Of a DNA stretch of 64,000 nucleotides, positions 1 to 64,000 are shown piece after piece. Origin of the DNA: Marsupella aquatica (Eukaryota; Plantae; Marchantiophyta); assembly GCA_973895155.1 (NCBI GenBank), contig OZ316893.1:17709281-17773280 (forward strand), given 5' to 3'. The translations under genes and the position numbers were made by a program. The notes under the pieces are model-generated. The model ran no database searches and was not told the DNA's origin. It worked only from the letters and a program-made list of their open reading frames with translations. Positions within the stretch are counted from its first letter, which is position 1; every line of letters begins with the position of its first letter.

Positions 1-92
1 AAACCGGTTTGGTTTCTGTCCAGAACTTCCCGCTGAGGGATCATATACATTGGCAGTATTACTCTCCCCTAGACCAGAGTCAAGGGGAAGAT

Positions 93-513
93 TGTTGGGT
101 ATTTACTCTTACGTCTAGGTTAGGTATGACGTGGTTGGTACAACAACGTGGGTTGGTACAACTACGTGGTTAGGTACAACTACGTGATTAGGTACAACTA
201 TGTGGTTAGGTACAACTACGTGATTAGGTACAACTATGTGGTTAGGTACAACTAAGTTGCACACTATATCATAAGAGGCATGTGTGCTTGGAGAGGTAGA
301 ACCAAGGCTCATTGTTATGGAGCCACTTGAGAGATAGGGAAAGCTTACACTGTGGAGACTCGGTATAGCCGACGGGCTTAGAGTTCAGTAAAGCTCTCTT
401 GTGTGTTCCCGTGGACGTAGCCTCAAGGAGGTGAACCACGTATCTCTTGTGTCGACTATTGTGCGTTGGATGGTTCATGGGCTTGCCGTTGCGATCGTCG
501 TCTATGCTCAACA
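93..513 (+). mobile_element. 3' LTR of a Ty1/copia element whose body lies left of the window
   Basis: Starts TGTTGG and ends TCAACA. Preceded by the PPT AGTCAAGGGGAAGAT (78-92). Homologous to the LTRs at 1288-1630 and 19975-20317; bases 1-92 match the 3' UTR at 20318-20410 in reverse. Confidence 0.9.
130..255. repeat. 18-bp tandem repeat (GTGGTTAGGTACAACTAC) x7 inside the LTR
   Basis: GGTACAAC recurs with an 18-nt period; not expanded in the 343-bp sister LTRs. Confidence 0.9.
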
Positions 514-1039
514 GCCATGTCATCTCAGACAGGCCGCCAAGTTGCGGCGCCAAAAAAAATGCGGGAAAAAAATTTAGGGTCTTGGCTAGGTGTCTGAATG
601 GTACGGACACAAGATTTTGCCGGAATATGTTTTTCAAATATATGTTTTTCAAATTTTTTCCCTTTTTTTCATTTTCCCTTTTTTTTGGGTTTGTACGCCC
701 ATCTCGGCGAGGTCAGCTGAGATTGAGTCAATCTCATCTGCCCAACTAAGATGCACGGAGGTGCGAAGGCCTCATCTCAGTTGAGTTTAAGAAATTTAAA
801 GGCAGCAAAACTGATAACTGATACCAACCACTAATTACCGATGATGTTGCGTACCCCCACAAATACACTATACCACAACTTGCCCCCCTAACTAGTGGTT
901 AGGTCCTCTAACTCCCAGGTAGCCCTATCCATCTACTACATGGTATACACCTTTGTGGGTGCACGAACCATAAGCCAGGCCGGGTGCTATGTTGCCCCAT
1001 CATTACTAGCTCATCTGCAATTCAAACCATGTGAAGATC

Positions 1040-1287
1040 AAGTCATCTACCTCCTAAGTACACCAAGGACAAACCCATCATCTAGTAGGTGGAGTCAAGC
1101 ACTACATGTGCTAACCCCTAGAACATCTATCACACACCAACATATGGGTTGCTTCACTTGCAGACCCACATAACATGCACCTCAAGCTTGCACGTATACT
1201 GCCAAGCTTGGGTCCATTGTACCATCCATGTTTTAGAGGTGACACGGGAGGTGATATGACACAATTATGCACATGGGCCTTCCAAAC
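1040..1287 (-). pseudogene. C-terminal end of a Ty3/gypsy integrase with a PHD finger
   Basis: Minus strand reads ..PCHL*NMDGTMDPSLAV / LRCMLCGSASEATHMLVCDRCSRG*HM*CLTPP..WVCPWC (C4HC3 pattern with stops). Joins the 5398-6880 remnant across the copia insertion. Confidence 0.75.
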
Positions 1288-1632
1288 TGTTAGGTATTTA
1301 CTCTAGGTCTAGGGTTATGACATGTAACCATAGTTAGACTAACCGTAATCATAGATGTGGTTAGGTTAACTAGGATGCACACTATATGCCAAGCGATGTT
1401 TCCTTGGATAAGTGGAACTTAGGCTCATTGTTATGGAGCCACTCGAGAGATGAGGAGAGCTTACACTGTGGAGACTTGGTATGGCCGACGGGCTTAGAGT
1501 TCAGTAAAGCTCTCTTGTGTGTTCCCGTGGACGTAGCCTCGAGGAGGTGAACCACGTATCTTTTGTGTCAATTACTTGCACGTTGGATGTGTCATGTGCT
1601 TACCGCTATAAGTGTCATCTACGCTCAACAAT

Positions 1633-1644
1633 TGGTATCAGAGC
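1633..1644 (+). promoter_or_regulatory. Primer binding site (initiator tRNA-Met)
   Basis: TGGTATCAGAGC 2 nt after the LTR end. Confidence 0.92.
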
Positions 1645-4600
1645 ATGCCTGGGAGGTGACATTGTTCGTGAAGGGATTTCGTGATGGGTTTTTCCAGTGT
1701 TGAGTGTCGGTGGATTTTCCGGAGTTCCGTCGCATGGAACTTGGAGTTTATGGGCTCAATAGATAGATCGGGGCAAGGGCTTTCTAACGGTGTGAAGAAA
1801 TTGCTGAACGAAGCTCGTGGTGCGGAGAGATCTAAGATTTTGTCATTTTGGATTTTGTAAAGAAAGTCGGCAACATTCGTGTTCGACGGTTTTTTGGAGG
1901 AGGGACCAGAGTTTGTTTTCTTGATGGTGTGAGCTCTACGGCAAAGGAGGTGTTGCATGTTGTAGCTTTGCTTGTAGATCGGGATGAGCTGATCGTTTTG
2001 GTAGATGGTTTGTTGCCGAGTGTGTAACGAGTGCGTCGCAACGAGCAAAAGAAGCATTCTGATTTTCTGACCGGCTATGGAGTCCTCTTTTGCCTGAGCA
2101 AGGTTTCTTGTCATTGCACTCGACTCGGAGGGAGAGATGTGAAGTGCTTGGGCTGAATGGAGAGATCACAAAGAGGTGATTGTTTTGAGTCCAAGATTGA
2201 CATTTTTGCCCACGGGAGGAAGGAGTTCTGAGTTTTTGCCACTGATTGACCAGAAAATGGTGCGGGTGCGCAAATCTTTCCAACCCACCAACATTGGTTT
2301 CTGACTCCTCACCGTAATCCGAACGTTACAAGGTGCAAGCTCTTCTCGTTTGATTTCCACAAGGTTTTTTGGATTTCTTACGGGCCAATTTTTTGTTTGA
2401 AAAATGCTCTCTCTCTCTCTCTCTTTGTATCATAAGAGAAACATGGACGTTGCGTAAAAGCCACAAAATAAAAGATGGCAGAATAGATGCACTGACATCT
2501 AACATTTTTTCTCTGGGAAGGGATAACCCCCAGAATATGATATCTCTTGGAACCCTATGATCATAAGCAGATAAGGGGCACAGAGGGCCACCAAACAGGA
2601 CACGACACTTTTATAGGGATTTAGGGAAAATACCCTAAAAACGCCGCCAGAGCAACGGCTATACTACTCCTGCAGGGTTTAGTAAGACACAACATCCTGT
2701 GCACACTCTAGGCTACGACGCTTTCCTTTTGTAAACAATGTATACACTATAGATTGTTCCTGCATGCTCTAAAAGCTCTGTAATCAACTTTTTGCTGCCT
2801 GGTGAGAATCGTGACTCAACACTGAGCACTGATCATGGGAGGGGAACAACAACAGTCTGTGCAAGTGTGACTGGAGCACAATGAGCGACAAGGCTAAAAA
2901 GGTGATCTATCCAATCACTTGAGAACGGTAAATTGACATTTGTCCTGCACTTTGACATTCTACGTGTAATCGATTAGAATATGGCTAAAGAGGTAAATAT
3001 GGTGATGTGACTCGTTTTTCCCTAGTCCATGTCTCCCCGTAGCCCTCCGGACAATGCTACAGAAACATGGGACCTGAAATCACAACTTTTACGTTTTATT
3101 TTTGCCCAGTGACGGGGGCTGAATGAAGGCACCGGGTATGTGGATCATTTCGGTCAAATGATCCCTAGGGAAAAAGCATGGCCTATGCTTAGTGTGTTTG
3201 ACCTGACATTAGAGTACGTTGTCCATCACCCAATAATCCTATGTGTAACTGATTGCACTGGATTTCATCTAAAAAGATAGGCGTTGCTTACACTTATCTG
3301 CTACTGTACACTTGACACTGGGAATAACGATAATGTTTGGAGTCTATGCTGCTATGTATGAATCACTTTTTGAAGCGCATGAGGCTCTGTGTGATCAAAC
3401 TCGATCTATGAAGTAATGATATGCGTATATATATGGGGTATGTGTATGCACTTGTGATATATATATTTCTTTAAAGAAAAGTATGGGCATTAGTAACAAT
3501 CGGTCCTGATGAGTATCGGGGTGTGATTATATGTGTATGCATATATATTGATCTCTCTCTCTAGAGACCTCCATTGCACATTGCAAAGAAATTTCTTTGG
3601 GGCCCTTGCCGGTGACGGGTGTGAATTTGACTTCTTTGGTGGTTATTTCCTTTGTGTTTTTTTGGGGGTCCACCCACTTTTGTGTATACACACACAAACT
3701 TGTGTGTATACACACCTTTTAGACCCTGCCCACCCCTCTCTTGACACGCGCCCTCCCCATCGCGACTCCTCCCTCCCTACATACATCGTCCCCCCCTCCC
3801 CGTTGCAACTCCTACCCTCCCGCCTTCCCCTCCCCGGTGTGTGCGCGCCCCCCCCACGGCCGGCCGGCCGACTTTCGGCTGCTCTTAGTCGTTGCTGCGA
3901 CTTCCGCGCCCCGGCCCATCTCCTCGGCAGCCTGCAGCCGTGGCGGCTGCCTGGTATTCCCGGCCTGGCCCAATCGTACGCCCTCCCCACCTACGCGCTC
4001 GTCTTCCACCCCCGGCCCGACCCCATACACCCTGTTTTTTCCCAAGAGGGGCTTTAAACCCCCTTTAGGCCTTAATTTTTATTTCTTTTCCTCCCTCCCC
4101 ATTGGCTGCCGCATCCCGGGACCTGCCGCCCTCCACTTTAACCGCTTGGACAGGGGGAATGGCCCCCTGTGAGCCTTGCTGCTTTGTGCGGGAATATTCC
4201 CAAAAAATAGAGAGCGTGTTTTTGGCCGTCCGTCAAAGATTCTGTCTGCCAAACGGTAACTTTTTTTGTTTGTCTTTGGCAAGTTGCTAGCCATCAAAGT
4301 TGGCAACGCGGTGCACAAATTGAATTGCATTTCCGACGTTGGGTACTAATTCACTTTTTGGTTATTCCCCGAGGTGGTCAAAACGGGGGAGAATTCCAAG
4401 TTTTATCCACCCCGACCGAAAAGTGAATAACTTTTACGTCGGAGTTCGATTTTGATTCTGGTTTTCAGCATTGGAAAGCTAGGATCATGGGCTACGTGGC
4501 GGTGATAAGTTTTGAGTTTTTGGAGAAGTTGAGAAAACGTCATTTTTTCTTGCATTCTCACATGAGTGATTTGGAGGAGATTTTCGAAGACGTGGAGCTT

Positions 4601-4717
4601 GAAACACGAGGATCACCACGGCAATTTGAGATGGAGAGAGAGGAGCAGGAGGAAGCACACGTGACACCAATACGATCACCGGTACAACGAGTAGAGGGGA
4701 TTGTGAAGGAAAAATAA

Positions 4718-5137
4718 ATGGCATCCAGGTTAGGAGGTGTCAAGTTTGAGGTGGAAAAGTATGATGGGCGTACAGACTACTTGCTCTGGGAGAAGCAAGT
4801 GAAAGAAGTTCTTTGTGCTATGGGCCTAGATCATCTTCTTTCTACACGAGAGATGTATGATGATGAGGAGGAGATTCCACTCAAGAGGTGGAGGCAGGAA
4901 CAAGTAAATGCGGTGATGCTTTATCTGAAGCCGCATATCATCAAGAAGTTGGATGACTATGCGGATTGTGCATCTCTGTTCAAAGCCCTAAGGAAGAAAT
5001 ACTATCGGGAGGATGCATCAGACAGATTATACAATAAGTCTCTCTTGATGAGCCTTAGGCTCAAAGAGGGGAACAAACTTCATGATCACTTGGATAAATT
5101 TGACAGCCTAGCTGTTCCTTGGAATCGAAGCCATTAA
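4718..5137 (+). pseudogene. gag: Truncated copia gag (N-terminal DUF4219/UBN2-type region)
   Basis: VKFEVEKYDGRTDYLLWEKQVK...LMSLRLKEGNKLHDHLDKFD. Homology breaks at ~5112. Confidence 0.85.
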
Positions 5138-5397
5138 ATATATTTCAGTCCCCCCGCGAAAAGCCCCACGGGGAGGGCGCACAAACAGAACATATTGTTA
5201 TGGAGCCACTTGAGAGATGAGGAGAGCTTACACTGTGGAGACTTGGTATGGCCGACGGGCTTAGAGTTCAGTAAAGCTCTCTTGTGTGTTCCCGTGGACA
5301 TAGCCTCGAGGAGGTGAACCACGTATCTCTTGTGTCGATTACTTGCACGTTGGATGTGTCATGTGCTTACCGTTACGAGTGTCATCTATGCTCAACA

Positions 5398-6880
5398 CAA
5401 ACAACACCATCACAACCCTCCAACATGAGAACTCCATAAGCTACCACCTCCCTCATGTGTAGGATACTGTGTCCTACTGTCACATCCAACATTGTCCGTG
5501 CAGTCTGCTGCAAATAGACATAGTCCCCCATGCCCACATGGAACCTACAAATCAATAACCTCCACCTCGACTGATTGCATATTGCAGTGTATCTCTATGT
5601 TGAGCAATCGCAAGGTTCTCAAAGGCTGTTGGCATAACTCTCCAAAAGAGCTCTGCCATTTGAGAACACACCCTCATCCACATCTCTGGGTCATCAAGGT
5701 TCACCACCTCACTAGACTCTTGATAAATTACAACCAGCAAGTCTGGATCTTGGCCGTACAATAGATTATAAAGTGAGAAGGAAGCCAAGAATGCTTGATG
5801 ACTGAACCTATACCCCATGGCCAACATGGCAACTGAATGTCTCAGTCTCCAAGATGCCTTTTTTGTAGGCCATACTTGCACAATCCCCTCTTCACCATTT
5901 GAACAACACGCTCAGCCAAACCATCTGCCTCTGGATGATCTTGAGACGTGGTCTGGTTATTGACCAACACCTTATCACACAAGACCTAAAACTCACCTTG
6001 AAACTCCGTACCCTGGTTGGTCAGCACTTCAATTGGTGCACCAAAATGACTCAACACTCTATCAAGAGACGCATATGTCGTTCTCTCACTTGCCTTGTCA
6101 GGTAATGCCACCAACTCAATCCACTTGGAGAAGTGCTCCACCATCACTCACACATTCCGATGATGTCGTATAGTCGATAGTAATGGTCCTGCAAAGTCCA
6201 CACTCCAACGGTAACCCAACCACATAATAGGCAAGGGGTGTATACGTAACTGTGGTGTGGGGGCATTGAATGATGCCCTCACCCTATCACAAAGCACACA
6301 ACGTGACACCAACTGCTGCACCACGCCACCAATATTGGTCAAGAAGTAAGCTTTAAACCCCACACTTTACTCCAAAATGTCTCAACTCTTCATGAACCGC
6401 ATAATGTGCACTCTTTGAGCTAGATGGTCTACCATCCTCCCACACACGTAGAATATGTGTACCCTCCAATCGGTACCTCCTAGCACGTTGGAGAACATCA
6501 TCTCGCTCCTTGGCACTCACTATGCTTGGCACCCTATTGGTCTATTAGAACACCAACACCAATACATCATCATGAATATCACCTTGATCCATACCACCAT
6601 CTCCAACCTTAGGATTTGGAGATTGGCCATCTATTCTCTGCCGAGAGTAAGATGTCATGTGATCCTCTGTACTCTATCCACCCCAACTAACACAAGAAGG
6701 CAGATGCATGTCAACCTAATACCATCTCCTCATCAACATCACCATGCCATCTAGCTTCAATCTCATTCTCCTGGCTAGTGCATGGGTTCCTACTCAACCC
6801 ATCAGCATCAAAGTTGGCAATTCCATGGCTATGCAAAATGTGAAAGTAGTATTCCCAAATAAGAGTCTATAGTGCAAGCT
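5398..6880 (-). pseudogene. pol: Degenerate Ty3/gypsy pol (RNase H end + integrase)
   Basis: HGIANFDADGLSRNP (RNase H end), CVLCDRVRASFNAPTPQL..PLPIMWLGYRWSVDFAGPL (integrase zinc finger/core), AFENLAIAQHRDTLQYA..RGGGY; many stops and frameshifts. Confidence 0.85.
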
Positions 6881-7103
6881 TCTCATGCTAATAAAGAAAA
6901 ACATACCTACTAAAAACAAAGAAATTAAAGGAATTGAAATAAATTACTAAAGTGGAAATAATGCATGTGAGAAGTATAGAATAAACTAAATTAATATAAA
7001 AAATATTGCAAACAATTTGAATAAGAGTAGTCATACCATGTTCCTCCATATAGCAGCTTCAAACCATTGTATTAGGTGAAGTGCCCTAAACCTTTTGTTC
7101 CCA

Positions 7104-7283
7104 AAGCTTGGCCTCAAATTGGAACTACCCCATACTTTGGATTAGGACAATGGTAATTAAATTCCAGATCTGATGCTTTGGATTCCTCCACCAAGCTTGG
7201 CCTCGAATTGGAACTACCCCATACTTTGGAATCAGGACAATGGTAATTAAATTCCAGATCTCTGATGCTTTGGATTCCTCCAC
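7104..7283. repeat. ~89-bp tandem duplication
   Basis: AAGCTTGGCCTC..TTGGAACTACCCCATACTTTGG...GATTCCTCCAC occurs twice in tandem. Confidence 0.85.
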
Positions 7284-8120
7284 GAGTAAACGAAGGGAAT
7301 CCAACCTTACATCTCAAGCACGCCAAGACAGAAAAAACCTCACTTCATGACAAATGAGAGCAAACAGCTCCCAAGAAACTGCAATCAAACCTCTCATAGT
7401 GACCAGACACCCTGCCTCACCTTCCCATAGAGGAAGCAGGTCCACCTTGGCGTATTGTATCATTCTGCTGAGCTACAATCCCATGCTTTAGACATTTGAT
7501 GAACAATGTCGATGCCAGGAACAGAAAATGGGACCCTCAGCAATTCCTTGCAATTAACTCAAGAAGTAAGAGTACGTAGGCTTTCCCGTAAACAGTTAAT
7601 CGTCTAAGGTAGGAAAGTATGATGACTTTTCATTTCAGTATCGAAGGGTTCGGAAACAATTAATATATAAGTGCTAGTAAAACCTCACCAAAATAACCTC
7701 GCTGTGTAGAACATCTTAGCGTCCAGGTATTCTAGGATATGTACATGAAGGTGCAGAAAAAACACTTTCCATCGTAGTGTACCACAGTCACAACGAGCGC
7801 GCAAATAATCTGCGTCTTTCAAGCGCATAGCCCCTTGGGACACTCTGGTCTTCTCGCATTGGCCAGAGGACAGAAATGAAGATAACTAGACTTCGTGGAT
7901 ATCGTGGAACGTCCATCTTGTCAACAAGGTGGATGTTTTATTGCCCGTATAAGTTTCATAAAATACATCATATTCAGAAGATGCAAACATGGGTTACGGT
8001 ACAAGGCGGGTCGACTCCTAAGGTCGGCTAACGGACCACGGCAGTGCTACCCAAGAGTTGACTCAAAACTGAAATTGTATATTTTACTGTAAATGGAAGA
8101 GGGTCGGGAGAGAACAAATG

Positions 8121-11100
8121 CTATTGCTCCCCGGTGCTTCCACTGCTGCTACCACAACCACCACTTTTCAGAGTCCCTCCCTCGACGCGAACGGTCAACT
8201 TAATTGCATGGCCCCCCGTGGACCTCATTACTTCCAGGCACTCTTCCAAGTCTGCATCGCAAGACAGTAACACCCATTCATCATCATCATCACAATACTT
8301 CAGACTCACGGCCTGCGCATGTAGCTTCAACCGGCTGGCCACCTCGTCTCGTACGTCCTGGTATCCAGAGCTCGGAAGGAGCTTAAACCTCACAGTATCT
8401 GATTCGTATGTAGCCTTGACTATGGTCGAACTCTCCTCGAGCCCAGATGGAGAAGTCTTGTGGTGCGAGCCAACTCCAGAAGATGGAGAGCCGCAGTCAC
8501 TTCCTCGGGCAGAGGAACTAAGATTATGTGACGATCCTCCATCCACACCTGAAGAACTATGGTTCTGGCCATCTTCTACATCCTCATTTCCAGTGCTTAT
8601 ATATAGAGCTCTGTAATCGCTTGCTAAACCTGCAAATCCTAATCGACTGCTACCCAAACTCTTCTCATCGCCATTTCCACCCCGCAAAGCTGAGAATGCA
8701 GCACCACCTCCATGTACTCGGTCCTCACCTGAATGGGACTTACTCCTCGGAAAGCTTGTGCTATCCGATTTTAAGGTAACCCCGCGAGTGGCTTGAACCT
8801 GGCTGCAATCATCCTCCCTTGCAACATGCTGCACAGGTTGAGAGAGGCCCGTACCAGAAGATTCGAACGCTGCAGTTCCTCCTACGCTGCCCGCATCTCC
8901 ACCATTCCCACTAACCAGTATATCGGAATTGACAGCATCCGCGCCAAGGGGAATCTTACCGCCAGTTTTAGATGAACCAGGAGAGACCACCTTGCTATGC
9001 CAAGAAGGTACGGCTTTAATAGCTTCCTCCCTCCCAGCCTGACCTTCCACGGAGGAGGGCCTTGTCTGTTCAGTTCCTCCTACACCAGCTGTGCGACTAG
9101 CTCCACCAGACGCGGGGGTAGTAGCCCAAGACACAGTCCAATTGTTCCTCGTCCCAACACCACTTTCTTGACCCAACTGCACCCCGCTCACAGCAGCTGC
9201 TGCGGCGGCAGCGGCAGATGCAAGGTCAGCGTTGATCCTCAGTGCACCTTCGGCACATTGGACAGAATCGATCACCCCTTGCAGCTTCTTCAACGACCTG
9301 CTCACCTTATTAATTTTGCGGGACGGCCATCTCGATATACCATGCTGGCGGCATATTCTTTTCAACGTAGTAGGGCATACTGCACACAAGGACGAGTGTT
9401 AGGCCGCACAAAACCACAATCATGTAGCGCCCCAACCCTCTCACAGTCTTCTAATTCCCACAAACCATAGAAAGAAGACCCCTATCAAATACGGAAGTAT
9501 GTTCGACAAACAGGCTTGAGGTAACTTCAGTCGCAGAATTCAATGTCCATGAGACCTGTTCGTACATTGAAATTCGTCGGAGTCAAGTATGTAGAAAATT
9601 TCAAACCAGCAATCCCTGGATGCTTGAAGGCTCAAACAATTGGGACACCTATTCGTACATTGAGATTCGTCGGAGTTAAATATGTAGAAAATTTCAAGCC
9701 AGCAATCCCTGGATGCTTGAAGGCTATAAAACAATTGGGACACCTATTCGTACATTGAAATTCGTCGGAGTCAAATATGTAGAAAATTCCAAGCCAGCAA
9801 TCCCTGGATGCTTGAAGGCTAAAACAATTGGTACAGCTTTCCATTATAGAAATGGAAGCGCATAGAAGGACTAAGAGTGAATCGTGACAGCATCACACGT
9901 AAATTATTGGAATTTGTTCATCCTTGCACAAACTATTCCATTTGCATCAAAATGATGTTATCAGATCAGACCATGAACATGATGGGTTGGGTGAATTTAA
10001 CGTAATATTACTATCGTACAATAATACTCCACATAATCCGTACCACACTACCGTCCTAACGATCGGTTCTGCTCAAGGCTGTGCGCGAGTAAGAACTTTT
10101 AGAGCGACGCACAATCTCAGCTGTCAGGCCAGACAACGATCGGCTGAGATGAAACGTTTCTCCAGATCCTAAACCCTGGATTTTAGTATTCCAAGATAAT
10201 AAAAATTTAAAAATTACTACGGCACCGCACCAGTCGAGAAGAAACAGTTTGGCTGAATCAGCCACGTGTCCCTGGATGTGGTTTCTCACCAACCGGCATT
10301 TTCAGCAAACTACGTTCCCAGACCCTGCGGACTTCTGCTCAAGGGATATGTGCAGAGTATCGCTGGTGATAGCCCAAGGTAGATATGGTGTGAAGGTTCG
10401 ATGGCCCTCATAACAGTACCCATCTATAATTGCGCAGGATCAACAAAACCTCTGGAGATCGGACGGGCCAATATACCTCTGATAGCGAGCACAGAAGGAG
10501 AATTGGTCTGGCGTAGGAAAGAAGGGTAAAATACCGATGGTAATGCGTAACCCGGTGGGTAGGCCTCTAGGCAAAAGATCACAGTACTTTCATCCGGTAT
10601 ATATGACATTCCGATTGTACTTGTGCCTCCCAGAAAAACCGCAAGAGCAAATCTCTGGAAATGAGAACAGAATGGTCCCCGCAGACGCGTCAAGAAAGGG
10701 AATATCGGTGACAAAGGGGAACCCAGTAGGTAATAAGCCCTACCACAGGAATTTCGTTCACAGTTTAGATGATTCTGCCTAAAGAGAGCCGTCAATGCGA
10801 GCAGCCTTAATGTTTGAAAGGCTTACAAGGACCCATAATAGTGTCCTAGTGTACAGAATTTTGGTCAATGCTCACCAGGGGTTCAAACCCTACCACCCTG
10901 GTCATGCTAGCGGAGTTCACGACGTAAACCCGAGTACGTCACTGACCCAAATTTCCTCAACGAGCCAATTTCAGAATGCCAATTGACATTAACTAAACGA
11001 AGGTCTGAAGTTCACCAACATTACTTGCCAGAAATTCCACTTTGCCTGGCATGAAATCTTGCCGTAGGCCACGATAAATAAAAGCGGTACAAGGTAACTC

Positions 11101-14001
11101 ACCACCAATGCTCTTGGCTGCATCCTTGAGGCTGCCTGCAAAGTATTGCTGTAAAACGTTCAAACCAATAGTTTTTTCATTTGTTCCTCGCCTTCTCTCT
11201 AGCCTCCTCTTCATACCCGATCCTTCATGACCGGCCCCCACGACACCGGGAGCATCCTGTTGCTGGTATGGATGCGATCGCCAGGGTTCATGTGTCTCCG
11301 GGTCTCCAAACGTTGTTTCTGGAGAGGAGTGGTGATTCTGTGAAGCATTTGACCGCTGAAGTACGTCCTCTAGCTGTTGGCGTTCAATGACCGTGGTATC
11401 CTGTGGAATATTCAGGTCATTGGTTTGGGGAGACCCCGTTGAGATCAGCTCTTCATCTGGCTTTGGTTCGACAGCTTCTTTTCTTCCAGGGTCATTCTTT
11501 TCCTCTTCGATCTCCTTCGCTGTAACTGTCCTCAGGCTTCTACAAACACGTTGCATTGTGATAGAGAGGGCATTTAGTAAAGACTGCTGCTCACTACCGT
11601 CAACACAGGTAGGTGGAAGGAAGAACTCAAGCACATAATCGTCACTTCCAGTGTGGATACTACGGAGTCGGATCGCGACAGCTGCGCTTAAGCGAAACAT
11701 CCTGGCGTAGTGACCGAGTGGATACTGAAGTTTTGAGTAGTTCTTCACGTCACTTTCGAAGACGGGCTGGTTAGATGAAAATGCCTTCCCAGGCACACCC
11801 TGATTCCTCTCAAGAATTTGCTCCGAGCAAGCCCGGCGGAAGCCCCACATCTGAGTATCTGCTACATAGCAAGGTCCGTTGGCTGCGTGTAGGACCACTC
11901 GGGGTTCTCCCGAGGCTGCAGCTGCCACACCCTGGCTTGCACTCATAGTCGGACCCCCGTCACTCGTTCGGAGACCCCCCAGTCTACCGTCTGTCCACGA
12001 TGGCACCCAGGTTTGGGCCAACGGCAGTTTATGCGTCTCACAAACAGCTGTCAGCACTTCCAATATCTCGCCCGTAGCTGTGTGGCGACCTTCAGTCTTG
12101 ATCTAAACCCCAAGAAACAAAACGAGAAAAATAAGACCACTCACTAACCATCACCTCGACCATCACAACGACATGAACACAGCACACATACCACACTTCA
12201 CAAGTCAGTATCTCCGACATCGTGACTTGCCACCGTCTGGTAGAAGGGGTCAACAGACAAAGTTATGGAATACCACAGAAACCTCAGTCCTGCCTAACCG
12301 GAAACGTAGGAAGGACGATCACACCAGCAACACTAGATTTTTGAAAACTTGGGACAACTGACACATCCGAGATACCAGCAATTATAGGGTCGAGAGGATG
12401 CGGAAAAAAGTAAACTTCGAGGAACTTACCTCTCGAGGCGGTACTATACATCCAGTAGTAGAAAGATTGACCGCCTGAAAACCCCCATAAAAACCGTTAG
12501 CGACAGAAACTTGCACACACCCGCATACCACTATACAACATCAAAATCGAAAGACAAGGAGCCAGAATATTTAGGACAAGGCAATGCCTACCTTGAGAGC
12601 GCGGCAGATGATGTCTATTTCAGGGCCGTATTCAACTTTCTCCGACTTCATAATAAGTTCTATTACAGCCAAGCAAGTTCTGGAGCTTTCTTCAAACACT
12701 GGCACAGCTAGGGTGCCCCTAATTGAACATTGCTCAGCGTAACTCGCTCTGAGAAACTCATGTGAGTTATAGTAGAGCACATTCGGCGACCACTCAGGTG
12801 CCCTCGTCAAATATACTCGTCCTGGTAGACCAGGATATTCTGAAGATCCTTTCTCCGTAGGGAACACGAAATTCGCAGAAACGTTGCGATAGAGGTAGAG
12901 CCGGTCGTCATTTGGAGTGCAGAAAAACGGCTGGTCACGGGTGCTCAGAATCAACTTGCTTCCGTGAGTGGTGGGCACCCAAATTTGAGTCAGGGTTCCC
13001 CCTCCAGTTGAAGCATTTATAACTCGCAATGACTGCGTCACGCGCTCTCTGAGAGTCTCCTCGTTCACCTGACTTCCGCCACCTTCCTGACCAATCTCTT
13101 CTCCGCTATTTAAGTTGCTGTTGAGTGAAGCCTGCTTTCCGACAGAAAGCAGCTCATTCCCGGCGGTAGCACCCAAAATCTCCAAAAATTCGTCTGATTG
13201 TTCTTCTTCTACAGGTGCTCCGGACTTTTCACCAGCGTCTCTTTCATAGACCGGACTTTCACCAAGACCTCTACATCCAAGTAACGACTCCTCGGTCACT
13301 CTCTGGTCTCCATCTAAGTTACGATCTTTGGAACGTTGGGCTGCTTCTTCATCAATAATGCTGTTGTGTGAACCTGGGTCGCCAACACCACCAGGAAAGG
13401 AAAGCCCCAAAGTAGCAGAGTTGCTCAGGAAACTTAAGCTTGTAGGAGAGAAGTAGGGGGGAGAGAAATCGGTAGTTCCCCCAGCAGCTGCAGCTGCAGC
13501 AGCAACCTTCAAGGCTATGCTCACTCCTCCAGCAGTCGGAGTCCTGTTGTTGTTCGTGGATGCTATACTGGATGAGACCAACCGTCGAAGGTCCTCCGAA
13601 CTCTCGGACGATCGCGGAAGGCCCGAAATATGAAAGGCATCTCCTCTGTATCCTTGCGGGTTGGTGACGGAATTCACCGTGTACAATAGCGGGGATGGAG
13701 AAGCAGGAGACAGGCTCATGGACGGCGAAGAGGAAGTGGAGAATGGGAAGAAGAAATCTGAACCGGGCGAAGAAGCGTTAGGCCACGGCGAGTCTGACAT
13801 CATTTGATCTGCTAGAGGATCCAGTTCCATGAGTTCCGTTAAAAGAGAATCGTCCATCATGAACTTGGATTCTGCGGGTGACCCTGCCATTACAGGAGAC
13901 AAAGAAAACGGCCCTCCCGTCCCCGTCGCATTCTCCAAGGACCGCCATCTCTGCATCGCTTGCTGAATTTTTTCGTTCGAAATCGCCTCAGTAGCGGCCA
14001 T
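8121..14001 (-). CDS. NLP: NIN-like protein (NLP) transcription factor, ~1237 aa; join(12592..14001,12430..12474,11103..12102,8121..9379)
   Basis: GAF-like motifs [57 protein letters not shown]: [17 protein letters not shown]|[28 protein letters not shown]1: [37 protein letters not shown]. All three introns are GT..AG and keep frame (1410+45+1000+1259=3714 nt). Confidence 0.95.
9555..9835. repeat. ~94-bp tandem repeat x3 in NLP intron 3
   Basis: TTCGTACATTGA.ATTCGTCGGAGT..CAATCCCTGGATGCTTGAAGGCT, with CGTAC at 9561, 9654 and 9749. Confidence 0.9.
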
Positions 14002-14929
14002 CCTTGACTGAGACTCTCTACAATTTGACGCACGCCCACTGAGACGCAGAAATCAAATATCGGTAGTAGCAAGCTTAATTGTGTTCTCGATGGCCCAAAA
14101 CGCAAGCAAACTTGCACCGGACGATCCCAATCGATCTACTCCGTATTTAAGGAAGAGTCCTGCTCAAAGGCATCGCGAGTCGGCGACAACTCATCAGAAT
14201 CTGTTCATTCTACAAGATTTTCTGCGTCGATAACTGGCGCCTATCGAATCAGATAGTTGATGACACAATTTCATGTGCAGAACGTCGTGAAAGAAGAACA
14301 AGCGAAGACCAAGCATTTCAACCATGCACCAAGAAAACAAGCCCTGATCATAGTAGACAAACATCTCCTGACGCAAGGAAGGAGAACTCCCTCGACTTGG
14401 AGCGAATCGTTAGTGATGTAGTTTCCTAAGAAACCTAAGGCAATGGATGAAGACTTAAAATATTTGAAGACTTAAAAAGGAAGACGACTGACCTGGACAG
14501 CCGCGTTGCTCGAAGGTGCGCTGGACCAAGCAAGATTATTTGGCATCTCCCGAATGTCGATGTACCTGCTGTAGCCGATTGACTGATCAATGCAACTCTG
14601 CTTCGATATCAGTCTCGACCTTTGAGAAATGAACTCCAAAGTTTCCTAAGACAACAGGAAAAGGAACACTAGAAGACCCCCAAGGCCCGCACAACCTTTT
14701 CAGCCAACCTTTTCTTATCCAGAAAGAGCCTCCTCAAGGGCAAAGCTTTGTGACAAACAGTTCCCGACAGCATCCCCTGTGTGATAAAAGTGTCATCAGC
14801 GTACTACGTCCTCCTGAATCCCTACCGGAAGCCGTACAGAACATCGTGGGTCAAATCCAAGCTGCTGCTCACACTGTTCTCTCCACCAAGGTATACGATA
14901 AGATGTTAAATGTGCTTCTGTCCTGTGTA

Positions 14930-15312
14930 GTTTCACCAACAAACCCACTCACACTAGCTGAAGTCGTCCAACAAAATCCCTGTACCTGAGTCCAGTCACA
15001 GCCTTCGTGTGATACCCTTCTGTGTGACCGAGTGAGAGCACCTCTCAGAGTCTTCGGTACATGCATACACCGAACCTGAATAGTTTCGCCAACAAACCAA
15101 CTCAAACTAGCTGCAGTCGTCGCAGAAAATCCCTCTACCCTGAGTCCAAACACATGCTTCGTCTAATGTACTTCTTTGTGACGGAGTAGAGAGCACCTCT
15201 CCGACTCTTCGGTACACACATACAGCGATCCTCTGTACTTCCGCCAACAAACCAACTCACTCTAGCTGAAGTATTCGAAAAAAATCCCTCTACCCTGAGT
15301 CCAGTCACAGAC
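14930..15312. repeat. ~155-bp tandem repeat x2.5 upstream of NLP
   Basis: CCAACAAACC.ACTCA..CTAGCTG.AGT...AAATCCCT.TACC.TGAGTCCA at ~14936, ~15089 and ~15244. Confidence 0.8.
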
Positions 15313-17269
15313 TTGTCCGTCTGAAGAGCACGGCATCAAAGAAACTTCCTCAATCTCTTCAGTACCCGTCCGTAATGAAGCAGTCTACTGGTGCGAGTAC
15401 ATGCATACAATATCCTCGAATTGAGATATCGGTTCCTTCTTCTAAAGCAACTGAATTAACTTCGCTACGCTTCACTTCATTAATCCGAAAGTTGATGTCT
15501 CCCAACGAGCGGCTAGTTCGCCGCTGCAGCACTCTTCGTAGCTTCACAAACCGTTTGAAGGCCTTTTAGACGAGAAAGCCTAGCACCACGTTGCCTAGTG
15601 TGCACCACAGGAAAATGCTTCGTAAGAAGAGAGGACAAAAGGCTGACGACCCTCCGCTCGCTTCGGCCCCGGAGGCACAGGAGAGTTGAAGATAAGCATA
15701 AAAGGAAATTATGAAAGTTACTTCGCAAGGACTCATCCAGGAGGAAGACGAGGGAGTGACTTCAGTTGATTACAGAAATCACGGACCTTTTTGGGACTCC
15801 AGTACCCGACTACAACATTCCGACGGAGGAGATATGGAGACAGCAACGAACAGAGCCTTCCGTTGTACAGGACAGCAATGTTCTAATCGAAGCTCGTTCC
15901 AGCCCCTTCTTTTGTTATCCCACAGTATTATGTAGAGCACCAAGATCCGTAAAATTTATCAAAAGTACGGGCTGCAATCAAGTAAATTAATTTCGACCAA
16001 ACCACGGTTCTTCCTGGGGAGTTTCCTTCGGCCCCCCGGTAGGCAAGTGCAGGTGGCCGTCCGCCGTCTTTTATTGGCACGGGACTTGTCGGACTCACGA
16101 GCTACAGTATCCGAGCAGGTATGGTACGTCTTTCCTACACTACAAAGGATTGTACTCGCTTGCGTGCATTTTTGTGCAAAATCAAAGCGAGGTTTGGAAA
16201 ATCCGTCCTTAGACTCTGATGTTATCTCATCCTTATCTCTTCGCACCTTTCACCCCGTCAAACATGTAAGCTACCATATGCCTACAATGTTTCGGGGTGC
16301 TCCGGTATGCGTGGCTGTTGGAGAATTTTGTTAGTTCACCATAGGTGTAATCTGGATTGCGAAACGCAAACATGAAAGTTTCTTTTAAGTCGCTTCTGGG
16401 CTCTCCCGATCCGACCGCCAAATTCTTTCACGGCCGTCGATGTTCTCCAGGAGTGATTTGCAGAGTTTTCACATGTTGGTTCCGTAAGGCCGGTTGCCTT
16501 CGTCTTTACTGCTGCAAGCTTATTGATAGTGAGCGCTCTTGAGTTGTTGCAGTTGTCTATTCACATTGGTAACCTAACCCTTCTTGGGTGCCAAATAATC
16601 CTTATGCGTCCTAACCACATCATCAACCTCCTTCTTCCTTTTTTTTGGGAGAAAATTAAATTCTTGATTGGCAGCAGTAGGGCATTTCTCAAGCAATTGT
16701 CTTATAGAGTGATTTCCGGACCCCTCTAGTACAACATGTAATTCTTGTTTATCTTAATTTATTTTCTCTCACTACAAACATTAAAGTTTGCATTTTGCCC
16801 CAGAATAAGCAATGTAGGAAAAAATTCCAAGACAACAGTTGTAAATTGGTGAATATGAAGTGTGAAAATTCTACGGCAATAGCTGAAATTAGCAAAATTG
16901 TCAAATTTCAAGAATCTGTGTACAATTAAACTGACTTCTTATGAATCCAAAAAATTGAACATGCTTTTAACAGAACAGCAAATTATACACAGTTGGTATG
17001 AATATGAGGTCTATTTGTATTTATCAAGGTAACAAATCCAAGACTCCGTGTGAAACTGAACCCCAAATTGTATATGCAGTTCTCCGAGCAGAGTAACCCC
17101 TTTCCCCTCTCTCTTCTTTACTTCCCATTTCCTTCCCACAAGTAACAAAAATTATACATTGAATATATTCATTTGTATTATTCTCTCTCTCCGCTATATA
17201 TCTTTCATGAACATTGAATGAAAGAAGATAGATACTCTCTTACTTGGTGTTTCAACCTTCTTCATTACA

Positions 17270-18830
17270 TCAATTTCAAGGGGATCTTGGTTCATTCTTG
17301 ACCTTCAAAAGGCTCTTCCTCAACAAAGTTGCCCTACCTTTCCCTGCATTAACATATACTTGTGCAGACTCTATCTCTTCATCATCAAATAACACAATTA
17401 TGTCTACATACCTCATCTTCTCCTTTTTTTTCTAGACATTGGAGAATGCATTGTAGCCAATACATCAATAGTCTCCAAATAATTATAGTTAGAAAATGGC
17501 TACTTGTCAACCAATGATACAAATTCACCCAACGAATCACCAAAAAGTCACTCCTAAGGAATCTTGCTCTTTACAAACACATCATTAAAACGAACAGATT
17601 TTAGTTCCACCTTTGGCCTCTTGAAAGAGCTCTTTGTATAAGATCCCTGTGTCATAGTGCTAGGTTCAAGCAATCCTCATTTGTTGACTCAGAATAATAC
17701 CTGGCAGAATCACCAGTCTAAGGTTTTCTAACAAAGACTTCTTCAACATCAGCTCTGCACACATTGACAGAATCAATAATGCACTTCCACAAATAAGTCA
17801 TCCTCTTACGATCCATTCCTTGCCCATTTAATAGGATAATCCAACTTGCAGCAGGCATGAAGATTCCAGATTTCACCATCTCTATTAATGTTGAAACAAA
17901 TGTTGCATGCAAAGGCCTCTGTGATTTGTATTTGTGCGATACATACATTCGATCAACCACATTCTTGTTTGTAAGTGTTACCCTAGACTTCAAATTTGTT
18001 TTCCCATAAATAGAATGCAACTAATTACTTGCAATCATTTCTTAATCCGTGATGTTAATTAAACATTGTGTGTTTAAAATGGGTAGCTCCTAAATCTTTA
18101 AGACAATAACCAATCATTCCTTTCCAAGTATACAAGTGTCTATTTATCAACATTTACACATTACTTTACCAACAAGATTCATATTATTTACCCCATGCCA
18201 ACCCATATATTTTCTTACAAGAAACCCAAAGGACCTAGTAGATTTTGTCCTTGCTCTTACAACCATCTGGAAATGAAGATGACTCTCCAATTCTCCTTTC
18301 TCAAGCCCAATGAGCCCTGCAACACAATGATCATGCGTAAGAGTATGGAGTTTGTGAATCTCATCTTTATGCACATCAACACCCAAGTACCCAATTGTAA
18401 TGCCTAACTCAAAGACACTATCAACCAGAGAAGCTTCATGCTTGTCTTGTTTTCTGCTTCAAAGAAGCCATGTTAGTTTTGCACAGAGTTCTCTAGACTC
18501 ACAAAAATGTTTCTGTGAATCTGTATTGCAAATACAAGAATTTAGTTCAAAAAGATAAGTTGGATAAATATCAATTGTTTTAACTATAAAGAATGTTTTT
18601 CCTTTCAATTCTACCACAATTTCATCTGGCCCTATGTTCTCAGTTGCTTGCAAAATTTGAAATGGTCGAGCTAGCAATTTCTCTTCACCTAACCTGCAAA
18701 CCACAAAGCATAACTTGATATCCCTAACACAATGTGGTGACTCCTTTTCTATGTTTCCAAAATAACTAGGACCAAGTCCTCTGTTGTGTAAGGAATTATA
18801 GTGTCTCCTAGTTGTGATTCCCTGGACATT
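17270..18830 (-). pseudogene. Replitron HUH-endonuclease (Rep) transposase, frameshifted
   Basis: Motif 1-like VFELGITIGYLGVDV; HUH motif GLEKGELESHLHFQMVV; YMGW; catalytic-Tyr block LYTWKGMIGYCLKDLGATHF (~18080-18140); then IYGKTNLKSRVTLTNKN..RM..LIEMVKSG..PAASW...NGQGMD..R...LWK. This order matches Replitron Rep as recalled; no helicase domain seen. Confidence 0.8.
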
Positions 18831-18884
18831 AGTACTAATACAACAAAATATGGCCTTAGTAGCAGAGGACAAACACAAGGGTTA

Positions 18885-19460
18885 ATCAATGTTAGAGACC
18901 TTGAACTGTTAGTACATGACCTCAATAGCAAGTATTGCACTGTTAGATGAGTCTCAAAGGTTGTTAGTACATACATAATCTTGACAAACTGAGACTGTTA
19001 GTAAGTGACCTTGACAACCTCAAACTAGTCACAACCTTGGTTAGTATGAGCTATTCTGGATAACTCAATGACTATTAGTAAGTAATGTGAGAATTCTGGA
19101 TAGACTCAAGGATTGTTAGTAAGTAATGATGCCCAAGGGACTATTAGTAAATAATCCTCCCTGACTATTAATGACACCCAAGGGACTGTTAGTAAGTAAT
19201 CCCGACTGACTATTAGTGACACCCAAGGGCTATTAGTAAGTAATCTCGACTGACTAGTGACCCAATGACTGTTAGTAAAATCTTGACTGACTATTAGTGA
19301 CCCAAGGACTGTTAGTAAATAACCTTGACAGACTAAAAGGGTTAGCAAATAATCTTGAGAGATTCAAACTGTTAGTAAATAATCTTCACTCAAAACAAGG
19401 ATTCAAACACTGTTCGAGACCACCTTCACTAACCCAGAATGTGCTAGAGCACTGTTAGTA
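18885..19460. repeat. Array of short (GAC)TGTTAGTAA motifs (~25-40 bp units) upstream of the Replitron ORF
   Basis: More than a dozen ACT(G/A)TTAGT(A/G)A copies in one orientation. Confidence 0.75.
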
Positions 19461-19785
19461 AACCAACCACTAAATAAACTAGACCAAGACCAAGGACTAA
19501 AGAGAATTGGGCAAACACTATTAAACATTGGAACGAGGACAAGATCAAGAGCTAAGAGAGCTCTTGAAGGCAAGGCAAGAGCCGATCGAGAGAGCTCAAG
19601 GCAAGTTAAGATGAATGCTATATTGAAAACTGAAGAACTGAATGAACTGATGCAATAGAGTTAGCTTAAGTAGCTATGATCGATCAAATTTTGTCTCACC
19701 CTTAGATTAAATGTTGAGGTTTGTATTGCCACGCACCTAAACATTTAGCCTGGAGATCAGAGAAAATAGGATTGCCTAAGTAAAA

Positions 19786-19974
19786 CACTAAGTGAAATGT
19801 ATTGGAGATAGGTAATCTCATCAGTTATCAATCACTTTCATCAGTCTACCTGATATCAGTTGCCACCTCATCTCAGAGAGGCCGCCAAGTTGCGATGCCG
19901 AAAAAGAAAAAAATGAAGAAAAAAAAATTCTTGAATTTTTCTTCAAAATGTTTTTTGCCATGAGGCATCCTTAC
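19786..19974 (+). mobile_element. Putative CACTA-type terminal fragment
   Basis: Begins CACTAAGTGAAA followed by GAGATAGGTAA..CATCAGTTATCA (shared with 27590-27620) and CATCTCAGA.AGGCCGCCAAGTTGCG (shared with 520-546). Confidence 0.4.
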
Positions 19975-20509
19975 TGTTGAGCATAGACGACACTCGTAAC
20001 GGTAAGCACATGACACATCCAACGTGCAAATAGTCGATACAAGAGATACATGGTTCACCTCCTCGAGGCTACGTCCACGGGAACACACAAGAGAGCTTTA
20101 CTGAACTCTAAGCCCGTCAGCCATACCAAGTCTCTACAGTGTAAGCTCTCCTCATCTCTCAAGTGGCTCCATAACAATGAGCCTAAGTTCCACTTATCCA
20201 AGCAAACACCGTTTGGCATATAGTGTGCATCCTAGTTAACCTAACCACGTCTCTGACTATGGTTAGCCTAACTATGGTTACATGTCGTAACCTAAGACCT
20301 TGAGTAAATACCTAACAATCTTCCCCTTGACTCTGGTCTAGGGGAGGGTAATACTGCTAACCTATATGATTCCTCAACGGGAAGTTCTGGATGAAAACCA
20401 ACATGGTTTCCCCTCTCTCACTAGAGCAAACCAGAACTAAGTCGTAGCCTATTACTAAGAGTGAAGAAGAGCATATATCAGTAATTACAACAAATGTTAA
20501 GAAAAACCC

Positions 20510-23500
20510 TTACTTGTGACGCAATTGCAAAACCTGCAGCACGTCACGATGTCTAGAGAAACTTTCCAAAGGAATCACTTTGGTAAATGCATCAGTTGGG
20601 TTGAGTTTACCGTCTATCTTGACTAGCTCAAATAAATTATCAGACACAGCCTGCCTGATAAAATGGTACTTGACATCTATGTGCTTCACTCTACTGTCCA
20701 TCACCTGGTTCACAGCAAGGTGGAGCGCACTTTGACTATCACAATGGAGCTTCACATTCCCTTGTGGCAGTCCCATTTCAGTGATAAGTCTATCCAACCA
20801 AATCGTTTCCTTTGCTGCTTCCGCTACTGCAACATACTCCGCTTCTGTAGTAGACTGAGCAATACACTTCTACAAAGTAGACCTCCAACTTATGCATCCA
20901 CCGCCAAGTGTGAACACGTACCCTGTTGTTGATCTCCTTCGGTCCAAATCTTGTCCATAGTCAGAATCTACATAGCCAATCAATGATCTCGCATTCTTTG
21001 CATTTGCATCAAATAAAAGACCATGATCCACGGTACCCTTCAAGTACCTGATAATCCACTTCACTACTTCCCAGTGTACCTTCCCTGGATTTGATATGTA
21101 TCTGCTCACCTTGCCCATAGCCATGGCAAGATCAGGTCTAGTGCAAGTCATCAAATACATGAGACTTCCCACTGCCTTATCATAAGGAACTTTTGACATC
21201 AGCCCCTTCTCTGTTGCATCTGTGGGGCAAAAAGCTGATGAAAATATGAAGTGTGCAACCAAAGGGGTACTTACTGGCTTGCTATCCCCCATGTTGAACC
21301 TAGCAATTATCTTCCTCGCATAACTGCTTTGTGTCAACCATAGCTTACCAGCCTCCAAGTCCCTAGTGATCTCCATACCCAAAATCCTCTTAGCTGGCCC
21401 TAGGTCCTTCATCTTAAACTCTGCACTTAGTAGTGCCTTAAGCTTAACAATCTCAGACCTATCCTTGGCCGCAATAAGCATGTCATCCACATAAAGTACT
21501 AAAACAATGAACCCAAAGACAACATTCTTCACCGGTTTCAAATATACACAAGGGTCAAACACACTCCTATGAAAACCTTGTAACCAATTCCAATTGTCAA
21601 ACCGCTTGTTCCACTGTCTTGGTGACTGCTTCAACCCATACAAGGATTTCAGCAATTTGCGAACCAAATCCTCCTGTCCTCTCTTCACAAAACCTAGCGG
21701 CTATCTCATGAAGATCACCTCTTCCAAGGTGCCATAGAGGAAAGCTGTCACAATATCCATCTGATCTAGCAGCAGACCAAACATTACAACAAGCACACAC
21801 AATAGCCGTATTGTAGAGTACTTAGCAACTAGTGAGAAGACCTCATTGTAATCCATACCTTTCTCTTGTGTGAATCCCTTTGCTACCAACCTAGCCTTGT
21901 AGACCTTCGATCCATCTCCTGCGGGATTATCCTTCAACTTGTAAATCCACTTGCTGTCCACCACTTGCTGACCCTTAGGCAGCTTAACAAGCTCCCAAGT
22001 TTTTTTGTCCTTCAGTGACTGCATCTCCGTTTGCATTGCTGCAGTCCACTTCTGCTTCTCCTTTGAAGCACTTGCCTCATGAAATGAAGAAGGTTTCCCT
22101 TCTTCCAAAATTAACCCATCACCCTCATCATCAGCTGCAAAATTGTCCTCTTGCAGTTGAGATGAATCAACCCACTGTCCATACCTAGGAGGAGCGCGTA
22201 TAGTGCGACCAGATGTTCTTCTAGCCGATGACTCTGGTTGAATTGCGTCTACTGGTACAATTTGAAGCTCAACAACATCCACTTGCTGCTCACCAGCATC
22301 AACAAGCTCCTCTTGTTCCTCTGGCACAGGAACCAACTCCATACTTGGAGCACCTCCTTCTCTCTGATCATGCACTTCATGATCAATCTCCCCCTCAACA
22401 AGATCCGGGATAGGAGATTTTCCTTTGTTAGTACGGGAGACCTGAGTATTTTCCCCCTCCTTCAATAATCTGGATTCATTGAAGGAAACATCCCTACTGA
22501 CAACGAGCTTACAGGCAATAGGATCCCATAACCTGTAGGCCTTCACACCACTCTGATACCCAAGAAAAATACATTTCTTGGATGTAGGATCCAACTTGGT
22601 CCTATTCTGCTTTGGTGTGAGAGCATATGCATCACTTCCAAAAACTACCAAGCCATGATAGTTTGCTTGCCGCTTATAACGCATTTCAAATGGCATTTTA
22701 AAATTGATTGTACTAGAAGGAGAAAGATTTACCAAATAAGTTGCAGTATTGACAACTTCTGCCCAAAATTTCTGTGGTAAACCTGATTGGCTCAGCATAC
22801 TCTGTGATCGCTCCAATAATGTTCGATTGAGCCTCTCAGCGATACCATTCTGCTGCGAAGTATAAACTGTGGTGAGATGGCGAGTTATCCCCTGTTCTGC
22901 ACAGTTACATTGGCCTCTCCACATACTGTATTGCCCTGCAACACATACAAATTCTTCTGTCTGCTCCCCTTCAAAATCACTATCTTTCCCGACATGACTT
23001 GAAGTTCACCATCAATTACTCGCCATTGATGACCATTTGTATCCAACACATCGAGTGAAATCAAATTCTTACGCATGCCAGGTACAAACCTGACTCCGGA
23101 CACTGTGCCGCACAATCCCCGCCGTTGTCTGACCTTAGACTCTTCACCCTTGTATCCAAAGACTTAATAGTGTTTTCTGTCTGATTCTCCACTTGGGCCT
23201 TCCACTTTGTAAAAATGGATAAGACATCAGACTTATGCGTCATGAAATAAATCCATGTACAAATCTTGAGTAATCGTCAATAAAGGATACATAGTACAAT
23301 TTTCCAGAATGTGAGGGAGTCGGGGATGGTCCCCACACGTTACTATGTATGTACTCAAGAACCGCTTTGGAACGATGAGTTCCAACACCGAAAGCACGAC
23401 GATGCTGCTTTCCAAAAATGCAATGCTCACAAAAATTCAATTTACAAGACTGCAAATCAAAAATGAGCCCATTCTTCCACAAGATAGCCAAAACCTTCTC

Positions 23501-24450
23501 ACTCATGTGGCCTAGCCGTGAATGCCACAGTTGAGTCATTTCCTTGTGAGACTTGGTTACATTGGCCTCTCCACATACTGTATTGCCCTGCAACACATAC
23601 AAATTCTTCTGTCTGCTCCCCTTCAAAATCACTATCTTTCCCGACATGACTTGAAGTTCACCATCAATTACTCGCCATTGATGACCATTTGTATCCAACA
23701 CATCGAGTGAAATCAAATTCTTACGCATGCCAGGTACAAACCTGACTCCGGACACTGTGCGCACAATGCCATCAAACATTTGAATCTTTACAGACCCAAT
23801 ACCCTCAACTCGACAGGAGTGATCATTTCCCATCAAAACTGAACCGTTTGACACAGAATAAGAATTGAAATACTCGCGAATATAACAAATATGAAAGGAG
23901 CAAGCACAATCAAGAATTCACACATCATTTTCTCTCCTAGATGATGTGCACAGGGCATACTCCTGACTTCATAAAACATACTCATTGAGTAAATCAACTT
24001 CTCCATCAGCACTAGCCACATTGGTTGATGAAGATTCAGCTGCCTTACCCTTACAATCCCTCTTAACGTGACCAACCTTGTGACACTTCCAGCAGACTAC
24101 TGGCTTTCTCTCCTGGGACTTCCCCCTGGAAGCAAATCTTGTCATAGATTTACTTCGTCCCTTGCCATTCGTGCGCTGCTCGGGACACCGTTGTGACCTC
24201 CCACGATTCACATTCAAGGCAGCACCAGATGATGATGCTGTCTGGGCTTGACCCAACTTCTTCTGTGCATCATCTGACAGTAAAGAGCTTACCACCTCAT
24301 CGTATGAAATAGACTTCAAGTCTCTATACAAGAGAACCTGCTTCAAACCCTGATAAGATGGGGGTAAGGAGCTGAGAAGAAGCAAGGCCTTGTCCTCATC
24401 TTTAACGCCCTTACCGAGATACTTTCAAATCTCCAAGATACCTGGAAATT
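20510..24450 (-). pseudogene. pol: Copia gag-pol pseudogene
   Basis: Zinc knuckle CWKCHKVGHVKRDC; LWHSRLGH..CEHCIFGKQ; FIDDYSR, LRSDNGG, QQNGIAERLNRTL; RT YKARLVAKG, SLYGLKQSPRQW, LYVDDMLI; RNase H GYVDSDY, KHIDVKYHFIR. In-frame TAG at 20870 and 21701, plus frameshifts and an insertion. Confidence 0.92.
22904..23116. repeat. ~213-bp copy of 23556-23767 inserted into the integrase core
   Basis: GTTACATTGGCCTCTCC...GGACACTGTGC(C)GCACAAT is near-identical at both places. Confidence 0.9.
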
Positions 24451-24460
24451 GTCATCAAAT

Positions 24461-26700
24461 TGTTAGTATTTGCAATACAAGTTCCAGCTTGTGTACAAGC
24501 ACAAAAGGAGACCACACCAAGACTAGCCCAGGGAAAGCGAGCAACTGAGACTGAGAAGATTTCCACTCTAAGTGGGTCCATAGCTTTAGATCAGATTCAG
24601 ATCAGCAGATCAACAAAACCTTCAGCCCAACACCACACTATGAGTCGAGTATGCATAGTCGTGGCAAAATGGAGCAGCAGATCAAAGCGACAAAAATGAG
24701 AGCATTGATCCAAACCAAACCAAACCAAACCGGCTCTAAGGGCGAAGGGGCAAAGCAAAATGGTAGCTTCAAACGACAGCCTAAACAGTAGCCCCAATAG
24801 CCAACATTGCAACTCCATATATAGAGCTCATCCAAGCAGCACAACCAAGGAGAGGAGAAAACCATGATAGCAACACGAGAAGCAGATCAGATTGAGAAAG
24901 TTTGATTGAGAGCATTAGTTGAGACCACAAGTTGTCTTTTAAATACAACAACATCCAGGCAAGCTTGAGACATAACAAAGAGCATAACAATCTCAATCTG
25001 AGTTGAGCCAAGCTGCTAGTCCAACATACACACGCGAGCCGAACAATCTCTCTCAACTTGTCTTAACCTCCTTCCCGCTCTCATATGAATGGTGTCTCTC
25101 TTTGTCTCCAAATGCCTTTGCCTATGCACCGTGCGTCCATCTATCCGTAAACACGCTCCCTATAGCTGCGCAAAGCCAATGAACGAGAGTGGGAAGGAGG
25201 TTATTGAACCTTATATGGGCATTCTTCTTGCTGGGTCCATACTTAAGCTACGCTTAGCTAGGTAGGCAAGGCACGGGCAGGGTCACCAAGCAGCAACAGC
25301 GAGAGTCACCAAGCAGCAACAGCGAGAGTCACCAAGCAACAGCATCAAGAGCGCAACAACAGTGAGATTAATTGAGTCCAACAGCAGTTAGCGAGATGAG
25401 TTGAGTTGCTATCGAGTTCAGCTACAACATCACACATCACACATCATAGCAAGAGCTATGTTGCGATGGAATCTAGCCTCAACTTGATGGCTGGACTGCT
25501 ATTAATCTGATATAGCAAGTTGACGTCCTCCAACAAGCAAGCACAAACCAAACTGGAAATCTAACATCTAGAGCATCAGCCACCAAGTGAGATCAAGTTG
25601 GAGAGCTAGCCAGACCCGAATCAATCAATCCACGCGCATCGAGAGTGAGCTTTGAAAAAATGTGGAGGGCCTGGACCCAGAGCTCAGTAGCTCACAACTC
25701 TGGAGGGCCTAGACCCAACAATGACCAGCGATGGCAGCGTCAGCTGAATCCCAAGCCCAGCTTGCGATACAACAGCGACAATACAGTAGCAATCAAGAGC
25801 ATCAAGAGGTAGTAGTGACATCGAGGCAGTAGTGAGAGCATTGGGGAGTTGGTAAAAAACTCTGATCAGCATAGCACCAAGCAGCAGCACATCAGATAGA
25901 TCGAGAAGGAGCAACGGCACATCAGACAGATCAAGAACGAGCAGCAGCCCAGCACCACAACACCAGCTTCAGATCAGATCAGCTCATCCCAACACCACGA
26001 CATCAGCTTCAGATCAGCAGATCAACACCAGCCCAACACCACACCATGACATCAGCTGCATCCACCATCGATCAATTGAGAGAAAACAAGATAATAGACT
26101 TGTGCAGCTGCAGCATGAGAGCATGAGGCATGACCCATAACACATCCCAAGTATGAGGCCCCAGATCCAAGCACAAGCAAGAAAGCACAGCCCAAGTACA
26201 AGGCCCCAACCTTGAACAATGATCAAAGCGAGTAGAGACTGAGCAATGCCAGCAACACATGAGAATGACAACACAAAATAATGGCCGACTGCACAACACA
26301 TGAGCAGCATCACGAGTGACAACAAAATGAGTGGCAACAACATCGAGCAACATCCCCAAAGCACGAGTAGCACAGCACATGAGCAATAACCCCAAAGCAC
26401 CTCCGATCCCCACCACTCAATCTTCCAACTTGATCGTGAGGTCCTTGCTGCCCCTATAAATACATTGTTGGGCTCTGCCCTACCAATGTACATTTTTGAA
26501 AAATGGTGCTTTGCATACCTAGTGCCTTGGATACCAGACTAGCTACTGCCTTGGATACCCCAAGGATACCCCTTCTCCTGCATCTGATACCCATTAGTTA
26601 CATAGACTTTGAACCAAGAATGATAGCATGACATCATGGCAACGGCTACATTGGATCCCCTCTGCCCTTGCTGTCTCTATGTGTCTGACTTGTGCTCCAA
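24461..26700. mobile_element. Unclassified CAG/AGC-rich repeat insertion truncating the copia gag (possibly LTR-derived)
   Basis: Abrupt start TGTTAG at 24461, internal micro-repeats (GTCACCAAGCAGCAACAGCGAGA), TATAAAT near 26455; no credible protein. Right boundary is approximate. Confidence 0.35.
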
Positions 26701-27535
26701 CGTTTCGTTCCCGGTCATATCAATTCCCAGCCTGGTCAAATTAAGTCCTAAATACACTCAACTACCATGCTCTATTTTTGTCATAAAATGTGTATTCAAT
26801 ACGACAGAATAGGCGTGGATTAGGATGAACATGCTATATTGGCTAGTTGCATTTTTAGGGACTCCATATTTTGTTATTTTTAAATTGTTGTTTCCAATAA
26901 ACCCTCAAAAACCCATGGGAAGGGGGGCCTCGATAGTGTATGCTTAAAGAGAGCAAAGAGAGTCCTCATTTGTCTCTTATTTTAGGGACTCCTGCTATTT
27001 GACTCCCACATCATTATGTCCTCTTTAAGTGAGTCGGTATCCTTCAGAGAAACTAGTTGTGCTATCTCCGTGTGTCTTTGCCATTGACCTGCTTCTTAGC
27101 CATCTTCCAAAGCCTTTTCATTAGCTTTACCTTGTTCTTCTTCTTTCTCTCTACCTCATGGACAATATGAGAAGTCGACTATGCTCTAATGCTTGCTTGA
27201 TCTTTATTGGTATGGACTCAAGCTCCCCAGGAATGATCGTGAATAAGAAATCTTGATCGCCTTACTTATGAACCCTGTTGTAGACTTAGCATAATTAGAA
27301 GGCTAACCAATCTAACCATACATCATCCCAAGAATGGTCTAAGCATCGGACTTCTCCTCAACCAAATTCTTCCTCCCTTTGAATATCCTCCAACCAGGGT
27401 CCTCCCAACAGATCCTTCTCCATCTCTGCATCTGGTCCTGGATATTGGTCTTGCTCCTCCTCCCTTCGGTCTACTTCTATGAAGCCACAGCCTACTACTT
27501 GTCTATCAATCCTCGTGTGATGCCCTGTTGGGGAT

Positions 27536-27650
27536 CACTATTAGAATAAATATCATGGGTATATATCCTTAATTGTATGCATACTAGTTGAGATAGGTAA
27601 CATCATCAGTTATCAGTGACTGATAACTGATATCAATCACTAATATCAGT
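27536..27650 (+). mobile_element. Putative left terminus of a large CACTA element
   Basis: CACTATTAGAATA resembles CACTA TIRs and is followed by TATCAG/CTGATA repeats; a Tnp2 gene lies downstream on the same strand. No partner TIR seen. Confidence 0.4.
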
Positions 27651-29080
27651 GAAGGGTCCATAGTGAGGGGATGTGGGCGAGGTCGCTGACATTGGCAAGG
27701 ATATATCGCCAAACTCACCAACATTGTAAAATCATTTTTGTGGAGCTTATATGTGATTTTTGTACACTTTAATGCGACAAAAAAGAATATCAGCGAGATA
27801 GCCGACTTGATCTTTACTAGAAAATATTGGAAATTCATACATTGTCATTCCTTGGTGGGTTAGACACTACTCTTGGTTGTTCCGTCATGGGAAAAGCTCT
27901 CGACGAGGGTCGCCGACTTCACTAAGCTACCTGCTCAAAACTAAGCTACTTTCTCAAAACCACAAAATGTGTCTAACCTTGTTTCCTCTTCTCTGTCAAG
28001 AGCTGAGGAGCTTCATTATCTGGTAACGCAATCAACATGACGATGGGATGCTTCCTGGAATGATCTCGTTTCCTCTTTTCTGTCAAGTGCTGAGAAGCTT
28101 CATTATCAGGTAACGCGATCGACATTACAATTGCTTCCTTGGCCAACCTTGTTTCCTCTTCTGTGGGACAATGGGTGTGTGCCTATCTTGGACACCGATC
28201 ATAGACTCCAGTCCGGCCATGGTTGACACTCCTATAATTGGTGATCCAAAAATAGTCTCAAGAGCTTGGATATGGCTACTCCTTGGGCGCCTCCATTTCC
28301 TTCCTGAAGAGGTGCTCTCCCCTGATGAGAAAGAATGGGGAAAATGTGAGGGCGCACTGCGCTGCCACATTGCCTTCACCTCCATCTTTGTTTGCGCCAT
28401 GTTTACAAGGACTTTGATAACAATGATTCTGGTATGGAATGACTGATTCACATACTTCATATATCCAATGTCCGCTCATATATCACACCAAATGTGTACA
28501 AACAAAGATCGGGCAGAAAGCAATCATCGTATAACGGGTACATGTCTAATTATTCACGTCCATGTCAGGTCCCGTCAACACTATCAAGTCCGTGTTGAGG
28601 TGACCTGCAATGGTTGAGACAATCATCAACATTACCCCTAATGATTCAACAATCATTGGTATCCTACCATATTCAAGTCAACCCTCGTAATAACGACTAC
28701 ATGTCTTCGGCCAATGCAAATGAGTTTATGGTGATTTGACCTCTAACGGTCATAGATGTTTTAACCATCATGATTAGTTTTTGGGACTATACAAGCGCTT
28801 TGTCATCCTCACGCCATTGTACGTCATCCCATGTCGGCAAGGGTCTATGAGATTGGAGGCCAGTGAAGTGAGAGGGTCTCCAAGTTTTGGCGGTGTTTTA
28901 TTGACCTCTAACGGTCAAACCTTTTTTACCATCATGATTAGTTTTTGGGATTATAGTACAAGCACTTCATCATCGTCACTCTACTATAGGCTTTGCATGC
29001 ACATTTGGGTATTCATCATTGTATTTTGGCAAGGGTCTCTGACATCATTTGAAACGGAATATTGTTAATTCCATCTTGGA

Positions 29081-29420
29081 GAGGGTCTCTGAGAGACAAG
29101 GTGTATGTTGTAGCTAACCTTTAAAATTGTTATTTAAGAGGATCAACAAGTTGTGTCGTCTGACCAAAGTACATCATCCCATGTCAAAGAGGGTCTCTGA
29201 GAGACACGGTGTATGTTGTAGCTAACCTTTAAAATTGTTATTTAAGAGGGTCAACAAGTTGTGTCGTCTGACCAAAGTACATCATCCCATGTCAAAGAGG
29301 GTCTCTGAGAGACACGGTGTATGTTGTAGCTAATCTTTAAAATTGTTAAGAGGGTCAACAAGTTGTGTTGTCTGACCAAACTGCGTCATCTCATGTCAGA
29401 GAGGGACTCTGAGAGACACA
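29081..29420. repeat. 108-bp tandem repeat x3
   Basis: GAGGG(T/A)CTCTGAGAGACA at 29081, 29189, 29297 and 29401. Confidence 0.9.
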
Positions 29421-30047
29421 TTGTGTTGTCTAGCAAAAGTACGTCATCCCATGTTGGCAAGGGTCTCTAAGATTGGAGGCTATCGTAAAGTTCTATTGTC
29501 ACCTAGAGCAATCTGAGGCACACAAGCATATCTCAAAGAGGGCCTCCGAGATCTGGCCAACAATCATCTTAGAGACCCTCGCCAAGTTTTGCATGTCGGC
29601 AAGGTGGTCAACATTGGCGATCTGAAGTACGCCAGCATATCTCGGAGAAGGCCGCCAAGATCTGGCCAACAATCATCTCAGAGTCCCTCGTCGAGTTTGC
29701 ATGTCAGCGAGGTGGTCAACTTTGGCGATCTAATGTACGTTAAGCAATCTAACGTATGTCAGCATATCTTGGAGAAGGCCGCCAAGATCTGGCCAAGATT
29801 CATCTCAGAGACCCAAGCCAAGTTTTGAATGTCGGCGAGGTAGTCGACATTGAAAAAACACCGTGCCATACATGTTTGTCGTGCAAATGTCAAGTAATTT
29901 ATTAATCACAAACTTGTACAAAATTTTGTCCATGTTACTAAATCTGAACCAAAACTACCATGTGAGGATAAATGATTCTAAACTAAACCTAAACCAACAT
30001 GGCGGCCAACCAACCGCTTCCTAAAATGGACCCTAAACCCTAAATGA

Positions 30048-30592
30048 TCAAATATCATCACTATGAAGCCCGTACCCACTATCGGGATTATTGCTCTCCC
30101 AACCCGCTACATTGTCACACCACAACAATGTGTTTAGCCTGTTCTCCACCCATAGCTTGACCCTTCCAAGCTCATCCTCATTAAAGAAATTGTCATACAG
30201 ATCCCTCTCATATCTCTCCGTCCTCCACACATAATATGCCACCCAAGACTTTAATGATATAGGTGACATCATGGCAAGGGCATCAATAGGAAGAATTTGA
30301 TGCAATAGGACTTGGAATGTGGACACGGTTGAGTGTCGAGTCCAATATCAATCTTCAAATATGCTTTCCACAATGTCCAGCAACACTTTTATGGCTGCCC
30401 ATCCCTTTGAGCGAGTCATTAGGAATCTCCATTACTTTTCCTACTAACTCTCAACAATACACCCATGTTGTTGATTGTGTTGAATGTAGCATCATCATCT
30501 CTGCCATGAGCATTTGCACATTCAAATTTGTTTCAAAGTAGAGGCCAAATGTGTCCCTCCATCAGATCATCCGGGAGGCCGGGGATGAGACT
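30048..30592 (-). pseudogene. F-box gene remnant 1
   Basis: SLIPGLPDDLMEGHIWPLL* ... LLRVSRK / WRFLMTRSKGWAAIKVL, with stop and frameshifts. Confidence 0.65.
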
Positions 30593-31414
30593 CTACTTTT
30601 GGGCTTCCTGACTGCGCAATGGATAACGTATAGGCTCCCAACCAGAACTCCATATTGACAACTTATCAGAAAGAGCTATCAATTTTAGCTCAGTAATGGT
30701 CATCCTAAACTTCTCAAGCCGTGCAGTGCACTTCTCATGATAACACCTTTGTGCATTGGATCCTTCCATGTTGAACAAGAGAACAGAGTCAAGTGGAGAC
30801 CTCCATGATAATGCAACCAAAGAGTAAATAGTGATATATATGGATGATTGACCTCACACATTTTGCCCAAAACTTATGGTTTTATTGCTAGGAGCAGATG
30901 AACTAAAAAAAATGTCTAAATATTATGGGATGAGGTGTTCGACATATTACAGGGTCTTCTATATGTTCTCCATCTCAAAGAGGATCTCTGAGATTTTGCG
31001 GATTGTGCCCGCCAACACAATAGACTTATCTCAGAGACTCTTGCCGACTTCACGAGGACAAAAGTGATGGTAAACAACCTCTCCAAGACACATCTTAGAG
31101 ACTCTCGCCAACATGAGAAGGACAATTGTGTATTGCTATGTATGTCAAAGAGGTCACCAACATAACAAGAACACAACATTGAGATTCCGCTCAAATAACG
31201 TCAAAACTTTTACTGTTCAAAATTTATCGTACAAAATTGTTCTAATTGTTCTATTATGCTAAAATTATAACAAGATACACTACATCAATCTCATGCAGGC
31301 TGGTATTTGACATGACATTCAATGTGGGCAAACAACTTTCACATTGGTGCTCAGTCAATTCGGCTAAAAATTGTCACAATTAACATGAAGACTATTATCA
31401 AGTTTTTCTTGAAC

Positions 31415-31876
31415 CTATTCAATATACCAATTATGAACACGAGTCCCTTTCCAAGACTCTACTCGCGCTTTCTCAACACCATATATCAAGAGGTAGTAGT
31501 CCACTTCCTCTGAAGCACATAACAACCAGGAATTGATCCTTCCATTTAAGATACTATCATAAAATTGACTCCAAACATCAATCGGTGGGAATGCTCTCAT
31601 TGAATCTCGAAAGAACAAAGGGGTCATTGTAGCCCATCTTACATGAAAAAATGCTATAGTTGTAGTTATTGTAGCCCATAGTATGGAGTTTGTTATCAAA
31701 TGTCTCCATTTCCTGTTGATAAGCGCAATTGATCGCACCGTCAGGAAGAGAGTCTTCACTAGATGATGACAATCCCAAACTGGATCCAAAACCACGATAC
31801 CTTCGAGCATTGATCAAATTTGGGGCCAGATGTGCAACTCCACAAGATCATCAGGCAATCCTGGAATCAAGTTACT
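31415..31876 (-). pseudogene. F-box gene remnant 2
   Basis: NLIPGLPDDLVELHIWPQI* ... IALINRKWRHLITNSILWATI; paralogous to remnant 1. Confidence 0.65.
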
Positions 31877-32414
31877 CACTGAAGGGTGACATCGTAGGGG
31901 ATAACAAGGATTCCAAATGTGAGCATGGTCTTATTCCTTACTAGCCAAAAGCATCCGCAATTCCAATCTAAGCTTTTGTTGTGTCCTATTGATGAAAAGC
32001 TCACGTCCGCCTGCGTCGGGATCCATAGTAAGTTTGTAACAAAGCAACATGCACTAGAAGACAACAGGGCCCTTTATGACCAATCACCCAATGACGGAGA
32101 TGAATAAATGACCAAAATTTCTAATGACACAAAAAGAATGACAGGGGAATGACTGTCCACAATGACCAATAGACCGAAATGATAAAATGTTAACTTTTGC
32201 GTCATTTTGTATAATGTCTGTAATGACTGATGCGACCAAAATGACCCAATTTCCTTAAATGGTCAATTTAGATACATGTCCTAAATAACGTAAATAATAA
32301 CAACAATGATAAATCAGTGTTTAGCAACATTATAGTCACTCTGGACAACGGTGATAAATGACAAAAAATGTATTACCGTCATTTTAACCAACGGTGTTAA
32401 ATGACGGTAATATA

Positions 32415-32830
32415 CGGTCAATCTGAAAATGAGAATATATCATTGTTTACAACAATATATTGTCATTATGGATTTCTCCCATAAATGACTAACTCTAGGG
32501 TCAATCTTGAAATTAGGACATATCAATGTTTACAAGAACATACCTTATGGACTTCTCTCATAAATGACTAACTCTAGGGTCAATCTTAAAATTAGGACAT
32601 ATCAGTGTTTACAAGAACATACCGTCATTATGGACTTCTCTCATAAATGACTAACTCTAGAGTCAATCTTAAATTAGGATATATCGGTGTTTACAACAAC
32701 ATATTTTCATTATGGACTTGTCGCATAAATGACTAAATATAGGGTCAATCTAAAAATCACGATATATCAATGTTTACAATAACATACAGTCATTATGGAC
32801 TTATTGCATAAATGACTACTTATAGAGTCA
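32415..32830. repeat. ~83-bp tandem repeat x5
   Basis: ATAAATGACTA at 32481, 32560, 32643, 32725 and 32808. Confidence 0.9.
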
Positions 32831-32959
32831 TTAAAGAACCCAAGAGATATGAAAATTAAAATACTCAATAGTCATTCCAGACACCGGTCATAATTGTAGA
32901 GTCATTGATATAGTTGATAACCTTTCCACTAAGTGCGAGACACAATAGACATCATTGTC

Positions 32960-35900
32960 CTCCCATTGGTTGCGGCATTAGCAATTTGAACACATGTCTT
33001 GCATTTACTTTAGGCATGATGCACCTAGCTTTGGGGAAATCACTCCCAAGTCATACACCTTTGGAGTGATTTTCCAGAAGTGTCACCATATATAGATGCG
33101 CGCATACTATCGTATCCAAAGGCAAATGAAACATTTTTGTCTCTCCAAGAAGTAGGGCAATACCAATGGAAGGTTGTCATCCTTTGTTGTAATTGTGTCA
33201 TGTTTGTGCCAGTGTTTGGATGGGGAATATTTTAATTTGCAAATAAATAGTGATGGGGCATTCAAGGAGCTAGTGTAATCTTTATTGGGTCATTTCTAAA
33301 AACATTTGCATCACAAATACCAATGACTACAAGTAGGGTCATTAAATTTGTCATATGGACTGTGATATAAGTCAAGTGACTGGACTTGTGGTCATTTGTG
33401 TGGTCCCTCATGCAGTCATTAAACACAAGCACAAATGACCAGTTTGGGGCTAGGGGCTGGAGGTGGGCCCTAGAGTGCCATGGGGCCCCACATAGAGGTG
33501 AGAACCCCTGTACTGGGTGTGGGACACTATACTCATCATTGTCCAACCACTAGTTGCAACATAAACACTTTGGACACATGTTTTTGCGTTTACTTAAGGC
33601 ATGATGCACCTTTGGGGAAATCACTCCCAAGTCGTACGACTTTGGAGTGATTTGCCAAAAGTGTCACCATGCATGCATACCATCACATCCAAAGGCAAAT
33701 AAAAGTTGTTTTTTGGTTCTCCAAGAGGTAGTGCTGCACCAATTGAATGGGCAGGGGAGTTGTGCTTCTCAGTATGGTGTGGGTGCAGGATTAGGGAAGA
33801 GGAATATTCCAATCTTGCAAGGAATCTAAAGCTGGCTCTCTTTGAAGGTACTAGGGCCTTTATTGGGTCATATGTGAGCAATGGCCCATCATTAATACCA
33901 ATGACTAAAAGTAGGGTCATTAAAACTTTCATATAGAGAGTCATATCAGTCTAATGACTGGATTTGTGGTCATTTGAGGGGTCCCTCGTGCAATCATTAA
34001 GGAAAAGCACAAATGACCAGTTTGGGGCTAGGGGCTTGAGGTGGGCCCTAGAGTGCCATGGGGCCCCACATAGAGGCGAGAACCCCTTCACTGGGTGTGG
34101 GACACTATACTCATCATTGTCCAATCACTAGTTGCGACATAAACATTTTGGACACATGTTTTTGCGTTTACTTAAGGCATGATGCACCTTTGGGGAAATC
34201 ACTCCCAAGTCGTACGACTTTGGAGTGATTTGCCAAAAATGTCACCATGCATGCATACCATCACATCCAAAGGCAAAAAAAAGTTGTTTTTGGTTCTCCA
34301 AGAGGTAGTGCTGCACCAATTGAATGGGCAGGGGAGTTGTGCTTCTCAGTATGGTGTGGGTGCGGGATTAGGGAAGAGGAATATTCCAATTTTGCAAGGA
34401 ATCTAAAGTTGGCTCTCTTTGGAGGTACTAGGGCCTTTATTGGGTCATATGTGAGCAATGGCCCATCATTAATACCAATGACTAAAAGTAGGGTCATTAA
34501 AACTATCATATAGAGAGTCATATCAGTCTAATGACTGGATTTGTGGTCATTTGAGGGGTCCCTCATGCAATCATTAAGGAAAAGCACAAATGACCAGTTT
34601 GGGGCTAGGGGCTGGAGGTGGGCCCTAAAGTGCCATGTGGCACCACATAGAGCTCGCAACCCCTCCACTAGGTGTCAAATACTAGAATTACTATTCTCCA
34701 ACTACTAGTTGCACCATTAGCAGTTTGGAGCCATGTTTTTGTGTTTACTTAAGGGATGATATAATCTTGGGGAAATCACTCCCAAGTCATACGACTTTGG
34801 AGTGATTTGCCAAAAGTATCACCATTGATGCATACCGTCCTATCTAAAAGGAAATTAAGCCATTTTTTTGTCTCTGCAAGAAGTAGTGCAAGGCTGTTGT
34901 CCTTCCATGTAATTGTGTCATGTTTGTGCCGATGTTTGGATGGGGAATATTCTATTTTGCAAATGAATAGTGATGGGGCACTCAAGAAGGTAGTGTAATC
35001 TTCATTGAGTCATTTCTGAAAAAATTGGTGTCATAAATACCAATGACTACAAGTAGGGTCATTAAATCTGTCATATGGGCTGTCACATAAGTCAAATGAC
35101 TGGATTTGTGGTCATTTGAGGGGTCCTTTCTGCAATCATTAAGCAGAAGCACAAATGACCAGTTTGGGGTTAGGGGCTGGAGGTGGGCCCTAGAGTGCCA
35201 TGGGGCCCCACATAGAGCTGAGAACCCCCTCCACTAGGTGCGGGACACTATACTCATCATTGTCCAACCACTAGTTGTGCCATGAACACTTTGGACACAT
35301 GTTTTTGCGTTTACTTAAGGCATGATGCACCTTGGGGAAATCACTCCCAAGTCATACGACTTTGGAGTGATTTGCCAAAAGTGTCACCATGGATGCATAC
35401 CACCGTATCCAAGCGCAAATGGAGCCATTTTTGTCTCTCCAAGAAGTAGCGCAACACCAATGGAAGGTTGTCATCTTGTGATGTAGTTGTGTCATGTTTG
35501 TGCCGGTGTTTGGATGGGGAATACTCCATTTTGCATATGAATAGTGTCGGGGCATTGTGAGTAGGTGTTGTAATCTTCATTGGGTCATTTTGGAGGAATA
35601 GTGTGTCATAATGCCAAAGACTGCAGTAAGGGTCATTTTTGCAGTCATTTTGGAAGTCATTTGTGCACAATGACTGCATATGGGGTCATTATAGAGGTCC
35701 CTCATGGTGTCATTATCAGAAATGACCATTTTGAGTCTAGGAGCTTAAGGTGGCCCTAGTGTGCCATGGGGCCCTACATGAAGGTGGCAACCTCTCCACT
35801 AGGTGCGGGGTACTATACCCACTATTCTCCAACCACTAGTTGCACCATGAACACTTTGGAGCCATGTTTTTGCATTTTGTTAAGGCATGATGGAACCTTG

Positions 35901-36950
35901 GGGAAATTACTCCCAAGGCATACGGCTTTGGAATGATTTGCCAAAAGTGTCACCATGGATGTATACCACCACATTCAAAGTTAAATAATAGTTGATTTCT
36001 TGTTCTCTAAGAGTAAGCGCAAAACCAGTGGAAGGTTGTTGTCCTTCGATTTAACTATGTCATGTTTGTGCTGGCGTTTGGGTGAGGAATATTCTATTAA
36101 ATTGCTAAGGATTTGCCAGGGGCCACTCCGATAGGTAGTGTAATCTTCACTGGGTCATTTTGGAGGAATGGTGTGTCATTAAAGCCAATGACTACCATAT
36201 GGGTCATTTTGGCAGTCATTTGGACCAAATGACTGCATACCTGGTCATTACAGAGGTCCCTCATGGTGTCATTAGGGACCAACCTAAATGACCAGTTTGG
36301 GGATAAGGGCTGGAAGTGGGCCCTAGACTGCCATGGGGCCCTACATGGAGCTGGCAACCTTTCCAATAGGTGCGGGACACTATACTTACTATTCTCCAAC
36401 CACTAGTTGCACCATGAGCACTTTGGAGCCATGTTTTCGCAATTACTTAAGGGATGATGCAACCTTGGGGAAATCACTCCCAAGTCATACAACATTGGAG
36501 TGATTTTCCAAAAGCACCATCATGGATGAATATGTTATGTTCCAAAGGCAAATGGAGCCATTTGTTTGTTCCTCCAAGAGGTAGTGCAACACCAATGGAA
36601 TGGGCGTGGTAGTGGTGCTTCCCTCTATGGTGTGTGTGTTGGTTAAAGGTATAGGAATATTCTATTTTTGCAATGAACCTAGAGTGGGCTCTCTTGGGAG
36701 GTACTAGGACCTTCATTGGGTCATTTTTGCACAAAGTTGTGTCATAAGTTCCAATGACCACAAATAGGGTCATTACATATGTCATATGGACTGTCACATA
36801 AGTCAAATGACTGGATTTGTGGTCATTTGAGGTGTCCCTAGTGCAGTCATTGAAGACAAGCATAAATGACCAATTTGGGGCTAAGGGCTGAAGGTGGGCC
36901 CTAGAGTGCCATGTGGCCCCACATAGAGCTTGCAACCCCTCCACTAGGGT
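32960..36950. repeat. ~570-580-bp tandem array x7, each unit with a 36-bp near-perfect palindrome
   Basis: AAATCACTCCCAAGTCGTACGACTTTGGAGTGATTT (or variant) starts at 33037, 33618, 34196, 34773, 35338, 35904 and 36471. Confidence 0.92.
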
Positions 36951-39079
36951 ATTTTCTATTAAATTGCAAAGGAATTGTAAGGGGGCACTCCTAGAAGGAG
37001 CGATGACTGTTGAGGGGATCTGATAGAAAGTTTTTGAGGCATCCTCTGATTGATAATGAGGTTGTTCGTGCCTCAAGATTTGTAGATGAGGAGGTTGAAT
37101 CAACATCGAGATCTGAGAGTAGTGAAGTATCTACTAGCGAGGAAAGCACAAAGAATTCAGGTTTCAATAGTTCTATTGATGTTCAGTCAGGATTAGATGA
37201 CTATTGATTTTGTCCAAATCTTCTTGATATTTCCTCATCCTTGTGGATAAATATCACTTTAGAAAGAAGTGGTACTTTTAATGTATTTGAGAATGGAAAA
37301 TTAGTTATGTATCATCTCAAGTCATCTCAATAAAATACTATTGGTACTATTTTGGTTCATAGGGTTTTGGATATGATAGAACAATTTTTGCTAGCGAGGT
37401 TTGCTAGCAACTTTCATGATGGATTGAATAATTGATATTAGTTTTTTTCTGCCAAATAATGAAGTTAAATGTGAGGTTTTGCTTCGCTAGCAATGGCTCT
37501 GTCTCGCTATCAATATATGTTTTTCCTATCTGCTTTCTCCTTTTTACTAACATTGTTAAAAGCCCCCTATATAACTATGTCATGTTTGTGCCGATATTTG
37601 GATTTTGGATATATTCTATTAAATTCCAAAGGAATTGTAAGGGGGCACTCCGAGAGGTAGTATACTCTTCATTGGGTCATTTTCACATAATGTCTGTCAT
37701 TAATGCCAATGACTACAATAAGGGTCATCTTGGTAGTCATATTGGAGGTCATTTGGAGCAATTGACTGCATATGTGGTCATTAATGAAAACACCTCAAAT
37801 TAGGTAATCTTGGTTGTCATACTAGAGGTCAGAAGTACCAAATGACTGGAAATGTGGTCTTTACAAAGGCTATTGGGGGGTTCTCTTTGGAGGTACAAGG
37901 GAGTTCATTGGGTCATTTGTGAATTAAATGGTGCTTCAATTTGAGGACTAAACATGGGGTCACTCACGCTGTCATATTGGAAGCCATTAATGTTGGCATA
38001 TTGGAGGTCCTATTAATTTTTTGTTACCCAACAACTAGTTGTATCCTTAGTCGCCCACCGTACATTGGGTCATTTAGGTGGGGCCCTCTTTAATTTGGAT
38101 ATACCATAACCTTCATTGGGTTATTTTCAAACCAATAATAATTCATTAGTTGCCACACAAATGTGATTTCCACAATTAGTCTAACCATAGTTAAGAGTTA
38201 ATGCATAACAATATCCATGGCTTATGGTGGTCATATATAATACCAGATTGGTTGCACATAGGGAGTTGCAAGTTGGGTGAGAAGTTGGGAGGACATACAT
38301 TTAGGTACCAAAGGTGGAGTCTAATTGTGGTCATACTCAGGTGTCCAAGGAAGGCATATGAGGCAAGGCCACAAGGGGCTCAACTTTTGTGACCAAAGCT
38401 TTCTGGTCACAAACGTATTTAGTTATGGTCTTAAAGTGGATTTAGTGTGAACCATATGTTGAGGTTGAGGTTATGAGGTAGCATGATGAACTTGAAGTTG
38501 GAGTTTAACCCTAAGACTTAATCAGAGCATCTTCAAAGGTTACTATGTCCCCAAAGTTACTATGCGCAATGGGACCTTTGGGGAAGAGCACAAGTCGTGA
38601 AATGTAGGGTTTCTGTGGTTGATCTGCACTTTTTCTTCAGAGGAATGTGTAGTGGCGGTGGGCAATGTGCATGGAGTGTGGGGCGCATTGAGGTCAGTCA
38701 CGTAGAGTTTAGGCAGCTGCCGTGGAGCGCGCACTCCATTTCTTCCCACATTGTATCTGGGTGCTGCGCGCGGTCGGGGGAGTAGGAAACCTTAGGGTCA
38801 GCCGGTAGGACGCGGGAGCTACGACCACGGAGGAGCTCCAATCCATTATAGTGTCGCGCAGCATTGGGCGTTGCAACTATAGGTCTCAAAAAGCTGCAAA
38901 GGGTGACGATGTGCGATCGATGATAAGCACATTGTTGTGAGGATACATTACATTACGAAGGAGCTGCAGGAGGTTACCTCAGCGAAGGGCAACGAGTTGT
39001 GACCGGTGATAACCTGCGGGTGATAAGCTGCGAGGAGTGGGAGGATACATTGGGAAGGAGGTGCGAGCTGTGATCGGGG

Positions 39080-39275
39080 ATAAGCTCCCGATAGTATTGG
39101 AGCTGCGGGAGGTCACAGCAGGCAGGAGGTCACATTGGTGGAGCTGCGGGAGGTCGCATTGGCAGGAGCTGCGGGAGGTTATAGTAGGCAGGAGCTACGG
39201 GAGCTGCGGGATCTGCAGGAGGAGCTGCGGGAGCTACAAGAGGTTACATCAGGGAGGAGTTGCAGGAGCTATGGT
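39080..39275. repeat. GGAGCTGC(G/A)GG micro-repeat cluster
   Basis: About 10 imperfect copies of GGAGCT(G/A)C. Confidence 0.7.
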
Positions 39276-41502
39276 CGATGAGGAGCTGTTGGTCGGTCAA
39301 GAGCTGGAGTTAGGTTTGTGCGCTTCCCTCTCTCTCTCTCTCTCTGACTGCTCGAGTTTTGCAAATAAGGGTTCGGCTGCCAAAGTAAATTAGGAAACAC
39401 CATTTTTCCTGTCTGTCTGTTGATTTCCGACAGTCCCTATCAATTGTTCGATTGTTCACGTTGGTCCCTGTCTTGTTTGTTGGGTTCTAGCATTGCCTAA
39501 ACAGATCCCCCTAGTTCCTGTACAGTTTTAGGTTGTTCATCCTATAGCCACTGTCAAGTCTGCGCCTAGACTTGCTCAATCTTTCAAGTCCATGACTATT
39601 TTCGTTATGCAGCGGAATGTAGCCTCTCAAAATAAATCATTCACACAACTCTAACCGAATTAGCAGTTCAAACTGCCACTCGTCTCCCTGGTTCAACCCA
39701 ATGCACATCAATTGATCAAATCCTCTGCCAATATGTAGAGCACAATCATATATTTGATGAGGCCCCATATTTTGAGAATTGTTGAAAGCAGCCCTTGGTT
39801 TGGGGTTTAGTAGGGAATGAAGATATAAGAGTCGGTTATTGAAGTTTGGTGATCGAGCCTAGTGTCTCAAGAAGAGCGTAAACTATCGCGGGTATTTTAT
39901 AGTATTCCAAACGGTTGGTTCGCTTTGTCATTGACCTCACGGTATACCTATTTTGAAGTTTGGGCCAAGCGCGAGTAGAATTTTACCGCCACTTAGACTC
40001 TATCTACATATATGCGGAGGTTCTCAACCTCGTACACATAGGCACCTGCAGAGCACTAAGCTAACAAACAATACTGGATGTGTAACTCACGTCTCACTGA
40101 TTCTCTCTGGCCAAGTATCATTCTCCGTTTCCATCTCTCCAGTCCACATCCCATTTGGTGAAGTTCATGCAACATATGGCAATGCTTTCGACCTGTGCCT
40201 TAGACCCCAGTGTTAATATACAAGAGGTCTAAGCTGAGTGAGGCATTGAAGTAGAATCACCGGCTATTAATCCTCGCAGAGAGGGACCTGCCCTTGACAG
40301 TACCATAGCCCAGACCTAGTGAAGACCCACTGAATGACGAAAATCTGCGTATGTTGGATCTCTATTGCGCTCTACTTTCTTTCACAGATTTTCTTGTCTC
40401 TGTCCTCTGTGTTCAGCTTGCGGGTGGGTTTTGTCATGATTTGATTGGGTCATTGTTTTGAAGTTGTAGCCGTGGTCAAAAGCTGGTCTATAAAAAACAA
40501 ATTCATGGAGCTCAGGTTGCTACTGTATATAAAGCGCAGCAGGATCCAAAAGTGGAAAACTGTCCCAGCAAATTTAAATTTGTAGCTCTCACTACTTGAA
40601 TATATAAATTTATAGCTCTCACTACTTGAATCCGAATTTCAAGTTAAAAATACATGAACTATTCGCTGCCTTAATTGCTATGTACCATTTGACATTATAT
40701 ATGATGAATGTACTTAAACAATTCACTCTCATTGTGTCAGACAGTTCTCTCCATCACATCCTGTTAATAGCACATTGTTGCATTAGAAAGTTCATTGTAC
40801 TTCTGACTTTCTTATGCGCAGCGAATGGAGCTTAAAACATGAGAAAGCTCACAAGGAGAAAGCTTGTTGAGAGTACAATAACTTACGGTTCTATAACAGA
40901 TGTGTCCAGCACCTTAAGATGTAGAAGGCTTGGGACCTTTGGGGAAGTGTGTGTCACCTTTAATGGTTTGCATGTTGAACTTACAGGTCCGAATCTTGAT
41001 TTGATTTCGCTGCTGAAATTCGTATCTCTTGCCTGAGTCCCAGTTTGCTGGAGTTTTGTTGCTCTCTGTGCTTTTTTGTGCACATTGTTGTGTCAAATGC
41101 TTTGTTTGCCTTGATCGGTCTTAGCTGGCCTGCTGCGCACAAGGCAGGCAATGAAACAAGTCTGCCCATTTTAAAACTTGAGAACCAATGCTTTGCTGAA
41201 ACTCAATTGCTATTTGTTCTGTGTTGCCCTTACAGATTTTAAAAAGGCAGGGTGAGTGAGCACTGTTGGACAGCAGGCGAAGGCATATAGGTTGCAATAT
41301 TTGTGATTGCTTCCAATCATAGGCCAAGGTTATTTGCGCTGCTCAGTCCTAGTGCTTTGCCATCCATAAAGCATTGGTTTATGCTGCACCCTTGTGGTTA
41401 CATGTCATATTTTATGCTGCACCCTCATTCTTTTGTGTCATGCTGAACCCTGTTATTCCTTCTTGTTTCACAATCTGATGTAGGGTCTGAGTGTGCAGGA
41501 CC

Positions 41503-42162
41503 ATGGCTCGCAATAAGCAGAAGGCCATGAATCATTGCAGAGGTGAATCCTCTCAAGCACCTCAATTGTCCTTATATTCAGACATTGAGATTAACCAAAA
41601 TAGCCCACATGTATGTGCGATTTGTGATGAGGGAGGGGATCTCATTGTTTGTGATGGGCCTTGCCACCGACATTTCCATAAGAATGTTTCCTGTCCTTTG
41701 GGTCAGCAATGGCTATGCCCAACTATATCCCTGGCTGATGGCCATGTTGGAGAATGGCTTTGTGTTGACTGCAAGAATGAGGAACATTCTTGCTTTAAGT
41801 GCCATGTGTCTAGAAAAATTGGTGAAGAGGTAAGAAAATGTCCATACCCTCTCTGTGCCCGGTTTTACTGTCGGCAGTGTTTGGTTCCTGGCACAGCATC
41901 ATGTGGACTCCATATTTGTCACACTTGTGGACAGGGGCCCAATGATGGGGCTAATGGCTTTTTGGTTCAGTGCATGAGGTGTCTTAAGGCATGGCACAAG
42001 GACTGCCTGCAGTTTATCCAGCAAAGGGGATTTGCCCATGATCGAACAATTTGGGACCACTCAGCGCATGGGCAGCCCAAGAAGGGGATGTTTTACTGTC
42101 CCGACCATGACATTGATCCTACACTAGGCACTCCTGCCAGAAGCCACATTTCTTGGATTTGA
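41503..42162 (+). CDS. Stand-alone EDM2/NSD-type composite PHD-finger protein (219 aa)
   Basis: Open frame: VCAICDEGGDLIVCDGPCHRHFH..WLCVDCKNEEHSCFKC..EVRKC...CARFY..CGLHICHTC..VQCMRCLKAWHKDCL..W..YCPDHDIDPTLGTPARSHISW. Parallels the Arabidopsis EDM2 PHD block as recalled, including its YC..H.ID..L.TP.R.H tail. Confidence 0.8.
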   Translation: MARNKQKAMNHCRGESSQAPQLSLYSDIEINQNSPHVCAICDEGGDLIVCDGPCHRHFHKNVSCPLGQQWLCPTISLADGHVGEWLCVDCKNEEHSCFKCHVSRKIGEEVRKCPYPLCARFYCRQCLVPGTASCGLHICHTCGQGPNDGANGFLVQCMRCLKAWHKDCLQFIQQRGFAHDRTIWDHSAHGQPKKGMFYCPDHDIDPTLGTPARSHISWI

Positions 42163-42752
42163 TTGAGGCTGGATAGAACACAAACTTGAGATAGATGTTT
42201 TTGATGGTTTCACATGGACTTAAACAATTTTCAGAGTGCTAAAACATGTGGACTATTTATATGCAGTTTGATGAACTCCTCATGTATACACACTCTACGA
42301 CAGTGCATTGCGGATTGAGGCAATTAATTTTGAGAAATCAACTTTACTATCTGGAACCAGGGTAGGATTCCAATTTTCATGCATGTGCTTTGAATGTGAG
42401 ACCTGTCATTGTTGATGTCTAAACTTCACTTGTAAATTTTTCACTGGTGTCACAAACGTCACTCATTCCAGACCTGTCTGCTCACATTCATAAATACTGG
42501 AAATGATGAAGGCATAGAGATTTACGTTCATAGTATCATTCTGATGACACTGTCTGTGATGCTCTATTTGTATGCAAGAAGGAGAAGGTGCCCCAGTACA
42601 GTGGATTTGAGAAACTGGGCTCTATGGGTTTGAGCAATTGGACTGTGGTTGGCATCGGTTGTACAACTATGACGGTAGGCCCAATTTTGTATGCATGTCA
42701 CACTAATTGAGTTTGAAAATCAGAGTTTGAATACAATTTCAATCAAGCTAGC

Positions 42753-44577
42753 ATGGCACAATTGCCACAGAATAGGTTAGGTGTGGGTAGAACTCCAAAG
42801 TTGCCGCTCTTCCATCCAGCTGGAGTACAACATCGTGATGATGCTTTGTGGGTTTGAGAACAGAAGCCCTGCCACAAGAGTGGGGACCATAAGATGTACT
42901 GCCCTTGTGTGAACTGCAAAGGGAATTATAGGACTAATCGGAATACTGCTAGACTGCACCTTATTAAACATGGTCGGTACCCTGCATGTCGAGTGTGGGT
43001 GGGAGAGGGACAGGACTCTTTTGATGAAGAGTGGGGTGCTGACTACATGTCACAACATGCAACCTGTGCACAACAACCAACTGTAGATGTTGAAGAACAT
43101 TTATTTGTAGATGTTCTAGAGTATCCAACTGTGGATGTTCAAGAACATCCAACTATAGATGTCGAAGAACATATCAGGGCTCTACTGGAAGAAACGTTGC
43201 TGAGAACCAGGGAAGAATCCCCTGAGCATGAACTAGATGATCAGGACCGTTTTGACTTGGATTTTGTACTTGGGGATGATGAGAGTGAAGGAGGTGCCCA
43301 TCCTATAAACCCCCTTGAAACCTCTGAAACTCCTGTGGAGACTGATCCTGCATAGTTATCTTTAGATGCAGCAATGCAACCTTTGTTCCCAGGCAGCAAA
43401 ATAGATGTTGTGTCATTCATGTTGCTTCTGCTGAACATCTGTCATGGCCATGGATTCTCAAACAAAGGAGTGAATGCATTGTTGGCTTTGATGGGGGAGC
43501 ATGGTATGCCTGCAGAGCATAATCTGCCCAAGAACTTATATGTTGCAAAGCAGCTATTGAGAAAGCTTGGCTTGGATTATGAGAGAATCCCTGTCTGTGA
43601 GAAAGGTTGCATGCTCTTTAGGGGTGAGTCTGCCAAGTTAGAAAACTGTTCAGTGTGTCAGCAACCGAAGATGAAGAGAGTGGGGAATTCATTACAGGCA
43701 AGGAAGGTGGTGCGGTATTTCCCTATAATTCCCAGGTTGAAGAGATTGTATGCCACTGCTGGTACATCTAAACTCATGACTTGGCATCATGAGAATAGAA
43801 GCACAGACAACATGGTTCGGCACGCAGTAGATTCCAAGGCTTGGAAGCATGTGGATACAAATATTGATACGAAATTTGTAGCTGAACCAAGGAATGTGCG
43901 ATTTGGGTTGGCACTTGATGGGGTGAATCCCTTTGGGAATAATTCCACAGCTTGGTCTACCTGGCCAATCTTGTTGTTGAATTACAATTTACCTCCTTGG
44001 CTTACCACCAAGAAGTTCTTTGTCATGCTAGCTATGCTGATTCCAGGACCTGATTCAGTAACAGAGGAACAGCTAGACATAATATTGGGCCCATTCTATG
44101 AGGAGCTGGAGCTGTTGCGGACGAAAGGAGTGCCCTGCTTTGACAAATTGCCACGCCCAGGATTGTCTCAACACTTCAACCTAAGGGCTGTGCTATTGTG
44201 GACAATCAATGATTACCCTGCATATGGTTTAATATCTGGACAACAACACACTGGATACAAAGGATGTGTCATCTGTGGGCCAAAATGTGTGGCACGTGGT
44301 TCTAAGCACTTGCAGAAATTAGAGTACAGTGGCCACCGTCGATGGTTAGCAGCAAGGCATCTTTTTTGTAGACCAGACAGTGCACAATACTTTGATGGTG
44401 CAATTGAGAGCCGACCTGCACCGTGTAGAATGTCAAGCTCTGATAGAAAGAAGTGGGGAGACGAGACAAAAAAATATTTGAAGAAGGGAGGAACCAAGGT
44501 TGAGGATGAGAGCTGCCCCATAAAGGTGCATGGAGTGAAGAGGGCTACTGGTCTGTACAAGTTGCCCTATTGGAACG
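42753..44577 (+). pseudogene. CACTA/En-Spm Tnp2 transposase, interrupted
   Basis: YCPCVNCKG..ARLHLIKHG (transposase-associated domain); IPVCEKGCMLF, RYFPIIPRLKRLY, EPRNVRFGLALDGVNPF, YNLPPW, LLWTINDYPAYG, HRRWL, LPYW (Transposase_21). In-frame stops at ~42855 and 43353; the C-terminal part is missing after ~44580. Confidence 0.9.
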
Positions 44578-44586
44578 TAAGACTCC

Positions 44587-47500
44587 TGTGATGCCTAGAT
44601 AGGAATCACTCGGCCGGTTAAGTGGGTAAAGCAGGAAGGCACCCTAGGAACACCTTAGTATAGTGACAAAACAAGGAAAATATAAACAATTAGGGGCAAC
44701 CATGGAACCCGGGCAGAGGCCGGAGGTAAGGCTAAGGGTGAAAACCCAATTAGGGTTAGGGCGCGTTAAGCGTCGGCGGCTAGGAAGGATCAACGGGAAG
44801 AAGGACCGGCAGAGGAGAGGGGTAAGGAGCGCTTGCAGGAGATGGTGGCTCATTTGCGAGCACGAACTAGGCAGACGACTACGGGAGGCCAACTACTGTC
44901 AGCTGCTTAGGCAAGCACTCGGGGAGAGAGTAGATACCGACGATCAACCTAAGGAGGGTATGAGCAACATCAATCAAGCGGCACATTTCTGGGGATGCCT
45001 GTTCGAACGGGCAACTGAGTACATCAAGACTTACGAGGACGAGGAGTCAGAAAGGGCAGCTCGAGAACGGCAGGAGCTCGCTCGATTGTGGGAGCTGCAG
45101 AAGACGGCTTTCTTAGGAGGCGAACTCATCAAGGACGAGTTCCTGTGGACGCCTACTTCCAATCAACTCGACGATCTTCTGTTTTGCAAAGACAGCATCG
45201 TCGGCATCCGAGAGGCCATCAAGAACTGCAACGACATACACTGGGAATTAAAGGGTAGCACGGAAAGGTGGACCCAGGCAACGGTGCTAGGAGAAACCTC
45301 CACGGCAGCAGAGATGAAGAGGAAGGGAGCCGTCAACGATGAAGCCACCCCGGCAAAAAGAACAAGGTCGGCGGCACCAAAGAAGCCAGCCGAGCAGCAG
45401 AGCAGGAGGCAGGGAGAAGCCGAAGAGGAGGAGGTCGATCCCATCAAGGCCATTCCAACCAGGGATGACACCTGGAAGGGCTGGGCGGCAACCCTACCGG
45501 TGGAGGTGCAACTACATTTTGCACGGGAGGAGGATGCATGCTTTACGGCCATGCAGACCAAGAAGTACCAAGGCTTCATGGCCGGATCCGGCTTGGAGGC
45601 CTTTGTAAGATTACCATGGCTGAAGCCGGAGGTACCGGAGTCAGACCTATTAGAATTCGTGGGGTCATGGGAACCCGAGACCAATTGCACGAGGATATAT
45701 GGGAAGGATTTCTATCTTACTCCCAAGGTAATTGCCGAAGTGTTTGGCCTGCCGATAGGCAATAAGACCAAAGTTGATACCAGGAAGACCTTGCCTGACA
45801 AGGAGTTCCGGTCGTTCCCCGGGCCATCAACGAAGAATGGCTTCTTCCGGAACACCTGCACCAACCCGCACATAGGAGAGATGATCGACTTCTTGCGGGT
45901 GACCATGCATTGTAACTTACCGAGGGCAGAGATCGGCAAGGCACAGGTCTATCTGGCAGAAAGGCCAGACCCAAGCCGGGACTACAACGGGTACCTCCTC
46001 AACCAATTGAAGAAGATCTTAAAGGAGGAGCAGCAGGTAATCGGCATGGGGAGCGTGTCGCGGCTTGGCTATCACATGCCGCTGTTGTGCCGGTATGCCA
46101 GAAGTCAGACTTTTGCCCCGGTACTTCCCCTGCAGGTAAGGGCACCCGAGGAAGCTCCAACGCCGAGGCCGTTGGCTGAGAAGCCTCAACCACCTGTTAG
46201 TCCTACGATCGAGCAGGTGTTTAGGCCCAGGAAGGAAGACTTGCCAATGCAGCAACCAGGCATGCAGAGTCTGCTGAAACTACTGGAGAAAGAAAAGAAA
46301 TCGGCATCGGCAACAACAACGGCAACGGCAACAATGCAGGACACTACTACAGAGGTAGGCCTACACCGGCTCACAAGAGAAAACCCCTTTGCTGGAGACA
46401 AGGAGAGAATCAGGCCGGAATCCAAGCCAGGTGTTCGAATGTACGTGGGAACCTCAAGCTCCGAATCTGAGGCAGAATTGCCTGAAGCTCCTACCGACGA
46501 AGAGGAGAGGGAGAAGCCGGACGTCCAAGAGGTAGAGGAGGCAGTGGAGGACTGCAGCCATGATAATTCCGGCTATGGGTCGGACCATCACGTTCCAGGA
46601 GTAAGGACCTGTGGCCGGTTTGTCCCCACACTTCCAAGGGTAGTGCGAGGGGACCCCAACCAGCAGAGTAGCCCTGAGTCTCCCCCACCAGATGTTGCTC
46701 CCCCGAGCTTCGACGGCATAAAACAGACGGTGCAGGAATTTCAGGAGCGAATCAAGCAGGAGGAAGAGGCCGCCCTGGCTAAGGAAAAGGATTTACCAGG
46801 AGGAGATTGGCCGGAGGACATCAGGCGGCTAGCCGAAAAAGGAAGCAAACCTCTAGCCACGATTGAAGAGATCCGTAGGACGGCTTGGGAGCAGAGGCCA
46901 CGATGGGCGATGCCGATCACTTCTACTTACTCCACCTACGCTAAGAATAGAGCCATGGAGTATGGTGAGATGTGTGGGGAACTTGCGCTCGGCATCTTTG
47001 GAGAGGAGTTGGAGATAGGACCCTTTTTCCATAGGGAGCAGTTGGAGAAGCACCAATTAGAAGAAGCGGTGGCTTTAGAGAGAAGCAAGAAGGACGAGGT
47101 CATTCGGCGGCTTAGGAGGATGGGAGCCGAGATTGAAGATCTAAGGGCGGCCAAGAAAGCCCAAGATGAACTGCGGATTAAACGACATGAGCTGAACATC
47201 ATGCAGGGGCAGTTGGACACCGCGCAGGCTGATAATCAGAATATCAAGGATAAACTGACTCAGACGCAGGAAGAGTTGGCCGACACGATCAAAGAGAGGG
47301 AGAAGTGGAAGCAAGAACTAAAGAATACAGAGGAGGCCCACATAACAGCCAACAGCCGGGCCATGGCGGAGACCCAAAGAAAGGAATGGGCGTTGAAAGG
47401 GGAGCTCAAGAAAATCCGCGGAGCCCTTGAGCAGAAGGAGGTCGAGTTAGGGAAATCCTATCAAGGGATTATGGCGCTGCAGCAGGAGCTTGCGTCCCTG

Positions 47501-48597
47501 ACGGCCAGCTTCAAGGCCGACCTAAGGGAGAAGGACGAGATGCTCGAACAGACTTACGCCAAGATGAACCAGATGGAGTCTGTCATCATTGCAGAGCTCG
47601 ACAAGGAGCTAAGAGCAACCCAGGAGGAGAGGGCTACCTTGAAGAAGGAATTGGAGGAAGCCCACAGGGAGCAGGAGGAGGCCAAAAACGAGCTGGAGGG
47701 GGCACGTAAGGACCTGGATGAAACCCAAGAGGAGTTGGAGGAAATCACGAGGAAGATGGAGAACCTACAGCGGCGGGCCGACAACCAAACAGAGCGGCTG
47801 AAGAAACAAGCCGCAGTATTTAAATGCTTAGCTGCAGCAGGTCCATCTCCCGTTGGGACAAACCAGTTACCAGGGGTGGTAATTGCCGAAGGACAAGCCG
47901 CGTCAACTGCACCAGTGCCGGAAGTAAGTGGGAAGGGGAAGGGACCAGCTGCCGAGCCACCAACGAAGAAGAAGCGGAAACCTCCAGGGTCAAGGAGTAA
48001 TACGACTTCACAGGCCGTGGTGATCAAGGAGGTAGACCCAGCACCGACCCCAGACAGGGTCACGGCTAAGGATCCAACTACCCTAGGGGAAGGGGAGGCC
48101 GAAGCCGTGGGAGTGGCTGAGGCCGAAGCCGTGGGTATTGCCGAGGCCGGTGTCGAGGTTGAAGCCGAAGGTGGACCCAGTCAGGCCGATGGAGAGTTGA
48201 CTCGGTCAAGGGCAGGTAATCTGTCAGTAGGCGGGCCAACGGCAGTGGCTGAGGAGGAAGTGTTGGGGGCGTCCATTGAGGATCCACCACCGGTGTCGTG
48301 ACGGTGCAAGGGCGCCGTTCCTTTTAGGGAGGGCGGACGTGGAGGGAGGAGGCGTGAGTGGGCAGGGCGGGCGCGGATCTCCACGTTTAGGATTAGGATC
48401 AGAACCAGGAGCGGCCCTGACACTTAGCTTAGTGGGATTGCGGTCCCACTGGTAGGAGCAACACTTGTGCTCCTGCCTTGCTGTACATAGGTAGATTCGG
48501 GCAAGTAGATTACTGTCAGGTAGATTAGGCTTACGATGCAAAGAATGGCGGATCCACTACCAGGATAAGTACCTGGGCAGCGGGGAGCTCAGGGCCT
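44587..48597 (+). mobile_element. Putative gene-bearing LTR (element A) inserted in the CACTA transposase
   Basis: Composition shifts at TGTGATGCC (44587) where Tnp2 homology ends; contains one long ORF; cut by element B at 48598. Its other end is not identifiable. Confidence 0.5.
44702..48301 (+). CDS. ~1199-aa transposon accessory protein: PMD/Transposase_32-like domain + long coiled coil + basic NLS-like motif
   Basis: Uninterrupted frame (track start 44663 GTG, first ATG 44702). GLEAFVRLPW...LLEFVGSWEPETNCTRIYGKDFYLTPKVIAEVFGLPIG resembles the plant-mobile-domain W.PET..G...IT..V..LGLP signature. E/K/L-rich heptads ~47050-47820; PPTKKKRK. Confidence 0.8.
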   Translation: MEPGQRPEVRLRVKTQLGLGRVKRRRLGRINGKKDRQRRGVRSACRRWWLICEHELGRRLREANYCQLLRQALGERVDTDDQPKEGMSNINQAAHFWGCLFERATEYIKTYEDEESERAARERQELARLWELQKTAFLGGELIKDEFLWTPTSNQLDDLLFCKDSIVGIREAIKNCNDIHWELKGSTERWTQATVLGETSTAAEMKRKGAVNDEATPAKRTRSAAPKKPAEQQSRRQGEAEEEEVDPIKAIPTRDDTWKGWAATLPVEVQLHFAREEDACFTAMQTKKYQGFMAGSGLEAFVRLPWLKPEVPESDLLEFVGSWEPETNCTRIYGKDFYLTPKVIAEVFGLPIGNKTKVDTRKTLPDKEFRSFPGPSTKNGFFRNTCTNPHIGEMIDFLRVTMHCNLPRAEIGKAQVYLAERPDPSRDYNGYLLNQLKKILKEEQQVIGMGSVSRLGYHMPLLCRYARSQTFAPVLPLQVRAPEEAPTPRPLAEKPQPPVSPTIEQVFRPRKEDLPMQQPGMQSLLKLLEKEKKSASATTTATATMQDTTTEVGLHRLTRENPFAGDKERIRPESKPGVRMYVGTSSSESEAELPEAPTDEEEREKPDVQEVEEAVEDCSHDNSGYGSDHHVPGVRTCGRFVPTLPRVVRGDPNQQSSPESPPPDVAPPSFDGIKQTVQEFQERIKQEEEAALAKEKDLPGGDWPEDIRRLAEKGSKPLATIEEIRRTAWEQRPRWAMPITSTYSTYAKNRAMEYGEMCGELALGIFGEELEIGPFFHREQLEKHQLEEAVALERSKKDEVIRRLRRMGAEIEDLRAAKKAQDELRIKRHELNIMQGQLDTAQADNQNIKDKLTQTQEELADTIKEREKWKQELKNTEEAHITANSRAMAETQRKEWALKGELKKIRGALEQKEVELGKSYQGIMALQQELASLTASFKADLREKDEMLEQTYAKMNQMESVIIAELDKELRATQEERATLKKELEEAHREQEEAKNELEGARKDLDETQEELEEITRKMENLQRRADNQTERLKKQAAVFKCLAAAGPSPVGTNQLPGVVIAEGQAASTAPVPEVSGKGKGPAAEPPTKKKRKPPGSRSNTTSQAVVIKEVDPAPTPDRVTAKDPTTLGEGEAEAVGVAEAEAVGIAEAGVEVEAEGGPSQADGELTRSRAGNLSVGGPTAVAEEEVLGASIEDPPPVS

Positions 48598-51500
48598 TGT
48601 CACTTGCCTCTCCAACGGTTAATACGTGCAAACCGCACTTTTCTTCGCTTAAACCGTTGGTATCGTATTACGGGGTCGTGGAGGGACGCTATTTGGATTC
48701 TTTTCACACCAGGATGAGTATTTTGGTTTCCGCTCCCGGAAATGTAGGTTTTGATCAAGTCTACCGACTACCCTCACCCCACAGCTTTTGATCAAGTCCT
48801 GCCGACTACCCCACTACACCTTCACTCGGAGTCACCCAAAGAGTGCTGTCACCACCCCTACTCACAAGGCCGACTCAAACCAAGCAAGTTTCTTCAAATC
48901 ATAGAACGGGAGAACACAATTCGGAAAGCGAAAAAGGGAGAAGGAACACACAACAAAAGCCCATCAAGTCAAATGTACAGATCCATATCTCTTGGGAAAA
49001 ACGATACACATTGCATGAGTAACCCGGCCTCCTGCCGTCTACTCAACTCCTGCCTCTCCGGACAATGAGTATGGCTCCCCCTCACTACTCTGAACACGCT
49101 TTCAAACTCCTCAGGCTCCACTCTATCCCTCCTTGCTAACTTCACACTGAGTCCCCCTAACTACTTCGGGGCTATCCCCCTAAATACTGAAAAATCACAC
49201 CAAAGCACCCCTCACAGGGTCACAACGGTGGCGGCTACCCTAGCGGCGCCGCTAAAACCTTGCACTAAGAGAAATCCTTAAACTGAAGAGGAGCATGCGG
49301 CACACACATGCTGCTAAAACCCTAAACCCAAAACAAGGGGGCCGACGGTGCCTTCGACGGCGCCCCAACAGTACACGTGAACCCTGAAAGTGAGAGGCAC
49401 CCCAAAATGGCCGAAACTAGGTGCCCTTCCAAGTGCACACCTGAGCTCACCCCTGGATAGCTCTTCTTTTCCTGCTTCCGAATCACTAAGTCGCTCCCTC
49501 AACGGACTTCAGACGCCTGAGTTATGGCCGTTTCCGTACCGCAAAAACATAAGTTCTCCAGGCCATAACTTGCTCATCCTGGCTCCGTTTGAGGAGCGCC
49601 GCCTCTTGTTGGAATCAGCTCCGCGAGCTCATCCCAACAAGCCCATGAGTGACCCCCCACTAAAATGTTGGAAATCTGGAGGCCGTACACCCACGTCCGT
49701 ACGCCTATCTAATCCTCCTCTTCTTCTTCGCTCTCGGTGCCCGGACTTGTGCCCCGTGAGTGGTCCTCCTCCTCATCACTCACGGGAGTGAGTGCCACCG
49801 TACTTTTCTTCTTCTTCGACGGAGTACTCTTAGTGCTGCTGCTCCCGCGCTTCCTCAAAGCAGCCAAGGCCTGCCACGCCTTGATGTACCCCTCACCAAT
49901 TGTGTCCTTCCAGAGGGTAGCCTCTTCTCCGGACCGCAACTCCAACGGTAGAACTTGCCCCGTGGCCATGGGAGTCCCGGGGGTGACAGACCTGGGTGGC
50001 ATCCCCGTACTGACCTGAGCCTCCCGTAACGATTTCCGTACCTCCCGGAGCTTCTTCTCCAAGCTCTTACTCTTCTCCTGACTCTTCTTGGCTCCATCCA
50101 ACAAGGGTCCATACTTCCCACTAACCTCCTTCACCACCATCTCGATAGCTTGGGAGATCACATCCGGGGAAAGTGTGGAGCCAGGTGTGCCGGGACTCTT
50201 CCGTTTCCCTAGACTCAGGGCCTCACTTCTCTTCGCTCGTGTCTCAAAGGCTGCCACCTGACTCCGTAGTGCTCCCACCTGGTTCCTCCACTCCATCACT
50301 TCTCCAGAATTTTGCTTCTCTTTGGCCAATGCTTGCCTCAACGCTCCTACTTCTTCTGCTTCCTTGGCCTTGGTGGACAAAGCTCCCTTCAAGTTGGTGA
50401 TCTCTACGTGAGCTGCATTGATGTGCCTGACCTTCTCATGAATGGTCTGCTCCTTGGTCTTGATCACCTCCTTCAGTGACAGGATGCTCTGCTCTAACGT
50501 CTCTACTTTGACTGTGGCGTGCTTGAGAGACTCCCTCAATGCGTGGACTAGCTTGAGTCCCTCGTGGACTCCCTCTCTGAAATCCCGTAGCTCTGCCAAG
50601 TAAACATCCGGAATGTTGTATTCCAGAGGCTGTTTCGGATCTCCCACGAGTGATTCAAGCCACTCCAATGTGCAATCATCCTCCTGGTTCTCTTCTTCTC
50701 TATTATCCTCCCCACCAGCAGACAATGATTCCTCCGTGAGCTTCCCTAAAACGGTAGTGGCAATACTCCGGATCTCCGTGGTGAGAGATGATCCCGTGTC
50801 TTCATGCCCCGGAGAACCAATCAACCCTTCTGCCCTGGCCAATACAAATGACCCCATCAAATGTACAGCCCCACCTGGTTTCACACTCCCGGGCTCAGCG
50901 GCCAATAGCTTCTTCAATCCGTAGCACCACCATCCGTACACATGGGCTGGGTAGTTCTTGATGTCCATAGCTACCACGAAATGCTCCTCATTCAGCACTC
51001 CGGATTGCACGTTGCCAAGAACCCGTTGATGCACCTTGGCCAGGAAGCCCTTATACTCAACATCCTTGACAGCAGAAAGAGGGATGGCGGTGGTGGAGGT
51101 AGGATTGGTCACCCAAGTGGCCACCATTTTCAACGTGAGTTCTCCCCTGATATTCCGAGGTGTGAATGAGAATTTCTGATTCTCAAGAAACAATAGCTTA
51201 GCCAACTCCACATGGGGCACTACACGTTTGAGACATTCAAAGTAGATTCCCTCCGTTCGGAACTCCATCCCGGCCTCAATGTCCCAGCTCTTCCCTGAAG
51301 GGATGGTAATCTCCACCTTCATGAATTCTGTAAGCCCGGTGGCTTGGAAAATGTTCCGACAATCCTCCATCACCTTGGTGGAGGTCTTGGGATAAATTCG
51401 ACGAAAAATCTTCCTACCCACCGGTGAGGAACCCGCTGCCAATCCCGTGCTCATCATAACTTCTCTCTCTTCCCTTTCCCGTGTAATCCGAGTCTCCACG

Positions 51501-52582
51501 TAGTCACGGTAAGCAGCCTTGTATCTCCGAATGCGTGACGCACTAAACTCTGGTTGATCTAGCATCCATGCATCCCGAAATCAATTTCTCAATCACCAAT
51601 CCCGTCACCCGTGGCAATGTCAATTCCCTGGCCCGAAACAGCCCCCGTAGCCCGATCACTTAAATTCTCTCAATTTCCCGTCACTACTCCGTGCGGCCGC
51701 CACTAATGCCTGGAAGAATGACGCCAGCAAGCCCCACTAATCCACCATGAAAGAGAGAGCTTCAAAAATAATTAGAATCTGGAGAGAGCTTCCGGCAAGA
51801 GAGAGAAGAACCCCGTTTTTGCTTTCGGCAATGAGAGGGTCGTGCAAAAGGAAGAGGGAAAGAAAAAGGAAGGAAAAAAAAATAGAACCGAAAAAACTCC
51901 TGGCGCCTTCGCCATGCGCCCCGGCCCATTTCTCGGGCCTTACCCTTGCGTCCTCCTGCGCGCGGCCCTATGCAGGGCGCGCGGCCATTCCTCCCGGCTC
52001 GCGGGAGGCCCTTTAACTCCCCCCCGCTCGCGTGATCCTCCCAGCTCGCGGGAGGCCCTTTAACTCCCCCCCCCCCGCTCGCTTGCGCTCCTTCAGCTCG
52101 CGGAGCCTCATTAATTGCCCGGGCACGCAGCCCTATGGGCTCGCGAGGCAGCCCCTTCAGCTCGCGGAGCCCCATTAATCGCCCGGGCACGCAGCCCTAT
52201 GGGCTCGCGAGGCAGCCCCTCTTTCTCTCGGACGGCCACTAATGGGACTCGCCCTCCTGAGGAGGGATTTATTTAAAAAAAAACCCCCCCCTCTCCTGAC
52301 TTTGCAATGGGGGTCTCAACAATAGCTCTTGAAGCAAAACGGTAAGTCCTATGGGGCTGGTCCTGGCTAGTTTCAAGGTCCCAAAATATTTGCCCACTTA
52401 GGTCGCCGCAAATCTTAGAACTATTATGAGAGAAAGAATATAAAGTCACCTGGGGCATCATCAACCTATAATGACGGAATTAACTAAAAATTAAAAAATG
52501 GCTTATTTACATTGACTATTAACAAGGTATCGGCCTTTGCAACCAGTTATGTGTGACTTCCCGTGACGGGGTACCCGTCACA
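48598..52582 (-). repeat. 3' LTR of element B (3985 bp)
   Basis: TGTCAC...GTCACA; identity with 59201-63419 starts and stops exactly at these termini. Confidence 0.93.
49709..51565 (-). CDS. 618-aa LTR-encoded protein (3' LTR copy): PMD/Transposase_32-like region + coiled coil + basic/acidic tail
   Basis: ATG-to-stop ORF wholly inside the LTR. IFQATGLTEFMKV..LAKLLFL..YGWWCYGLKKLL; heptad-rich region; PSKKKKS. The domain call is by eye. Confidence 0.85.
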   Translation of the reverse strand: MLDQPEFSASRIRRYKAAYRDYVETRITREREEREVMMSTGLAAGSSPVGRKIFRRIYPKTSTKVMEDCRNIFQATGLTEFMKVEITIPSGKSWDIEAGMEFRTEGIYFECLKRVVPHVELAKLLFLENQKFSFTPRNIRGELTLKMVATWVTNPTSTTAIPLSAVKDVEYKGFLAKVHQRVLGNVQSGVLNEEHFVVAMDIKNYPAHVYGWWCYGLKKLLAAEPGSVKPGGAVHLMGSFVLARAEGLIGSPGHEDTGSSLTTEIRSIATTVLGKLTEESLSAGGEDNREEENQEDDCTLEWLESLVGDPKQPLEYNIPDVYLAELRDFREGVHEGLKLVHALRESLKHATVKVETLEQSILSLKEVIKTKEQTIHEKVRHINAAHVEITNLKGALSTKAKEAEEVGALRQALAKEKQNSGEVMEWRNQVGALRSQVAAFETRAKRSEALSLGKRKSPGTPGSTLSPDVISQAIEMVVKEVSGKYGPLLDGAKKSQEKSKSLEKKLREVRKSLREAQVSTGMPPRSVTPGTPMATGQVLPLELRSGEEATLWKDTIGEGYIKAWQALAALRKRGSSSTKSTPSKKKKSTVALTPVSDEEEDHSRGTSPGTESEEEEED

Positions 52583-55500
52583 TAGCTCCTCTCTTAATTG
52601 CGAAGCGCCCCCGCGAGCACCATACTCTTCCTCCGTGTAGTACTTCTTTAGGCGCTCTTGATTGATCCGTGTGTTGAGTAGTTGCCCCTCCAATGTCTTG
52701 AGTTGAACCGAGCCGTTGGAGTAGACGGCATCCACTACGTAGGGTCCCATCCACCGTGTATGCAACTTCCCGGGGAAATGCATGAAGCGGCTATCGTAGA
52801 GGAGCACCAAATCTCCCTCCTCAATGGACACACGACGGAGACGGGAATCGTAATGTGACTTGCGTTTGCCTTGCTCCTGCTCCGTATGTGTCAAAGCCTC
52901 TTCTCGTGTCTCCGTGAGTTGCTCCAACTGTTGGATCCGTGAAGCGACACTTTCTTCTGCCCCTTCCCTTTCCCGTGTTAGGATTCGAATGGTTGGAACC
53001 TCAAATTCCACCGGCACAAGAGAGTGTTGTCCAAACACAAGGAAATAGGGGCTGTGGCCCGTGGTAGTCTTGTGAGCCAGGTTGTAAGCGTAAGTGGCAG
53101 CCAACAACTTCAAATCCCAATCGGTCTTGTGAGCGGATACCGTTTTGTTGAGGATCTTGCCCATGATCCCGTTGGCTCTCTCAGTGAGCCCGTTGGCTCG
53201 AGGGTGGTACGGAGTGGTCTTCCTATGTGAGATCAAGTAGTTCTCCGTCAAACGTTCAATCGTATGATTGAGGAAGTGAGTACCCCTGTCACTTACCAAC
53301 TCCAATGGTGGACCAAATCGTGTAAAAATCTGCTCATACAAAAAACGTGCCGTGGTGTTGGCATCATCCTTGGCAGTAGCTCGGGCCTCCACCCACTTGG
53401 TGGCATAGTCCGTTGCAAGAATGATGTAGCGCTTCCTCCCTCTTCGTGTGATGGGAGTGAAAGGGCCAATGAAGTCCACCCCCCACTTCTCAAAGGGTGC
53501 AAGAGGAAGTATGGGCACCAATGGGTGTCGTGAGGAGGGCCCTGGTTTGCCTTGACGCTGGCACGGATCACATCGCTGGATGTACCGGTGTACATCCCGA
53601 AAGAGAGTTGGCCACCAATATCCAGCATCTAGTATTTTCCTTGCGGTGGTCTCCCGTGCAAAGTGGCCACCAGCTTCCTCCTCATGTAATGCTGCCATGA
53701 CTGTACGTATCTCCGCTTCCTCCAAACAACGACGAAGTCGGCCATCCATGCCGTACTTGTGAAGTACTCCCTTCACAAGCAAGTAGGGACCTGTCTTACG
53801 CAAAAACACTGCTGCTCTCTCCGGGCCCAAACGTGAGGGAACTCTAGCCGTGCGGAGAAATTCCAAAATTTCTCCATACCAAGTAGTGGCCTCTGTATTC
53901 ACGCTGAACACTTCCTCATCCGGGAACCGATCATCAATCTCCTGGGAGTCAGATGCTCCCTCAATACGGGAGAAGAAGTCTGCATTGCTATGACTCTTCC
54001 CCGATCTTACTCTCACCTCATAGTTGAACTCTTGTAGCAACAAAACCCAACGTGCAATTCTCCCGGACAGATCTGGCTTGTTGACCATGTATTTCAAGCT
54101 GTTGTGATCCGTGTGGAACACAACCTTGTACCCCAACAAATAATGACGATACTTCTTACAAGCGTAGATGATACCAAGTGCCTCCCTATCGGTGGGTGAG
54201 TAGTTTTTCTCTGCCGGGGCCAACTGCCTACTGGCAAAGTAGATGGGATGGTCTCTTCCATCATCATCTAACTGACTCAAAACGGCACCGATGCAAAATC
54301 CTGATACGTCTACGTAAACATGGAATTCCTTATTCCAATTGGGCGTAATGAGCACGGGGGCCTCTAGCAATCGTTTCTTCAATTCATCAAAAGCAGCCTG
54401 ACGGGAAGGAGTAGGTTCAAACTCACTTCCTTTTTTCAACATGGAAGTGAGTGGCATGGCTACCTTGGCAAAGTCTTTGATGAAGCGTCGGTAGTAGCCA
54501 ACACACCCCAAGAACCCTCTCACTTCCTTCACATTCTTGGGAAATGAGACTGCTACCCACACGGCGACCTTCTCACGATCAACTTCAATCCCTCGTGCAG
54601 ACACTTTGTGGCCCAATAGGATTCCCTCCTCAATTCCAAAGAAACATTTCTCCGGATGCAGCTTCAGGCAAGTCTCCCGGCACCGCTGAAAAGTCAACCG
54701 TAAGTGTTCCGGATGCTTGACTCGTTTGCCGTAGACAGCAAAGTCATCAATAAAGATCTCCAAGAACCTGCGTAAAAAGTCATGAAATATATTCATCATG
54801 AGCCGTTGGAACATGCCAGGGGCATTGCACAACCCAAAAGGCATTCTCCGGAATGCAAAAATCCCCCACTCTGTTGTGAAAGCCGTCTTGAGTTGGTCCT
54901 CCTCCCGTATCCAGATTTGGTTGTACCCAGAGTAGCCATCCAAGAAGCTGTATATCTCCCAACCTGCTACCATGTCCAACACGATATCCGTGAACGGTAG
55001 CGGGTAGTGATCCTTCTTGGTCGCATCATTCAACTTTCGAAAATCTTGGCACACCCGTATTTTCACCTTCCCGTCTGGCCCCTTTTTCTTGGGCACGATT
55101 ACGATGGGTGACACCCACTCACTATGCATGACCGGATAAATGAATCCTGCATCCAACAAACGGTCAATCTCCTCCTTCACCATGAGTGAGTATTTGGGGT
55201 TGAGGCGGTATTGGCGTTGCCTCACAGGTCGTGCTCCTGACATCAGGTCAATGCTGTGCTCACCAAACTCAGGTGGCACTCCTTTCAAATCTTGGTGGCT
55301 CCACGCAAATACGTCTTGGTACTCTTTCAACAATTCCTGAATCGTGCGTTGCTCCGTAGCATCCAACTTACTACCAATGTTGAGTGTCTTGCCCTCACCC
55401 ACTTCCACCTTTGTGTACTGCTCCGGCCTGATCACGTCCAACTTGTTGCGTGTCTCCTCATCAAAGGTTTCTTCCAACCGTGCGAGCCTCATCCCTCCAT

Positions 55501-58500
55501 ACACCGGTGCATCACTCTCCTCCTGGTCTGGTCGGGATGGAGGTGGATCCTTTGTCACATGGGCCATTATTTCTTCAACGTCAGATTCTTTGTAATGTGA
55601 CAATAGCTCCTCTCTAAAGTCATCATCCAGGATGTCATTCAAAAACTGCTCTCTTTGCTCATCATCAAACATGATCGTGTGGGCTTGCATTTCCACCTCC
55701 TCGGGGTGATCCTCTGCCTCCCTATCATGAATCTCTAGAGGTTCAGCCTCCACAATTTTGCTTCGCTCGTCTTCCATCTCTTCTAGAACAGCGTGCACTT
55801 GGCTAACTGATTCCTCTACTGCATGCTCTTGAGTAGCAACTCCGGGGCCAAAAACATCTTCCTCCGTGAGGTGAGAAATCAGTTTCACCATGTATACTTC
55901 ATCCTCGTCTTCATCTGAGGTGACCTCTGAATCATATTCCTCCTCCATAGTCGTAGTCTCCCCGTGAGGTGACTCCGCTGACCATGGAATAGTGATAGTG
56001 GGGATACCAAACCGAAACTGCCGTTTGCCCCAATCACTTGTGACCTTGGCCACATACAACCATGGCCTGCCAATTAAAATGGGAAAACCGTACGGCCGAA
56101 CGGGTCGCATCACCAAATAGTTGAGGGGGAAAGATTTTCCCCCAATCATTGTTGGAATCTTGGTGAGACACCCCAACGGCACCACCCGTGCACCATCAGC
56201 CAACCTCATGGCACGTGCCGGTGGTTCTAACTCTGTATACCCCAACCGGTTTGCCGTCTCCTCAGTCATGATGTTGACTCCCGAGCCCCCGTCCACCGGT
56301 ACAAACCGTATTGCACATCCATTGATGTCCACCGTGAGTTCTGGGGCACCCAAATCCTCCGTGACCCAGTTGACTTGTATGGGGTCAGCCCCAACTTTGG
56401 GTAACCTTCTTCTACGTCTCCTCCTCATGAGAATCTCCTTGACTTGGCGACGGTATAGGGAGCTATCCCGTAATAGTTGACCAATTGTGGCACTGACTGG
56501 GCAATCCAGAATGTCTTGAGCAATGTTGTACGCGGTTGCAGGAGGTATGGGTGGGATGACCTCTTCTCCCGGTTTCCAACGAACAACCCTCTCCTCCGCT
56601 TTCTTTCTGGCCTTTGCCTCCTCCATGTCTTTGTCAATGGCCGCTTGCATGGCTTGTGCTTCTAGCTCCTCCAACTGCTTACGTACCTCTTCTCCCACCT
56701 TCGGATAGAACAACTTGGGGTTGTCCCGATCAAAGTCACTATCCTCCATGGGTGGCACCTCCGGTTCGTGTGAGGTACCCGATGTGGAAGCTTGATGCAC
56801 CTCCTTGTACTTCTGCTTGAGCTCGGACTTGCCCTTCTTTTTGCCGGATCGAGTGGAGACTCGGTAACAAGAGTAATGCCTTCTCTCCTCGTCGCTGTCT
56901 TCCTCCGGTAGATTCTCAGCATGAGTCCACTCATGACTTGGGGGTGAGGGGTTAGCAACTTCAACTTCCGTAGATGTTGCAACAACAACCACCGGTATCT
57001 CAACAACTGGAGATACTACAACGACTAGCGGTACCACCTCCTCCGTTATGGTGGTCATCCTTTGCTTGGGAATGTTCACTACGGTTTCTTCTCTTCTAGT
57101 GATTAGAGGGGTGTCGACTGCTTCCGTGGTGAGAAAGTTGACGCTAGCTTCTTTCAGAGGAGGTGGCGGCCCCTTCTTCTCTTGTGCCCCAATCGGTTGA
57201 GCCTTGAACGCCTCCAAGGTTGGGCAGTGTGGTGCAAGATGACCCTCCCCCTTGCATAGTTGACACAGCCGGGCAAAATCTCCATTGCCTTGACGGGTGG
57301 GCTCTGGGCACACATTAGCGTAGTGGCCCGCCACTCTACAATTGTAACAAATAGGGATCTTCCTCACTCCAGGGTACGGTGGTCGATTCCCTGGGTTAGC
57401 GTTGGGATAGTTGGAGTATGCGGGTGCTCCGGCGTTTGTTGAAACTCCATGAATGCTCCGTGGTCCCGGGTTGAGAGGTTGTACACTATACACGTTGGCC
57501 TCTGGTGGCTCCTCCATGAAGTACTCTATTGGCCCTTCCGCTGCATATGAAGGATTTGAGTAGCTTGCCCCCTCAACATCCTCCTCCCGTACTTGGAAAA
57601 CCTTGGCTGGTTCTCCCGCTGGGCACTCCTTCGGGGCATGACCAAACTTCATGCACTTGGTGCACCACACATTGGCTCTCTCCACCGGAACTTTTCTCCT
57701 CTCAGGTTTGAGTCCGGCAAAATGTACTTTCAACGCTTTCATTTGCTCCGTCAGCTCATCATATCTGGCCTCTTGCTCCTTCAGGCGTCTTGCCGTAGAC
57801 AATGGTGTAACGGCCACCGTGGGTAGTATCACTTCACGGTGAGAGGACTTCTTGACTTTCTTTGACAACTTCTTCTTCTTCCTCCTTCGTCTTTCAGCTT
57901 CTGACTCCGTAGTGTCTGACTCTGTAGTACTCTCAGAATCCTCAGATTCATCACTACTATCTGAATCAGATCCACTCGACTCCTCACTGGAGGAACTGTC
58001 AACCGGCTTCAGCTTCTTTCTTCGGCAACGCTTGCTTGTGGCATCAGCTGCGGTGTATGACTCCGCTGCTGCAATAGCTTCAGCCAATGTGGTTGGCTTG
58101 GCTTGACGTACAAAGAACCCCATCTTGCTTGGTAGGGCAGCCACAAACCAGGCTTGACGCATAGCATCATCGGTACGGGCTTGGATCCGACGTACCAGCT
58201 TTTGGAACCTTTGCAAAAACCTCCGTAATGACTCCTTCTTCTTCATCCTGAGTTGGCCCACCTTTAATAGTGAGGTGGCCTCCACTCCTATGGATCTGAA
58301 CTCCTTCAAGAAGGCTTGCTTGAACAGAGCCCAATCAGCTTTCACGTTGGCCAACAACGAAATGAACCATGGACCTGCCTCCCCTCTCATCATTCCAGGA
58401 ATGATAGTGAGCTTATGTGCAGACTCCCCATTAGCTTCGGCAATCCCTTCAAACTCCTCAATCCATTCGTCTGGATCATCCTTTGGTCTCCCCTTGAAGG

Positions 58501-58945
58501 GTACGTACTGAACACGGGTACGTTGTGCAGCTGCCATCGGTGCAGCCGGTGCCTGTATCAACACAGGTGGTAATGGCGCTTGTTGGGCCACCGGTAACAG
58601 CACCGATGATAGGTGTGAGATGATTTGTGGCAATGCAGTGAGCTCTGGGATCAGATTTTGTAACTCAGACTGCACCAACACAAAGGGCTCTCCTTCTTCT
58701 CGCTCGTGATCTATGTCTGGCTCTTCGTCTGGGCATATGGCCTCATTACGTTGAGCCTCTTCCTGTTGCACACCAACTTGTTCTTCCAGCACCAGTGGCA
58801 ACCTCCTCTCTTCTGCAAGCCGTAAGCGTTCTTCGGCAGCAACTCGTCGTCTGGTCCCAATCCAAGAGGGCCCCCCTTCTAGCTCTGATCTTGGGGTACG
58901 TGTGTGTTGGGGACTTCCTCTACCTCCCCTTCTCCCTCTCGGCAT
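52547..58945 (-). CDS. gag-pol: Gag-Pol polyprotein (2132 aa)
   Basis: Gag with three CCHC knuckles; protease VDGGSGVN; RT (RVCQDFRKLN, FLDGYSGYNQI, MPFGLCNAP, FIDDF); RNase H (YVDVSG, TDHNSL, NADFFSR); integrase (GGHF..CDPCQ, WGVDFIGP, SDRGTHF, NGLTERAN, WMGPY). No chromodomain. The stop lies inside the 3' LTR. Confidence 0.96.
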   Translation of the reverse strand: MPRGRRGGRGSPQHTRTPRSELEGGPSWIGTRRRVAAEERLRLAEERRLPLVLEEQVGVQQEEAQRNEAICPDEEPDIDHEREEGEPFVLVQSELQNLIPELTALPQIISHLSSVLLPVAQQAPLPPVLIQAPAAPMAAAQRTRVQYVPFKGRPKDDPDEWIEEFEGIAEANGESAHKLTIIPGMMRGEAGPWFISLLANVKADWALFKQAFLKEFRSIGVEATSLLKVGQLRMKKKESLRRFLQRFQKLVRRIQARTDDAMRQAWFVAALPSKMGFFVRQAKPTTLAEAIAAAESYTAADATSKRCRRKKLKPVDSSSSEESSGSDSDSSDESEDSESTTESDTTESEAERRRRKKKKLSKKVKKSSHREVILPTVAVTPLSTARRLKEQEARYDELTEQMKALKVHFAGLKPERRKVPVERANVWCTKCMKFGHAPKECPAGEPAKVFQVREEDVEGASYSNPSYAAEGPIEYFMEEPPEANVYSVQPLNPGPRSIHGVSTNAGAPAYSNYPNANPGNRPPYPGVRKIPICYNCRVAGHYANVCPEPTRQGNGDFARLCQLCKGEGHLAPHCPTLEAFKAQPIGAQEKKGPPPPLKEASVNFLTTEAVDTPLITRREETVVNIPKQRMTTITEEVVPLVVVVSPVVEIPVVVVATSTEVEVANPSPPSHEWTHAENLPEEDSDEERRHYSCYRVSTRSGKKKGKSELKQKYKEVHQASTSGTSHEPEVPPMEDSDFDRDNPKLFYPKVGEEVRKQLEELEAQAMQAAIDKDMEEAKARKKAEERVVRWKPGEEVIPPIPPATAYNIAQDILDCPVSATIGQLLRDSSLYRRQVKEILMRRRRRRRLPKVGADPIQVNWVTEDLGAPELTVDINGCAIRFVPVDGGSGVNIMTEETANRLGYTELEPPARAMRLADGARVVPLGCLTKIPTMIGGKSFPLNYLVMRPVRPYGFPILIGRPWLYVAKVTSDWGKRQFRFGIPTITIPWSAESPHGETTTMEEEYDSEVTSDEDEDEVYMVKLISHLTEEDVFGPGVATQEHAVEESVSQVHAVLEEMEDERSKIVEAEPLEIHDREAEDHPEEVEMQAHTIMFDDEQREQFLNDILDDDFREELLSHYKESDVEEIMAHVTKDPPPSRPDQEESDAPVYGGMRLARLEETFDEETRNKLDVIRPEQYTKVEVGEGKTLNIGSKLDATEQRTIQELLKEYQDVFAWSHQDLKGVPPEFGEHSIDLMSGARPVRQRQYRLNPKYSLMVKEEIDRLLDAGFIYPVMHSEWVSPIVIVPKKKGPDGKVKIRVCQDFRKLNDATKKDHYPLPFTDIVLDMVAGWEIYSFLDGYSGYNQIWIREEDQLKTAFTTEWGIFAFRRMPFGLCNAPGMFQRLMMNIFHDFLRRFLEIFIDDFAVYGKRVKHPEHLRLTFQRCRETCLKLHPEKCFFGIEEGILLGHKVSARGIEVDREKVAVWVAVSFPKNVKEVRGFLGCVGYYRRFIKDFAKVAMPLTSMLKKGSEFEPTPSRQAAFDELKKRLLEAPVLITPNWNKEFHVYVDVSGFCIGAVLSQLDDDGRDHPIYFASRQLAPAEKNYSPTDREALGIIYACKKYRHYLLGYKVVFHTDHNSLKYMVNKPDLSGRIARWVLLLQEFNYEVRVRSGKSHSNADFFSRIEGASDSQEIDDRFPDEEVFSVNTEATTWYGEILEFLRTARVPSRLGPERAAVFLRKTGPYLLVKGVLHKYGMDGRLRRCLEEAEIRTVMAALHEEEAGGHFARETTARKILDAGYWWPTLFRDVHRYIQRCDPCQRQGKPGPSSRHPLVPILPLAPFEKWGVDFIGPFTPITRRGRKRYIILATDYATKWVEARATAKDDANTTARFLYEQIFTRFGPPLELVSDRGTHFLNHTIERLTENYLISHRKTTPYHPRANGLTERANGIMGKILNKTVSAHKTDWDLKLLAATYAYNLAHKTTTGHSPYFLVFGQHSLVPVEFEVPTIRILTREREGAEESVASRIQQLEQLTETREEALTHTEQEQGKRKSHYDSRLRRVSIEEGDLVLLYDSRFMHFPGKLHTRWMGPYVVDAVYSNGSVQLKTLEGQLLNTRINQERLKKYYTEEEYGARGGASQLREELCDGYPVTGSHT
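52583..52595 (-). promoter_or_regulatory. Polypurine tract of element B
   Basis: Minus strand AAGAGAGGAGCTA immediately before the 3' LTR start TGTGAC, within pol coding sequence. Confidence 0.7.
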
Positions 58946-59160
58946 CCCATTGAGACCTGCATTCCAAACTTACACCAATGTCTCAGAAAGCAATATTTGT
59001 AAACATCAACCGTCGCACGATGCGTTGTGGTTGACGTACAATAACAAAGTAACCAACAAACTTCTCACGTATCAACCGTCGCAAGTTGCGTTGTGGTTGA
59101 TAGGTTTGAACTCCCAATAGACGTAGCTCCCCTCCTTCGTGTCGTCAAACAAGAAGAAGG

Positions 59161-59180
59161 ATTCCCCGGCAGCGGCGCCA
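59161..59180 (-). promoter_or_regulatory. Primer binding site (tRNA-Asp type)
   Basis: TGGCGCCGCTGCCGGGGA, one mismatch from the Athila-type TGGCGCCGTTGCCGGGGA. Confidence 0.85.
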
Positions 59181-60311
59181 AAAACAAAAGACCACACTTA
59201 TGTCACTTGCCTCTCCAACGGTTAATACGTGCAAACCGCACTTTTCTTCGCTTAAACCGTTGGTATCGTATTACGGGGTCGTGGAGGGACGCTATTTGGA
59301 TTCTTTTCACACCAGGATGAGTATTTTGGTTTCCGCTCCCGGAAATGTAGGTTTTGATCAAGTCTACCGACTACCCTCACCCCACAGCTTTTGATCAAGT
59401 CCTGCCGACTACCCCACTACACCTTCACTCGGAGTCACCCAAAGAGTGCTGTCACCACCCCTACTCACAAGGCCGACTCAAACCAAGCAAGTTTCTTCAA
59501 ATCATAGAACGGGAGAACACAATTCGGAAAGCGAAAAAGGGAGAAGGAACACACAACAAAAGCCCATCAAGTCAAATGTACAGATCCATATCTCTTGGGA
59601 AAAACGATACACATTGCATGAGTAACCCGGCCTCCTGCCGTCTACTCAACTCCTGCCTCTCCGGACAATGAGTATGGCTCCCCCTCACTACTCTGAACAC
59701 GCTTTCAAACTCCTCAGGCTCCACTCTATCCCTCCTTGCTAACTTCACACTGAGTCCCCCTAACTACTTCGGGGCTATCCCCCTAAATACTGAAAAATCA
59801 CACCAAAGCACCCCTCACAGGGTCACAACGGTGGCGGCTACCCTAGCGGCGCCGCTAAAACCTTGCACTAAGAGAAATCCTTAAACTGAAGAGGAGCATG
59901 CGGCACACACATGCTGCTAAAACCCTAAACCCAAAACAAGGGGGCCGACGGTGCCTTCGACGGCGCCCCAACAGTACACGTGAACCCTGAAAGTGAGAGG
60001 CACCCCAAAATGGCCGAAACTAGGTGCCCTTCCAAGTGCACACCTGAGCTCACCCCTGGATAGCTCTTCTTTTCCTGCTTCCGAATCACTAAGTCGCTCC
60101 CTCAACGGACTTCAGACGCCTGAGTTATGGCCGTTTCCGTACCGCAAAAACATAAGTTCTCCAGGCCATAACTTGCTCATCCTGGCTCCGTTTGAGGAGC
60201 GCCGCCTCTTGTTGGAATCAGCTCCGCGAGCTCATCCCAACAAGCCCATGAGTGACCCCCCACTAAAATGTTGGAAATCTGGAGGCCGTACACCCACGTC
60301 CGTACGCCTAT

Positions 60312-62168
60312 CTAATCCTCCTCTTCTTCTTCGCTCTCGGTGCCCGGACTTGTGCCCCGTGAGTGGTCCTCCTCCTCATCACTCACGGGAGTGAGTGCCA
60401 CCGTACTTTTCTTCTTCTTCGACGGAGTACTCTTAGTGCTGCTGCTCCCGCGCTTCCTCAAAGCAGCCAAGGCCTGCCACGCCTTGATGTACCCCTCACC
60501 AATTGTGTCCTTCCAGAGGGTAGCCTCTTCTCCGGACCGCAACTCCAACGGTAGAACTTGCCCCGTGGCCATGGGAGTCCCGGGGGTGACAGACCTGGGT
60601 GGCATCCCCGTACTGACCTGAGCCTCCCGTAACGATTTCCGTACCTCCCGGAGCTTCTTCTCCAAGCTCTTACTCTTCTCCTGACTCTTCTTGGCTCCAT
60701 CCAACAAGGGTCCATACTTCCCACTAACCTCCTTCACCACCATCTCGATAGCTTGGGAGATCACATCCGGGGAAAGTGTGGAGCCAGGTGTGCCGGGACT
60801 CTTCCGTTTCCCTAGACTCAGGGCCTCACTTCTCTTCGCTCGTGTCTCAAAGGCTGCCACCTGACTCCGTAGTGCTCCCACCTGGTTCCTCCACTCCATC
60901 ACTTCTCCAGAATTTTGCTTCTCTTTGGCCAATGCTTGCCTCAACGCTCCTACTTCTTCTGCTTCCTTGGCCTTGGTGGACAAAGCTCCCTTCAAGTTGG
61001 TGATCTCTACGTGAGCTGCATTGATGTGCCTGACCTTCTCATGAATGGTCTGCTCCTTGGTCTTGATCACCTCCTTCAGTGACAGGATGCTCTGCTCTAA
61101 CGTCTCTACTTTGACTGTGGCGTGCTTGAGAGACTCCCTCAATGCGTGGACTAGCTTGAGTCCCTCGTGGACTCCCTCTCTGAAATCCCGTAGCTCTGCC
61201 AAGTAAACATCCGGAATGTTGTATTCCAGAGGCTGTTTCGGATCTCCCACGAGTGATTCAAGCCACTCCAATGTGCAATCATCCTCCTGGTTCTCTTCTT
61301 CTCTATTATCCTCCCCACCAGCAGACAATGATTCCTCCGTGAGCTTCCCTAAAACGGTAGTGGCAATACTCCGGATCTCCGTGGTGAGAGATGATCCCGT
61401 GTCTTCATGCCCCGGAGAACCAATCAACCCTTCTGCCCTGGCCAATACAAATGACCCCATCAAATGTACAGCCCCACCTGGTTTCACACTCCCGGGCTCA
61501 GCAGCCAATAGCTTCTTCAATCCGTAGCACCACCATCCGTACACATGGGCTGGGTAGTTCTTGATGTCCATAGCTACCACGAAATGCTCCTCATTCAGCA
61601 CTCCGGATTGCACGTTGCCAAGAACCCGTTGATGCACCTTGGCCAGGAAGCCCTTATACTCAACATCCTTGACAGCAGAAAGAGGGATGGCGGTGGTGGA
61701 GGTAGGATTGGTCACCCAAGTGGCCACCATTTTCAACGTGAGTTCTCCCCTGATATTCCGAGGTGTGAATGAGAATTTCTGATTCTCAAGAAACAATAGC
61801 TTAGCCAACTCCACATGGGGCACTACACGTTTGAGACATTCAAAGTAGATTCCCTCCGTTCGGAACTCCATCCCGGCCTCAATGTCCCAGCTCTTCCCTG
61901 AAGGGATGGTAATCTCCACCTTCATGAATTCTGTAAGCCCGGTGGCTTGGAAAATGTTCCGACAATCCTCCATCACCTTGGTGGAGGTCTTGGGATAAAT
62001 TCGACGAAAAATCTTCCTACCCACCGGTGAGGAACCCGCTGCCAATCCCGTGCTCATCATAACTTCTCTCTCTTCCCTTTCCCGTGTAATCCGAGTCTCC
62101 ACGTAGTCACGGTAAGCAGCCTTGTATCTCCGAATGCGTGACGCACTAAACTCTGGTTGATCTAGCAT
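60312..62168 (-). CDS. 618-aa LTR-encoded protein (5' LTR copy)
   Basis: Same translation as 49709-51565, offset 10603 bp; one synonymous difference seen (50900 vs 61503). Confidence 0.85.
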   Translation of the reverse strand: MLDQPEFSASRIRRYKAAYRDYVETRITREREEREVMMSTGLAAGSSPVGRKIFRRIYPKTSTKVMEDCRNIFQATGLTEFMKVEITIPSGKSWDIEAGMEFRTEGIYFECLKRVVPHVELAKLLFLENQKFSFTPRNIRGELTLKMVATWVTNPTSTTAIPLSAVKDVEYKGFLAKVHQRVLGNVQSGVLNEEHFVVAMDIKNYPAHVYGWWCYGLKKLLAAEPGSVKPGGAVHLMGSFVLARAEGLIGSPGHEDTGSSLTTEIRSIATTVLGKLTEESLSAGGEDNREEENQEDDCTLEWLESLVGDPKQPLEYNIPDVYLAELRDFREGVHEGLKLVHALRESLKHATVKVETLEQSILSLKEVIKTKEQTIHEKVRHINAAHVEITNLKGALSTKAKEAEEVGALRQALAKEKQNSGEVMEWRNQVGALRSQVAAFETRAKRSEALSLGKRKSPGTPGSTLSPDVISQAIEMVVKEVSGKYGPLLDGAKKSQEKSKSLEKKLREVRKSLREAQVSTGMPPRSVTPGTPMATGQVLPLELRSGEEATLWKDTIGEGYIKAWQALAALRKRGSSSTKSTPSKKKKSTVALTPVSDEEEDHSRGTSPGTESEEEEED

Positions 62169-62599
62169 CCATGCATCCCGAAATCAATTTCTCAATCACC
62201 AATCCCGTCACCCGTGGCAATGTCAATTCCCTGGCCCGAAACAGCCCCCGTAGCCCGATCACTTAAATTCTCTCAATTTCCCGTCACTACTCCGTGCGGC
62301 CGCCACTAATGCCTGGAAGAATGACGCCAGCAAGCCCCACTAATCCACCATGAAAGAGAGAGCTTCAAAAATAATTAGAATCTGGAGAGAGCTTCCGGCA
62401 AGAGAGAGAAGAACCCCGTTTTTGCTTTCGGCAATGAGAGGGTCGTGCAAAAGGAAGAGGGAAAGAAAAAGGAAGGAAAAAAAAATAGAACCGAAAAAAC
62501 TCCTGGCGCCTTCGCCATGCGCCCCGGCCCATTTCTCGGGCCTTACCCTTGCGTCCTCCTGCGCGCGGCCCTATGCAGGGCGCGCGGCCATTCCTCCCG

Positions 62600-63057
62600 G
62601 CTCGCGGGAGGCCCTTCAACTCCCCCCCGCTCGCGTGATCCTCCCAGCTCGCGGGAGGCCCTTTAACTCCCCCCCGCTCGCGTGATCCTCCCAGCTCGCG
62701 GGAGGCCCTTTAACTCCCCCCCGCTCGCGTGATCCTCCCAGCTCGCGGGAGGCCCTTTAACTCCCCCCCGCTCGCGTGATCCTCCCAGCTCGCGGGAGGC
62801 CCTTTAACTCCCCCCCGCTCGCGTGATCCTCCCAGCTCGCGGGAGGCCCTTTAACTCCCCCCCGCTCGCGTGATCCTCCCAGCTCGCGGGAGGCCCTTTA
62901 ACTCCCCCCCCCCGCTCGCTTGCTCTCCTTCAGCTCGCGGAGCCTCATTAATTGCCCGGGCACGCAGCCCTATGGGCTCGCGAGGCAGCCCCTTCAGCTC
63001 GCGGAGCCCCATTAATCGCCCGGGCACGCAGCCCTATGGGCTCGCGAGGCAGCCCCT
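62600..63057. repeat. CG-rich 47-bp tandem repeat x6 plus ~63-bp repeat x2 in the LTR
   Basis: CCCTTTAACTCCCCCCCGCTCGCGTGATCCTCCCAGCTCGCGGGAGG repeated six times; only one full unit in the other LTR (~52009-52055). Confidence 0.93.
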
Positions 63058-63419
63058 CTTTCTCTCGGACGGCCACTAATGGGACTCGCCCTCCTGAGGA
63101 GGGATTTATTTAAAAAAAAACCCCCCCCTCTCCTGACTTTGCAATGGGGGTCTCAACAATAGCTCTTGAAGCAAAACGGTAAGTCCTATGGGGCTGGTCC
63201 TGGCTAGTTTCAAGGTCCCAAAATATTTGCCCACTTAGGTCGCCGCAAATCTTAGAACTATTATGAGAGAAAGAATATAAAGTCACCTGGGGCATCATCA
63301 ACCTATAATGACGGAATTAACTAAAAATTAAAAAATGGCTTATTTACATTGACTATTAACAAGGTATCGGCCTTTGCAACCAGTTATGTGTGACTTCCCG
63401 TGACGGGGTACCCGTCACA

Positions 63420-63611
63420 GGTGGAAAACAAATATACCTATGACTAATACGAATTACGTAAGTGTTATACCAGTAAGTTTATCAACTTAGCCCGACTTAG
63501 GGCTAAACGGGGCCACTACACACCTCCTTGCCCGAACCCTCACCCCTACTGGTGGTCGAGGTTGCGCCATGGAACTAAACTAGATTTAAGGCCCAGGTTA
63601 GGGACGCGACA
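63420..63611 (-). mobile_element. Probable terminal piece of a third LTR (element C)
   Basis: Minus strand begins TGTCGCGTCCC exactly where transposase similarity ends. Confidence 0.45.
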
Positions 63612-64000
63612 CCAAGCCCTGGTCATGTTTGAAATCCCGCACTCCTTGCTTATCTTCATCCTCTCTGCAGTTGTTCCTGCCCTGGTCATGTTCCTGGCCG
63701 CCTCCCTCACCTCTTCAATTTTCCGTGTAGGTGGTGGATATCTCATCTGCATCCTATTGTTGTCATACACAGCCCTTCCCAGAAAACCTGGGGGTTGTGA
63801 TTGGTCAATCTCCTTTCGAGGATGATCAAACTTGCACTTCATCCATCGAGTGCTCATTTTACAATTCCTACAAGCGGAATAACCTGTAACATTCCAGCCC
63901 CCAAATTTACATTGTGCGGGATGATCTCTAGTGAAAACTGCTAACAGTGCTCGTAGCACACACCTAGGGTCATTTGGTACATTATACTCTTCAGCCAATA
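63612..64000 (-). pseudogene. Fragment of a CMC/EnSpm-like DDE transposase, interrupted
   Basis: LRALLAVFTRDHPAQCKFGGWNVTGYSACRNC (D.PA..K..G...C..C motif) and A.TTAERMKISKECGI; continues beyond the window. Confidence 0.65.

Follow-up and report, generated by a model that had tools for sequence, protein, structure and literature searches.

A putative accessory gene in the long terminal repeats of an Athila-like retrotransposon from the liverwort Marsupella aquatica

The long terminal repeats (LTRs) of plant retrotransposons are generally regarded as non-coding; in a review and a survey, in the excerpts available, extra open reading frames (ORFs) are located between the LTRs. In a 64,000-nucleotide stretch of Marsupella aquatica DNA (the window), a Ty3/gypsy copy of 14.8 kb lies on the minus strand (48598..63419), and each of its two LTRs contains a complete 618-aa ORF (Table 1). 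This raises the question of whether a plant LTR can house a protein gene, and what that gene would do. In print, we found no precedent for this layout in plants among the titles and abstract beginnings of the matches listed, most subscription papers lying outside this search.

Table 1. Coordinates of the element's features and of its neighbors in the window
Feature	Position	Strand	Remarks
5' LTR	59201..63419	−	4,219 bp, TG...CA; self-BLAST and global alignment
3' LTR	48598..52582	−	3,985 bp, TG...CA; shorter than 5' LTR by five 47-bp units; self-BLAST and global alignment
Primer-binding site (PBS), tRNA-Asp type	59163..59180	−	17/18 bases identical to the PBS printed for FIDEL
Polypurine tract (PPT)	52586..52595	−	3 nt before 3' LTR, within pol reading frame; same boundary in L002
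gag-pol single ORF	52547..58945	−	2,132 aa; final 36 nt inside 3' LTR; Pfam and motifs
618-aa ORF, 5' LTR	60312..62168	−	LTR nt 1252-3108; 1,857 bp
618-aa ORF, 3' LTR	49709..51565	−	1,857 bp; same protein
Conserved globular domain, about residues 55-245	61434..62006	−	Alignment; homologues resemble Transposase_32/ATHILA/PMD/DUF1985 models (lead only)
Coiled-coil region (predicted), about residues 330-520	60609..61181	−	Basic cluster at 454 common to homologues; then a tail of basic and acidic residues
GC-rich tandem arrays upstream of ORF	62592..63057	−	47 bp x 6.8; 64 bp x 2; candidate binding sites
Left neighbor, separate 1,199-aa coiled-coil ORF	44702..48301	+	Not part of element
Right neighbor, CACTA transposase fragment	63546..63998	−	Pfam Transposase_21, E 1.5e-4; not part of element

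The element has the organization of a Ty3/gypsy retrotransposon, with an LTR pair bounded by TG...CA, a PBS and a PPT, and an intact gag-pol in which gag, three zinc knuckles, protease, reverse transcriptase (RT), RNase H and integrase follow in this order (Pfam and catalytic motifs). The LTRs of about 4 kb (3985 and 4219 bp), the PBS and the PPT listed in a preliminary description of this DNA are all present in the sequence. When globally aligned, the LTRs differ by three substitutions and one 234-bp indel within the 47-bp tandem array. Two further features had escaped that description: a 20-nt spacer separates the LTR end from the PBS, and the five bases on either side of the element are unlike, whereas a clean insertion would be flanked by a target-site duplication of 4-6 bp. 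The copy is young and intact; since it has no target-site duplication, it has probably been rearranged, which bears on the history of the copy and not on the family. As for the left neighbor, the 1,199-aa ORF probably sits in the LTR, here truncated, of a different family; BLASTP, hhalign and a profile set against 300 shuffles did not connect it with the 618-aa protein.

The two ORF copies share the orientation of gag-pol, are one synonymous base apart and encode identical proteins, so that the intact 1857-bp sense ORF previously claimed for each LTR is indeed there. When the LTR was simulated 500 times with an order-3 Markov model, stop-free frames extended to at most 309 codons (median, 159); none of the 500 simulations reached 618, and a chance ORF was rejected. 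The remaining five frames across the ORF contain 16 to 34 stops. The hydropathy of the 618-aa protein peaks at 1.09 over 19 residues, which shows that there is no membrane helix. By this measure, the protein has neither the signal peptide nor the membrane helix of an envelope-like product, and an envelope function was rejected, in agreement with the preliminary description. A long coiled coil, which is new to this analysis, is predicted by a heptad scan and by coiled-coil Pfam matches below the cut-off.

If the ORF belongs to the LTR of the whole family, it is expected to be about twice as deep as gag-pol in sequence data. We therefore compared contig depths, which are not equal to copy number, in three usable public runs, using contigs among the 32 listed of 4,747; run X7 (0.27 of words, with short low-depth contigs) was left out. 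The LTR/internal depth ratio was 2.24 in run X1 (two LTR versus six internal near-identical contigs) and the ORF/internal ratio was 2.22 in run X3 (four ORF versus three internal near-identical contigs), while run X2 gave 1.49 with scattered depths. In X1, which may be the window's own source, an ORF contig has a depth of 1,599 and a non-coding LTR contig a depth of 1,572. Residence of the gene in the LTR, which had been noted for this copy, is thereby very probable for the family as a whole, and the ORF quite probably lies in U3.

At the other end of the internal region, pol had been described as running straight into the 3' LTR. This is correct in that pol ends 36 nt inside it. The overlap itself is unremarkable, however, because a relative (L002), 62% identical across pol residues 1817-2130, shares the PPT and LTR start, just behind a pol that stops before the PPT. 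The 36-nt overlap is probably the result of a lost stop codon, and the idea that it is a designed feature was rejected, as it is not present in L002. The same comparison indicates that a PPT placed behind pol predates the family of the element with the 618-aa ORF, which fits a compact ancestor whose LTR captured the ORF equally well as a shift of the PPT. Among 23 pol-related loci, L002 alone is close enough to inform on the boundary, and none of the 23 matches the 618-aa ORF family (tblastn, E ≤ 0.1). In another of these lineages (L001), distant and set aside here, two PPT-like tracts flank a 2-kb spacer. A purine run just ahead of TGTGA at LTR nt 3659, considered as a vestigial old PPT, was discounted since it is one of 12 such runs in the LTR. 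The pol query found no usable loci in viral contigs.

Where does the element belong among Ty3/gypsy clades? Its tRNA-Asp type PBS is offset from the LTR end, as in the Athila element FIDEL (20 nt here, 9 nt in FIDEL; available excerpts of PMC2844528). In the accessible parts of the REXdb survey (PMC6317226), tRNA-Asp is the main Athila primer (72% of Athila) and ATHILA ORF-1 is the sense 3' extra ORF of Athila, with 166 hits. The same parts indicate that our element shares with Athila a single gag-pol ORF, a size within 7.3-22.8 kb, the absence of an additional RNase H and of a chromodomain (neither family was matched at Pfam E ≤ 1), and, 3' of pol, an extra ORF in sense orientation with homologues that here resemble ATHILA/Transposase_32 models. 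In contrast to Athila, there is no long spacer, housing an extra ORF, to separate pol from the 3' LTR, pol reaching the LTR and the ORF lying within it. We therefore term the element “Athila-like” rather than a plain member of Athila. With Phygy and Selgy, as far as the REXdb excerpts describe them, it shares a polyprotein occupying nearly the whole internal region and a seed-free plant host. Unlike it, Phygy and Selgy are short (<10 kb), lack extra ORFs and are primed by tRNA-Trp or tRNA-Ala. Retrosat2, RIRE3 and RIRE8 of rice likewise combine LTRs >3 kb with an extra ORF, but this ORF0 is described upstream of gag-pol and in no available passage within the LTR (PMC3485330). In Retand, the spacer from pol to the LTR characteristically holds tandem arrays (PMC11963269). 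The sag gene of MMTV is likewise a protein gene in an LTR, with one copy at each end, and retained by solo LTRs; it differs, in the excerpts at hand (PMC4667437), in belonging to an animal retrovirus, in encoding an unrelated membrane superantigen and in lying mostly but not wholly in U3.

The 618-aa protein is conserved, as judged by sequence comparison. Its homologues are fragments at 43-62% identity, and 25-33% in Calypogeia fissa; 13 of them (E ≤ 0.001) jointly span residues 1-179 and most of 287-617, one having the same start. No matches were returned by a word-indexed search with the single 618-aa protein as the query, two profile searches added only the Calypogeia proteins P0015 and P0016, and the ORF query found no loci in metagenome contigs. 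Pfam gave no match for the globular domain or the homologues at E ≤ 10, whether to PMD, Transposase_32, ATHILA ORF-1 or DUF1985, and PDB sequence searches returned nothing, two weak unrelated matches (best E 0.035) and nothing, respectively. Our own AlphaFold2 models drew on 9-10 sequences and were of low quality, with pLDDT values of 45.5 and 50.4. With these models, Foldseek found no match at E ≤ 0.001, and VIA best Z values were 3.8 and 3.1, VANC21 not being among the matches listed, an absence that carries no weight at this model quality.

The lead on the fold comes from the homologues. In an Atlas structure search with Calypogeia protein P0009, 8 of the 10 rows had TM values of 0.58-0.68, including ATHILA (0.68), Transposase_32 (0.67), a cluster with 14% PMD (0.64) and DUF1985 (0.58), while P0015 matched PMD clusters by features (0.86-0.87) and Transposase_32 with a TM of 0.46; no row reaches the bar at which a family can be named, and the queries are at most 28% identical to the 618-aa protein. 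The models of its homologues suggest that the protein probably has the PMD/Transposase_32/ATHILA/DUF1985 fold. The homologues point, below this bar, to the group put forward for comparison in the preliminary description, with no Pfam or Foldseek match to it. Since this group holds both host silencing factors (MAIN/MAIL1; available excerpts of PMC5418596) and Athila ORFs of unassigned role, the fold alone cannot fix the function.

A more specific comparison is with VANC of the Mutator-like VANDAL elements. According to the accessible parts of two papers, VANC has a MAIN/PMD-like structure, VANC and the Athila domain are predicted to oligomerize by coiled coils (PMC13547354), and VANC targets short motifs whose copies have multiplied in non-coding tandem repeats (PMC5735166). 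As far as these excerpts go, the 618-aa protein shares with VANC and MAIN/MAIL a globular domain followed by a predicted coiled coil, a homologue model resembles DUF1985/PMD clusters, and motif-rich non-coding tandem repeats are found in both systems. In our element, 19 of the 20 CGCGAG/CTCGCG hexamers of the LTR are in the GC-rich arrays, at LTR nt 372-814, versus 1 in the 6.6-kb internal region, which makes these repeats candidate targets. Unlike VANC, the 618-aa protein is carried by a liverwort LTR retrotransposon, shows no sequence match to VANC and has a fold likeness known from homologue models alone. Because its homologues are predicted to resemble plant chromatin-regulator folds, the protein may well help the element evade silencing, although we regard an anti-silencing role as tentative, at slightly less than even odds.

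Together, these findings are best explained by an Athila-like element whose LTR holds a conserved accessory gene, likely in U3, which likely encodes a VANC-like nuclear factor that would act against the silencing of its family. We give this reading as a whole a probability of about 0.5. It retains from the preliminary interpretation the LTR residence, the conserved non-envelope protein and, through the homologues, the lead on the fold, but not the special status of the pol/LTR overlap. An Athila-type extra ORF would have been absorbed into U3. Genomic RNA would begin in the 5' LTR, downstream of the ORF, and carry the ORF once, at the 3' end of the RNA, and reverse transcription would copy it to both ends of the element. 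A promoter close to the GC-rich arrays would give the ORF a transcript of its own; the globular domain would bind the repeated motif of these arrays while the coiled coil would oligomerize, and silencing marks would be lowered on full copies and solo LTRs alike. Since the marks would be lowered on solo LTRs too, these would keep supplying the factor in trans, and each would in effect be a self-contained gene.

Alternatively, the LTR gene could be expressed like env, from a spliced subgenomic RNA, and act on the RNA or particle (export, packaging or nuclear entry) rather than on chromatin, in which case solo LTRs would carry the ORF without expressing it. This is consistent with a donor-like site 30 nt before the gag start, acceptor-like sites ahead of the ORF (LTR nt 1029 and 1099), the lack of a canonical TATA box in the LTR and the reported splicing of Bagy2 to a sense extra ORF (PMC7264820). 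However, a further donor-like site inside the LTR (nt 872) would give a leader intron of an LTR-internal transcript, and chromatin is where the studied members of the fold group indicated by the homologues act; we consider such expression unlikely. A chromatin factor of the PMD group that is an ordinary transcription activator or a self-limiting repressor, in the manner of MAIN/MAIL, is somewhat less likely still. The fold serves both directions, as MAIL1 and MAIN not only silence transposons (PMC5418596) but shield genes from Polycomb as well (bioRxiv 2024.09.27.615353; available excerpts of both), but it can be argued that anti-silencing would benefit a young multi-copy element more and that motif-rich tandem arrays fit the VANC pattern. 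Finally, it is very improbable that the family has short LTRs and an internal ORF and that the 4-kb repeat arose by local duplication, recombination or misassembly, as the missing target-site duplication, flanks made of different transposons and the X2 ratio might suggest, because the PBS and PPT lie where the 4-kb repeats end, ORF depth in X1 and X3 is 2.2 times that of gag-pol and matches that of non-coding LTR, and the LTR start is confirmed by L002.

LTR-LTR recombination is the host's main removal route for such elements. A 1.9-kb LTR gene has its dose doubled by each insertion and survives solo-LTR formation, and its survival would turn this removal route into gene dispersal. In its most far-reaching form, which we consider doubtful, the anti-silencing reading means that a liverwort Athila-like lineage has moved an anti-silencing gene and its target repeats into the LTR, that every LTR is self-activating, that LTR-LTR recombination leaves a working source of the factor, and that at least two protein families with no detectable likeness in sequence occupy such LTRs in this one genome. 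With a candidate protein and candidate target repeats in one 4-kb unit, the element would offer a compact test system for the function of the extra ORFs of Athila, Ogre and Retand. Solo LTRs with the ORF will be annotated as orphan host genes, and the Calypogeia fissa homologues may be such solo-LTR genes.

The element at 48598-63419 is a minus-strand Ty3/gypsy retrotransposon of 14,822 bp, whose internal region (6,618 bp) is nearly filled by a single 2,132-aa ORF with gag, three zinc knuckles, protease, RT, RNase H, and integrase (Pfam), every motif that we checked being present. As for the LTRs, each contains a 1,857-bp sense ORF for the same 618-aa protein, the two copies differing by one synonymous base; the longest frame in 500 simulated LTRs was 309 codons, exceeded in none of them (0/500). 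LTR alignment and ORF comparison thus bear out the preliminary description of two LTRs with TG and CA ends, PBS, PPT, and an intact ORF. The LTRs differ by three substitutions and one 234-bp indel, amounting to five 47-bp units of a tandem repeat. Three differences over 3,985 bp give ~30,000 years at 1.3e-8, a flowering-plant rate applied in PMC2844528 (in part), a rough figure with two of the three differences adjoining the tandem array. A near-perfect palindrome of ~18 nt directly follows the TG at the LTR start (63400-63419 and 52563-52582).

Coordinates of the element's parts and of other features in the window
Feature	Positions	Strand	Description
5' LTR	59201-63419	-	4,219 bp, TG start, CA end
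PBS	59163-59180	-	17/18 bases identical to the tRNA-Asp PBS printed for FIDEL
PPT	52586-52595	-	ends 3 nt ahead of the 3' LTR
3' LTR	48598-52582	-	3,985 bp, TG start, CA end
1,199-aa coiled-coil ORF	within 44587-48597	+	starts 115 nt after a TGTGA interrupting the CACTA transposase gene
CACTA-type cluster	41503-44591	+	PHD-finger ORF (NSD-like PHD, Pfam above cut-off), transposase-associated domain, Transposase_21
Tandem array	32908-36948		~580-bp units, 74-79% identity
Decayed Ty1/copia-type pol	20870-23833	-	three ORF pieces, translations read by eye
Host NIN-like protein gene	10993-14001	-	in exons; GAF_NLP and RWP-RK matches

That the ORF belongs to the LTR, and not to the internal region, had been proposed earlier and is supported by contig depth in public sequencing runs. 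Six of the 14 runs listed contain 0.74-0.94 of the sampled words; they come from four studies, one of which may be the window's own source, under three organism labels. Over 57000-62400, these runs (X1-X6) show near-identical element sequence across labels and studies, which may equally reflect close relatives, mixed samples, or transfer. Depth was compared over 52400-62400 in four runs, where the LTR's first kilobase is represented only by 183 nt of the 3' LTR start, and the comparison was restricted to contigs with no more than one difference among the 32 listed of 4,747 pieces (eight per run). Two LTRs per element and a few solo LTRs would yield a within-run LTR-to-internal ratio slightly above 2, while an internal ORF would yield 1. 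Among the contigs listed, run X1 shows a ratio of 2.24 (six internal contigs at 686-724; two LTR contigs at 1,572, non-coding, and 1,599, ORF) and X3 a ratio of 2.22 (three internal at 2,729-2,934; four ORF contigs at 6,034-6,330; one contig with 45 differences omitted), contig depth not being equivalent to copy number. X2 reaches only 1.49, with scattered depths in five internal and two ORF contigs and one contig with 9 differences omitted; X7 was omitted altogether. Of the 12 indels listed out of 32, the ORF contains two, each three bases long and located in the acidic tail, and the ten that measure one or two bases fall elsewhere, a pattern that weakly suggests selection on the ORF.

The boundaries were compared with L002, a metagenome locus related to the element (62% identity to pol over residues 1817-2130). 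L002 shares the LTR start, right behind pol, and its PPT matches, but its pol ends ahead of the PPT, unlike that of the element, which overlaps the LTR by 36 nt. This sequence comparison independently confirms the LTR start and indicates that the compact internal region predates the element's family. Consequently, of the earlier view that pol runs straight into the 3' LTR, the compact layout stands, whereas the overlap itself would most simply be a lost stop codon. The PBS lies 20 nt from the LTR end, compared with 9 nt in the Athila-like FIDEL (PMC2844528, in part). The 20-nt spacer between them (59181-59200) is absent from the element's 3' end. Since 2 nt are usually trimmed from a retrotransposon DNA copy, the element's would require more trimming than usual.

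No target-site duplication was found at the two element flanks, which are unlike: on the left, a CACTA transposase is followed by a separate 1,199-aa ORF, and on the right lies a CACTA fragment on the opposite strand. Probably, then, this copy arose by recombination between two young members of the family, or else it lost a flank. The TGTGA ahead of the 1,199-aa ORF also forms the first five bases of the element's LTR, and this left-hand region is probably another family's LTR, truncated but likewise carrying a gene; no sequence link was found between its ORF and the 618-aa protein. The PHD-finger ORF of the CACTA-type cluster is possibly chromatin-reader cargo. In a distant gypsy relative (L001:2-9200), integrase is apparently followed, within a very long polyprotein, by another protease-like region, and a 2-kb spacer containing a 243-codon frame lies between two PPT-like tracts.

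A full HMMER scan with the 618-aa protein returned 13 relatives at E<=0.001. Related assembly fragments share 43-62% identity, one having the same start; four of the ten relatives looked up are proteins of the leafy liverwort Calypogeia fissa (27-32% identity), and a profile search added two further Calypogeia proteins. These relatives suggest a leafy liverwort as the likely host. The 618-aa protein opens with an N-terminal helix, after which come a globular domain (~55-245) and an acidic linker. Next are a conserved segment near 300-345 and a coiled coil (~330-520), and the tail is first basic and then acidic. Counterparts of the basic clusters near 454 and 584 occur in homologues. As described initially, no membrane helix was found and a basic tail is present, with an acidic stretch after it. 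The globular domain has no Pfam match, and the two AlphaFold2 models were too poor for structure searching. Two Calypogeia homologues were searched against the Atlas structure/feature resource. For P0009, eight of ten structure rows have TM 0.58-0.68, among them clusters of Transposase_32, ATHILA, and DUF1985 and one with 14% PMD; P0015 matches PMD clusters at 0.86-0.87 by features and Transposase_32 at TM 0.46, all of these values lying under the tool's bar. The modeled likeness to Transposase_32, ATHILA, PMD, and DUF1985 may thus be taken as a consistent lead for the 618-aa protein, not as an assignment.

Placing the gene in R or U5 would imply strong-stop DNA of >3 kb, which makes U3 the favoured location of the ORF. 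Two sequences behind the ORF weakly point the same way, a TATA-like hexamer (LTR nt 3631) and a UGUA/U-rich stretch (3809-3890). ATHILA ORF-1 is the sense 3' extra ORF of Athila, and PMD that of Ogre (REXdb, PMC6317226, in part), while the pol-to-LTR spacer of Retand commonly contains tandem arrays (PMC11963269). The LTR's first 3.1 kb resemble such a spacer, with GC-rich arrays and the ORF after them. Priming would have shifted to the PPT behind pol, turning the former spacer into U3. Alternatively, in an ancestor that was compact to begin with, the LTR may have captured the ORF, a scenario with which L002 is compatible.

Cassandra elements have a 5S RNA gene in their LTR; as for protein genes, no plant example inside an LTR was found in the literature searched. 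Plant extra ORFs are placed in the internal region by the review PMC7264820 and by REXdb (PMC6317226, in part), and ORF0 of Retrosat2 is described upstream of gag-pol (PMC3485330, in part), in contrast to an ORF inside the LTR. The element resembles an Athila with its extra ORF relocated into the LTR, and can be likened to MMTV, where sag lies in U3 and is kept by solo LTRs (PMC4667437, in part).

As for function, VANC, the VANDAL anti-silencing protein, is structurally similar to MAIN/PMD, and coiled-coil oligomerisation is predicted for both VANC and the Athila domain (PMC13547354 and bioRxiv 2024.09.27.615353, in part). VANC targets are short motifs amplified within non-coding tandem repeats (PMC5735166, in part). 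A CG-rich hexamer or its complement occurs 19 times in the LTR arrays, these copies being tandem repeats and hence non-independent, vs. once in the internal region and seven times in the 48.6 kb to the left. Together, the LTR-borne gene is real and its layout well supported. Our proposal, to which we give slightly less than even odds (about 0.45), is that its product is a VANC-like anti-silencing factor, which would act on the CG-rich hexamer arrays of the LTR and thereby counter silencing.
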